Source: Acidimicrobiia bacterium
GTDB taxonomy: Bacteria; Actinomycetota; Acidimicrobiia; Acidimicrobiales; JAHEJN01
Length of the DNA: 35,405 bases
Direction: 5' to 3'
NCBI GenBank assembly: GCA_963854565.1
Contig: CAWKZT010000002.1
Location: 1 to 35,405 of the forward strand
Position numbers and translations under genes: made by a program. The notes under the pieces were generated by a model. The model ran no database searches. It was given only the letters and a program-made list of their open reading frames with translations, and was not told the DNA's origin. Positions within the stretch are counted from its first letter, which is position 1. Each line of letters begins with the position of its first letter. This document shows, one piece after another, positions 1 through 35,405 of this stretch.

Positions 1-589
1 GGCGGAGGCGGCTGGATTGGTGGGCGGTCTTGGTCATAAGGTCACCATGCAAGCTTGCGTCAATTTCGGTGATTGGGCCCGCCGGTTCGGCACCACAGCG
101 ATGGTGTTGCGTATCAACTTGTCTGCCGAGCAACTTGCTGATCGGACTATCGTGGACACGGTCAAGCAAGCAATGACCGAAGGACAATTGTTACCTGCGT
201 CGCTGTGTCTGGAAGTTACGGAAACGGCGTTGATGAGTGACTCATCGGCACTTGATCATCTTGAGGCTTTCCAGAGCATGGGGATCCGTATTGCTGTCGA
301 TCATTTCGGCACCGGCTATTCGTCACTCGGTCAGCTCAAACGTTTGCCGGTAGATGTCTTGAAGATCGATCGCAGCTTTGTTGATGGCCTGGGACATTCG
401 GTCGAAGACACGGCCATCGTGCGGGCGATTGTCGACCTTGCTAGGGCTATTGGCCTTGGGGTAGTTGCTGAAGGAATCGAGCACCCCAGGCAAGTAGATG
501 AGTTATTGCGCCTCGGTGTACGCCGAGGTCAGGGCTCGATGTACGGCAAGGCTGTCCCATGGGCACAGTTCGAGTCGGACCATTTGTAA
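1..589 (+). CDS. EAL-domain protein (c-di-GMP phosphodiesterase family), C-terminal part; the 5' end lies outside the window
   Basis: The frame is open to the window edge. It carries the conserved EAL-domain blocks LEVTE, VDHFGTGYSSL, KIDRSFV, VAEGIE and RGQG. The second Asp of the usual DDFGTG is His here. Confidence 0.85.
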   Translation, partial: AEAAGLVGGLGHKVTMQACVNFGDWARRFGTTAMVLRINLSAEQLADRTIVDTVKQAMTEGQLLPASLCLEVTETALMSDSSALDHLEAFQSMGIRIAVDHFGTGYSSLGQLKRLPVDVLKIDRSFVDGLGHSVEDTAIVRAIVDLARAIGLGVVAEGIEHPRQVDELLRLGVRRGQGSMYGKAVPWAQFESDHL

Positions 590-645
590 GAGTAAACCCA
601 ATAGTGATCTACCTAAGGTGTCGTTGAGCTACTAGGTTTTCGCTC

Positions 646-2064
646 GTGACTGACGCATCTGCTATGCCAACCACTATCGCCGAACTGCGGGCTTCGGGAT
701 GGGAGTCCGTGCCGGTACGCGACGAAGTGCGTCGGAATGCTCTTGTGCGCATGCGCGCCAGCGAACCACTATTTAAAGGTGTGCTTGGCTATGAGGACAC
801 GGTGGCTCCGCAGTTGGAGCTAGCGATTCTTGCTGGTCACGATGTGGTGTTTTTGGGCGAGCGGGGTCAAGCCAAGACCCGCATGATTCGTTCGCTAACG
901 GGCTTACTTGATGAGTGGATGCCGATCATCGCGGGTAGTGAGATAAACGACGATCCGTATAACCCCATTTCGGCCTATGCCAAGAACCTTGTGGCCGAAC
1001 ATGGCGAAGACACCAAGGTTTCGTGGGTGAATCGCGACGCCCGCTACGGAGAAAAGTTGGCTACACCTGATACTTCGATTGCCGATCTGATTGGCGAGGT
1101 TGATCCTATAAAGGTGGCCGAGGGCCGGTATCTTTCCGATGAATTGACCATTCATTACGGCATGGTGCCGCGTACTAATCGTGGCATCTTTGCGATCAAC
1201 GAGCTTCCTGATCTGGCCGAACGCATTCAGGTGGGTCTGCTTAATGTGCTCGAAGAACGCGACGTGCAGATTCGTGGCTTCAAGATTCGGCTGCCCATCG
1301 ACGTGATGCTCTTTGCCTCGGCTAACCCCGAGGATTACACCAACCGTGGGCGCATTATCACTCCGCTCAAGGATCGTTTTGGGGCGCAAATTCGCACGCA
1401 CTATCCGCTTGAGGTTGGCATCGAACAAGACATAGCTGAACAAGAGGCCCATGTGCTTGGCGCCGATGGTGTTGAGGTCAAGGTGCCCGATTTTATGGGC
1501 ACGATCATTGCGATGTTTAGCCAGATTGCTCGTCAAAGCGCGCATGTGAACCAGCGCTCGGGGGTGTCGGTGCGCCTGACAGTTGCCAATTACGAGACGT
1601 TGGCAGCCAGTGCATTGCATCGCGCTATTCGCACCGGTCAGTCGGTGGCCGTGCCTCGGGTGTGCGATCTGGACTCATTGGCTTCGTCCACGATGGGCAA
1701 GCTGGAAATCGAGTCGATGGACGAGGGGCGCGACGGCGAGATTGTCAAGATGCTCATCGACACCGCGGTGCTCACTGTGTTTCGTGATGCGGTCGATCCG
1801 GCGGACTACACCGCATTGGTTAGTGCGTTCGACGAAGACCTGGTTGTCGATGCGGGTGACGATGTCAGCCCTGATGCGTACGTGGCCCTCGTTAACAAGG
1901 TGCCCGAGTTGGTCGCCTGTCTCAAGTGGATCGGTATCACTTCTACCGATGCGCCCGGCGAAGTAGCCAGCGGCGTCGAGTTCATCCTCGAAGGCCTACA
2001 TTTGGCCAAGAAGCTCAACAAGGCCAGCCAAGGCAAGAAGTCCGTTTACCAGTCCAAGGGCTAG
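646..2064 (+). CDS. ChlI/MoxR-like AAA+ ATPase (Mg-chelatase subunit I-like)
   Basis: 472-aa ORF with a P-loop-like GERGQAKT, a Walker B-like GIFAINELPD, and MLFASANPEDY...GRIITPLKDRFG typical of ChlI-type AAA+ modules. GTG start at 646; an alternative ATG lies at 664. Confidence 0.8.
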   Translation: MTDASAMPTTIAELRASGWESVPVRDEVRRNALVRMRASEPLFKGVLGYEDTVAPQLELAILAGHDVVFLGERGQAKTRMIRSLTGLLDEWMPIIAGSEINDDPYNPISAYAKNLVAEHGEDTKVSWVNRDARYGEKLATPDTSIADLIGEVDPIKVAEGRYLSDELTIHYGMVPRTNRGIFAINELPDLAERIQVGLLNVLEERDVQIRGFKIRLPIDVMLFASANPEDYTNRGRIITPLKDRFGAQIRTHYPLEVGIEQDIAEQEAHVLGADGVEVKVPDFMGTIIAMFSQIARQSAHVNQRSGVSVRLTVANYETLAASALHRAIRTGQSVAVPRVCDLDSLASSTMGKLEIESMDEGRDGEIVKMLIDTAVLTVFRDAVDPADYTALVSAFDEDLVVDAGDDVSPDAYVALVNKVPELVACLKWIGITSTDAPGEVASGVEFILEGLHLAKKLNKASQGKKSVYQSKG

Positions 2065-3254
2065 CCAGTGATGCGGCGGTTGAGTCTTTCGGCGCTGGGT
2101 TTGGCGTTGCGGTCTCGGCCGATGAGGCCGCGTTGGGTGGTGAAGCCGCGGGTGCCTTCGTAGCCGTCGATGCCGGTGTCATAGAAGTAGCCGACTAGAG
2201 GTACGCCGTCATCGACCGCGTTATCGATTTCCCTCAGTGACTGGTTAAGGAGTTCGTCGCGCCAGTCGTCGTCGTTGGTTGTCACACCGTTGCCGGTGAT
2301 GAGGAGTTTCTTGCCGGGTAGTTCGCTGGCGAGGCGTCGACATGCCACGCCGAGTTCTTCGGGCAGGGGAGCGAGGCCGGTGTCGTCTAGGTCGCCTTCG
2401 ACGGGGTAGGGGGTAAATCCGCCGCTGAGGTTGATGCCGAGTGGGTAGGAATAGCTGAAGCCGATGATGTCGTAGATGTCGACGTATTCGTGGGCTTGGC
2501 GCGGGGCGAGTTCGGGGACGACTAGTTCACCGTCGCGGATGGCACCGATCCAAGTGTCCCAGAAGAGGTGTTCCCACCAGCGGGCCTTGGGTCCAGCGCC
2601 GACGCCGACCGGAAAGATTGGGGGTAGGCCGAACGACGAGATTATTGGTGCTCGGCCTGATCCCAATATTGTCGCAGCCAAACGGTCGGCTTCCATGGCA
2701 TCGCCCACGGCGCCAAGTGCTTGTTCGAGGTCTTTGCGGCCGGGTGGGCGTGAGCCAAGCAGGTAGCCGCGGATAGCCCAACCAATGGGGTCGTCGACAC
2801 CGATCCATCCAGCCACGAGGCCGTCGAAGGCTTCGGCGCAGTGATCGACGTGGCGGGTCCACATTTGGTTGCGAGCGTTGTCGTCGCGGAACCCGCCCAT
2901 GTCGATGTGGAACCAACCGGGCAGTGTCTGTGATTGCAGGGTGACGATGGGTTGGAGTCCAACATGGCGCGCCGCGGCTAGGACGTCGCGGTAGCGATTG
3001 AATTCGTCGCGGTCGATCTTGCCTGGCTCTGGTTCGAGCCGAGACCATTCCAACTCGATGTTGATGTGGGTTAGGCCGAGAGCCGCAAGTTGGCCAAGGT
3101 CATCGCGAAATTCGGTGCCGAACCCGCTGCCTTCGTCGGATCGCGGGGCTTTGCCGTCGCGTTCCCACGCCGACCAATCAGCCGAAGGATGTACACCTTC
3201 GGAGCGAAGCGATGAGGAGGTAACGCCCCACCAGAAATTGTCATCGTCAGCCAT
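2061..3254 (-). CDS. Glycoside hydrolase family 1-like protein, apparently catalytically inactive
   Basis: 397-aa ORF with GH1 blocks FWWGVTSSSLRSEG, ELEWSRLEPEPG, GYLLGSRPPG and VPLVGYFY. The NEP acid/base motif reads DDP (res 154-156) and the ITENG nucleophile motif reads ITGNG (res 319-323). Confidence 0.75.
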   Translation of the reverse strand: MADDDNFWWGVTSSSLRSEGVHPSADWSAWERDGKAPRSDEGSGFGTEFRDDLGQLAALGLTHINIELEWSRLEPEPGKIDRDEFNRYRDVLAAARHVGLQPIVTLQSQTLPGWFHIDMGGFRDDNARNQMWTRHVDHCAEAFDGLVAGWIGVDDPIGWAIRGYLLGSRPPGRKDLEQALGAVGDAMEADRLAATILGSGRAPIISSFGLPPIFPVGVGAGPKARWWEHLFWDTWIGAIRDGELVVPELAPRQAHEYVDIYDIIGFSYSYPLGINLSGGFTPYPVEGDLDDTGLAPLPEELGVACRRLASELPGKKLLITGNGVTTNDDDWRDELLNQSLREIDNAVDDGVPLVGYFYDTGIDGYEGTRGFTTQRGLIGRDRNAKPSAERLNRRITG

Positions 3255-3605
3255 GGAACGAGAACGCTACCGATTCGTTAGTCGGTATGTGGAGGAATGT
3301 CAGCTCGGGTGCGGCGGCGAGTAGATAAAGGTGGGAGTCAAGGCGCTCGATTGCTGGAGCGGGCGTCAATGGCCCGATCTCTCAGGGCATGGAACCGCCG
3401 TCGCCCTGGCAGCCGCTTAAAAATCGGTACGCATTTCATGACCTGGTACCGTTATTGGAATTGTGAGCTGTGCTCGGCGAAGCGCTGACGCCGAAGCCTG
3501 GCTATCACGCATCCGCACGCCGATGAATGGACGAAGGGGAGATGTGCAGCTGATTTGCAGAAGATCTCAGACCCACATTCTCGCTAGGCGAGGCAGCAAC
3601 ATCCG

Positions 3606-4112
3606 GTGACGTGGTTTTCTGCACGAAACATCTCGATGTCGACCGTCCCTGTTGGGCCAGACGAGATTTGGCGAATTCTCACCGACCCATCAGCGCTGGC
3701 CGGCTTGACGCCGCTGGTTCGATCGATTGAAGCGACAGGGTCGCAGTGGCGCTGGAAGCTCAACGGGATCGACGGGCTGGGAGTGAGCGTCGAAGCTGTC
3801 TTCACCGAGCGCATGGAGTTCACAGAAAAGCAGCAGATCATTTTCTCGCACGATCCGCCAGAAGGTGAACGCGAGCGCGCTGCGGTGGAGGGAGTCTACG
3901 ACCTGAAGCCGGCTGGCGAGAGCGCCACGGATCTGCAAGTCGACCTTGAACTCTTCGTCGACCTTCCACTGCCCCGTTTGTCGAGATACGCCGTCGAGCC
4001 CCTGATTCTCTCGACGATGCGTTTGACCGGGCAGCGATTTGCATCGAACTTGTACGAATATCTGGGACTTGATCCCTCCACAGCCACCATCACTGAAGTC
4101 AGACCGCCGTGA
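3606..4112 (+). CDS. SRPBCC (START/polyketide cyclase-dehydrase-like) family protein
   Basis: 168-aa ORF whose N-terminus ...VPVGPDEIWRILTDPSALAGLTPLV... is typical of SRPBCC ligand-binding proteins. GTG start at 3606; an alternative ATG lies at 3636. Confidence 0.65.
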   Translation: MTWFSARNISMSTVPVGPDEIWRILTDPSALAGLTPLVRSIEATGSQWRWKLNGIDGLGVSVEAVFTERMEFTEKQQIIFSHDPPEGERERAAVEGVYDLKPAGESATDLQVDLELFVDLPLPRLSRYAVEPLILSTMRLTGQRFASNLYEYLGLDPSTATITEVRPP

Positions 4113-4180
4113 TGGAGCGACTCGCTAGCAAAGCGCCGATCGGACAGCCATCTAACGGGGTGTGGGGTTAGGATTACACG

Positions 4181-4570
4181 GTGAAGAAGCTCTGGATCCA
4201 TCGTGACATCGAGGCCCCAGGAGAAACCCTTTGGGATCTTTTGACCGACCCTGAACAGTGGCCGAGTTGGGGAACCACAGTGCGTAGCGTCGAAATGAAA
4301 GGCGAACGGATCGAACTGGGCTCCACCGGAACCGTTTCATCGGTTGCTGGGCTGGATCTCAACTTCATTGTCACCGAGTTCGACCCTGGCGTGCGCTGGG
4401 CTTGGAAGGTCGCCGGTATACCAGCAACCGATCACACCGTTGAACGCGTCGAGGACGGCCGGTGCAGAGTCGGGTTTGGTGTTCCGTGGGCGGCGGCTCC
4501 GTATCTGAGCTTGTGTCAGTTGGCGTTGCGTCGACTCGATCGAATCGCTACACAGGAAAGGGCCATGTAA
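4181..4570 (+). CDS. SRPBCC family protein (second copy)
   Basis: 129-aa ORF with IEAPGETLWDLLTDPEQWPSWG typical of the SRPBCC/polyketide_cyc2 family. Its stop TAA overlaps the next ATG (TAATG). Confidence 0.65.
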   Translation: MKKLWIHRDIEAPGETLWDLLTDPEQWPSWGTTVRSVEMKGERIELGSTGTVSSVAGLDLNFIVTEFDPGVRWAWKVAGIPATDHTVERVEDGRCRVGFGVPWAAAPYLSLCQLALRRLDRIATQERAM

Positions 4571-6036
4571 TGAAGGTCGCAGTGATCGGCTCGACGGGTT
4601 ACGTCGGGGGCCGTCTGATACCCGAACTGCTCGCAGCTGGACACGATGTCCGCTGTGTCGCCCGTACCCCAGCCCGACTTATTGGGGTCGACTGGTGGTC
4701 CGAAGTTGAAGTCGTAGCCGCCGATGTATTGGACCAAGACTCGCTCGACGGAGCACTCCACGATATTGACGCTATCTACTACCTGGTGCACGCCATGGGG
4801 CACGCCGGCGATTTCGAAGAGGCCGACCGAATAGGCGCAGAAAACACCCGGATCGCGTCGGAAAAGGCAGGAGTTTCAAGGATTGTCTACCTCGGTGGTT
4901 TGGGAGAGGAAGACCCTGACCGACTCTCCAGCCATCTCGCAAGTAGGCACGAGGTCGGCGAGGTACTCGCTTCAGGAGCGGTGCCCGTTACCGAACTCCG
5001 TGCCGCTGTCATTATCGGCTCTGGTAGTGCCTCATTCGAGATGCTCCGCCACCTCGCTGAAGTGCTCCCCGCGATGATCTGCCCGCGCTGGGTGACGGCG
5101 ACCAAATGTCAACCCATCGCGATCACTGATGTCCTTCATTACCTCGTGGCGGTCCTCGACACGCCAGGTACCACGGGGGAGATCTTCGAGATCGGCGGTC
5201 CCGATGTGTTGACCTACCGCGACATGATGGACCGCTACGCGGCACTTGCCGGCCTGCGACGACGACTCATCATCCCCGTACCGCTCTTGACCCCACGACT
5301 CTCATCCCACTGGGTCAATCTCGTCACCCCGCTGCCTTACGGGCTGGCCCGCCCCCTCGTCGATAGCCTGATCAATGATGTTGTCGTTAGCCCTGAACGC
5401 GACATCCGGCGCATGGTCGACCACGCACCCTTGACACTGGACCGAGCTATCGAACGAGCTCTCGCTGTTGTCGGTGATCTCAAGATCAAGACCAGTTGGA
5501 TGGACAGCGCACCCACGAGCACCCCCGCTTCCCCGATGCCGCAGGATCCCGATTGGGCGGGTGGCACGATCTACGAAAACACCCAAGAGGTCAACACGAC
5601 CGCAAGCCCAGCGGCACTGTTTGCAAGTATCTCGGGTGTTGGTGGCGAGCGCGGGTGGTACGCCGCCAATATTTTGTGGACTTTACGTGGCTGGCTCGAC
5701 AAACTCATCGGTGGTGTCGGCATGCGACGTGGTCGTCGACATCCAGACGAGTTGCGTGTCGGTGATGCTCTCGATTTCTTCCGAGTCGAAGCGTACGAAC
5801 CGTCTTCGTTGCTGCGACTGCGGGCCGAAATGAAGGTGCCTGGCGGTGCTTGGGTCGAATGGCGGGTCATCTCCGAAGATGACGGGCAAACCCGGCTGCG
5901 GCAGCTTGCGCGGTTCACACCACGCGGCGTATCAGGCCGGCTGTACTGGTGGGTTCTTCTGCCCATTCATAAGGTGATCTGGAAACAGTTGGCCGAGCGC
6001 CTGGTGGCTAACGCCGAAAAGCCGGGAGCTGACTAG
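4570..6036 (+). CDS. NAD(P)-binding SDR fused to a DUF2867-like C-terminal domain (YbjT-like)
   Basis: The Rossmann start MKVAVIGSTGYVGGRL sits at the ATG at 4570, which overlaps the upstream stop by 1 nt. The C-terminal ~170 aa (GWYAANILWTLRGWLDKLIGGVGMRRGR...) resemble DUF2867. The longer ORF from 4462 overlaps the previous gene and is unlikely. Confidence 0.75.
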   Translation: MKVAVIGSTGYVGGRLIPELLAAGHDVRCVARTPARLIGVDWWSEVEVVAADVLDQDSLDGALHDIDAIYYLVHAMGHAGDFEEADRIGAENTRIASEKAGVSRIVYLGGLGEEDPDRLSSHLASRHEVGEVLASGAVPVTELRAAVIIGSGSASFEMLRHLAEVLPAMICPRWVTATKCQPIAITDVLHYLVAVLDTPGTTGEIFEIGGPDVLTYRDMMDRYAALAGLRRRLIIPVPLLTPRLSSHWVNLVTPLPYGLARPLVDSLINDVVVSPERDIRRMVDHAPLTLDRAIERALAVVGDLKIKTSWMDSAPTSTPASPMPQDPDWAGGTIYENTQEVNTTASPAALFASISGVGGERGWYAANILWTLRGWLDKLIGGVGMRRGRRHPDELRVGDALDFFRVEAYEPSSLLRLRAEMKVPGGAWVEWRVISEDDGQTRLRQLARFTPRGVSGRLYWWVLLPIHKVIWKQLAERLVANAEKPGAD

Positions 6037-6152
6037 CGGGGACTTGCGGAATATGACCTTTGGCCATAACGCCAGTGGAGTCGGTTGATCACCATTTAGT
6101 TATCTCCAGCGCTGAGACGACCGCGACCGTGTCGAAGCTTCCCCTGCTGATC

Positions 6153-6239
6153 ATGGCTGCGGTGATAGGACTTGCTGTGCTCGTGACCTTCTCACTGGCA
6201 GCACATTTGGATGCGTTCGGAACTAGCGTGACGAGATGA
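6153..6239 (+). CDS. Candidate mini membrane ORF (28 aa from the ATG; up to 54 aa from GTG 6075) overlapping the heliorhodopsin start
   Basis: The frame is open from 6057. The translation ...KLPLLIMAAVIGLAVLVTFSLAAHLDAFGTSVTR contains one ~22-residue hydrophobic segment. Its stop TGA (6237-6239) overlaps the heliorhodopsin ATG (6236) as ATGA. No clear SD. It is too short for the ORF track. Confidence 0.3.
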   Translation: MAAVIGLAVLVTFSLAAHLDAFGTSVTR

Positions 6240-6994
6240 ATTTAGAGATCGGTAATCTTCGCAAACTGAACCTGTTCGCCGGTTGCTTGCATCTTGTTTC
6301 TTTCATCGCAATCCTGCTGCTGTCCAATAGCGCGTCGCTTCCGGTGGTGGCGACCTACCTGACCGAGGCCCCCGGTACGGGCAACTTCTCCGATCCGGTG
6401 AACTTGTTCGACTTGAATATCAGCTACATGGTTGCTGGCTTCATGGGGCTTTCGGCGTTCTTTCACTTCTTTGTGATCTCACCGCCGATCTTCCCGAAGT
6501 ATGCCGAGGGTCTGGGCGAGCACATCAACAAGTACCGGTGGATCGAGTACTCGTTGTCGTCTTCGATCATGATTGTCATCATCTTGCAGTTGAACGGGAC
6601 CGCCGATTACATAGCTCTCCTCGCCATCTTCGGTGTGAACGTCTGCATGATCTTGTTCGGTTGGTTGCAGGAGAGGTACACCACGCCCGGCGACGGCGAC
6701 ATGCTCCCGTTCTGGTTTGGTTGCTTCGCTGGAGTGATCCCTTGGATTGCCACGGCCATCAATGTCATCTCGCCCAAGGGCCCGTCAGGGGCCAGCGCCC
6801 CCGGGTTCGTGTACGGGATCGTGATTTCACTCTTCATCCTTTTCAACAGCTTCGCCATTGTCCAGTGGAAGCAATACCGGGCGAAGGGCAAATGGGCCGA
6901 TTATCTCTATGGTGAGCGCCGGTACATCGTGCTTAGCTTCGTGGCAAAGTCGCTGCTTGCTTGGCAGGTCTTCGCGGGAGCGCTGGCCACCTAA
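6236..6994 (+). CDS. Heliorhodopsin (7-TM retinal-binding protein, inverted topology family)
   Basis: The 252-aa ORF is collinear with HeR-48C12 as I recall it. Shared blocks are LSAFFHFFV, RWIEYSLSSSIMIV, LLAIFGVNVCMILFGWLQERY, LPFWFGCFAGVIPW, PGFVYGIVISLFILFNSFAIVQ and GERRYIVLSFVAKSLLAWQVF. The Schiff-base Lys equivalent is K238 (6947-6949), the counter-ion Glu is E104, and the conserved His are H19 and H77. Confidence 0.93.
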   Translation: MNLEIGNLRKLNLFAGCLHLVSFIAILLLSNSASLPVVATYLTEAPGTGNFSDPVNLFDLNISYMVAGFMGLSAFFHFFVISPPIFPKYAEGLGEHINKYRWIEYSLSSSIMIVIILQLNGTADYIALLAIFGVNVCMILFGWLQERYTTPGDGDMLPFWFGCFAGVIPWIATAINVISPKGPSGASAPGFVYGIVISLFILFNSFAIVQWKQYRAKGKWADYLYGERRYIVLSFVAKSLLAWQVFAGALAT

Positions 6995-7037
6995 AACATC
7001 GACCTCCAAGTCGAAGTCCACCAATCGAATTGGGTCT

Positions 7038-7493
7038 CTACTCGCCAGGTATGGGCCCGGGATTTGGTTGCCGGAACAGTCCGTCCGGGATCGGGGCATC
7101 GCAGCGCACCAAGGCGAGTTGCCAGGCCGGTGAAGCACCGAGTGCCCATCGAAGTGCACTCGTCGCATTCTTGCCGATCCCGCCTGCTCGTCTCCCTGGC
7201 TCGACCTCAAGTTGCATGCAGATGTCGGGGGGAATCGTGGTCAGAGCGGCATCGAAAAGTAGTCGGTAGCCGATTTTGACTGGTGGTTTCAGAGGAGGGT
7301 TACGGAGAAAGGAGATGGCGCTTGCCTGTGCTTTGGTGGCGACCCGATCGGGATGATTGGTGATCCAGTCCTTGAGTTCTTGGGCCGTTTCGGGCCGGTT
7401 GGCCCGTGTGAGAAAAGGCCCGTGATCGCCGACACAACGGGATCCCGCAGTTTGCGACCCAACTTGTTCAGGTTTGACACTGTGGTCCCTCAT
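7038..7493 (-). pseudogene. Possible C-terminal fragment of an MpaB/DUF2236-family oxygenase
   Basis: The 151-aa ORF contains PETAQELKDWI...FLRNPPLKPPVKIGYRLLFDAALTTIPPDI, which resembles only the C-terminal third of DUF2236 proteins. Only 98 nt separate it from the upstream gene, so there is no room for the N-terminal catalytic part. No SD precedes the ATG. Confidence 0.3.
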
Positions 7494-7591
7494 GGCAGGC
7501 GATCGTTGCTTGTAAGAAGTGTACGTTCAGGTCGATTCGCATCGTTGTTTGGGGCCACCGGTCCGTTCGTCAGTCGAAGGAGCACAAGGCG

Positions 7592-8149
7592 TCACCATCC
7601 TGAGGTACCGGGTTCACCCTTGAATGGACCGACAACCTCGCCGGTAATCCATCCTCCGTAGAAGCCACCGGCTTGGGGTCGCACTAGTTCGCCATCCACG
7701 CGGCAATGGATCCGGCCCGGATAGAAGGAGATCCACCCGGCGTAGTCAGCGAACTCGGGGTATGGATCGGGGTAGCGCCAGCCCACAGGTTCGGTGGTCC
7801 CCGCTACCGCTACATATTCGGCCGCACCTTTCCATTCGCAGTGCGATGTTCCGTGCACACTCACTAACCGCCCAGCGGGCACCGATTCGGGTGGTAGGTA
7901 GAAGGCAGGCGGATGTGAGGTCTCCAGCACTCGTGCGGATCGGTTCGTTGACGCCACGAGGCCGTGAGCGTCAGAAACTTCGACCGCTCGACTATCGGGC
8001 ACTACTGCGGGCGGTCTTGGGTAGTCCCATACTGACTCCTGGTCGGGGCCCGGGTCTTGAGCGAACGTCGGGCGTTGTTCGCCCCGGTGGGTCCAGCTAT
8101 CGCGCGCATGTTGAAGCCATGCTGGTTCGTTTTTGGTCACGATCTCCAC
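7592..8149 (-). CDS. DUF427 domain-containing protein
   Basis: 185-aa ORF with VWDYPRPP...SHPPAFYLPPE...TSHCEWKGAAEY...ISFYPGR, characteristic of DUF427. It lies 75 nt downstream of the photolyase on the same strand. Confidence 0.8.
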   Translation of the reverse strand: MEIVTKNEPAWLQHARDSWTHRGEQRPTFAQDPGPDQESVWDYPRPPAVVPDSRAVEVSDAHGLVASTNRSARVLETSHPPAFYLPPESVPAGRLVSVHGTSHCEWKGAAEYVAVAGTTEPVGWRYPDPYPEFADYAGWISFYPGRIHCRVDGELVRPQAGGFYGGWITGEVVGPFKGEPGTSGW

Positions 8150-8224
8150 GCTAGGTGGAAATAGTGGGAGGTGGGTGTCACAAACGGGAGCGCTCTGACT
8201 TTGGCTTTCGACCGTCGTATGCGG

Positions 8225-9592
8225 TTAGGTGAGGGCTTGTTTGTAGGTCTGGAGGGCACGGGTTCTGGCGTTGGCATGGTCGACCATCGGCACTGGGTAG
8301 GTGTCTCCTAGAACCACTCCGGCTGTCGCCAGCATGCTGGGATCGGTGCTGTGAGGATGGTGGATGGCTGAAGGGGGAAGGGCGGACAGTTCTGGTACCC
8401 AGCGCCGGACGTAGTCGCCCTGGGGGTCGAATTTCTGCGCCTGAGTGGTGGGGTTGAACACGCGGAAGTAAGGGGCGGCGTCGGGCCCGGTTCCGGCGAC
8501 CCACTGCCAGTTGCCCGCGTTCTGGGCCATATCGGCGTCGACGAGATGATGGCGAAAGAATCGTTCCCCTTGGCGCCAGTCGATGAGCAGATCTTTGACC
8601 AGAAAGCTGGCGCAGATCATCCGTACCCGGTTGTGCATCCACCCGGTCGTGGTCAACTGACGCATCCCGGCGTCGACGATTGGATAGCCAGTCTGACCGG
8701 TGCACCAGCGTTGGAAACCGTCTGGATCGTCGCGCCACGCGATGTTGTCGTATTGCGGCTTGAGAGCCACGTCGGGGAGATCGGGACGCAGGGTGAGGGT
8801 GTGGTTCCACCAGTCTCGCCAGGCCAGTTGGCGAACGAACGCGGCCCGGCCCGGCGTTTGAGTGCCGACGATGTCAACGAGGGTGCGGGCGGCGAGGGTG
8901 CCGAACTTTAGGTCGGCTGAGAGTTCGGAGGTACCGGGCATAGCGGGCAGGTCGCGAGTATCGGGGTAGTCGTCGACGTGATCGAGCCAACTGGTGACCC
9001 GCTCCCACGCTCCGGATTCTCCGGGTGACTGGTAGATCGGTCCTTCGGTGCGGGGGAGCGGTTCGCTCGATATGGCAACGGGTCGGCCTGGACCCGGTGA
9101 CGGCCACGCGGCAAATGGGGCCGCGGTCCAAGCCTTGTAGAAGGGTGTGAAGACCTGGGACAGGGTGCCCTTCTTGGTGAGCACGGCACCGGGTTGATGC
9201 ACTGTGACACCATTGAAGCCATGCGTCGGAATCGTCAGGGCATGGGCTACGGCCTCGTCCCTTTCGACGGAGAAGGGGGTGGCGTCGACGTTGAAGTAGA
9301 CCGCCGAGGCTTCACAGTCTGCGACCAGGGTCGGGACGGCCGATGTTGCGGGGCCACAACGAACAACGAGACCCCCGCCGAGACCTTTCAGTTGCTGGTC
9401 AAGTGCATCGAGATGTGCGAGGAGTTGATCGCGACGGATTTGTCCTGCCGCGTCTATCAGTCTGGGCTCGAGGACGAACAAGGCAATGACCTCGTTATGA
9501 GCCGACGTTGCGGCTGCCCACGCGGGGTTGTCGTCGAGGCGAAGGTCTCGCCGGAACCACACCACGCCCGGTCTTGGATTGGAACCGTCCAC
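8225..9592 (-). CDS. phr: Deoxyribodipyrimidine photo-lyase (class I CPD photolyase type)
   Basis: 455-aa ORF with VWFRRDLRLDDNPAW at the N-terminus and the FAD-binding blocks TGYPIVDAGMRQL, GWMHNRVRMICASFLVKDLLIDWR, DADMAQNAGNWQWVAGTGPDAAPYFRVFNP and KFDPQGDYVRRWVPEL. GTG start; no obvious SD. Confidence 0.92.
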   Translation of the reverse strand: MDGSNPRPGVVWFRRDLRLDDNPAWAAATSAHNEVIALFVLEPRLIDAAGQIRRDQLLAHLDALDQQLKGLGGGLVVRCGPATSAVPTLVADCEASAVYFNVDATPFSVERDEAVAHALTIPTHGFNGVTVHQPGAVLTKKGTLSQVFTPFYKAWTAAPFAAWPSPGPGRPVAISSEPLPRTEGPIYQSPGESGAWERVTSWLDHVDDYPDTRDLPAMPGTSELSADLKFGTLAARTLVDIVGTQTPGRAAFVRQLAWRDWWNHTLTLRPDLPDVALKPQYDNIAWRDDPDGFQRWCTGQTGYPIVDAGMRQLTTTGWMHNRVRMICASFLVKDLLIDWRQGERFFRHHLVDADMAQNAGNWQWVAGTGPDAAPYFRVFNPTTQAQKFDPQGDYVRRWVPELSALPPSAIHHPHSTDPSMLATAGVVLGDTYPVPMVDHANARTRALQTYKQALT

Positions 9593-9866
9593 GGACCCAG
9601 TATGAAGTGCGCACGGACAAATAACGTCTTTGGGCCAGATGTATTTGGATGGGACCGGGATAGAACTTGGCTATGGCCCGTTAGCTCGCTCACATCTGCG
9701 ATCCGAAACCAGCGACTGCGACCCCACCGCGCTCCCGGAAACAAGTCCGGACAGATGCGAGGGGTCATGACCATCATCTACATAGACGAGGGCATGCAGA
9801 TTAAGCGGGCCGAGAATACGTTTCAGCAGAACGATCATGCATCTTTTTGTCCACAGACTTTGGCCG

Positions 9867-9928
9867 GTGGCCCTGCTGCCGGGCCACTCAATCCGGTTCT
9901 TTATACGACGAAGAGCTAGACGTCGTAT
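9867..9928 (-). terminator. Two hairpins downstream of sufR (candidate terminators)
   Basis: ATACGACG-N10-CGTCGTAT (9903-9928) and GTGGCCC-N7-GGGCCAC (9867-9887) lie 19-80 nt after the sufR stop. Neither has a clear U-tract. Confidence 0.35.
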
Positions 9929-9946
9929 GGATTTCTAGCCGGATTT

Positions 9947-10582
9947 TTAGGGGAAGAGAATTTCGTAGGAACAGGTGTGCGCCCCGGCGGTCTTGTGGGT
10001 CACCCTGTCGACTTTTGCATCGGGCATGAGGTCGCGAATGAACTCGAGTTCGGTGGTGCACGCCTGTGTGTAGAGGCTGGCAACGGCCCATATGGGGCAA
10101 CTGTGAAGGTTGATCCGATACTGGTTGTGGTCCGGCTTCTCGCAGTCAGCGAGGAACCCCTGTTCATCGAGCAACTTGGTTAGGACGCTGACACGTTGGG
10201 CGGTCGACTTGCCGATCAGTTGGTCTTGCGCTTTCTCGACGAGGCGGAGCCGGCGCCGCTCGAATATTCGGTTCACGAGTTCGGGGTCTTCTTCTTCGAT
10301 GTGTTCGAGGAGTTCGACGGAGAGGCTGCTGTCGGTCGTGACAAAGAGTAGTTCGGCGCGGTCGGTGGTTTGGTAGCGGTCGGCCGGGCGTCCGGGTTGG
10401 CCTCGGTCTTGCGTAGCGGTGATGAGGTCGGCGGATCGCAGGGCCCTCAGGTGTTGGCGAACTGCGCTGGAAGAGATTTCGAGGGTGTCGGCGAGTTCTT
10501 CAGCCGTTGCGCTGCCACTGCGTTTTAGTGCAGTGAGCACCCGGCGCTGGGTCGGTGAAGGTGCAGCACTGGTGGTGAGCAT
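9947..10582 (-). CDS. sufR: SufR-like ArsR/DeoR-type winged-helix regulator with a C-terminal Cys cluster
   Basis: The start is chosen at MLTTSAAPSPTQRRVLTALKRSGSATAEELADTL...AVRQHLRAL (wHTH). The C-terminus carries C-x14-C-x12-C...C (CEKPD..HSCPIW..QACTT..HTCSY). It is divergent from a suf operon. The longer ORF to 10699 would swallow the promoter region. Confidence 0.7.
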   Translation of the reverse strand: MLTTSAAPSPTQRRVLTALKRSGSATAEELADTLEISSSAVRQHLRALRSADLITATQDRGQPGRPADRYQTTDRAELLFVTTDSSLSVELLEHIEEEDPELVNRIFERRRLRLVEKAQDQLIGKSTAQRVSVLTKLLDEQGFLADCEKPDHNQYRINLHSCPIWAVASLYTQACTTELEFIRDLMPDAKVDRVTHKTAGAHTCSYEILFP

Positions 10583-10603
10583 TTGTCGATCGTAGCATGT
10601 CCA

Positions 10604-10663
10604 GATAGTTCGATAGTTTCGCAACTTGGAACTACCAAAACGGTGGTATATTAAACGCCACCG
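10604..10663 (+). promoter_or_regulatory. Candidate suf promoter/operator region
   Basis: There is a direct repeat GATAGTTcGATAGTT (10604-10618). A -35-like TTGGAA (10626-10631) and a -10-like TATATT (10647-10652) are present. The -10 sits in the loop of the inverted repeat CGGTGG-N11-CCACCG (10641-10663). Confidence 0.3.
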
Positions 10664-10717
10664 AAGCACCAATAATGCAAGACCACAGGCTGTGACCACA
10701 GCAGGGAGAAGATCACC

Positions 10718-10984
10718 ATGAAAGTCTGGATCGACCAGGATCTCTGCACCGGAGATGGCCTGTGTGAAGAGATCGCCCCCGATGTGTTCTTCGGAAGGGA
10801 CGACGGGCTCTTCTACGTGAAGGAGTCTGAGGAAAACTTTGGGGAAGAGAAACTGTTCGATGGCACAGCCAACCCGGCGGCCGCCGATGGAATGGCTCGG
10901 ATACCTGACGGTGGCCTAGAAGGGGTCATCGAGGCGGCAGAGGAATGCCCCGGCGAGTGCATCTTCATCGAAGTCGACGCGTAA
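10718..10984 (+). CDS. Small ferredoxin (single-cluster, C-x2-D-x2-C ... CP type)
   Basis: 88-aa ORF with MKVWIDQDLCTGDGLCEEIAPDVF and C-terminal ECPGECIFIE. SD GGGAGAAG lies upstream. Confidence 0.8.
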   Translation: MKVWIDQDLCTGDGLCEEIAPDVFFGRDDGLFYVKESEENFGEEKLFDGTANPAAADGMARIPDGGLEGVIEAAEECPGECIFIEVDA

Positions 10985-11066
10985 TCACGAGTCCAGACCC
11001 CAACGCTGCGGGCATGTCGCAGCGAACCAATCACACCCGTACTGAAGCCAACGAAAGACAAGAGCG

Positions 11067-11417
11067 ATGACAACGACCGAACTGGAAACGCAACCGCCGA
11101 TCGCGCTGAGCGCCGAGGCAATAGCCAAGGTGACTGAGCTCTTGGCCGACGAGGGCGAACCAGATCTCGGGCTTCGGGTGGCAGTGCGCCCGGGTGGATG
11201 TTCGGGTTTCTCCTATGAGATGTTCTTCGATTCCGCTGAGAGCGCTGATGATCACGTCGCCAACTTCGGGCCGGTCACGGTCCGAGTCGACGCAGCCAGC
11301 GCGCCGCACCTTGCCGGCGCAACGCTGAACTACAGCGACGGCCTCCAGGGCGCCGGATTCAGCGTCGAGAACCCCAACGCCCAACGCAGTTGTGGATGCG
11401 GGCAGTCGTTCAGCTGA
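11067..11417 (+). CDS. sufA: HesB/IscA-family A-type Fe-S carrier
   Basis: 116-aa ORF with [11 protein letters not shown] and the C-terminal CGCGQSFS signature. Its stop overlaps the sufB ATG by 1 nt. Confidence 0.85.
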
Positions 11418-12859
11418 TGAGTGAAGCACTTCGTGAAATTAAAGAACTGACCGATGCGGCCTACGAGTACGGCTTCAGCACCGATCTTGACACCGATATT
11501 GCTCCCCCCGGTCTGACCGAGGACACAGTACGGCTGATCTCCGGGAAGAAAGACGAGCCCGAGTGGCTACTCGAGTGGCGCCTCAAGGCCTTCAAGGCCT
11601 GGCAATCGATGGATGAGCCCGATTGGGCCAAGCTCGAGATTCAACCCATCGACTACCAGTCGCTCAGCTACTGGGCCGCGCCGACGAGCAAGCCGGTGCT
11701 TGACAGCATGGACGACGTGGATCCCGATATTCGCGACATGTTCGACAAGCTCGGGATTCCCTTGCACGAACAGAAGATGCTCAGCAACGTCGCAGTCGAT
11801 GCGATCGTTGATTCAGTTTCAGTAACCACGACCTTCAAGAAGACGTTGGCCGAGGCCGGCGTCATCTTCTGCTCGTTCTCCGAAGCGGTGCAGGATCATC
11901 CTGAACTGGTGCGCGAGCACCTGGGCTCGGTCGTGCCGGTGCGCGACAACTACTTCGCGGCCCTTAACTCCGCAGTCTTCTCCGACGGATCGTTTTGCTA
12001 CATCCCAGCTGGGGTTCGATGTCCGATGGAGTTGTCGACCTACTTCCGGATCAACGCCGAGAACACCGGGCAGTTCGAGCGCACGCTCATCATTGCGGAG
12101 GAAGATTCCCACGTCTCCTACCTCGAGGGGTGCACGGCGCCTCAACGCGACGAGAACCAGCTCCATGCCGCTGTGGTCGAGTTGGTGGCCAAGGATCGAT
12201 CCGAGATCAAGTACTCGACGGTACAGAACTGGTACCCGGGCGACGAGAACGGCGTAGGTGGCATCTATAACTTCGTCACCAAGCGAGGTCGGGCCCACAC
12301 CGAGGCCAAGATCTCCTGGACCCAGGTCGAGACCGGTTCGGCCATCACATGGAAATACCCCAGCGTGATCCTCCAAGGCGATCGATCTATCGGCGAGTTT
12401 TACTCTGTGGCACTGTCGACAAAACGTCAGCAAGCCGACACCGGCACCAAGATGATCCACATCGGTGCCGACACAACCAGCAGCATCATCTCGAAAGGCA
12501 TCTCGGCGGCGCGCGGCCAGAACACCTACCGAGGACTCGTCAAGGTGCTGCGATCGGCGGAGAATGCCCGCAACTACACCCAGTGCGACTCCTTGCTTAT
12601 CGGCAAAGAGTGTGGTGCTCACACGATTCCCTACATCGAAGTGAAGAACCCAAGCGCCCAAGTCGAACACGAAGCGTCGACGTCCACGGTGGGCGAGGAC
12701 CAACTGTATTACTGCCGCCAACGCGGCATGACCGAAGAGGATGCCATGTCGATGATCGTTAACGGATTTTGCCGCGAAGTGTTCGACGAACTCCCCATGG
12801 AGTTCGCCGTCGAAGCGCAACGACTCCTGAGTGTGAGCCTGGAAGGAAGTGTCGGCTGA
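11417..12859 (+). CDS. sufB: Fe-S cluster assembly protein SufB
   Basis: 480 aa from the ATG at 11417. It shows typical SufB blocks ([64 protein letters not shown]...RG). Start and stop are coupled to the neighbours by TGATG. Confidence 0.95.
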
Positions 12860-13644
12860 TGTTGCACGTCAACAATCTCACCGCCTCAATCGGCGGAACA
12901 CCGATCCTCAACGGACTGGACCTCAATGTCGGGTCGGGCGAGGTTCACGCCATCATGGGCCCCAACGGTTCGGGTAAGAGCACCTTTGCCCACGCATTAG
13001 CTGGCCGAGACGGCTACGAGATCGCCGGAACGGCCACCCTTGACGGGGTCAATCTGCTTGACATGGAGCCTGAAGCGCGCGCCGCGGCTGGCTTATTTAT
13101 CGGTTTTCAGTACCCGGTGGAGATCCCGGGTGTGAACAACATGTACTTCTTGCGCACCGCGTTGAACTCGGTGCGACGGGCCCGCGGCGAGACCGAGATT
13201 GGTGCGCGCGACTTCTTGTCCGTTGCCCAAGAAGCGATGGATCTCGTGGAGATGAAGCAGGACTTCCTCCATCGTGCCGTCAATGCCGGGTTTAGTGGCG
13301 GTGAGAAGAAGCGCAACGAGATACTGCAGATGGCGGTGATGGAACCGCGCCTGGCCGTGCTCGATGAGACCGACTCGGGTCTCGATATCGATGCCCTGCG
13401 CATCGTTGCTTCTGGGGTCAACGCACTGCGAGGGCCCGAGCGCTCCATGATCGTGATCACGCACTACCAGCGACTGCTCAACTACATCAAGCCGGACTTC
13501 GTGCACGTTTTGGTCGATGGCCAGATCGTCAAGTCGGGTGATCATACGCTTGCATTACATCTCGAAGACCATGGGTACGCCGACTTCGTCAACCACGATC
13601 TAGATGATGCCCCCGAGCGTCCCCTCTCCGGAGCGGTGCGGTGA
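12859..13644 (+). CDS. sufC: Fe-S cluster assembly ATPase SufC
   Basis: Walker A GPNGSGKST, ABC signature FSGGEKKR and Walker B LAVLDETDSGLD. The ATG at 12859 overlaps the sufB stop. Confidence 0.95.
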   Translation: MLHVNNLTASIGGTPILNGLDLNVGSGEVHAIMGPNGSGKSTFAHALAGRDGYEIAGTATLDGVNLLDMEPEARAAAGLFIGFQYPVEIPGVNNMYFLRTALNSVRRARGETEIGARDFLSVAQEAMDLVEMKQDFLHRAVNAGFSGGEKKRNEILQMAVMEPRLAVLDETDSGLDIDALRIVASGVNALRGPERSMIVITHYQRLLNYIKPDFVHVLVDGQIVKSGDHTLALHLEDHGYADFVNHDLDDAPERPLSGAVR

Positions 13645-14864
13645 CCGCAACCTCAACGGCGGATCATCAAGAAATTATTGCGGGGCTCACGTACCCAACC
13701 AAGCGCGACGAAGCGTGGCGGTATGCGCCCCACGATGTGCTCGGCCAGTTGTCGTTCGGCCCTTCGGTCGAGTCGATTCGTCAGCTTCCTCTGGCTCTCG
13801 ATGCGAACATCCCGGCACTCGACGGACCGCGCATCGTTTTGGTGAACGGCGTTGTCGACCTTGGGCGATCAGAGCTTGACGCTCTGCCAGCTGGTTTGCG
13901 TCTGTCGACCTTCGACGACGCACGGCGCGACCAACCCGAAAAGCTGGCGGTGCACTTCGAAAACGACGCGGATCTGGCCACGAATACATTCACGGCCATC
14001 AACAAGGCGTTCGGCCACAACGGCGCCGTTGTCCAGGTCGCCAGCAGCCATGCCATTGAGGTACCGATCCAAATTGTCGACATAGCGCTGTCTGACGTGC
14101 CAGCAACAGCGTCATGTAGCGGCTTGATAATCCACCTCGAAGAGGGAGCGTCGGCAACCGTTGTCGAGACGAGAATCGGACACGGCGACTTCGGCGGCTC
14201 GAACACCCGCACAACGATCACGCTTGGCGACCAGGCGTCGCTCACTCACATCGTGCTTCAGGACGTCGCATCCACACAGGTTCATCTGGGGCGCATCGAG
14301 GCCACGCAAGGCGCCGGGAGCGTGCTGCGCTCCCACTTGTTCAACCTCGGTGGCAGGTACGGCCGGGTCGACTACGACGTGCGCCTCGCCGGCGAAGGCG
14401 CAAGGGTTGAACTGACGGGCTTGTACTTCGGTATGGGCAACCAGGTCCTCGATCAGCAGGTCACCGTCGTGCATGCGGCACCGGACTGTACAAGTCGTCA
14501 ATCGTTCCGTGGCATCCTCGACGATGAGAGCACTGGCGTGTTCAATGGCGGGATCGACGTGCGCCCTGGAGCTGATGGCACCGATGCCGAGCAGTCCAAC
14601 GACAACCTTTTGCTGTCGGACCGTTCCGAGGCCAACACCCAACCTCGGCTCGAGATTCTCGCCGACGAGGTCGTCTGTAAACACGGCGCAACCGTCGGCC
14701 AGCTAGACGGCGATGCCCTCTACTATCTGCGCACCCGCGGCATTCCCGAGGCCGAGGCTCGCCGACTCCTAATCGGAGGATTTGCCGACCAAGCCGTCGA
14801 CGCCGTCGACGACGAGATCCTGAGGATCTGGATCACTGAACGACTGCAGCGCCACGATGCCTGA
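13641..14864 (+). CDS. sufD: Fe-S cluster assembly protein SufD
   Basis: The 407-aa ORF has a C-terminal half with the SufB/D beta-helix blocks (NLLLSD.SEANT.P.LEI.ADEV.C.HGATVG..D...LYYL..RGI). The GTG start overlaps the sufC stop (GTGA). Confidence 0.9.
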   Translation: MTATSTADHQEIIAGLTYPTKRDEAWRYAPHDVLGQLSFGPSVESIRQLPLALDANIPALDGPRIVLVNGVVDLGRSELDALPAGLRLSTFDDARRDQPEKLAVHFENDADLATNTFTAINKAFGHNGAVVQVASSHAIEVPIQIVDIALSDVPATASCSGLIIHLEEGASATVVETRIGHGDFGGSNTRTTITLGDQASLTHIVLQDVASTQVHLGRIEATQGAGSVLRSHLFNLGGRYGRVDYDVRLAGEGARVELTGLYFGMGNQVLDQQVTVVHAAPDCTSRQSFRGILDDESTGVFNGGIDVRPGADGTDAEQSNDNLLLSDRSEANTQPRLEILADEVVCKHGATVGQLDGDALYYLRTRGIPEAEARRLLIGGFADQAVDAVDDEILRIWITERLQRHDA

Positions 14865-15441
14865 ACAACGCGAAATGCGCGAACAACCGGTAGATATCGC
14901 CTCGACGCGAGCGTTCTTCCTCCCCCGTGAATGCGAGGTAACAATCGTTCCCGCCGGACACCGGGTCACCCTCGCCGAAGGCGAACGCGTCAAGGTGCTC
15001 CAGGCCCTCGGCGGAACCGCTACTGTCACCACCAGCAATGGCGAGATGGCGCGACTTAGCCCGCAGGACTCGATCGACTTCGGCTTCATACGGGAACGCA
15101 CTCCACGCGAAGTTGAAGAGGGATTGACGTTCGACATCGCCTTGGTGTGGGAAGCCGCCACCACGGTTTATGACCCTGAGATACCTGTCGACATCGTTGA
15201 ACTGGGCCTCATCTACCGGGTTGAGGCTGATGAGTTGCCCAACGGTGAATGGGTGGTGGATATCGACATGTCGGTCACCGCACCGTTCTGTGGCATGGGC
15301 GACATATTGCGCCAAGACCTCCACGATGCCGTAGCGGCATTGCCTGGAGTGTCGGCGGTCAACGTCACCCTGGTCTTTGACCCTCCGTGGGACGCATCGC
15401 GCCTTTCCGATGTCGCCCGCCTCGAAATGGGAATGATGTGA
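14857..15441 (+). CDS. sufT: SufT-like Fe-S assembly protein (N-terminal extension plus DUF59 domain)
   Basis: 194-aa ORF with a DUF59 core: VYDPEIPVDIVELGLIY...MSVTAPFCGMG...V.LVFDPPW. It overlaps the sufD stop by 8 nt. Confidence 0.75.
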   Translation: MPEQREMREQPVDIASTRAFFLPRECEVTIVPAGHRVTLAEGERVKVLQALGGTATVTTSNGEMARLSPQDSIDFGFIRERTPREVEEGLTFDIALVWEAATTVYDPEIPVDIVELGLIYRVEADELPNGEWVVDIDMSVTAPFCGMGDILRQDLHDAVAALPGVSAVNVTLVFDPPWDASRLSDVARLEMGMM

Positions 15442-15830
15442 CCGAACCAACAACGGTGCCTCGGCCGCAGGTATCGAGCCCGGAACTGGTTGGTGATGAT
15501 CTCGATTCGGTGGCCATCACAAATGCGCTGCGCGGTGTCATCGACCCATAACTCGGCGACAATGTTGTCGACCTAGGCCTGGTCAAACGACTCGAACGCA
15601 GTGCTGACGGCGCTGTCCACGTCACGACTTCACTCTGGCTGTCCGCTGCGAGCGCAACTCATGCGCGACGCGAAGGCCAGAGTGGGGTCGCTTCCGGGAA
15701 TCGAAACCGTCAAGATTCATTTTGGTGAGATGACCTCCGATGAACGCAGTGACGTGATGTCACGGGCCCGCTGGAAAGCGCGTGACAATGCCGTGCAGAC
15801 CGACATCCCGGCTACCTGTCGAATTCTCGA
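15438..15830 (+). pseudogene. mrp: Decayed mrp/apbC (only the N-terminal DUF59 part, interrupted; the P-loop ATPase domain is absent)
   Basis: A GTG at 15438 overlaps the sufT stop. The translation AITNALRGVIDP*LGDNVVDLGLVKRLERSADGAVHVTT has an in-frame TAA at 15549-15551 where Mrp proteins have Glu (DPEL). Homology then continues in the +1 frame (SGCPLRAQLMRD...PGIETVKIHFGEMTSDERSDVM...IPATCRIL). It stops at about 15828, exactly where the AVASGKGGVGKS P-loop should begin. Confidence 0.65.
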
Positions 15831-15942
15831 TGCCGCGACTGCTCGGTATCGACAGTTCGTTGTGAGACGGGTCCGTTTTTGGGACATATGTTATTCTCCG
15901 CTAGCGGTCACACGGCCGCGTTGATGATAAGGACAATTTAAC

Positions 15943-16263
15943 ATGTCAAAGTATTTGGTGACGGCCTCCTACACCGCCGAGGGCGTCAAAGGGCTGATGC
16001 AAGAAGGCGGCTCGATGCGGCTTGAGGCGGCGACAGCTGCGATCGAATCCTGCGGCGGCTCAGTGGACTGTTTCTATTACGCCTTCGGTAAGGACGATGT
16101 TGTGGGAATAGTTGACTTCCCCGATGTTGCCAGTGCAACGGCGGTGTCGCTCATGATCAACTCGACCGGTGCGGTCCATCTCCGAACCACCCCACTTATG
16201 ACCGTCGAGGAAATCGACGCCGCTGCGCAAATGACGCCCGCGTATCGCCCGCCCGGAGACTGA
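15943..16263 (+). CDS. GYD domain-containing protein
   Basis: The 106-aa ORF MSKYLVTASYTAEGVKGLMQEGGS.R......IES.GG....FYYAFG.DD.V.I.D.PD matches the GYD-family pattern. Confidence 0.75.
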   Translation: MSKYLVTASYTAEGVKGLMQEGGSMRLEAATAAIESCGGSVDCFYYAFGKDDVVGIVDFPDVASATAVSLMINSTGAVHLRTTPLMTVEEIDAAAQMTPAYRPPGD

Positions 16264-16272
16264 CTCGATCGT

Positions 16273-16307
16273 CGGACGCGAACGTACCTGAGGTGAGTTC
16301 GCGTCCG
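16273..16307 (+). terminator. Hairpin after the GYD gene
   Basis: A perfect 11-bp stem, CGGACGCGAAC / GTTCGCGTCCG, with a 13-nt loop lies 10 nt after the stop. No U-tract. Confidence 0.45.
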
Positions 16308-16442
16308 GCCACCACCACCGTCGGTGATCGAGGCGGAATCGCCACGGTAGCGGTCGCTGAGAATCTCTGAGCTCTACCAATCTTCGCGGCTGCAAGATCG
16401 CGCCGTGAACTTAACCCTGGCGCATGGTTTAGGGTCTGATCC

Positions 16443-16763
16443 ATGGACGTGACTTTGCTGTATTTCGACGACTGCCCGCGCTGGATCGTCGCTAACGAGC
16501 GACTCGACACACTCCTCGTTGAGTACCCCGGTATGTCGATCACCCGCCACGTGGTGGATACTCCCGAAGAAGCAGAACGCACCGGGTTCCGGGGCTCACC
16601 GAGCATTCTCATCAACGGGGCCGACCCGTTTGCGGGTCCTGATGATCCGGTCGGACTAGCGTGCCGCGTCTACCAGACACCCGCTGGCCTAGCCGGAGCA
16701 CCTACCGTCGATCAACTGCGCCATGCCCTCAGCAGAGGTAGTGGCGAGTCGCCGCTCGGCTAG
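16443..16763 (+). CDS. Thioredoxin-fold protein (single-Cys, glutaredoxin/DF-family-like)
   Basis: 106-aa ORF with LLYFDDCPRW...EEAERTGFRGSPSILINGADPFA...GLACRVYQT..G..GAPTVDQL, a pattern seen in small actinobacterial thioredoxin-like proteins. Confidence 0.5.
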   Translation: MDVTLLYFDDCPRWIVANERLDTLLVEYPGMSITRHVVDTPEEAERTGFRGSPSILINGADPFAGPDDPVGLACRVYQTPAGLAGAPTVDQLRHALSRGSGESPLG

Positions 16764-16811
16764 AACGGCGGGAACACGCTCCGCACAGTCGACGTAAATG
16801 CACTCGCCGCC

Positions 16812-16847
16812 GGAGGGACCGGTCCGTTGTAACAGACCGCTCCCTCC
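16812..16847. terminator. Hairpin between convergent genes (candidate bidirectional terminator)
   Basis: GGAGGGACCGGTC-N10-GACCGCTCCCTCC forms a 13-bp stem with one mismatch. It sits between the stops at 16763 (+) and 16869 (-). Confidence 0.45.
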
Positions 16848-16868
16848 AGCATGCTTATGCGGGTGGGA

Positions 16869-17879
16869 TTAGATGATGCCGTTGGTGGTCAGGAAGTCGT
16901 TGGCCACATCGGCAGCGTCTTCGCCACCAGCGGACACTCGGCGATTGAGTTCGGCCATAGTGTCGGCGTCGAGCGGCGCAAGGATGGCCCCTACGACAGC
17001 GTCCCAAGCCTCGGGTGCCTGCTGGTAAACGGTGTCAGGCATGGTGAGTGACACGTTGTAGATGATGAACACACCGGGATCATCGACGACGTTCAAATTG
17101 AGCGCTGGGATACGGCCATCGGTCGTGAAGATCTCACCAAACTGGCAGTTGCCGTTGACGGTCTCTTCGTAAATTACGCCGGTTTCCAGGATGTCAATTT
17201 GTGACTCGGGGACTGTATAGCCGGTGGCCTCCTCGAAGAGCACAAGGCCGTCGGGACGGTTCGGGAACTCGGTCTCGAGGCACAAGGTCGCGTCGGCGTT
17301 GGCTTCAAGGTGATCGGCCATGCTTTGCAACGTGAAGGTCGCGCCGCCGTCGAGGAAGCCCGGGGCGGTTGCGAATCCGTAGGTGTCATTGAACGGTGAC
17401 ACGCCGACCCAGCGGATGTTGTTCTCCGCGAGGTCGTTTACGCATACATCGGTGGAGAGTGTTTGCGAATCGAAGCTGGGGTCTTCGTTGGCGAGGTGGA
17501 CAGTCCAGCCGGTGCCGTTGTACTCCCAGTAGGTGTCAATCTCTCCGGAGAGTAGGGCATCGCGGTTTACCACGGTTCCGCCCAGGTTGGTGTTGTTGGT
17601 TACCGTCGCACCCTTGGCTTCGAGGGTTTGCACAAGGATCTCGCCGAGCACTATCTGCTCAGTGAAGTCCTTCGACCCGACGTTGACGTCGATGCCACTG
17701 AAGTCTGCCGACGCGACGTCGCCTGACGGCGCGATCGTCTGGCAGTTGCCCGCGGCGGCGGTGTCGCCGGCGGCGGCCTCTCCGTCATCGCTGCCACATG
17801 CGGCGGCAATCAGGGCGAAAGAGAAGACGATTGCGAGAAGTCGCAACAGTTTGTAATTATTTGGTCTTTGGGTATTCAT
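16869..17879 (-). CDS. Glycine betaine/osmoprotectant ABC transporter substrate-binding lipoprotein (OpuC/OsmF type)
   Basis: The start is chosen at MNTQRPNNYKLLRLLAIVFSFALIAAACGSDD, which has a signal peptide plus lipobox (AAC) and the SD AAAGGAA. It is the last gene of a permease-ATPase-permease-SBP operon. Confidence 0.8.
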   Translation of the reverse strand: MNTQRPNNYKLLRLLAIVFSFALIAAACGSDDGEAAAGDTAAAGNCQTIAPSGDVASADFSGIDVNVGSKDFTEQIVLGEILVQTLEAKGATVTNNTNLGGTVVNRDALLSGEIDTYWEYNGTGWTVHLANEDPSFDSQTLSTDVCVNDLAENNIRWVGVSPFNDTYGFATAPGFLDGGATFTLQSMADHLEANADATLCLETEFPNRPDGLVLFEEATGYTVPESQIDILETGVIYEETVNGNCQFGEIFTTDGRIPALNLNVVDDPGVFIIYNVSLTMPDTVYQQAPEAWDAVVGAILAPLDADTMAELNRRVSAGGEDAADVANDFLTTNGII

Positions 17880-17953
17880 TGAAGGTTCCTTTGATGGTGA
17901 TGGTGTTGAAATGAAAAGTTGGCGCGCCGCGGCATAAATCGAAGATGCATGAT

Positions 17954-18748
17954 TCACAAACCTCGGGGCCGCAGGGTGCGTTCGATAATTGAGGCGATCC
18001 AGTCGACCGAGAGAGCCACGATCGCCGTGAGTCCGGCGCCGGTGAGTATCACGACCTCGCGACTGAGCTTTAATCCTGTGCTGATGGTGACACCCAACCC
18101 ACCACCACCGATGAGGAAAGCGAGAGCGGCCATACCGACGTTGATGATGAGTGCTGTACGAATTCCGGCGAGGATGATCGGTATTGCTAGCGGGATTTCA
18201 ATTTGGCGCAACACCTGTCGACGGGTTAGGCCCATACCGCGACCGGCCTCGATCACTGCTGGATTTACCTGTTCTAGGCCCACCATCGTGTTACGTAGTA
18301 CCGGCAAGATCGTAAAAAATGCGAGAGCCCAGATCGATGTCCATGGGCCGCTGCCCAACCATGCGAAACTCAGGATTATCAGGCCGAAGGCCGGTGTGGC
18401 CTGACCGGAGGTGGCGACCGCCAGAACGGGGCCGCCCCAGTGCTTGTAGCTAGGCCGCGTGAGGAAGATGCCCAGAGGTACGGCGATGACAATCACTACC
18501 AGCGTCGACCACAGGGTAAGGGAGATGTGTTGTTCAAGCTGCGGCTTAAGATTGTGCTCCCATCGCAGCGACCGTTCATCTTGAAAGATTGCTTTGTCGC
18601 TGTCGAGAAAGTTCGATACGTAGGCGTACAGCGCAATTGACAGGCCGACGATTATCGCCGGGCTAACAATGAGTTGGATGTTTTTCCGCGCGGCAGTAGT
18701 CAGGCTTGGCCGAGTCCCGGTTGCGGGGGGAGCGATGGTGTTAGCCAT
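17954..18748 (-). CDS. ABC transporter permease (OpuCB/OpuCD-like)
   Basis: 264-aa multi-TM ORF with the EAA-type loop VIEAGRGMGLTRRQVLRQIEIPLA. Its ATG overlaps the ATPase stop by 8 nt. Confidence 0.85.
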   Translation of the reverse strand: MANTIAPPATGTRPSLTTAARKNIQLIVSPAIIVGLSIALYAYVSNFLDSDKAIFQDERSLRWEHNLKPQLEQHISLTLWSTLVVIVIAVPLGIFLTRPSYKHWGGPVLAVATSGQATPAFGLIILSFAWLGSGPWTSIWALAFFTILPVLRNTMVGLEQVNPAVIEAGRGMGLTRRQVLRQIEIPLAIPIILAGIRTALIINVGMAALAFLIGGGGLGVTISTGLKLSREVVILTGAGLTAIVALSVDWIASIIERTLRPRGL

Positions 18749-19949
18749 GACTTTCCAGCGATTCGTAGTGTTTTCGTGCCTGTGACCTCATGCGTTTGAG
18801 GACATCGGCAAGCACCTCGATATCGACGATGCCAATGTAGACCCCGTCGGAATCGACTACGCAGGCGTGCCCGGCGTTAGACAACAAGAGTTCCTCTAGT
18901 GCATCATGCAAGGTGGCGTGCAGTGGGAGCTTGGCGGCAACCTCGACGCCAGCGCCGGCGAGTGATTGCAACGGTCCTTCAAGGCACTTTTCGTCTACCC
19001 AACGCGACGGGCGACCGTGCTCGTCGAGCACCAACATCCAACGTTCAATTGACGCCTCAAGAGTCGATCGGGCGGTGGCAACGTGGGTCGAATGCTCGAC
19101 GACGGGAAAGCTGCTGTAAAGATCGATGTCTCGGAGGCGTTCGAAGTTGAGACCCTTGAGCGTGCTCCCTGACCCGATGAAATCGGCGACGAAATCGTCG
19201 ATTGGAAACGCCAAGATTCTTTCCGGAGTATCGAACTGAGCAACGTGCGACTGTTCACCAAGTATGGCAATTCGGTCGCCCATTTTGATGGCTTCGTCGA
19301 TGTCATGGGTGACGAACACGATGGTTTTTTTGAGTTCACTTTGAAGTCGAAGAAACTCATTCTGTAGGCGGTCCCGGGTAATTGGATCGATGGCACCGAA
19401 AGGCTCGTCCATCAACAGCACAGCGGGGTCAGCGCCCAGCGCTCTGGCAACGCCCACTCGTTGCGCCTGCCCACCCGAGAGCTCCTTTGGGTAGCGGTCA
19501 CGGAAGTTCTTGGGTAGTCCCATAACATCGAGCAATTCCTCGACGCGTGCGTTGATCTTTTGCTTGTCCCACCCCAATAACCGGGGTACGGTGCCGATGT
19601 TTTGAGCGATGGTCTGATGCGGGAACAGGCCAATCTGCTGGATTACGTAGCCAATTCGTCGTCGCAGGAGGTCGGGGTTAACGCGGGTGACGTCTTCGCC
19701 GTCGAAGATGATTTTTCCGGCGGTGGGTTCGATCATGCGGTTGATGAGTCGCAGCGTCGTACTCTTGCCGCAACCCGAGGGCCCGACTAACACCAGGATT
19801 TCGCCTTCGGGAACGTCGAGATAAAGCCGGTCGACCGCAGGAGTGGCGGTGCCAGCATAAGTCTTGGTAACGCCTTGAAGCGAGATCAGCGCCTTCGACT
19901 CTCCGACGGTTGTGGGTGAGGCGGCGACGTCAGTAGAAGTGCTAGTCAT
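18741..19949 (-). CDS. Osmoprotectant ABC transporter ATP-binding protein with a C-terminal CBS pair (OpuCA/ProV-like)
   Basis: Walker A GPSGCGKST, signature LSGGQAQRVGVARAL and Walker B LLMDEPFGAID. The ~150-aa C-terminal extension is CBS-like. Confidence 0.9.
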   Translation of the reverse strand: MTSTSTDVAASPTTVGESKALISLQGVTKTYAGTATPAVDRLYLDVPEGEILVLVGPSGCGKSTTLRLINRMIEPTAGKIIFDGEDVTRVNPDLLRRRIGYVIQQIGLFPHQTIAQNIGTVPRLLGWDKQKINARVEELLDVMGLPKNFRDRYPKELSGGQAQRVGVARALGADPAVLLMDEPFGAIDPITRDRLQNEFLRLQSELKKTIVFVTHDIDEAIKMGDRIAILGEQSHVAQFDTPERILAFPIDDFVADFIGSGSTLKGLNFERLRDIDLYSSFPVVEHSTHVATARSTLEASIERWMLVLDEHGRPSRWVDEKCLEGPLQSLAGAGVEVAAKLPLHATLHDALEELLLSNAGHACVVDSDGVYIGIVDIEVLADVLKRMRSQARKHYESLESHG

Positions 19950-20803
19950 CGAAGTCCTTTCGGGGTTGTGAGCTTTCGGATGATGCCGATAGCCAAGTCA
20001 AAAGCGAGCGCCAGGGCGATGGTCCACACCACTCCGGTCCACATGCGTTCTACTGACCCCGGATTTGGGTAGCGGGTCAGACCGTCATTGATATAGGAGC
20101 CGAGGCCGCTGCCTCCGACTAATACGGCAATAGCGGCGATACCAACGTTGAGGAGTGTCGCGATACGAATGCCGGTTAGCACCACTGGCCAAGCAAGCGG
20201 CAACTCGACTCGCATGAGTCGCTGAAACGCGGACATGCCCATCCCTTTGGCGGACTCGACGACCGCAGTGTCGACTTCCTGGAGACCAGTCACGGTATTT
20301 CTAAGAATCGGGAGAATCGAGTAGAGGGTGAGGGCGATGATGGGACCGCGGTCACCGATACCTACGAATGGAATCGAGATGAAGATCGAGAAAAGAGCGA
20401 GGGAGGGGATGGTGAGGAGAATCGAGGAGAGACCGACAACGAAGCCTGACACCGCTCGTACTCGGTTCACTAGAATGCCGAGCCCGATAGAGATGGTGAT
20501 CGCCCAAAACATCGATGCGAGAACCAGCTGGGAGTGGTCGATTGTGTTGGCGAGAATGTTACCGATTCCCTCAGAATCGAACATGTATGACCAAAAGCTT
20601 GAGTAGGCGCTTCCGTCGAGCGTTAATGCAGGTATCTCGCGGATACCTCGGGCGAGGTCGACGAGTCCACCGACTACATCATTGTCGGCGGCGGTGTCGG
20701 CGACGAACAGATACCAACCGACCACCAGAAGAACCAGCCCTCCAGAGATGGAGCGAACCGGAACTTGTTCTAGGGTGCCGCGCACCCCAAATTGGGATGC
20801 CAT
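19946..20803 (-). CDS. ABC transporter permease (first gene of the opu-like operon)
   Basis: 285-aa multi-TM ORF with the loop VVESAKGMGMSAFQRLMRVELPLA. Its stop overlaps the ATPase ATG (ATGA). Confidence 0.85.
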   Translation of the reverse strand: MASQFGVRGTLEQVPVRSISGGLVLLVVGWYLFVADTAADNDVVGGLVDLARGIREIPALTLDGSAYSSFWSYMFDSEGIGNILANTIDHSQLVLASMFWAITISIGLGILVNRVRAVSGFVVGLSSILLTIPSLALFSIFISIPFVGIGDRGPIIALTLYSILPILRNTVTGLQEVDTAVVESAKGMGMSAFQRLMRVELPLAWPVVLTGIRIATLLNVGIAAIAVLVGGSGLGSYINDGLTRYPNPGSVERMWTGVVWTIALALAFDLAIGIIRKLTTPKGLR

Positions 20804-21316
20804 GGATTTGGTTGGATGTTCAGTTGACGAAATACTCGTCAGTCCTTCGGCGGCCCCGGTGCATCCACTGCGTGGACGCTCGACAACGGGACTAATTGAC
20901 GTTAGGTGAATACACCATAGACATGATCACGCCCGAATGCACTGTGCCGCCTTCCTGCGAGCTGGTCTCAAGGCCGTTGTTCACGCCTCAACTGAGCATG
21001 AGTATTTGGCAATGTCTAGCGACGATGCGTGGAAGGCGCTACCCGCGGAACACCGCTAACACGGTGATGCAATCCTGATCTGATTAGCGTTGTTTTAGGC
21101 GAGTTCTTCGGCGAGAGTTTTGAGATGGTGCCGGACGTGAGCCTCGAAGGTGATGGCACCGTGGATGTGTCACGTTGCACCCTGTTCCCACGCCGATACC
21201 GGCACGCCGATTTAGTGACCAGCACGGTTGCGTTTGACGACCCGGCGCGGGGGTGAGGAGGTCTTGTGCGATAGTGGGTCCTGGACAGGTTTCTGCCTGA
21301 CCGGAGAAAGGCCCTC

Positions 21317-21421
21317 ATGGCCAGCAAAGACAAGGGTGGACGGAGCAGTAAGACTCCTGCCACTAAGACTGCAAAAGAGAAGCGCCAGGCCAAGCGGGAC
21401 AAGAAGGGGCCGAACGGGTAA
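21317..21421 (+). CDS. Small, highly basic 34-aa protein
   Basis: ATG at 21317 is preceded by GGAGAAAGG. The translation is MASKDKGGRSSKTPATKTAKEKRQAKRDKKGPNG. A perfect palindromic hairpin follows it. It is below the ORF-track cutoff and competes with a less plausible 88-aa frame (21228-21494). Confidence 0.5.
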   Translation: MASKDKGGRSSKTPATKTAKEKRQAKRDKKGPNG

Positions 21422-21443
21422 ATCTCGGTCTACGTCGACTACT

Positions 21444-21473
21444 GACAACGTCGCGACGTGTCGCGACGTTGTC
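21444..21473. terminator. Perfect 30-nt palindrome between convergent genes
   Basis: GACAACGTCGCGAC-GT-GTCGCGACGTTGTC has 14-nt arms. It lies 22 nt after the small-ORF stop and 60 nt after the acyl-CoA synthetase stop on the other strand. Confidence 0.55.
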
Positions 21474-21532
21474 GTGTCGGTGGCCGTGAGTTGATGCTCA
21501 CCACAGGGGAGCACATAGCCAGTGGCAGATTT

Positions 21533-23107
21533 CTACCCGACGGACCGGTCGTGGTCGGACCAGTGCGGGTCACGTAGGGTCCGCTTGAGCACCTTTCCCG
21601 CACCAGATTTGGGCAGTGGGTCAGTAGAAAATTCGATCGTGCGAGGCAGTTTGTAGCCGGCGATGAGCGGCCGGCAATGAGCGACAAGTGAGGCGCTGTC
21701 GACTGGATTGGCTCCGGGGCGCCGCACCACGACTGCGTGAACGGTTTCGCCCCATTTTTGGCTGGGAATGCCAAACACTGTGGCTTCAAGAACGCCTGGG
21801 TGGGTGTAGATGGCATCTTCGACCTCGGTGCAGTACACGTTCTCCCCACCGGAGATGATCATGTCCCTCGAGCGGTCCAGGATAAACAGGTAGCCGGCCT
21901 CATTAATGCTGCCCACGTCGCTAGTCCAATACCAGCCATCGCGAAGAGAAGCGCTCGTTTGTTCGGGTTGGTTCCAGTAGCCGGCCATGACATTCGGGCC
22001 ACGCACGGTGACTTCACCGGGTTCATTCTTGTCCGCTGGCGTACCGTCGGGTCGGCGGATGACTACTCGACAACCGATGGCAGGCTGGCCGGCTGAACGA
22101 CCTTCAGGAAGGTCGACGAGGTCCTTTTCGTTGGCAACACCGGTCACAATCGGCGACGTTTCGGTGGCGCCATAGAGGTGAACAAACTCGGTGTCGGGGA
22201 AAGCCGTAATGCCTCGACGCACCACCTCAAGGGCAATTGGGGCCCCACCGTGCGCATAAACCTGAAACGAACTGACGTCGCGCGGGCGCACCAACTGTTC
22301 TTCGACGGTCGCCGCGACCATGGCCGGAACGCCGAGTGTGTGGGTAATGCGCTCGGCCTCAACCAGGTCGAGCATCGCACCAGGATCGAACGAGGGAAGT
22401 ACAACTTGGGTTGCGGCAATGAAGATCGACTGCAACAAACTGACCGACCCCGCCGCATGAAAGATGGGTGCCATTAGCAGGTACCGATGTTCGCTCGTCA
22501 TGGGTTGAATGGCATGAATATTGATCGCATTAGCAATCAAGTTGCGATGGGTGAGCATGACACCCTTGCTTGTTCCGGTGGTGCCTCCGGTGTAAAACAG
22601 TCCGGCAGTGTCTGATTCGGCCAGTGTCAATTCATCAAAGGGGAGCGGTGTAGCGGCCGTCACCAGGGCGTCGTATTCGCCGGTGTCAATCCGGATCACT
22701 TGTTTGACAAGTTTGCTCAGCTCGCCGGGGTCCCGGTCGGTCACCAGGATTTGCGCTCCGGAGTCTTCAATGGCGTGGGCGAATTCGGGTTCGATCCACC
22801 GGAAATTCAGCGGGACCTGAACATAGCCAGCCATAGGAATGCCACAGTACAGTTCGACCATCGCATCAGAGTTGGCGGAAATTATTGCGACGCGGTCACC
22901 TCGACGGACTCCAGTGTCATGCAGTACCGCGTGGAGTTGTTCAAGTCGTTGTTTCAGTTGGCGGTAGGTGATTCTCCGGTCTCCGCACACAAGCGCCTCG
23001 CGGTCCGGGGCGACCGTCATGGCCCGCTCGAACACGTCAATGAAAGTCTGACCGGAGCCGGACCCAAAGTTGGCCGTTGGGCTAGATGGTGGGGGTTGCT
23101 GATCCAT
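21533..23107 (-). CDS. AMP-dependent acyl-CoA synthetase/ligase (FadD-like)
   Basis: AMP-binding motif LFYTGGTTGTSKGVMLTHRNL, later YGATET, and the C-terminal LPKSGAGKVLKR. The start is chosen at MDQQPPP (ATG 23107, SD AGGAGA). The ORF continues open to 23164. Confidence 0.9.
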   Translation of the reverse strand: MDQQPPPSSPTANFGSGSGQTFIDVFERAMTVAPDREALVCGDRRITYRQLKQRLEQLHAVLHDTGVRRGDRVAIISANSDAMVELYCGIPMAGYVQVPLNFRWIEPEFAHAIEDSGAQILVTDRDPGELSKLVKQVIRIDTGEYDALVTAATPLPFDELTLAESDTAGLFYTGGTTGTSKGVMLTHRNLIANAINIHAIQPMTSEHRYLLMAPIFHAAGSVSLLQSIFIAATQVVLPSFDPGAMLDLVEAERITHTLGVPAMVAATVEEQLVRPRDVSSFQVYAHGGAPIALEVVRRGITAFPDTEFVHLYGATETSPIVTGVANEKDLVDLPEGRSAGQPAIGCRVVIRRPDGTPADKNEPGEVTVRGPNVMAGYWNQPEQTSASLRDGWYWTSDVGSINEAGYLFILDRSRDMIISGGENVYCTEVEDAIYTHPGVLEATVFGIPSQKWGETVHAVVVRRPGANPVDSASLVAHCRPLIAGYKLPRTIEFSTDPLPKSGAGKVLKRTLRDPHWSDHDRSVG

Positions 23108-23174
23108 GGATCTCCTGGTGGTTCCCTTGGAGAGTAGGCGGTCAACTCGTGTGGCGGTGTGCATTGAATAAGCG

Positions 23175-23196
23175 TGAACGGTTCAAACAATGTTTG
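23175..23196. promoter_or_regulatory. Two abutting palindromes in the divergent fadD-like/ppk2 intergenic region
   Basis: TGAACgGTTCA (23175-23185) and CAAACAaTGTTTG (23184-23196) lie in an AT-rich spacer. This is operator-like, but no regulator is identified. Confidence 0.25.
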
Positions 23197-23281
23197 CTTC
23201 GATTTTGCACGAAAGTCAGCGTTCAAAGGATCTCTGGACCTATTTCATCACTCAATTTTGGGGTATGCTTGATTGTTAATC

Positions 23282-24223
23282 ATGACGACTGAACCAAATC
23301 CACTTCATTCCGAGGACCCTTCTGTACCGGGTTCCCCCGTGTACCTAGTGGACGAAATCGATGAGCCGCTGGTCAACGTGCAGGTACCCGCGTCAATTGC
23401 CGACATTGTCCTGAACGACCCCAAGGCGGTTGCCAAAGCAATGCGGTCGCGCAAGCGAGAACACATCTTGCGGCCGTGGCAGGTCGAGCTCATAAAATTG
23501 CAAGAGCATCTCGATAATCAGCAGCGACGAATGATCGTGCTGTTCGAGGGTCGCGATGCGGCCGGCAAGGGCGGAACCATCCGTCGTGTCACTCGCTACA
23601 TGAACGAGAAGAATTACCGAGTCGTAGCGCTTGGAAAACCGCGGTCCGACAATCTCACGCAGTGGTACTTTCAGCGCTACGTGGCCCAATTTCCTCGGGG
23701 CGGTGAAATGGTGTTGTTCGATCGCAGTTGGTACAACCGTGCCATGGTTGAGCACGTGTTCGACTTCTGCACCGAGCAAGAATACGAACAGTTCATGAAG
23801 GGCGTTACCGGGTTCGAGAAGGACCTTGTCCGCAGCGGAACGATCATCGTCAAGCTGTACTTCTCGGTGAGCAAGGAAGAACAAGCTCGCCGGTTTGAGC
23901 GTCGGCGAGATGATCCGTTGCGCCAATGGAAACTTAGCGAGATCGATGTTCAAGCCCAAGAACATTGGGACGATTTAACCGAGGCCAAATATCAGATGTT
24001 GCGTCGGACTTCAACGAACGCTGCGCCGTGGACCATCATCCGTTCCGGCGACAAGCACAAAGCCCGGCTAAACGCCATGCGCGTGATTCTCAATGCAGTT
24101 GACTACGAAGGCCGTAGTGCTGATCTCGACTTTGTTCCTGACCCCAAGATCGTGGTGCATGGGGCTCAAGAACAGGTGCTGATGGAAGCCGATCGAATTC
24201 GCCACGGTCGCTTCCACGAATAA
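23282..24223 (+). CDS. ppk2: Polyphosphate kinase 2 family protein
   Basis: Blocks are FEGRDAAGKGGTI (P-loop), WYFQRY, VLFDRSWYNRA, KLYFSVSKEEQARRFERRRDDPLRQWKLSEID and APWTIIRSGDKHKARLN. ATG at 23282; a TTG alternative lies at 23273. Confidence 0.9.
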   Translation: MTTEPNPLHSEDPSVPGSPVYLVDEIDEPLVNVQVPASIADIVLNDPKAVAKAMRSRKREHILRPWQVELIKLQEHLDNQQRRMIVLFEGRDAAGKGGTIRRVTRYMNEKNYRVVALGKPRSDNLTQWYFQRYVAQFPRGGEMVLFDRSWYNRAMVEHVFDFCTEQEYEQFMKGVTGFEKDLVRSGTIIVKLYFSVSKEEQARRFERRRDDPLRQWKLSEIDVQAQEHWDDLTEAKYQMLRRTSTNAAPWTIIRSGDKHKARLNAMRVILNAVDYEGRSADLDFVPDPKIVVHGAQEQVLMEADRIRHGRFHE

Positions 24224-24247
24224 CGCCAAGCCGTTGCCGCTTCCCGC

Positions 24248-24631
24248 ATGACACACTGGCATATGGCCAAACTTTCTTGGGTTGATCAAGCTGCGTTTTG
24301 GTGCGCGGACTTGCCGCACGCTGAGTTGGACTACCCGTTCGGGCCCCAGACTGGTGTATATAAAGTCGCCGGCAAGATGTTTGCGCTGTTCAACGCCGAT
24401 GCCGATGTGCCCTACCTCAATCTCAAGGTCGATCCCCCTGATGGTGAGGCGTTGCGCCTAGCCCATCCCTATATCCGTGGCGGCTATCACATGAACAAGA
24501 AGCACTGGATAACGGTGGACTTTACCGACGAAATGGAGCTCGGTTTACTGGACGGCCTCATCGAAGATTCCTACTCACTTGTCGTCTCCAAGCTCCCGAA
24601 GAAAACCCGTCTCTTGTTGGACTTCGTTTAA
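24248..24631 (+). CDS. MmcQ/YjbR-family protein
   Basis: 127-aa ORF with YPFGPQTGVYKVAGKMFALF...NLKVDP......L......I..GYHMNKKHWITV, typical of YjbR. Its stop overlaps the next ATG (TAATG). Confidence 0.75.
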   Translation: MTHWHMAKLSWVDQAAFWCADLPHAELDYPFGPQTGVYKVAGKMFALFNADADVPYLNLKVDPPDGEALRLAHPYIRGGYHMNKKHWITVDFTDEMELGLLDGLIEDSYSLVVSKLPKKTRLLLDFV

Positions 24632-26649
24632 TGGGTATTTTTCGTCGACATCGCCAGGAACGAAAGGTCAGCTACTCCAAGTGGGACGGAACCCAATCCG
24701 GATTTGATGTGTCCGCCGCTCAACTCATGGAGGCTATGGGCGATGACCTGATGTATCACGGCGATCTCAACAACGCCTTGCGCCACATGATGCAAGACGG
24801 CTTCGACATCGACGGCGAACGGGTGCAGGGCCTTCGTGACCTCATGGAGCGTTTACAGGAACGACGCCAAGAACTCCTCGATAGTGGCGACCTGGGTGGC
24901 GTCTACGACGAAATCGCCGGCGACCTGCGGAAGGTTGTCGAAATGGAGAGGTCGACGCTCGACGCTCAAAGTAATGATGCCAAGGCCAGTGGCGATGATC
25001 GCCGATCAGAACTCACCGATGCGGCGACACAAGAGAAACAGTTCCACCTCGACATGCTGCCCGATGACCTTGCTGGGCGAGTCAAGAGTTTGCAGCAATA
25101 CGACTTCGCTAGCCAAGAGGCCCAGGAACGCTTTGATGAGTTAGTTAAGACGCTCCGCGAACAACTGATGCAACAGTTCGTGGACCAGATGGCCGATGGT
25201 GTCGACGCGATGTCTGAAGCCGACATGGCTCGGGTCAAAGACATGATGGCAGCGCTCAACGAGATGCTCGAACAACGAGCCGGAGGAGAGGAACCCGATT
25301 TCGAAGGATTTATGGAACGCTTCGGCGATTTCTTCCCCGAAAACCCTCAGACGCTCGATGAACTGCTCGAAATCATGGCCCAACGCATGGCTGCCATGCA
25401 GGCGATGCTTAATTCGATGACGCCTGAACAACGTCAGCAGTTGGCCGACCTCAACGCTCAACTGATGCAAGACATGGATCTTCAATGGCAGGCCCAGCAG
25501 TTGGGGCAAAATCTACAGCAGGCTTTCCCCGATGCCGGGTGGGAGAGATCACATGATTTCGGTGGGTTCGATCCGCTCAATATGAGCCAAGCCCTTGATG
25601 CCATTGATCAGTTGGGTGATCTCGATCAGCTCGACAACATGCTGCAGAGCGCAACAAACCCCGGAGCCTTGGCCGAGATCGATATCGACCGGGCCCGTGA
25701 TTTGCTGGGCGACGATGTTGCCCGCAGCCTCGAACAAATGGCACAGATGGCCAAGGCACTCGAAGAAGCTGGTCTGATCGAAAATCGTGAAGGCAAACTC
25801 GAAATGACCCCCCGTGCCATTCGCCAACTAGGCAAGCAGGCGCTGAACGAGGTGTTTAAAAACCTCGATGGCAATCGGTTTGGTGGCCATCAGATGTCGC
25901 GAATCGGTGTGGGTCACGAACGAGACTATTCAACCAAGCCCTATGAGTTCGGTGATCCGTTCAACCTTCACATCGAAAAAACCATCCAGAATGCGATTCG
26001 TCGGACAGGTGGGGGCACGCCAGTGAATCTCACGCCCGACGACTTCGAAATTGAGCGCACCGAAATGGTTACCGATGCCAGCACCATCTTGATGCTCGAT
26101 CTTTCGTTGTCGATGCCAATGCGCGAAAATTTCTTACCGGCCAAGAAGGTGGCCATGGCCTTGCACTCGCTCATGACCAGCCAATTTCCCCGTGACTATT
26201 TCGGCGTGGTCTCGTTTAGTGAAGTAGCGCGGGTACTTAAGCCCGAAGAACTCCCTGAAGTGTCGTGGGACTACGTCTATGGCACCAATATGCAACATGC
26301 CTTCCGTCTGTCGCGTCAGTTGTTGTCGAAGCAGCGTGGCACCAAACAGATCATCATGATCACCGACGGTGAGCCAACCGCACATATCTTGCCGAACGGA
26401 TCTCCCTACTTCGCCTACCCGCCTTCTCGCGAGACCGTTGAGCTGACTTTGAACGAGGTTGCGGCCTGCACCCGGGATCGAATCCGGATCAATACGTTCA
26501 TGCTCGACGCGACACCGCACCTCACCTCGTTCATCGAAAAGATCACCGAGATGAACGGTGGACGCGCTTTTTTCACTACAAATCAAAATATTGGCGAATA
26601 TTTATTGGTGGATTTTGTGGAGCATCGACGCGCGATGGTGACGCGCTAA
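24631..26649 (+). CDS. VWA domain-containing protein with a long acidic/Gln-rich helical N-terminal region
   Basis: 672-aa ORF. The C-terminal VWA fold carries a MIDAS-like ILMLDLSLSM, then IIMITDGEPTAH and INTFMLD. The N-terminal layout resembles the uncharacterised VWA partners of ChlI-like ATPases. Confidence 0.85.
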   Translation: MGIFRRHRQERKVSYSKWDGTQSGFDVSAAQLMEAMGDDLMYHGDLNNALRHMMQDGFDIDGERVQGLRDLMERLQERRQELLDSGDLGGVYDEIAGDLRKVVEMERSTLDAQSNDAKASGDDRRSELTDAATQEKQFHLDMLPDDLAGRVKSLQQYDFASQEAQERFDELVKTLREQLMQQFVDQMADGVDAMSEADMARVKDMMAALNEMLEQRAGGEEPDFEGFMERFGDFFPENPQTLDELLEIMAQRMAAMQAMLNSMTPEQRQQLADLNAQLMQDMDLQWQAQQLGQNLQQAFPDAGWERSHDFGGFDPLNMSQALDAIDQLGDLDQLDNMLQSATNPGALAEIDIDRARDLLGDDVARSLEQMAQMAKALEEAGLIENREGKLEMTPRAIRQLGKQALNEVFKNLDGNRFGGHQMSRIGVGHERDYSTKPYEFGDPFNLHIEKTIQNAIRRTGGGTPVNLTPDDFEIERTEMVTDASTILMLDLSLSMPMRENFLPAKKVAMALHSLMTSQFPRDYFGVVSFSEVARVLKPEELPEVSWDYVYGTNMQHAFRLSRQLLSKQRGTKQIIMITDGEPTAHILPNGSPYFAYPPSRETVELTLNEVAACTRDRIRINTFMLDATPHLTSFIEKITEMNGGRAFFTTNQNIGEYLLVDFVEHRRAMVTR

Positions 26650-26668
26650 CGACAGTGTTCCAAAAGTG

Positions 26669-26730
26669 CGAAAACGGCGCGAAAACGCGCGTTTCCGCGC
26701 GGTTTACGCGCGATTAGCGCGCGATCGCGT
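26669..26730. repeat. Helically phased array of CG blocks alternating with A/T spacers
   Basis: The sequence reads GCG-AAAA-CGGCGCG-AAAA-CGCGCG-TTTC-CGCGCGG-TTTA-CGCGCG-ATTA-GCGCGCG-AT-CGCG. Spacers start at 26672, 26683, 26693, 26704, 26714 and 26725, giving intervals of 11, 10, 11, 10 and 11 nt. Confidence 0.8.
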
Positions 26731-26758
26731 GACGGTTTGAAATGCTACCGTCACGCGA
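26727..26758 (+). promoter_or_regulatory. Perfect 11-bp stem hairpin abutting the CG array
   Basis: CGCGTGACGGT-ttgaaatgct-ACCGTCACGCG. It could be the VWA operon terminator or part of the whiB leader. Confidence 0.4.
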
Positions 26759-26886
26759 ATTCGCCTAGCAGATATGGCATGGCAAGCGGCGGCAATCACG
26801 TTTCTACTTGCATTTTTGCAGGTCACGGGGCAGAATCACAACTAAGTAATTACGGGGCTGTGATTAACGCCCGGTTGGAGGAAGCT

Positions 26887-27180
26887 ATGCGACAGTTACA
26901 GACCGCTGCTGAGAGTGAGTGGCAAGACTCAGCCAACTGCCTCGGGGTCGACCCCGATTTGTTCTTCCCCGAGCGTGGTGCTTCCACCCGCGAGGCCAAA
27001 GACGTTTGCCGCGGTTGTGTCGTACGAGTCGACTGTCTCGAATATGCCCTCGCCAACGGCGAGAAGTTTGGTATCTGGGGCGGTATGAGCGAACGTGAAC
27101 GTCGACGCATCCGTCGTCAGCGTGCCCTCGAACGTCAAGCGGTTGCCGAACGAGTCGCAGCACAACCTGCCACCGGATAA
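26887..27180 (+). CDS. WhiB-family transcriptional regulator
   Basis: 97 aa from ATG 26887 (SD GGAGGA). It has four Cys in the WhiB pattern (NC...VCRGCVVRVDC), GIWGG, and a basic tail RRRIRRQR. The ORF-track start at 26737 is far upstream of the conserved core. Confidence 0.9.
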   Translation: MRQLQTAAESEWQDSANCLGVDPDLFFPERGASTREAKDVCRGCVVRVDCLEYALANGEKFGIWGGMSERERRRIRRQRALERQAVAERVAAQPATG

Positions 27181-27206
27181 ACCCGATCCTCAGCTAGAGT
27201 GGCCGT

Positions 27207-27386
27207 ATGGGATCACTTGGAACTGGCGAACTACTTATTATTCTGCTGATCATTTTGGTTGTTTTCGGTGGTGCCAAACTGCCGACACTAGCCAAGTCAC
27301 TCGGTCAAGCACAGAAAGAATTTCGTTCCGGTGCTGACACCGACGACGATGCTTCTGAGGACACCAAGAAGTCTAAAGACGCCTAA
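27207..27386 (+). CDS. tatA: Twin-arginine translocase subunit TatA/E
   Basis: The 59-aa ORF is below the track cutoff. MGSLGTGELLIILLIILVVFGGAKLPTLAKSLGQAQKEFRSG is followed by an acidic tail. It lies 26 nt after whiB. Confidence 0.85.
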   Translation: MGSLGTGELLIILLIILVVFGGAKLPTLAKSLGQAQKEFRSGADTDDDASEDTKKSKDA

Positions 27387-27465
27387 TCCCGCCGGCGCGT
27401 AAAGAACCGGGAACCCCCCGGCTCAATGCAAGGCTGGTTGGCGCGCCAGAGATGCACTAGGCCAT

Positions 27466-27481
27466 GGAGGCCAAGGCCTCC
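27466..27481. terminator. Short GC palindrome between convergent tatA and whiB
   Basis: GGAGGCC-AA-GGCCTCC. A further CCGGG-AACC-CCCGG lies upstream at about 27403-27416. Confidence 0.3.
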
Positions 27482-27508
27482 GACCTCTAGTCAGAGGGAA
27501 CGAAGAAA

Positions 27509-27772
27509 TTACGCTGGCTGAGCTAATTCTTCGAAATGGACGGCCGTTTCCTGAGCACGGGCCCGGATCAGCTTGCGCCGACCTCGCTCGGAGTAGCCGC
27601 CCCAAATACCGTGGTCGACACGGTTGCGAACTGCATATTCGAGGCAAACATCCTGCACAACGCAGGTTCGGCAAATCTTCTGGGCTTCGATGACGCCAAC
27701 GCCATCAGAAGGGAAAAACGTCTCAGGTGGAAGCTCAGCGCAGTTGCCATTTGCCATCCATTCGGTATTCAT
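27509..27772 (-). CDS. WhiB-family transcriptional regulator (second paralogue)
   Basis: 87 aa from ATG 27772 (SD GGGAGGAAA). The translation MNTEWMANGNCAEL...ICRTCVVQDVCLEYA...HGIWGG has four Cys plus GIWGG. Confidence 0.9.
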   Translation of the reverse strand: MNTEWMANGNCAELPPETFFPSDGVGVIEAQKICRTCVVQDVCLEYAVRNRVDHGIWGGYSERGRRKLIRARAQETAVHFEELAQPA

Positions 27773-27848
27773 TATTTCCTCCCAAAGATAGTGGTGTTGC
27801 CTAGTACGACGACTGGGCGTGCTTAGAAGTTCCCACATCACGGTGAAA

Positions 27849-29105
27849 ATGCGCGTAAAGCGACCAAACAAGGGGATTTGCTTGCTCTACGCTGGAGAAA
27901 TCGACTTCAACCCCGAACAACCCCCGCTGCTCGATGCCGCAATCTACGACCAAGTGCGTAACCCCATACCCTCGGCCGCGCCCGAGACCGAGATTGTTCG
28001 GATCGAGACGATCCCGCGCCAGCTGATGTGGAGAATTGCCACTACTACCGCGGTAGTAGCCATCGGCGGGGCTCTGCTGGTTTCTTGGATCCTGGGTCGA
28101 GGCGACGTTGTCCAACAGGTGGCGCAGGCTCCCGACTTTGGCGGCCCCGATTCAGGGCTCGACTTTACGGGAGAAAGCCTCGATGTGCAGAGTGTTCTCA
28201 GCCGAGTGCAACCCTCGGTCGTGACGATCGAAACGGGTCTAGAATCCGTTAACGCGGTTTTTTCGGGAACCGGAACAGGGGTAGTGATATCCGAAGACGG
28301 GCTCATCCTCACCAATGCGCACGTCATCAACGGAGCCGACAACATCATCATTCGATTCTTTGACGGAACCGAAGCCGAGGCCACCCTCCTTGGCAGTTTT
28401 CCCGACGATGACATTGCCCTCGTGCAAGCGCGTCGGGTTACCGGAACCACCTCCGCATTGTTGGGATCTTCGGAGTCGGTTCGAGTCGGGGACCAAGTGG
28501 TGGCAATCGGAAACGCCCTCGGCTTGGGTGGTACGCCGTCCGTTACTCTCGGCATCATTTCGGCCAAAGGACGATCGATCGATGCCGGCATTGTCAATCT
28601 CATCGATCTGTTACAGACCGACGCCGCAATCAATCCCGGCAACTCGGGTGGGCCCCTTGTTAATGGGGCGGGTGAGGTGATTGGAATCAATACGGCCATC
28701 ATTGAAAACGCCCAAAGCATCGGTTTCGCGATCTCCATTGATTCCGTCAAGCCGCTGATCGAACAAATTAGATCCGGCAATGGCGACATTACGCCTGATA
28801 CCGCTTTCCTTGGCGTGACGACACAATCCATCGATGCCATGTCCACCGAAGCTCGCTCCAGAGCGGGAATCGACACCGAGACGGGAGCGCTCGTCGTCGA
28901 TGTCGTAGCGGCCAGCGCAGCCGCCAACGCCGGTATCGCTATTGGTGACGTGATCGTCGCAATTGGTGACGAAGTAATAGACAGCCCCGAGGATGTTGCT
29001 CGCATTGTGCGTGGCCATGCCCCCGACGAAGAAATTGTCGTCGCCGTTGAACGATCGGGAACTGTTCAAGAGGTAGCCGTAACTTTGGGTGCTCGGGGCG
29101 ACTGA
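27849..29105 (+). CDS. HtrA/DegP-family (S1C) serine protease with an N-terminal TM anchor and a C-terminal PDZ domain
   Basis: The catalytic triad contexts are TNAHVI, DDDIALVQ and GNSGGPLVN. The TM segment is IATTTAVVAIGGALLVSWIL, and the PDZ-like region is GALVVDVVAASAAANAGIAIGDVIVAIGDEVI. The start is uncertain (27819, 27849 or 28026). Confidence 0.9.
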   Translation: MRVKRPNKGICLLYAGEIDFNPEQPPLLDAAIYDQVRNPIPSAAPETEIVRIETIPRQLMWRIATTTAVVAIGGALLVSWILGRGDVVQQVAQAPDFGGPDSGLDFTGESLDVQSVLSRVQPSVVTIETGLESVNAVFSGTGTGVVISEDGLILTNAHVINGADNIIIRFFDGTEAEATLLGSFPDDDIALVQARRVTGTTSALLGSSESVRVGDQVVAIGNALGLGGTPSVTLGIISAKGRSIDAGIVNLIDLLQTDAAINPGNSGGPLVNGAGEVIGINTAIIENAQSIGFAISIDSVKPLIEQIRSGNGDITPDTAFLGVTTQSIDAMSTEARSRAGIDTETGALVVDVVAASAAANAGIAIGDVIVAIGDEVIDSPEDVARIVRGHAPDEEIVVAVERSGTVQEVAVTLGARGD

Positions 29106-29149
29106 CCAATCGCGCCGGTTACACTCGTACTTTGATTTGAGGAGCTTCG

Positions 29150-29437
29150 ATGTCTGATATCGCAACACCAGAAGAAACCGTGCCACCCATTGGTTCGGTG
29201 AAGGTTATCTACCTTGGCCCGGTCGCGCCGCATTGGGAGTTCCGTTCAGACTTTGGCGAAACGGCCGTCATCGATGGGTTCCGGGCCCGTGCCCATGCCC
29301 GTCTCATGTTGCTTCCGCCCCATGATCCCCAGTTTCGCCGTAACCGCGAACGAGTCAACCGCGACGCCGAACGCACCAACCTCAGCATCGACTGGGATCT
29401 TGGCTACCCAGAGGACGACGAAGGCGGACGACGCTAA
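29150..29437 (+). CDS. Hypothetical protein (95 aa)
   Basis: A good SD (GAGGAG) lies 6 nt before the ATG. No family is recognised by eye. Confidence 0.5.
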   Translation: MSDIATPEETVPPIGSVKVIYLGPVAPHWEFRSDFGETAVIDGFRARAHARLMLLPPHDPQFRRNRERVNRDAERTNLSIDWDLGYPEDDEGGRR

Positions 29438-29510
29438 AGCGTCCCCGCAATCCGGCGTACGTCTTGCCCCAAATAGCGGTGTGCCCAGCGTCACCTCCTA
29501 AGCTGGCTCG

Positions 29511-31025
29511 GTGAGCACGGGTTGGCAGACACTATCGAAACCAAAGGGTAAGACAACTACCGAAGCCAAGCCCACCGTCACGCCCGAATTCCTCCGCCTA
29601 GCTCGTGTGCAAGCGCTCAGCGCAGCAGGCGACGCCGCTATAGCGGTCGCGTTAGCTGGAACTTTGTTCTTTTCTATCGACCCTGATGAGGCTCGCTACA
29701 AGGTCGGGTTGTATCTCGCCTTCACGGTCGCACCTTTCGCAATTGTTGGACCATTAATTGGCCCGGCGCTCGACAGGGCGAAGGGTGGCCGGCGCATGAT
29801 GATGATCCTCATTAACCTGGTTCGCTCAATCGCCGCCCTGTTTCTCATTGGAAATATAGACAGCCTGCTGCTCTTGCCCTTCGCTTTCATGTTGATGGTG
29901 TTCGGCAAAGCATTCGCAGTAGGTAAGGCCGCCCTCGTCCCCACAGCGGTTCGACACCAAGGCGAGTTAGTGACGATCAATTCGAAGCTGGCTTTGATCA
30001 GTGGCATCGCAGGAGTAGTGGGTGCCGCTCCCGCCGCGATGGCCGGTTTGATCTTCGGACCCGGAGGCTCGGTGGCGCTTGCCATGATCCTCTTTGCGGG
30101 TGCCTCAATCATGTCTACGCAACTCCCGCGCACGGCTGTTGCTCCGGAACCGGCCGATTCAACCGAGAAACTCGAACTCAAATCCAGCGGCATCATCGGG
30201 GCCGCTCAAGCCATGGGATTGCTGCGAGGCGTCGTTGGCTATATGACGTTTCTGCTGGCCTTTGCCTTCAGCGGCGGCGAACGTGCCCTAGATCACGGAG
30301 CGGCGTTTGGCCGGGCGCTCCGCGATGCATTCGGCCTTGATCTCGAAAGCCTCGGTGGCACACCAGCGTGGAAACTGGGTGTTGTGGTCGGAGGAAGTGT
30401 GCTCGGCTCGCTGCTTGGGTCGGTTGTGGCTCCGCGCATGCGTAAGCGCGTCGCCGAGGAACGCATTCTGGCTGGAGTGCTGGTCCTACTGTCTGTCATT
30501 GGGATGCTCTGTGCTTGGGTTGGTGGCCTTTCCGCCGCGGCGCTATTGGCCATGACCGTTGGGTTCGCCGCCGGTTCGGGAAAACTTGCCTTCGATTCCA
30601 TCGTGCAACGCGATGCCCCCGATGCCAACTACGGCCGATCATTCGCTCGCTTCGAAACCCGTTTTCAAATCTGTTGGGTTCTCGGTGCTTTGCTGCCGGT
30701 TATATTGCCGACGCCGCTTTGGGTTGGCTTCTTGGTCGTGGCCTCTGTCGCCGGTTTCGCGGCGTTTACCTATGCGATCTTGGGCCAATGGCCTACCCGC
30801 AAACCGGCTCCTCCAAAACCCAAACTGACAGGTGACGGTGACATCGTGTTGGTCGAGGAAGACCTACGGGCTTCGTACCCCAAGATGAACCTCCGCAGCC
30901 CGATTCGCAATCCCACCGGCTGGGAAACACCGGTACCCGAACCGCAGGATTCGATCGATTCAGCGCTGCCCATGAACGACGACCTCACCATCGTGGATCG
31001 AATTGTTCCGTCCGATACCGACTAG
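29511..31025 (+). CDS. MFS-type transporter with a cytoplasmic C-terminal tail
   Basis: 504-aa ORF with about 12 hydrophobic segments. The MFS-like loop GPALDRAKGGRRMMM follows TM2. GTG start. Confidence 0.7.
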   Translation: MSTGWQTLSKPKGKTTTEAKPTVTPEFLRLARVQALSAAGDAAIAVALAGTLFFSIDPDEARYKVGLYLAFTVAPFAIVGPLIGPALDRAKGGRRMMMILINLVRSIAALFLIGNIDSLLLLPFAFMLMVFGKAFAVGKAALVPTAVRHQGELVTINSKLALISGIAGVVGAAPAAMAGLIFGPGGSVALAMILFAGASIMSTQLPRTAVAPEPADSTEKLELKSSGIIGAAQAMGLLRGVVGYMTFLLAFAFSGGERALDHGAAFGRALRDAFGLDLESLGGTPAWKLGVVVGGSVLGSLLGSVVAPRMRKRVAEERILAGVLVLLSVIGMLCAWVGGLSAAALLAMTVGFAAGSGKLAFDSIVQRDAPDANYGRSFARFETRFQICWVLGALLPVILPTPLWVGFLVVASVAGFAAFTYAILGQWPTRKPAPPKPKLTGDGDIVLVEEDLRASYPKMNLRSPIRNPTGWETPVPEPQDSIDSALPMNDDLTIVDRIVPSDTD

Positions 31026-32236
31026 CTGTCTTCGTCAAGCCGAAGGTCGATCCGGGCCAGCCACAGACCGGGTGCGTCGACCTCGTTGACCGTGGGGAGA
31101 TTCTCAGGGCTAGCAAAGATTCGTTGCAAGCCCTGGTGTCCGGCCCGTTCTATGATGCCCTCGATAAAGGCGGCGCCTCGGTCATACTGTGCCTGATCGA
31201 GTTCGAGCCCTAGCAGTTTTTCAACAAACCGGTCTGACTGACTCGTCGTAACTCTCTGCCGATGAATCGCCTCGGTGATCTGGGCATGACTACCGATGAG
31301 TTCCGACGCAATGCGATCGACAAGATGGTCGGCATATCCGACAACCACCGACGTCAACGCAGCTAGTTCCGGCTGCAGGGCCACTTGGGCGGGGGATTGC
31401 AATGCCTGGAGCAGGGTGTGGGGATCACCCAAACTTGATTGGAGTTCGGCCAACCCGGCCGGGTTTGACAAATCAAGCGAACCAAACTGCTCACCCAACA
31501 TCGTCGGGTCTACCTCGAAGGCGGCGACATAGCGGTGCAACAGACTGTTGATGCGTTCGCGTATATGCGGTACCGAAAATATGGCGTGGTGAGCGACCTC
31601 GTGAATACAGGTCCACATGCGAGTGTCGTTGAGATCGAGACTCCAGTCTTCGGCGATGGAATCGATCGCTGGTAACGATAACAAGATGGCCGAATCCTCG
31701 GGTCGAGGAATCGGGAGGGCGTAGCCACCCAACGCTCCCTGGGCCAGATGGCCAACCATTGAGCCAGCGGTAAATCCAAGCATCATGGGCCCGAGCATGC
31801 CCATGAGGGCGCTCATCATCGGGGCCATAGGGTCGCTGGGGTCGGGTTCCCCCAGTGGGGCCTTGCTGAGAGAATCGGCGAGGCCCTGTAGGAGCGGTTG
31901 GTAGTCGCGAATTGTGCGGGTGGCCCACCCACCACGGTTGGTCGCCTCGGTTGTCAACCCGGTTTGTCCACCGAGGCTCAACCCGGTGAGGTCAGCAATT
32001 CGCAACTCGGCAACTCGAACAAGTTGCTCGACAGCAACACGTTGCACGGGGTCGACATTGTCTTCGGACCGTCCCTCGTTGGCCAACTGAACCGCTAGTT
32101 GGCGCGCAGTTTCCCACGGGCCAGCCGTGCTTCCGCCGCCGAACATCTTGGCAATGTCCCCAAAGAAGGGAAGATCACCAAATGGGTTGGGGGGTGGATT
32201 CTCGTCGCTCACAATGGCATCGTAGGGCCATGACAC
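31022..32236 (-). CDS. DUF2342-type zinc metalloprotease (HExxH)
   Basis: HEVAH sits in the context WTCIHEVAHHAIF. The N-terminus ...NPFGDLPFFGDIAKMFGG and the overall layout resemble DUF2342 hydrolases. The start is trimmed to GTG 32236 (or 32212), because the full ORF to 32404 would overlap the divergent gene by 140 nt. Confidence 0.7.
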   Translation of the reverse strand: MSWPYDAIVSDENPPPNPFGDLPFFGDIAKMFGGGSTAGPWETARQLAVQLANEGRSEDNVDPVQRVAVEQLVRVAELRIADLTGLSLGGQTGLTTEATNRGGWATRTIRDYQPLLQGLADSLSKAPLGEPDPSDPMAPMMSALMGMLGPMMLGFTAGSMVGHLAQGALGGYALPIPRPEDSAILLSLPAIDSIAEDWSLDLNDTRMWTCIHEVAHHAIFSVPHIRERINSLLHRYVAAFEVDPTMLGEQFGSLDLSNPAGLAELQSSLGDPHTLLQALQSPAQVALQPELAALTSVVVGYADHLVDRIASELIGSHAQITEAIHRQRVTTSQSDRFVEKLLGLELDQAQYDRGAAFIEGIIERAGHQGLQRIFASPENLPTVNEVDAPGLWLARIDLRLDEDS

Positions 32237-32264
32237 GTGTTCCTGAACCGCGGGCTTCTCTCTG

Positions 32265-33338
32265 ATGAGCGTCTTCGTTGTGACTGGTGCCGCTGGCCGA
32301 TTGGGGCATCGGGTCATTTCCCGGTTCCTGCAAGTTGCCGAGACACCTTCGGCTACCTCGTCTGAGCGCGACAAATCCGAGGCCACGCGAAGCGTGACTG
32401 ACATTGTGGCATTGGATCAGCGCGGAGGTCGAGGTGTTGACAAGGTAGATTTAGCGCTCTCCGACCTAACCGAACACCTGGCTAACTGCAGCACGGTCGT
32501 ACATTTGGCCTCCGCCTTCGATGGCCAGCGCAGTGCATTGCAGTCAGGCGAAATTGACGTTGCTGCCACCACCCGGTTGCTCGAAGCCGCGGCCGAAGCA
32601 AATGTCGAACGATTTGTGCTTTTGTCAAGCGCCATGGTCTACGGAGCTTGGCCCAACAATCCAGTGCCACTCACCGAAGCAGCACCCGTCCGCCCGAACG
32701 CCGGCCTGGTTTTTGCCAAGACCAAAGCAAAACTCGAGGAGCAGGTGATTGCGTGGGGTATCGAACACGACGTCGAAGTCGTGGTCTTGCGCCCCACCAT
32801 TGCCGTTGCGCCGAACGTTTCGAGTTGGGTGGCTGACGCCATCCGCTCAGCATCGGCAATAGGCGTCGACGGCGAAGAACCACCGCTGCAATTCCTCCAT
32901 CTCGACGATCTGGCCGAAGCAATTGTTCTGGCCGGGCTAAGTCGCTTTAACGGAATCTTCAACGTGGCTCCGGACGGATGGGCCGAAGCCGCTGTCGTAC
33001 GCTCGTTGGAGGGAAGTCCGCCCCGCCTGCAGGTTTCCGAAGAAATAGCCGGCAAATTCGCCTCGTTCCGGTGGCGGTATCGGCTCGCCCCGACGCCACC
33101 GGGTTTAGTGCCGTACACGATGTATCCGTGGGTCGTCGCCAATGATCAGCTGAAGGCACATGGTTGGGAACCCCGCAGAACAACCGAGCAAACGGTCGTT
33201 GAGAGCATCCGACCTAAGCCTTGGGCCATGGTCAGTTCTCGCAAACGGCAACAAATAGCTCTAGGAGGTGCCGCTGCGGTTCTGGCAACCGGAGCGGGAA
33301 TTGCGGGCACGTTGCTGGCTCGGAGGCGTCGTCGGTAG
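32265..33338 (+). CDS. NAD-dependent epimerase/dehydratase-family (extended SDR) protein with a C-terminal TM anchor
   Basis: Rossmann start MSVFVVTGAAGRLGHRV, then LLSSAMVYGAW. The C-terminus is IALGGAAAVLATGAGIAGTLLARRRRR. Confidence 0.75.
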   Translation: MSVFVVTGAAGRLGHRVISRFLQVAETPSATSSERDKSEATRSVTDIVALDQRGGRGVDKVDLALSDLTEHLANCSTVVHLASAFDGQRSALQSGEIDVAATTRLLEAAAEANVERFVLLSSAMVYGAWPNNPVPLTEAAPVRPNAGLVFAKTKAKLEEQVIAWGIEHDVEVVVLRPTIAVAPNVSSWVADAIRSASAIGVDGEEPPLQFLHLDDLAEAIVLAGLSRFNGIFNVAPDGWAEAAVVRSLEGSPPRLQVSEEIAGKFASFRWRYRLAPTPPGLVPYTMYPWVVANDQLKAHGWEPRRTTEQTVVESIRPKPWAMVSSRKRQQIALGGAAAVLATGAGIAGTLLARRRRR

Positions 33339-33569
33339 CGCTTCCGCCTCTCGCATAGCCGCAGCCACTTCGGACGGGTGGCGCCAAGATCGGTCGGCCT
33401 GCGCTGGCAAGGCAGAGAAATCGTCGGGGTCGTCATGGGGCACGAATATTCATAGTAGTTACTCCGAAGCCCTGGGATTGCGCGGCGTCGGCCATTGGGC
33501 CCTTTGCCCACCGATTGTGCTGCGATTCGAACGACACAACCCGACCGCTGCGCCTACGATAGGACTGCC

Positions 33570-34064
33570 ATGACAATCGCGATTGACACCTCTGCACCGC
33601 TCTCTCCGCCCGACGGGTCGACGTGGCTGGCGCTGACCAGCGAATCGCTTCCTGTGCAGTCGGTATCAGATTGGGTGATCTTGCCCAGCTGCGGCGCGGT
33701 GGTTGTCTTCTCCGGAACAGCTCGCGACAACAGCACAGGGCGCCCCGAGGTTTCGCGGCTTGAATACGAGGCATATGACCTCGAAGTCGTGCCGCGCCTC
33801 GAAGCCATCGAACAAGAGATGCGAACACAATGGTCCGCGGTTGGCCGTATTGCCATGTTGCATCGCATTGGCGTGGTTCCAGTAGGAGAATCGTCGGTCC
33901 TTGTTGCCGTGTCATCGCCACACCGTGTTGAGGCATTTGAGGCGGCCCGATATGGGATAGATACGCTAAAGGCGACTCTTCCCGTGTGGAAACGTGAAAC
34001 GTGGCGCGATGGCGAAAGCTGGGCGCTCGAGTCCCAACCAATTACCGACGTAGAGGACCTCTAA
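33570..34064 (+). CDS. moaE: Molybdopterin synthase catalytic subunit MoaE
   Basis: From ATG 33570: GAVVVFSGTARD......V..LEYEAY......L..I.......W.......+.HR.G..PVGE.SV.VAVSSPHR..AFEA.RY.ID.LK...P+WK+E, the typical MoaE pattern. No moaD is adjacent. Confidence 0.85.
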   Translation: MTIAIDTSAPLSPPDGSTWLALTSESLPVQSVSDWVILPSCGAVVVFSGTARDNSTGRPEVSRLEYEAYDLEVVPRLEAIEQEMRTQWSAVGRIAMLHRIGVVPVGESSVLVAVSSPHRVEAFEAARYGIDTLKATLPVWKRETWRDGESWALESQPITDVEDL

Positions 34065-34234
34065 TGGGCAGCCTTATCTTTCTAGCGATCGCCCTCGGCG
34101 TATCTGCCGTGGGTGTTGGCATCTTGTGGCTGTTTTCATTGGATCGACGCAAATTCGATGCGAGTATTAACGAGTTCCAACGCGACATGAACGCCCTCAA
34201 CGGAAAGAACAACCCCCGTCGTCCCCGACGGTAG
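34064..34234 (+). CDS. Small membrane protein (56 aa, one TM plus a basic tail)
   Basis: The ATG overlaps the moaE stop (TAATG). The translation is MGSLIFLAIALGVSAVGVGILWLFSLDRRKFDASINEFQRDMNALNGKNNPRRPRR. It ends 12 nt before mreB. Confidence 0.45.
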   Translation: MGSLIFLAIALGVSAVGVGILWLFSLDRRKFDASINEFQRDMNALNGKNNPRRPRR

Positions 34235-34246
34235 AGCGGATTACCT

Positions 34247-35251
34247 ATGGCTCGCGATCTAGCAATCGACCTCGGAACAGCCAATACGTTGGTCTACGCA
34301 CGCGGTCGCGGCATCGTGCTTAACGAACCTTCAGTAATCGCCCTCAACGACCGCACCGGCGATGTCTTGGCTATGGGCCAAGAAGCATGGCAAATGATAG
34401 GGCGGACCCCCAGTTACATCGTGGCGGTACGGCCGCTCCGCAGCGGAGCTATCACCGACTTCGATGTGACTCAGCGCATGATCCGACTCCTGCTACAGCG
34501 GGTTGGCGTCAATAGATTTAACCGACCACGGGTCGTTATCTGTGTGCCTTCGGCTATTACGGCAGTCGAACGACGCGCCGTCACCGAAGCGGCAAAACGG
34601 GCCGGAGCCGCCGACGCACAGTTGATCGAGCAACCCTTGGCAGGAGCCATCGGTGCTGGCCTTCCAATCAACGAACCGGTTGGCAACATGGTCATCGATG
34701 TTGGTGGCGGCACTACCGAAACCGCACTCATCTCGATGGGCGGTGTCGTAGCGATCGAGGCGATCCGGGTTGGCTCATTCGACATCGATCACGCCATCCA
34801 GAACTGGGTGCGCCGAGAATATGGCATGGCCATTGGCGAACGCACAGCCGAAGAAATCAAAATCACGATCGGTTCAGCCGCACCTACCCCCGATGAGTTC
34901 CGAGTCGAAGTTCGCGGTCGCCAACTCATGAGCGGCCTACCCGAGACAATTGTGCTCAGCCCCGGCGAGGTTCGCGAAGCAATCGAAGAACCGGTATCTG
35001 CGATGGTTGACTCGGTGTTGGCCTGCATGGCGCAGTCTCCACCTGAACTCGCCCAAGACTTGCTGACCCAAGGCGTACATCTGTGTGGTGGCGGTGGACT
35101 GCTCCGTGGTCTGGCCCAACGCATCACCGCCGAGTCCGATGTCAAAGTCAACCTTGTCGATGCACCACTCGAAGCCGTAGTGCTCGGAGCAGGTCGGTGT
35201 ATCGAGAGCTATGAGGCAGTGAAAACGATGTTCATGGATTCCGCTCGCTGA
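34247..35251 (+). CDS. mreB: Rod shape-determining actin homologue MreB
   Basis: 334-aa ORF with DLAIDLGTANTLVY, VAVRPL..G.I.D, VICVPS..T.VERRAV.EA...AGA, IDVGGGTTE and LCGGGGLLRGL. Confidence 0.95.
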   Translation: MARDLAIDLGTANTLVYARGRGIVLNEPSVIALNDRTGDVLAMGQEAWQMIGRTPSYIVAVRPLRSGAITDFDVTQRMIRLLLQRVGVNRFNRPRVVICVPSAITAVERRAVTEAAKRAGAADAQLIEQPLAGAIGAGLPINEPVGNMVIDVGGGTTETALISMGGVVAIEAIRVGSFDIDHAIQNWVRREYGMAIGERTAEEIKITIGSAAPTPDEFRVEVRGRQLMSGLPETIVLSPGEVREAIEEPVSAMVDSVLACMAQSPPELAQDLLTQGVHLCGGGGLLRGLAQRITAESDVKVNLVDAPLEAVVLGAGRCIESYEAVKTMFMDSAR

Positions 35252-35252
35252 A

Positions 35253-35320
35253 CCGCTTCGGTTCTTCGGTTCTTCGGTTCTTCGGTTCTTCGGTTGAGCG
35301 GTTGAGCGGTTAGGGTTTGG
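35253..35320. repeat. Octanucleotide tandem repeat in the mreB-bcp intergenic region
   Basis: The sequence reads ccgcttcg then (GTTCTTCG)x4 at 35261-35292, (GTTGAGCG)x2 at 35293-35308, then GTTAGG GTTTG GTTT. GGTT recurs nine times, seven of them at an exact 8-nt pitch. Confidence 0.9.
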
Positions 35321-35323
35321 TTT

Positions 35324-35405
35324 ATGCATGTTGGTGACGTTGTCGAGGACTTCTCGGCCTTAGACCAAAGCGGGGCCACGGTTCGATTGACCGACCTGCT
35401 CGAAT
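35324..35405 (+). CDS. Peroxiredoxin (Bcp/thiol peroxidase-like), N-terminal 27 codons; continues beyond the window
   Basis: MHVGDVVEDFSALDQSGATVRLTDLLE matches the usual Bcp N-terminus (GD.APDF.L.DQ.G..V.LSDL). Confidence 0.5.
   Translation, partial: MHVGDVVEDFSALDQSGATVRLTDLLE

Follow-up and report, generated by a model that had tools for sequence, protein, structure and literature searches.

Can the partner and the chromophore supply of a heliorhodopsin (HeR) be read from the genes that surround it? This question is raised by a HeR gene on a 35,405-nt stretch of DNA from an Acidimicrobiia bacterium (the window), where a photolyase gene lies nearby on the opposite strand and genes for putative hydrophobic-ligand proteins lie upstream. 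We describe whether the HeR is intact, what its protein would be expected to do, and how its neighbourhood compares with those of its relatives. The features around the gene are:

3606-4112 and 4181-4570, plus strand: two SRPBCC (Polyketide_cyc2) genes (Pfam)
4570-6036, plus strand: an NmrA/atypical-SDR NAD(P)-binding domain fused to DUF2867, 488 aa (Pfam NAD_binding_10, NmrA, Epimerase, DUF2867), here called SDR-DUF2867
6037-6235, plus strand: presumed 5′ region of HeR, 199 nt from the SDR-DUF2867 stop to the HeR start
6236-6994, plus strand: HeR coding sequence, ATG start, 252 aa plus stop
7047-7480, minus strand: decayed gene of the MpaB/Lcp oxygenase family, convergent with HeR (tblastn)
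7592-8149, minus strand: DUF427 (PF04248) gene (Pfam)
8225-9592, minus strand: DNA photolyase, class-I/E. coli-type-like (Pfam DNA_photolyase, FAD_binding_7)

Family assignment and relatives

Judged by its family matches, the open reading frame at 6236-6994 encodes a real heliorhodopsin that is intact. The match to Pfam PF18761 runs along the entire profile (positions 1-242 of 242, E = 3.4e-92, 308.6 bits against a cut-off of 26.7), and the NCBIfam equivalog model NF038020 'HeR' is matched at 313.4 bits (cut-off 100). PDB chains of HeR-48C12 are matched at an E-value of about 1e-91, with 58% identity over 246 aligned residues. Residues 4-250 are collinear with 48C12, the sole gap being a 1-residue indel in the AB loop. 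On these scores the heliorhodopsin match is far above chance level. The preliminary description had proposed both a 252-aa HeR at this position and its collinearity with 48C12, and had named a failure to match the family model as grounds for dropping the assignment; both proposals hold, the family match having an E-value of about 1e-92. No evidence contradicts the family assignment, while the specific mechanism stands on weaker footing.

Among known systems, the closest likeness is to the founding member HeR-48C12, from a freshwater actinobacterial fosmid (PDB 6SU3, 6SU4, 6UH3 and 9LJJ). Both proteins are about 250 aa long, and they have in common Asn138, Pro172, Gln213, a Ser at the Asp212 position and six fenestration residues. 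They differ in that S22 of the window HeR, which is invariant in the Acidimicrobiia clade, occupies the position of Q26 in 48C12 (a residue that presumably sits near the retinal pocket); the gene neighbourhoods also differ, and the window's host belongs to the Acidimicrobiia. TaHeR, from a Thermoplasmatales archaeon (PDB 6IS6 and 7U55), has the same fold (phmmer E = 2e-47, 41% identity), but its host is an archaeon and 48C12 is by far the closer of the two.

The window HeR is a 48C12-like protein and a routine member of the largest, already well-described HeR branch, and it offers little that is new. Its close relatives number in the thousands in Acidimicrobiia MAGs, some of them already annotated "heliorhodopsin HeR", and freshwater and marine Acidimicrobiia are a lineage already known to carry HeRs. 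As it stands, one more uncharacterised member of the largest HeR subfamily carries little weight. The identical protein is found on at least 22 public contigs. Because four independent assemblies carry the same protein in an identical context, the locus is not an assembly artefact. When a genome-contig collection was searched for the species, the best match had 87% identity. The window contains a WhiB gene and the closest loci all come from Acidimicrobiia or Actinomycetota MAGs, from which we infer a monoderm host.

Retinal pocket and predicted topology

The preliminary description had singled out four residues as conserved, which we located as follows:

6290-6292, plus strand: H19 codon (CAT), equivalent to His23 of 48C12, TM1, Schiff-base cavity
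6464-6466, plus strand: H77 codon (CAC), equivalent to His80 of 48C12, TM2
6545-6547, plus strand: E104 codon (GAG), equivalent to the counter-ion Glu107 of 48C12, TM3
6947-6949, plus strand: K238 codon (AAG), equivalent to the Schiff-base Lys241 of 48C12, TM7

All four align with their 48C12 counterparts as had been claimed (K238 within the motif VAKSLLAWQ and E104 within WIEYSLSSS) and are invariant across 28 clade members. We found that conservation extends to the whole set of retinal-pocket and Schiff-base-cavity residues that Kovalev et al. (2020; PMC7049168) named for the structure of 48C12: in the alignment, 27 of 27 are identical between the window HeR and 48C12, and the same 27 are invariant in the 28 clade members. 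The earlier phrase 'intact chromophore pocket' was, if anything, an understatement. E104 takes the place of the single Glu counter-ion in TM3, a Ser that of the second type-1 carboxylate (bR Asp212; S234 here, S237 in 48C12), and the stabilising serines S73 and S108 correspond to S76 and S111. The polar cavity is likewise identical (N12, Y89, N98, R101, Y105, E146, Y223 and E227, equivalent to N16, Y92, N101, R104, Y108, E149, Y226 and E230 of 48C12).

Because the pocket residues are identical to those of 48C12, it is likely that the protein forms a pigment with a slow photocycle. By comparison with characterised homologues, all-trans-retinal would be bound at K238, with E104 as counter-ion and absorption near 550 nm; a retinal pigment at about this wavelength, with a second-scale photocycle and no transport, is the likely outcome.

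The protein has seven hydrophobic segments. In the N-in orientation, the predicted cytoplasmic segments hold 8 K+R residues and the outside segments 1. The AlphaFold model, which is of moderate confidence (mean pLDDT 70.9), consists of seven helices and an AB-loop beta-hairpin (strands 35-39 and 55-60); it superimposes on 48C12 (6SU3) with a TM-score of 0.82-0.83 and on TaHeR with 0.75-0.77. Both the charge distribution and the model fit an inverted 7-TM fold with a predicted cytoplasmic N-terminus, in agreement with the topology that the preliminary description had asked to be checked. The predicted cytoplasmic loops are basic, namely ICL1 (K88, K99 and R101) and ICL3 (K212, R215, K217, K219, R228 and R229).

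That the window HeR instead moves protons, driven or gated by light as in the viral heliorhodopsins, is extremely improbable. Papers cited in PMC11109279, and PMC12873467, report proton transport for viral HeRs, and the V2HeR3-type viral proteins (subfamily 2) share PF18761 with the window HeR. But the transporting subfamily 2 is without an Asn138 analogue or Pro172, carries His at both 162 and 166, and frequently Glu at 202 (PMC7049168), whereas the window HeR has N135, P169, F159, C163 and L199, as in the non-transporting 48C12. Since L199 lies at the position of 48C12 L202 and N135, F159 and C163 are kept, the signature residues of subfamily 2 are absent.

There is a small but real chance that the protein is a two-chromophore light harvester, in which an exogenous xanthophyll bound at the lateral fenestration would pass energy to retinal (Kornilov et al. 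2025). The fenestration motif proposed in the preprint (bioRxiv 10.1101/2025.11.27.691015) calls for an aromatic side chain at 162 and at 206, a small one at 166 and at 210, Gly169 and Asn207. All of the proposed carotenoid-site residues are kept in the window HeR (F159, C163, G166, F203, N204 and A207, equivalent to F162, C166, G169, F206, N207 and A210 of 48C12) and are invariant in the clade. Yet the preprint itself counts this motif in 91% of HeRs, and it is therefore not specific to the window gene; structures, sequence statistics and docking form the basis of the proposal, and in the accessible text carotenoid binding or energy transfer is demonstrated for no HeR. An antenna would, moreover, be compatible with a sensor rather than exclusive of it.

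A putative light sensor and its possible partners

The preliminary description had called the physiological role of heliorhodopsins open and ion transport undemonstrated in most members. The first of these statements is partly outdated: proton transport by viral HeRs has been reported, and individual HeRs have been shown to bind and regulate a partner, namely glutamine synthetase (PMC9529153), a photolyase (PMC9769723) and an ABC exporter (PMC11109279). According to the same three papers, positively charged intracellular loops mediate this regulation.

By analogy with these proteins, we consider it very probable that the window encodes a functional 48C12-like HeR of a monoderm Acidimicrobiia host, most likely serving as a slow-cycling sensor of light whose basic cytoplasmic loops act on a partner protein. 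The protein would reside in the membrane with its N-terminus in the cytoplasm and, like its characterised homologues, would not transport ions. After light absorption, a long-lived state of the slow photocycle would alter the cytoplasmic face, including ICL1 and ICL3, and the altered face would change the activity of a bound partner protein. The local candidates for this partner are the co-directional SDR-DUF2867 protein and the nearby photolyase, neither of which is well supported.

Two actinobacterial systems provide precedents for such a sensor. In AbHeR (Actinobacteria bacterium IMCC26103; partner glutamine synthetase, PMC9529153) and OcHeR (partner the OmrDE ABC exporter, PMC11109279), basic intracellular loops bind the partner and up-regulate it in light. 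The window HeR also has basic ICL1 and ICL3, but a Pfam scan of the window gave no hit to a gene for glutamine synthetase, for NAD+ synthetase or for a heterodimeric MDR ABC exporter. The ABC genes that are present encode SufC and an importer of OpuA type, at a distance of over 5 kb from HeR.

The photolyase suggests a different reading, in which the HeR is a light-dependent helper that binds the neighbouring enzyme and raises DNA repair in green light. The distance to the HeR stop is 1.2 kb, 'photolyase' and 'SDR family oxidoreductase' are among ten recurrent HeR neighbour groups (PMC11109279), and the TfHeR/TfPHR pair of Trichococcus flocculiformis, likewise a HeR gene with a photolyase gene nearby, provides a precedent for such a helper (PMC9769723). 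In the closest relative (L001), a DPRP-type photolyase gene lies 3.6 kb from the HeR. In Trichococcus, however, one operon encodes both the HeR and the photolyase, a class II CPD enzyme, whereas the window gene is on the opposite strand, with the MpaB pseudogene and the DUF427 gene in between, and so does not form one operon with HeR. Its product is class-I-like: among NCBIfam models the E. coli-type NF007955 fits best, although its 363 bits fall short of the 506-bit cut-off, and the class II model TIGR00591 scores just 30 bits. Nor does the pairing recur in relatives, since only 2 of 80 loci of the HeR clade have a photolyase-family gene within 6 kb, namely the window (class I) and L001; a TfHeR/TfPHR-type pair is thus not found here. 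Photolyase genes are, in addition, equally associated with proton-pump rhodopsins (Chazan et al., bioRxiv 10.1101/2021.02.16.431466). We regard the helper reading as distinctly unlikely. A literature search linking DUF427 or DUF2867 to light or photolyase found no papers. A DUF427 gene is also found beside HeR, divergently oriented, in the closest relatives (L001 and L002).

The slot of the HeR gene

The second SRPBCC gene overlaps the start of SDR-DUF2867 by 1 nt, so that the two SRPBCC genes and SDR-DUF2867 form an operon-like block. SDR-DUF2867 is called as a gene (8335-9801) in L080-L083. Being upstream of HeR and on the same strand, it is a candidate partner or co-transcribed gene. The gap between them is about 200 nt, with no terminator predicted in it, and is larger than typical operon gaps (-20 to 30 bp; PMC11109279). 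In the 'SDR-containing operon' group of HeRs, a gene for an SDR-family NAD(P) oxidoreductase adjoins HeR in the same orientation under one promoter (PMC11109279); at this wider spacing, SDR-DUF2867 is a candidate for such an arrangement. No sigma-70-like promoter was found in 5700-8300, a scan that is uninformative for Actinomycetota promoters.

Comparison with the nearest syntenic genome (L048) showed that a 988-nt segment (6037-7024), made up of the 199-nt leader and HeR, is missing there from the same slot. Homology to L048 ends right past the SDR stop codon and restarts at about 7025, and the L048 HeR sits at the opposite end of the same SRPBCC-SRPBCC-SDR block. From this alignment, the HeR gene seems to have been inserted or relocated into the slot recently and by itself, as a single-gene unit moved inside an otherwise conserved block. 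Because it appears to be newly placed, its adjacency to the present neighbours may be accidental. Around the indel, a search for mobile-element signatures returned just chance-level repeats of 10-14 nt and no tRNA genes.

Two candidates in the leader were rejected. The first was a riboswitch or other regulatory RNA: Rfam has no match in the whole window, and the leader does not fold more stably than shuffled sequences (z = +1.0). The second was a 59-aa ORF (6060-6239) with one predicted TM helix, whose stop overlaps the HeR ATG and which might have encoded a co-translated small membrane partner; it is not conserved in 77 related loci, has no Pfam or NCBIfam match and is uncalled in four independent assemblies of the same locus.

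Downstream of HeR, the MpaB-type gene has an internal deletion of codons 29-190 and a frameshift. We mapped its decay by tblastn with the intact 308-aa L048 protein (PF09995) as the query, residues 1-28 of which match 7480-7397 (frame -2) and residues 191-306 of which match 7394-7047 (frame -1). An ORF at 7038-7493 ('hyp151'), considered as a novel HeR-adjacent protein, was rejected as an out-of-frame remnant of this MpaB-family oxygenase gene.

Neighbourhoods across the clade and the supply of retinal

We compared the genes within 6 kb of HeR in 80 loci of the window's HeR clade, the window included. Clustering of the ORFs within 5 kb revealed no conserved operon partner in the 80 loci, no family exceeding about 20%. 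The gene neighbourhood of HeR is not conserved, and its order is shuffled between genomes. The locus cautions against reading HeR partners from adjacency in one genome.

Several families nonetheless recur in a minority of the loci, which bears on the proposal that the HeR works with hydrophobic-ligand genes in lipid, carotenoid or retinoid handling, for example in membrane-lipid remodelling or chromophore supply. FA_desaturase genes were found within 6 kb in 16/80 loci, SRPBCC genes in 11/80 (general SRPBCC queries, window included) and classical SDR genes in 10/80, in addition to just 4/80 for SDR-DUF2867; these are raw counts, without a genome-wide background. The window itself has the two SRPBCC genes and SDR-DUF2867, while its relatives have FA-desaturase-like, MpaB-oxygenase and classical SDR genes. 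In L048 the HeR flanks the same block, with the SDR-DUF2867 homologue 2.1 kb downstream of it, and in the distant loci L073 and L075 a homologue is convergent with HeR at 37 nt. The SDR neighbour group of PMC11109279 and the lipid remodelling that Chazan et al. proposed from DegV and DUF2177 neighbours (bioRxiv 10.1101/2021.02.16.431466) point in the same direction. Against the proposal, each association is confined to a minority of loci in shuffled order, the MpaB-type oxygenase is a pseudogene in the window, and there is no biochemical precedent. We consider it unlikely, and retain the light sensor with a cytoplasmic partner as the preferred reading.

The supply of retinal to this putative sensor is a separate matter. 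The preliminary description had noted a lack of carotenoid and retinal biosynthesis genes, which our Pfam scan bears out: the 41 scanned ORFs, covering 90.5% of the 35-kb window (largest unscanned gap 638 nt), contain no member of the SQS_PSY, amino-oxidase/CrtI, lycopene cyclase, BCD/Blh, RPE65 or bacteriorhodopsin families. The missing genes are not peculiar to the window: that blh is seldom found close to HeR genes, or in genomes whose only rhodopsin is a HeR, has been published as a general observation (bioRxiv 10.1101/2021.02.16.431466; PMC7734400). Retinal would have to be supplied by genes in the rest of the genome, by an unrecognised pathway or by the environment.

Finally, the neighbours could be read together as a loose functional module of HeR, SRPBCC, SDR-DUF2867, a classical SDR, a CrtR/CrtW-like FA-desaturase and an isoprenoid-cleaving oxygenase of MpaB/Lcp type. 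Such a module would produce, alter or hand over the chromophore (a blh-independent route to retinal) or a xanthophyll antenna. We hold this to be very unlikely. If true, it would bear on the source of retinal in HeR-only bacteria. Neighbours of lipid and carotenoid type, which recur in this clade in shuffled order, could guide an enrichment study on HeR partners and retinal supply.

Family assignment and chromophore pocket

The open reading frame at 6236..6994 (+) runs, as the preliminary description had it, from an ATG start through 252 codons to a TAA stop, and the motifs quoted there are present in its translation. Its match to Pfam PF18761 (Heliorhodopsin) spans the full profile (E = 3.4e-92), and the NCBIfam equivalog NF038020, 'heliorhodopsin HeR', scores 313 bits (cut-off 100). 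The top PDB sequence matches are three depositions of the founding heliorhodopsin HeR-48C12, hereafter 48C12 (6SU3/6SU4, 6UH3 and 9LJJ; E ~1e-91), followed by the Thermoplasmatales heliorhodopsin (2e-47) and then the eukaryotic Cv06 heliorhodopsin (1e-33). By global alignment with 48C12, 143 of 246 aligned positions are identical (58%), and the sole indel is one residue in the AB loop. Four key residues, H19, H77, E104 and K238, align with His23, His80, Glu107 and Lys241 of 48C12, and their codons were read directly in the sequence.

Codons of the four aligned residues
6290-6292, +, H19 codon, CAT
6464-6466, +, H77 codon, CAC
6545-6547, +, E104 codon, GAG
6947-6949, +, K238 codon, AAG

We then compared the 48C12 residues that form the retinal pocket, lie around the Schiff base or line the Schiff-base cavity: N16, H23, F72, S76, H80, Y92, N101, R104, W105, E107, Y108, S111, S112, S113, M115, N138, M141, I142, E149, W173, F206, Q213, Q216, Y226, E230, S237 and K241 (Kovalev et al. 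2020, PMC7049168). All 27 are identical here, and the earlier claim of an intact chromophore pocket is therefore correct. As far as checked, the pocket residues are invariant across 28 clade members in our alignment. The single difference among the examined positions is Q26 of 48C12, which we take to lie near the retinal pocket; it is replaced by S22, itself invariant in the clade.

Hydropathy analysis gives seven hydrophobic segments, and the predicted topology places the N-terminus inside, with 8 loop Lys and Arg residues inside versus 1 outside, which is how heliorhodopsins are oriented. An AlphaFold2 model built from the 28-sequence alignment, of moderate confidence only (mean pLDDT 70.9, pTM 0.66), contains seven helices and an AB-loop beta-hairpin. 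Foldseek aligns this model to 48C12 with TM 0.81-0.83 and to the Thermoplasmatales archaeon protein TaHeR with TM 0.75-0.77, while type-1 rhodopsins are far behind (E >0.06). The protein belongs to the best-known subfamily of heliorhodopsins, as one of its routine members.

The heliorhodopsin gene behaves as a relocatable unit

Genes around the heliorhodopsin, in order
EAL-domain gene, first in the order
646-2064, +, MoxR-like AAA+ gene, unrelated to the heliorhodopsin
2061-3254, -, GH1 glycosidase, 3 kb from the heliorhodopsin
3606-4112 and 4181-4570, two SRPBCC genes
4570-6036, NmrA/atypical-SDR-DUF2867 gene, with a 1-nt overlap between its start and the second SRPBCC gene
199 nt, gap from the SDR-DUF2867 stop to the heliorhodopsin start
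7047-7480, -, 151-aa ORF (MpaB/Lcp remnant), convergent with the heliorhodopsin
7592-8149, -, DUF427 gene, on the convergent side
8225-9592, -, DNA photolyase, class-I-like
Beyond the photolyase, SufR-like regulator and suf operon

The nearest syntenic relative is locus L048, from an Acidimicrobiia MAG, in which the SRPBCC-SRPBCC-SDR-DUF2867 block and the MpaB gene are also present, 80-82% identical in nucleotides. There, SDR-DUF2867 and MpaB are adjacent, with no heliorhodopsin between them. Homology ends just past the SDR stop codon and picks up again at 7025, so that 6037-7024 (988 nt, leader and heliorhodopsin) replaces ~254 nt of L048 (14349-14602). L048 has its own heliorhodopsin (9956-10747), only 72% identical in nucleotides, ~1 kb upstream of its SRPBCC-SDR block. 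Because the slot is empty and a divergent copy sits elsewhere in L048, the gene has been relocated or replaced on its own, and it behaves as a relocatable single-gene unit. No flanking repeats that would explain the move were found around the indel.

The same comparison led us to reject the 151-aa 'hypothetical' ORF as a gene of its own. Its intact homologue in L048 (14616-15542, -) is a 308-aa MpaB/Lcp-family oxygenase (PF09995), of which the window retains residues 1-28 in frame -2 and 191-306 in frame -1; codons 29-190 (162 in all) are missing, and a frameshift separates the two parts. Four independent assemblies carry the same truncated call, so the gene has truly decayed in this population.

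A 59-aa ORF with a TTG start (6060-6239, +) is probably spurious, being conserved in no related locus and uncalled in other assemblies; it encodes one strongly hydrophobic segment, and its TGA stop overlaps the heliorhodopsin ATG (ATGA). Folding revealed no structure in the 199-nt leader, and a sigma-70-type scan, uninformative for Actinomycetota promoters, had no match in 5700-8300. The window has no Rfam match and no tRNA gene. Farther away, a 672-aa protein (24631-26649, +), unrelated to the heliorhodopsin, carries a VWA domain at its C-terminus and weakly matches HemN_C. Third-position GC of the heliorhodopsin gene (0.78) is the highest of eleven genes compared (others 0.60-0.76) and its overall GC (0.56) the lowest, a pattern that may reflect membrane-protein composition combined with either a strong codon bias or another origin.

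Neighbours across 80 loci

We counted gene families within 6 kb of the heliorhodopsin at the window and 79 related loci (L-numbered) from species-representative genomes. No neighbour is conserved across the 80.

Neighbour families (raw counts, not enrichments; only 42/80 loci extend 3 kb or more to each side)
FA_desaturase-family, 16/80, weak CrtR/CrtW-like NCBIfam matches
GH1, 12/80, mostly directly upstream, same strand
SRPBCC, 11/80, window included, general SRPBCC queries
Classical SDR, 10/80
SDR-DUF2867, 4/80
DUF2071, 3/80
DUF427, 3/80
MpaB, 2/80
Photolyase-type, 2/80, window and L001

DUF427 adjoins the heliorhodopsin divergently in L001 and L002, the two closest relatives. The closest related heliorhodopsins (L001, 4791-11403; L004, 4944-7402) lie among DUF427, DUF2071, classical SDR, SRPBCC and MpaB genes, the same kinds as in the window in different order and orientation; L001 additionally has a DPRP-type (FeS-BCP-like) photolyase.

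The fatty-acid-desaturase-family gene (PF00487, ~330 aa), absent from the window, lies upstream on the same strand with gaps of 119-670 nt (L024, L025, L027, L028, L032, L033) or downstream on the opposite strand (L037, L038, L040, L041, L043, L044, L049, L053, L054, L057). Its NCBIfam matches to the beta-carotene hydroxylase CrtR and the ketolase CrtW are sub-threshold, and its product may be either a desaturase of lipids or an enzyme that modifies carotenoids. We consider it very improbable that the recurrent SRPBCC, SDR, desaturase and MpaB neighbours form a chromophore- or lipid-handling module with the heliorhodopsin. GH1 stands directly upstream in many Ilumatobacteraceae-type loci, ending 23-72 nt before the heliorhodopsin on the same strand (L026, L038, L040, L041, L043, L047, L050, L051); the window's homologue (~34-43% identity) is on the opposite strand.

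Chromophore supply

None of 41 scanned ORFs, covering 90.5% of the window with a largest remaining gap of 638 nt, matches a carotenoid or retinal biosynthesis family, in agreement with the preliminary description, or a type-1 rhodopsin. Missing chromophore genes are the normal situation for heliorhodopsins. The oxygenase gene blh is rare among their neighbours, genomes in which the two co-occur mostly encode other rhodopsins as well, and a retinal pathway not yet known has been invoked (Chazan et al., bioRxiv 10.1101/2021.02.16.431466). Functional rhodopsins occur in an actinobacterium without known retinal genes (Nakajima et al. 2020, PMC7734400).

Proposed function and partner

The proposed mechanism starts from the sequence and predicted fold and takes its further steps from characterised homologues. 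Retinal would be bound at K238 with E104 as counter-ion, and absorption would lie near 550 nm, as in 48C12 (~551 nm). The ABC exporter-regulating OcHeR absorbs at 554 nm (PMC11109279). Ion transport would not be expected, since the protein lacks the marker residues of the transporting viral subfamily 2, and a slow photocycle would alter the cytoplasmic face. Three heliorhodopsins of demonstrated function bind a partner enzyme or transporter through basic intracellular loops and up-regulate it in light (PMC9769723, PMC11109279, PMC9529153). ICL1 and ICL3 are likewise basic here, and by this analogy we favour a regulatory photosensor.

Two neighbours are weak candidates for the partner of such a photosensor. 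The SDR-DUF2867 gene is the sole co-directional neighbour, and the photolyase appears class-I-like by sequence (NF007955, 363 bits, below the cut-off of 506; class II model, 30 bits only); 'SDR' and 'photolyase' are both among ten neighbour groups of heliorhodopsins (PMC11109279). However, the neighbourhood lacks conservation and the heliorhodopsin appears to have arrived recently in its slot, which argues against either pairing. We found no link of DUF427 or DUF2867 to light in the literature. The sequence is also compatible with a putative carotenoid antenna (bioRxiv 10.1101/2025.11.27.691015), as 6/6 fenestration residues are kept, although the antenna is a proposal for heliorhodopsins and not specific to this gene.

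Distribution and host

Of 8,000 candidates scored in a word-indexed search, 7,323 proteins had E <1e-20; the best 120 are 75-89% identical and nearly all 252 aa long. Several relatives already bear the name 'heliorhodopsin HeR' in MAGs of Acidimicrobiales, Ilumatobacteraceae and Actinomycetota, and the 79 loci (59-87% identity) are nearly all from Acidimicrobiia. The exact protein occurs on at least 22 public contigs (JGI, ENA and NCBI assemblies), and all four whose surroundings were compared have the window's gene order. The locus is no assembly artefact. Public assemblies already contain the identical sequence, and standard pipelines already annotate its relatives as heliorhodopsins. The window also contains a WhiB gene, and its host belongs to the monoderm Acidimicrobiia.

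Two heliorhodopsin genes are present in some related Actinomycetota genomes. The copies in L064 (6026-6705 and 10115-10752) are 4 kb apart, and the heliorhodopsins of L043 and L046, 78% and 75% identical to the window protein, lie on separate contigs of the same MAG (ZE-17mar17-69).

Follow-up and report, generated by a model that had tools for sequence, protein, structure and literature searches.

The segment at 3.6-9.7 kb of the window, i.e., the whole 35,405-nucleotide stretch of DNA analysed here, can best be understood as a lineage-specific, modular light/UV accessory cluster of marine and freshwater Acidimicrobiia, a reading to which we assign a probability of about 55%. The source is a marine actinobacterium, and light-related genes surround its heliorhodopsin (HeR) gene in shuffled order. 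Sequence comparison shows that the nearest relatives have the same cluster backbone, in which a photolyase and a divergent SRPBCC/SDR pair are combined with a DUF2236 (MpaB-type) oxygenase gene and a convergent SRPBCC-SRPBCC-SDR_DUF2867 unit. Judged from the gene neighbourhoods of relatives, DUF427, rather than photolyase or the suf genes, is the steadiest and tightest neighbour of HeR. This stronger link, which the first-pass annotation had missed, is a new lead.

Gene content and rearrangements of the cluster

Pfam and NCBIfam profiles confirmed the positions that had been given for HeR on the plus strand, for DUF427 and photolyase on the minus strand and for the SufR-like and suf genes (Table 1). 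HeR matches the NCBIfam HeR equivalog with 313 bits (cut-off 100) and keeps the counter-ion glutamate (E104) and the Schiff-base lysine (K238). A TAGCGT box (6224-6229) is located 6 nt 5' of its ATG and likewise in most related HeR loci, which suggests that HeR has its own leaderless-type promoter. The photolyase, which had been called class I, does belong to the photolyase family; however, the strict class I assignment does not hold, since its best solved relative is the class III enzyme PhrA of A. tumefaciens (4U63, 325 bits), followed by the E. coli class I enzyme (1DNP, 298 bits), and its score against the NCBIfam class I equivalog, 363 bits, is below the cut-off of 506. Class II enzymes match with an E value of only about 1e-5. 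Six nucleotides 5' of the photolyase GTG lies a CATACT box (9604-9599), and a TANNNT box is found 6-7 nt upstream of the start codon of both HeR and photolyase; an operator or promoter motif common to the HeR, photolyase and SRPBCC promoters was looked for and not found.

Table 1. Coordinates of the cluster genes and the adjacent suf locus in the window
Feature	Position	Strand	Basis or remark
SRPBCC protein 1 (Polyketide_cyc2-like), first gene of SRPBCC-SRPBCC-SDR_DUF2867	3606-4112	+	weak PF10604
SRPBCC protein 2 (Polyketide_cyc2)	4181-4570	+	PF10604, E 5e-12
NAD(P)-binding SDR fused to DUF2867, 488 aa (public gene calls)	4570-6036	+	PF13460 and PF11066
Segment with HeR gene, 991 bp	6034-7024		absent from L082, the closest syntenic relative (blastn)
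Heliorhodopsin (HeR), 48C12-like clade	6236-6994	+	PF18761, E 3.4e-92
Terminator-like hairpin and T-run, downstream of DUF2236 remnant	7001-7018	-	consensus match only
DUF2236/MpaB-family oxygenase gene remnant	7038-7493	-	homologue alignment; tblastn/blastn against L082
DUF427 protein, ~182-185 aa, beta-tent fold	7592-8149	-	PF04248
CPD photolyase, class I/III-like	8225-9592	-	PF00875 and PF03441
Conserved photolyase promoter region	9593-9713		alignment with L080, L081, L082, L333
SufR-like ArsR-HTH gene	9947-10582	-	full-length TIGR02702 SufR match, 95 bits, below cut-off 178.8
Ferredoxin	10718-10984	+	
SufA/ErpA-like gene	11067-11417	+	
sufB, sufC, sufD, then SufT-like gene	end 15441	+	adjacent locus 9947-15441, outside the module

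HeR had been described as lying tail-to-tail with a photolyase-DUF427 operon. The genes are indeed convergent, but HeR and DUF427 are not directly adjacent, as an overlooked ORF, the DUF2236 remnant, is located between them. A photolyase-DUF427 operon is plausible from the sequence, with a gap of ~75-85 bp that contains no terminator-like site, and should be regarded as putative. DUF2236 homologues of at least 247 aa all carry PF09995 and align only to residues 37-151 of the overlooked ORF. In the comparison with L082 (tblastn, blastn), residues 1-28 correspond to window positions 7480-7397 and residues 191-306 to positions 7394-7047; the remnant has kept the gene's 5' end together with the final ~116 codons, and the in-frame deletion removes ~487 bp of the core.

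In L082, a spacer of 38 bp (9094-9131) between the convergent SDR_DUF2867 and DUF2236 genes corresponds to window positions 7024-6034 (blastn). The flanks of the HeR segment, 6034-6212 and 6995-7024, match no other compared locus, and the segment was probably inserted in the window lineage, not lost from L082. Furthermore, L082 has non-homologous 788 bp where the window carries the DUF427 segment (7499-8219; blastn). Within the 354-bp interval between photolyase and sufR lies what is left of a divergent SRPBCC gene on the plus strand, a decayed start that reads ATG-GCC-CGT-TAG (ATG 9673-9675, stop TAG 9682-9684). Since this gene is intact (MARYVV...) in L080, L081, L082 and L333, the photolyase/sufR junction appears to be a deletion scar.

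We propose that HeR entered the short stretch separating SDR_DUF2867 from DUF2236 by insertion, as a self-contained gene that brought its own leaderless-type promoter, and that the DUF427 gene took the place of the segment between photolyase and DUF2236. DUF2236 would have undergone its internal deletion in the window lineage, and loss of the divergent SRPBCC/SDR pair would have brought the unrelated sufR-suf locus beside the photolyase. These rearrangements are deduced from comparison with L082, L048 and L001, and their direction was assigned by parsimony, with two or three relatives as reference. The decay of DUF2236 and of one SRPBCC gene shows that the cluster is not under uniform selection. 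Orthologues of SRPBCC protein 1 (64-90% identical) occupy the same position in L048, L082 and L326-L345, and SRPBCC protein 2 is found directly 5' of SDR_DUF2867 in 20 of 38 metagenome loci. L048 and L081, which derive from one MAG, have the backbone as in the window with HeR on the other side.

Contigs from six samples carry the identical arrangement of window genes, and contigs from four marine DNA runs span it without joints; the arrangement is fixed in a natural population. The lone RNA evidence is a metatranscriptome contig of 179 nt, which covers the 3' end of SDR_DUF2867.

Gene neighbourhoods across relatives

Neighbourhood statistics for phr, DUF427 and suf genes, which the first-pass annotation had put forward as a check, gave a divided picture. 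Of the 19 species whose photolyase is most similar to that of the window, five have HeR within 10 kb of it (expected, at most 0.1), so that the occurrence of HeR near this photolyase lineage exceeds chance by this count; DUF2236 is near photolyase in 6 of the 19 loci. Viewed from HeR, however, a photolyase-family gene lies within 10 kb at only 4 of 159 loci, which is close to chance, and class I/III photolyases occur at 0/79 and 1/80 HeR loci of two sampled clades. A further 61 more distant photolyase loci have a housekeeping context (ScpA, ScpB, AroA-Cmk, prephenate-dehydrogenase-like) without light genes, as judged from the sequences of recurrent families.

The association with DUF427 is likewise above chance in these comparisons. 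DUF427 orthologues with 73-82% identity adjoin HeR in L088, L166, L333, L366, L368, L373 and L001. L368 and L373 share the order SRPBCC-SDR-HeR-DUF427 with a HeR-DUF427 gap of 8 bp in both, and the DUF427/HeR pairs of L001, L002 and L166 are divergent. In a context-unbiased set of 11 DUF427-centred loci, which show 69-81% identity to the query protein or 67-79% in tblastn matches, HeR is present at four, two of them with the 8-bp gap; fewer than 0.1 would be expected, since the flanks total at most ~0.18 Mb in an assumed 2.5-Mb genome. The HeRs of the cluster loci fall into four clades with at most 61% identity between them, and the DUF427 proteins are 73-82% identical. Three of these clades adjoin DUF427, and the fourth lies within ~3 kb of it in one locus.

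Five separate lineages (the window, L332/L333, L088, L166 and L001) combine HeR, a photolyase-family gene and the DUF427 orthogroup within 10 kb, in differing gene orders and with HeRs of several clades. L333 has the co-directional cluster PHR-SRPBCC-SRPBCC-SDR_DUF2867-DUF2236-HeR-Kef-DUF427-CIA30 with gaps of 15-89 bp and one overlapping pair, and in L088 two HeRs are located between DUF427-CIA30 and two photolyase-family genes. The inclusion of DUF427 in a light module, as suggested before, is justified by this recurrence. The idea of a light-sensor-plus-repair module holds in part: a functional relation to light is a fair reading, because the three families recur in five lineages in varied order, but the count of 4/159 does not favour a specific HeR-photolyase pair as a rule.

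The recurrent families comprise HeR, class I/III or FeS-type photolyase, DUF427, CIA30, SDR_DUF2867, SRPBCC, DUF2236, DUF2071 and classical SDR. By these neighbourhoods, SDR_DUF2867 is the family that connects photolyase, HeR and DUF427 across loci; it lies within 10 kb at 7/80 photolyase, 8/159 HeR and 5/80 DUF427 loci. L246 and L247 show SRPBCC-SDR_DUF2867-HeR with gaps of 51-69 bp and a HeR of a different clade. The link of HeR to the upstream SRPBCC/SDR-DUF2867 genes had also gone unnoticed.

Alternatively, HeR, DUF427 and photolyase could be chance neighbours in a rearrangement-prone region, assembled by neutral insertion and deletion with no functional link. This would fit the several scars (the internally deleted DUF2236, the decayed SRPBCC start and the replaced segments), the HeR-Kef-DUF427 genes of L366, which sit among transposase and toxin-antitoxin genes, and the gene order, which differs in every locus mapped. 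Moreover, most HeR loci of both sampled clades are without cluster genes, and the cluster occurs in only part of the Acidimicrobiia. Chance is nevertheless rather unlikely: a small set of families reassembles with several HeR clades, with Poisson P values of 1e-4 to 1e-9 for several family pairs (loci taken as independent, genome sizes assumed, and the close relatives L088/L126, L332/L333 and L368/L373 included). The 8-bp gaps in two loci and the fixation of the arrangement across several marine samples also argue against it.

In the preferred reading of an accessory cluster, the genes would serve one light-exposed physiology and would probably be expressed under the same conditions, their families reassembling in varying orders with HeRs from four clades. 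By analogy with other HeRs, the protein may sense light without pumping and modulate a soluble partner. The linkage points to the DUF427 beta-tent protein and/or the SDR_DUF2867 enzyme as the likeliest candidates; stimulation of the photolyase would be a weaker possibility.

The adjacent suf locus

The juxtaposition with a full suf operon had been put forward as a possible extension of the light module. The operon is not full, as neither SufS nor SufU/SufE was detected among the window ORFs of at least 150 aa scanned against Pfam. A light sensor tied to Fe-S repair, with HeR and photolyase coupled to sufR-suf, e.g., for control of light or oxidative damage, would draw on the adjacency in the window genome and on L251, an unrelated HeR locus with a SufR-like gene 8 kb from HeR. 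However, the counts for SufR or SufB are 0/80 within 10 kb of related photolyase genes, 0/79 near HeR loci and 0/80 near DUF427 loci, and SufC matches near these loci are generic ABC ATPases with 23-57% identity. The deletion scar at the photolyase/sufR junction and the missing sufS and sufU also count against the coupling, as does the photolyase type, since class I/III enzymes are not known to carry an Fe-S cluster. The coupling is highly improbable and is already contradicted by the comparative data.

Comparison with known systems

We know of no DUF427 family member with a known function, and of no partner or function assigned to HeR 48C12. Among solved HeRs the latter, from a freshwater actinobacterial fosmid (PDB 6SU3, 6UH3), comes closest to the window HeR (E 7e-91 over the full length), which keeps its key residues. 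The AlphaFold2 model of the window DUF427 protein (mean pLDDT 90.8) has its best fold match in 3DJM, followed by Yippee/Mis18, the RIG-I CTD and cereblon CULT, in line with the beta-tent fold (Lupas et al. 2015, PMC4287342). Its core superposes on 3DJM with a TM score of 0.82-0.85 relative to the target, but the window protein exceeds it in length by ~70 residues and has a conserved extension at the N terminus and a tail at the C terminus.

In the Firmicutes species Trichococcus flocculiformis, TfHeR is encoded in one operon with a class II photolyase, TfPHR, and DUF2238 (Shim et al. 2022, PMC9769723), and binding with about 3-fold stimulation was reported. By analogy, light-activated HeR could bind the window photolyase and boost repair or broaden its action spectrum, with DUF427 as an accessory. 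In both systems a HeR gene is close to a CPD photolyase gene, the retinal lysine and counter-ion glutamate are kept, and a HeR that aids a soluble light-dependent enzyme would suit both. The HeR genes near 5 of the 19 closest photolyase relatives and the compact L333 and L088 loci are consistent with such a pair, and photolyase is one of the ten groups into which frequent HeR operon neighbours were sorted by Cho et al. (2024, PMC11109279). However, the window photolyase of an acidimicrobial host is class I/III-like, convergent with HeR, separated from it by two genes and preceded by its own promoter box. TfHeR and the window HeR share 43% identity, and the photolyase-binding residues E97/R162/K227 of TfHeR (PMC9769723) are P87/G152/A216 in the window. 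Besides the near-chance count at HeR-centred loci, L001 and L002 (the closest HeR relatives) and the HeR-DUF427 operons of L368, L373 and L366 are without a class I/III photolyase in their 6-10 kb flanks. Direct coupling is possible in the window, though without any hallmark of the published pair, and we consider a helper role of this kind distinctly unlikely.

The photolyase-group rows of PMC11109279 that were compared are Trichococcus operons with class II enzymes. DUF427 was found neither in the supplement of that study nor in the main text of Bulzu et al. (2021, PMC8612252); DUF2236 and CIA30 are outside the ten groups of PMC11109279, and DUF2867 occurs once in the supplement of the latter, in an Anaerolineales operon. 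Both analyses, as described, took in only tightly spaced genes on one strand, so that convergent genes as in the window would go uncounted. Glutaredoxin beside HeR, reported in the main text of PMC8612252, was also found in our HeR-centred sample. AbHeR binds and regulates the glutamine synthetase encoded beside it (Cho et al. 2022, PMC9529153, as cited in PMC11109279), which corresponds to the general mode proposed here, a HeR regulating a neighbour-encoded soluble enzyme; the window, however, has no glutamine synthetase gene near HeR. In 'Ca. Actinomarinales', a type-1 rhodopsin (MACR) adjoins photolyase in variable positions and orientations (PMC7771536). MACR differs in being a proton pump, and HeR lies elsewhere in those genomes, between nuo operons; nevertheless, rhodopsin and photolyase are neighbours in marine Actinomycetota there as in the window, which supports the clustering of light-related genes.

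Gene content and state of the locus

The gene order of the window between 3.6 and 15.4 kb was established from an ORF listing and profile searches (see table). The heliorhodopsin (HeR), photolyase and DUF427 genes have the coordinates and orientations given in the first-pass annotation, which overlooked the 151-codon ORF between HeR and DUF427. All homologs of this ORF with at least 247 amino acids carry PF09995 (DUF2236, 'oxygenase MpaB family'), and only its residues 37 to 151 align with them. Compared with the intact gene of L082, the closest syntenic relative, the first ~28 and the last ~116 codons are retained and a core of ~487 bp is deleted in frame. Judged by these alignments, the ORF is a remnant of a DUF2236 gene; its reading as a 5'-truncated gene was rejected, since tblastn and blastn searches revealed the in-frame internal deletion.

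Features of the window locus
Feature	Position	Strand	Basis or remark
PAS-EAL gene (c-di-GMP phosphodiesterase)	17-589		window begins inside the gene
MoxR-like AAA+ ATPase	646-2064		after the PAS-EAL gene
SRPBCC protein 1	3606-4112	+	ORF listing/profile search
SRPBCC protein 2	4181-4570	+	ORF listing/profile search
SDR_DUF2867 (NAD(P)-binding SDR fused to DUF2867)	4570-6036	+	ORF listing/profile search
HeR	6236-6994	+	PF18761, NF038020
DUF2236 remnant, 151 codons	7038-7493	-	PF09995-bearing homologs
DUF427	7592-8149	-	PF04248
Photolyase	8225-9592	-	PF00875 + PF03441
SufR-like ArsR-HTH regulator	9947-10582	-	ORF listing/profile search
Ferredoxin	10718-10984	+	downstream of the SufR-like gene
SufA/ErpA-like, SufB, SufC, SufD, SufT-like, in this order		+	after the ferredoxin gene

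The same arrangement is present on contigs of six samples, and contigs from four DNA runs cover positions 3000-9560 without a joint, which indicates that it is fixed in a natural population; in the contigs of these runs, the HeR and DUF427 segments showed no polymorphism within the population. The nearest relatives of the window HeR come from Acidimicrobiales and Ilumatobacteraceae MAGs, and the window DNA is matched in marine and seawater metagenomes; the source organism belongs to the Acidimicrobiia (Actinomycetota) and is marine. Across the ferredoxin gene, contig depth rises about twofold, and contigs from each of the four DNA runs and from an RNA run connect position 10766 to 10946, thereby skipping ~150-179 bases; these are most likely contigs of other organisms sharing the conserved ends of the window ferredoxin. 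Several unrelated loci also have EAL genes at most 10 kb from HeR or DUF427, and GGDEF/EAL genes near HeRs were noted by Bulzu et al. (PMC8612252).

The HeR matches PF18761 over its full length (308.6 bits, cut-off 26.7) as well as the NF038020 equivalog (313.4 bits, cut-off 100). In the alignment to 48C12, the Schiff-base lysine K238 (VAKS) corresponds to K241 in helix 7 and the counter-ion glutamate E104 (WIEYS) to E107 in helix 3; the predicted protein is a 48C12-like HeR. Genes for retinal synthesis (crt, blh) are absent from the window ORFs scanned against Pfam. The photolyase domains of the neighboring enzyme are clear (PF00875, E 2e-41; PF03441, E 2.5e-87), but the earlier assignment to class I has to be widened. 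Among PDB structures, the class III enzyme PhrA of A. tumefaciens ranks first with 325 bits (4U63), and the class I photolyase from E. coli follows with 298 bits (1DNP); against PRK10674, the NCBIfam class I equivalog, the score of 363 bits stays under the cut-off (506). Scores of DASH and class II enzymes are clearly lower, with E-values of ~1e-5 to 2e-5 for class II structures versus 1e-88 to 1e-96 for class I/III. Based on scores and PDB matches, 'class I/III-like' would be the safe label.

In actinobacteria, a -10-type box close to the start codon marks a gene's own promoter in leaderless transcripts. Most related Acidimicrobiia loci (L001-L072) have a TANNNT box 6-7 nt before the HeR start, which reads TAGCGT in the window (6224-6229), and the photolyase is preceded by the box CATACT (9599-9604), located 6 nt before the GTG and conserved in relatives. 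Leaderless mRNAs with separate promoters are thus predicted for the two genes. No operator shared by the HeR and photolyase promoters was found, only the generic leaderless -10 boxes being robust. A sigma-70 scan gave 0 sites, and CATACTGG, considered as a shared motif, has one occurrence in the window, which is chance level. A 16-nt repeat of both promoters (6205-6220 and 9643-9658, 81% identical) was dropped, as it is unconserved in relatives. The gap of ~75-85 bp between photolyase and DUF427 has no terminator-like site, and a hairpin followed by a T-run is located after the DUF2236 remnant; co-transcription of photolyase and DUF427 is plausible. The RNA matching the region, one 179-nt contig in three marine metatranscriptome runs, is too thin for a reading of co-expression or operon structure.

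Linkage of HeR, photolyase and DUF427 in related loci

Window proteins and then further recurrent families were mapped by tblastn in five samples: 79 species whose HeR shares 59-87% identity with the window HeR (sample a), the 80 species with the most similar photolyase (sample b), 80 DUF427-centred loci from many phyla (sample c), 80 HeR-centred loci from a further set of clades (sample d) and 38 usable metagenome contigs around SDR_DUF2867 (sample e). The resulting statistics are rough, since loci were counted as independent. Seen from the photolyase, a HeR is located within 10 kb in 5/80 loci of sample b (L080, L088, L090, L091 and L126), all of which belong to the 19 loci with a photolyase of at least 60% identity, where 0.1 or fewer would be expected (P ~1e-7). 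The remaining 61 loci have a housekeeping context, read from family sequences (ScpA, ScpB, AroA-Cmk, prephenate-dehydrogenase-like). Seen from the HeR, no class I/III photolyase is encoded within 10 kb in sample a (0/79 loci), and one is found near 1/80 HeRs in sample d, in which SDR_DUF2867 is found near five and DUF2236 near four HeRs. A Pfam check identified an unassigned ORF of L001, the locus with the closest HeR, as an FeS-type (6-4)-like photolyase (PF04244, DPRP). Together, photolyase-family genes of class I/III or DPRP type are near HeR in 4/159 HeR-centred loci, a count that rests on queries of these two types, which class II photolyases could escape, and that lies near the ~0.75-0.95 loci expected at random in each sample (P 0.53 and 0.07). 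Adjacency of HeR and photolyase is thus real in part of the Acidimicrobiia, as 5 of the 19 photolyase-centred loci show, but not general, given the 4/159 HeR-centred ones. The HeR of L090 (14963-15838) and the DUF427 of L001 (4933-5426) each read as two overlapping frames, which reflect either frameshifted pseudogenes or assembly errors. In eight freshwater loci (L026, L038, L040, L041, L043, L047, L050 and L051), a GH1 glycosidase gene directly precedes HeR in the same orientation, 35-81 bp away, and a GH1 match upstream of HeR occurs in ~14 loci; the GH1 gene of the window (2061-3254, 34-39% identical) is located ~3 kb upstream of HeR on the opposite strand.

DUF427 is paired with HeR in the window and in L001, L002, L088, L166, L332/L333, L366, L368 and L373. 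The frequency of this pairing was taken from eleven DUF427 loci, L166 and L167 from a genome scan and nine proteins selected by the length of their contigs, all chosen without regard to gene context (69-81% identity for the query protein, or 67-79% for the tblastn match). HeR adjoins DUF427 in four of them; by our own arithmetic, fewer than 0.1 would be expected for a total flank of at most ~0.18 Mb. The two genes form a divergent pair in L166, follow the order HeR-Kef-DUF427 in L366 (Kef, Kef-type antiporter) and the order SRPBCC-SDR-HeR-DUF427 in L368 and L373, where HeR and DUF427 are separated by 8 bp. The HeRs of the clustered loci fall into four clades and are at most ~61% identical to each other, while their DUF427 proteins are 73-82% identical; one DUF427 orthogroup stands beside HeRs of three clades, and a HeR of the fourth (L088b) lies ~3 kb from DUF427 in L088.

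In sample b, by contrast, DUF427 adjoins the photolyase only in L143 and is 4.4 kb away in L088 (n = 80), and the window and L143 are the only loci with DUF427 directly downstream of a class I/III photolyase. A conserved photolyase-DUF427 operon is thus not borne out among 80 photolyase- and 80 DUF427-centred loci. Sample c has a HeR near DUF427 in 1/80 loci, SDR_DUF2867 in 5/80, a class I/III photolyase in 2/80 and an FeS-type photolyase in 4/80; a photolyase-family gene is present in 5/80 (P 0.003), a weak cross-phylum association. In the Desulfuromusa MAG locus L195 (632-2666), a DPRP photolyase follows DUF427 after 32 bp, and in three betaproteobacterial loci the two lie within 1-5 kb, hinting that linkage of DUF427 to the photolyase family reaches beyond Actinomycetota. 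The earlier inclusion of DUF427 in the proposed module is therefore justified by its company with HeR (4/11 loci), not with the photolyase, and gene context suggests that DUF427 is the better-supported HeR partner of the two. A CIA30 protein (PF08547) is encoded directly after DUF427 in L088 (3183-3698), L166 (5943-6464) and L333 (12237-12755) and ~1 kb downstream of HeR in L323 (11809-12318); the window DUF427 has no CIA30 partner.

A modular cluster and the origin of the window arrangement

Around the close photolyase relatives, a limited set of families recurs: a divergent pair of SRPBCC and classical SDR genes, SRPBCC-SRPBCC-SDR_DUF2867, DUF2236, DUF2071, DUF1365, FeS-type photolyase, HeR, DUF427, CIA30 and a Kef-type antiporter. 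Their order differs in every locus. In L333, which was mapped by tblastn, as shadow ORFs can mask DUF2236 and DUF427 in ORF listings, reverse SDR and SRPBCC genes on the left side are divergent from the photolyase (PHR), which begins the forward series PHR-SRPBCC-SRPBCC-SDR_DUF2867-DUF2236-HeR-Kef-DUF427-CIA30; these nine genes are co-directional with gaps of 15-89 bp and one overlapping pair. L088 contains forward Kef-DUF427-CIA30, two reverse HeR genes and forward PHR-DPRP. L166 carries DPRP and, farther on, forward SRPBCC-SRPBCC-SDR_DUF2867, a reverse HeR and forward DUF427-CIA30. In L001, with 87% HeR identity, a reverse DUF427 precedes forward HeR and DUF2071, followed at a distance by DUF2236 and DPRP, both in reverse. 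HeR, a photolyase-family gene and DUF427 are found within 10 kb in five lineages, the window included. In Acidimicrobiia from the sea and from freshwater, HeR is part of a modular light-gene cluster, the composition of which can now be listed.

The Kef-type antiporter (Na_H_Exchanger and TrkA_N) directly follows HeR or DUF2236 in L333 (9919-11517), L080 (17519-19258) and L366 (6321-7871); it is located between HeR and DUF427 in L333 and L366 and is absent from the window. It may be another HeR-regulated membrane protein. HipA, a PhdYeFM antitoxin, Gp49 and rve_3 transposases flank the cluster in L082 (3180-4424) and L366 (4270-4527, 8956-10305 and 10601-10948), which is consistent with a flexible genomic region. 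The names of ten records (L024, L029, L054, L082, L086, L159, L166, L239, L243 and L318) are at odds with the genes they carry: Bifidobacterium breve, Chthoniobacterales and Verrucomicrobiales are among the names deposited for contigs with Acidimicrobiia-type genes, and L239 and L243 are titled Klebsiella pneumoniae and Bordetella parapertussis. These MAGs appear to be mis-binned or mislabelled.

Window and L082 DNA are ~82-84% identical over the shared genes and collinear for the photolyase with its promoter, both ends of DUF2236, SDR_DUF2867 and both SRPBCC genes. The HeR-bearing segment of the window (6034-7024) is a 38-bp spacer in L082, located between convergent SDR_DUF2867 and DUF2236 genes, and the DUF427-bearing segment (7499-8219) corresponds to 788 non-homologous bp without a Pfam domain. 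The same backbone occurs in L048 and L081, contigs of a single MAG, where DUF2236 is intact and a HeR of 75% identity lies on the opposite side of the SRPBCC genes. We infer, with the direction given by parsimony, that HeR and DUF427 joined an older photolyase cluster in the window lineage. At the DNA level, both genes are nearest to those of L001 (72-83% identical), where DUF427 and HeR form a divergent pair; this would be compatible with their joint arrival.

Upstream of the photolyase, the conserved promoter region is followed by the first codons of the divergent SRPBCC gene, which now read ATG-GCC-CGT-TAG; homology to relatives stops after them, and sufR comes next. The decayed SRPBCC start and the end of homology before sufR mark the photolyase/sufR junction as a deletion scar. 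The first-pass annotation had described a full suf operon and drawn it into the module. SufB, SufC, SufD and the SufA-like and SufT-like proteins are present; SufS (Aminotran_5) and SufU/SufE are absent from the window ORFs scanned against Pfam, and the operon is not full. Neither SufR nor SufB is found near the photolyase in any of 80 loci, SufC matches being generic ABC ATPases; suf genes are near 0/80 DUF427 genes and near HeR in 0/79 loci of sample a and 1/80 of sample d, where a SufR-like gene lies 8 kb away in L251. These counts and the scar refute suf as part of the module; its adjacency is, on this comparison, peculiar to the window lineage, and the link can be dropped.

DUF427 as candidate partner and comparison with known HeR pairs

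The window DUF427 protein matches PF04248 with 83.5 bits (cut-off 22.1). Its model (pLDDT 90.8) is similar to 3DJM in Foldseek (E 9e-8) and confidently predicts the beta-tent fold of that structure; the resemblance to Yippee/Mis18, RIG-I CTD and cereblon CULT modules is remote (for the fold, see PMC4287342). C103, E104, W105, K106 and C148 are among its invariant residues. The 120 best homologs are all single-domain proteins, and no domain fusions were found among them. We know of no function for any DUF427 protein. In the literature searched, no paper joins DUF427 and photolyase, and DUF427 appears neither in the supplement of the HeR neighbor classification (PMC11109279) nor in the text by Bulzu et al. 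(PMC8612252).

The cluster may be retained because its products are all active on exposure to sunlight and UV, and its genes are probably co-regulated. HeR would sense green light and modulate a soluble partner; judged by linkage, DUF427 and/or SDR_DUF2867 would most likely be this partner, with the photolyase as a weaker candidate. More specifically, the ~182-amino-acid DUF427 protein could be the dedicated cytoplasmic HeR partner or transducer of Acidimicrobiia, relaying light to SDR-DUF2867, photolyases and the Kef-type antiporter, a tentative proposal with a probability of roughly 0.3. If true, this would account for the company of a single conserved DUF427 with HeRs of several divergent clades. 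DUF427 is the steadiest HeR neighbor in Acidimicrobiia, twice at a distance of 8 bp, and it was unfound in the published neighbor classifications searched. The HeR-DUF427 link is the part worth pursuing, as a concrete and cheap candidate that could give DUF427 its first function.

To our knowledge, few HeR partners have been described (a class II photolyase, glutamine synthetase and an ABC transporter), each in a single organism. The two pairs named in the first-pass annotation are correct: in Trichococcus flocculiformis, TfHeR binds to a photolyase and stimulates it (PMC9769723), and regulation of glutamine synthetase by another HeR is cited in PMC11109279. TfPHR is a class II enzyme encoded in the same operon as TfHeR, together with DUF2238, and residues E97, R162 and K227 in the cytoplasmic loops of TfHeR are required for photolyase binding (PMC9769723). 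In contrast, the HeR and photolyase genes of the window converge, the DUF2236 remnant and DUF427 separate them, and the photolyase is class I/III-like. In an alignment with the TfHeR sequence from the supplement of PMC11109279, the three residues correspond to P87, G152 and A216 of the window HeR, with R215 and K217 flanking A216. As the defining features of the TfHeR-TfPHR pair are missing from the window, the claim of a pair of this type is lowered; the repair module proposed for HeR and photolyase is possible, but lacks the marks of that pair, the one precedent that has been characterized, and is unconserved from the HeR side. It is possible that the window HeR aids a class I/III photolyase via other contacts. 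In 'Ca. Actinomarinales', a type-1 proton-pumping rhodopsin adjoins a photolyase in varying positions (PMC7771536), a pattern that a HeR-specific mechanism would fit less well than a grouping of light-related genes. HeR near photolyase is an arrangement already published, and its presence in the window is no discovery in itself; the window is a variant of this known arrangement, and the HeR-DUF427 link is its new part.
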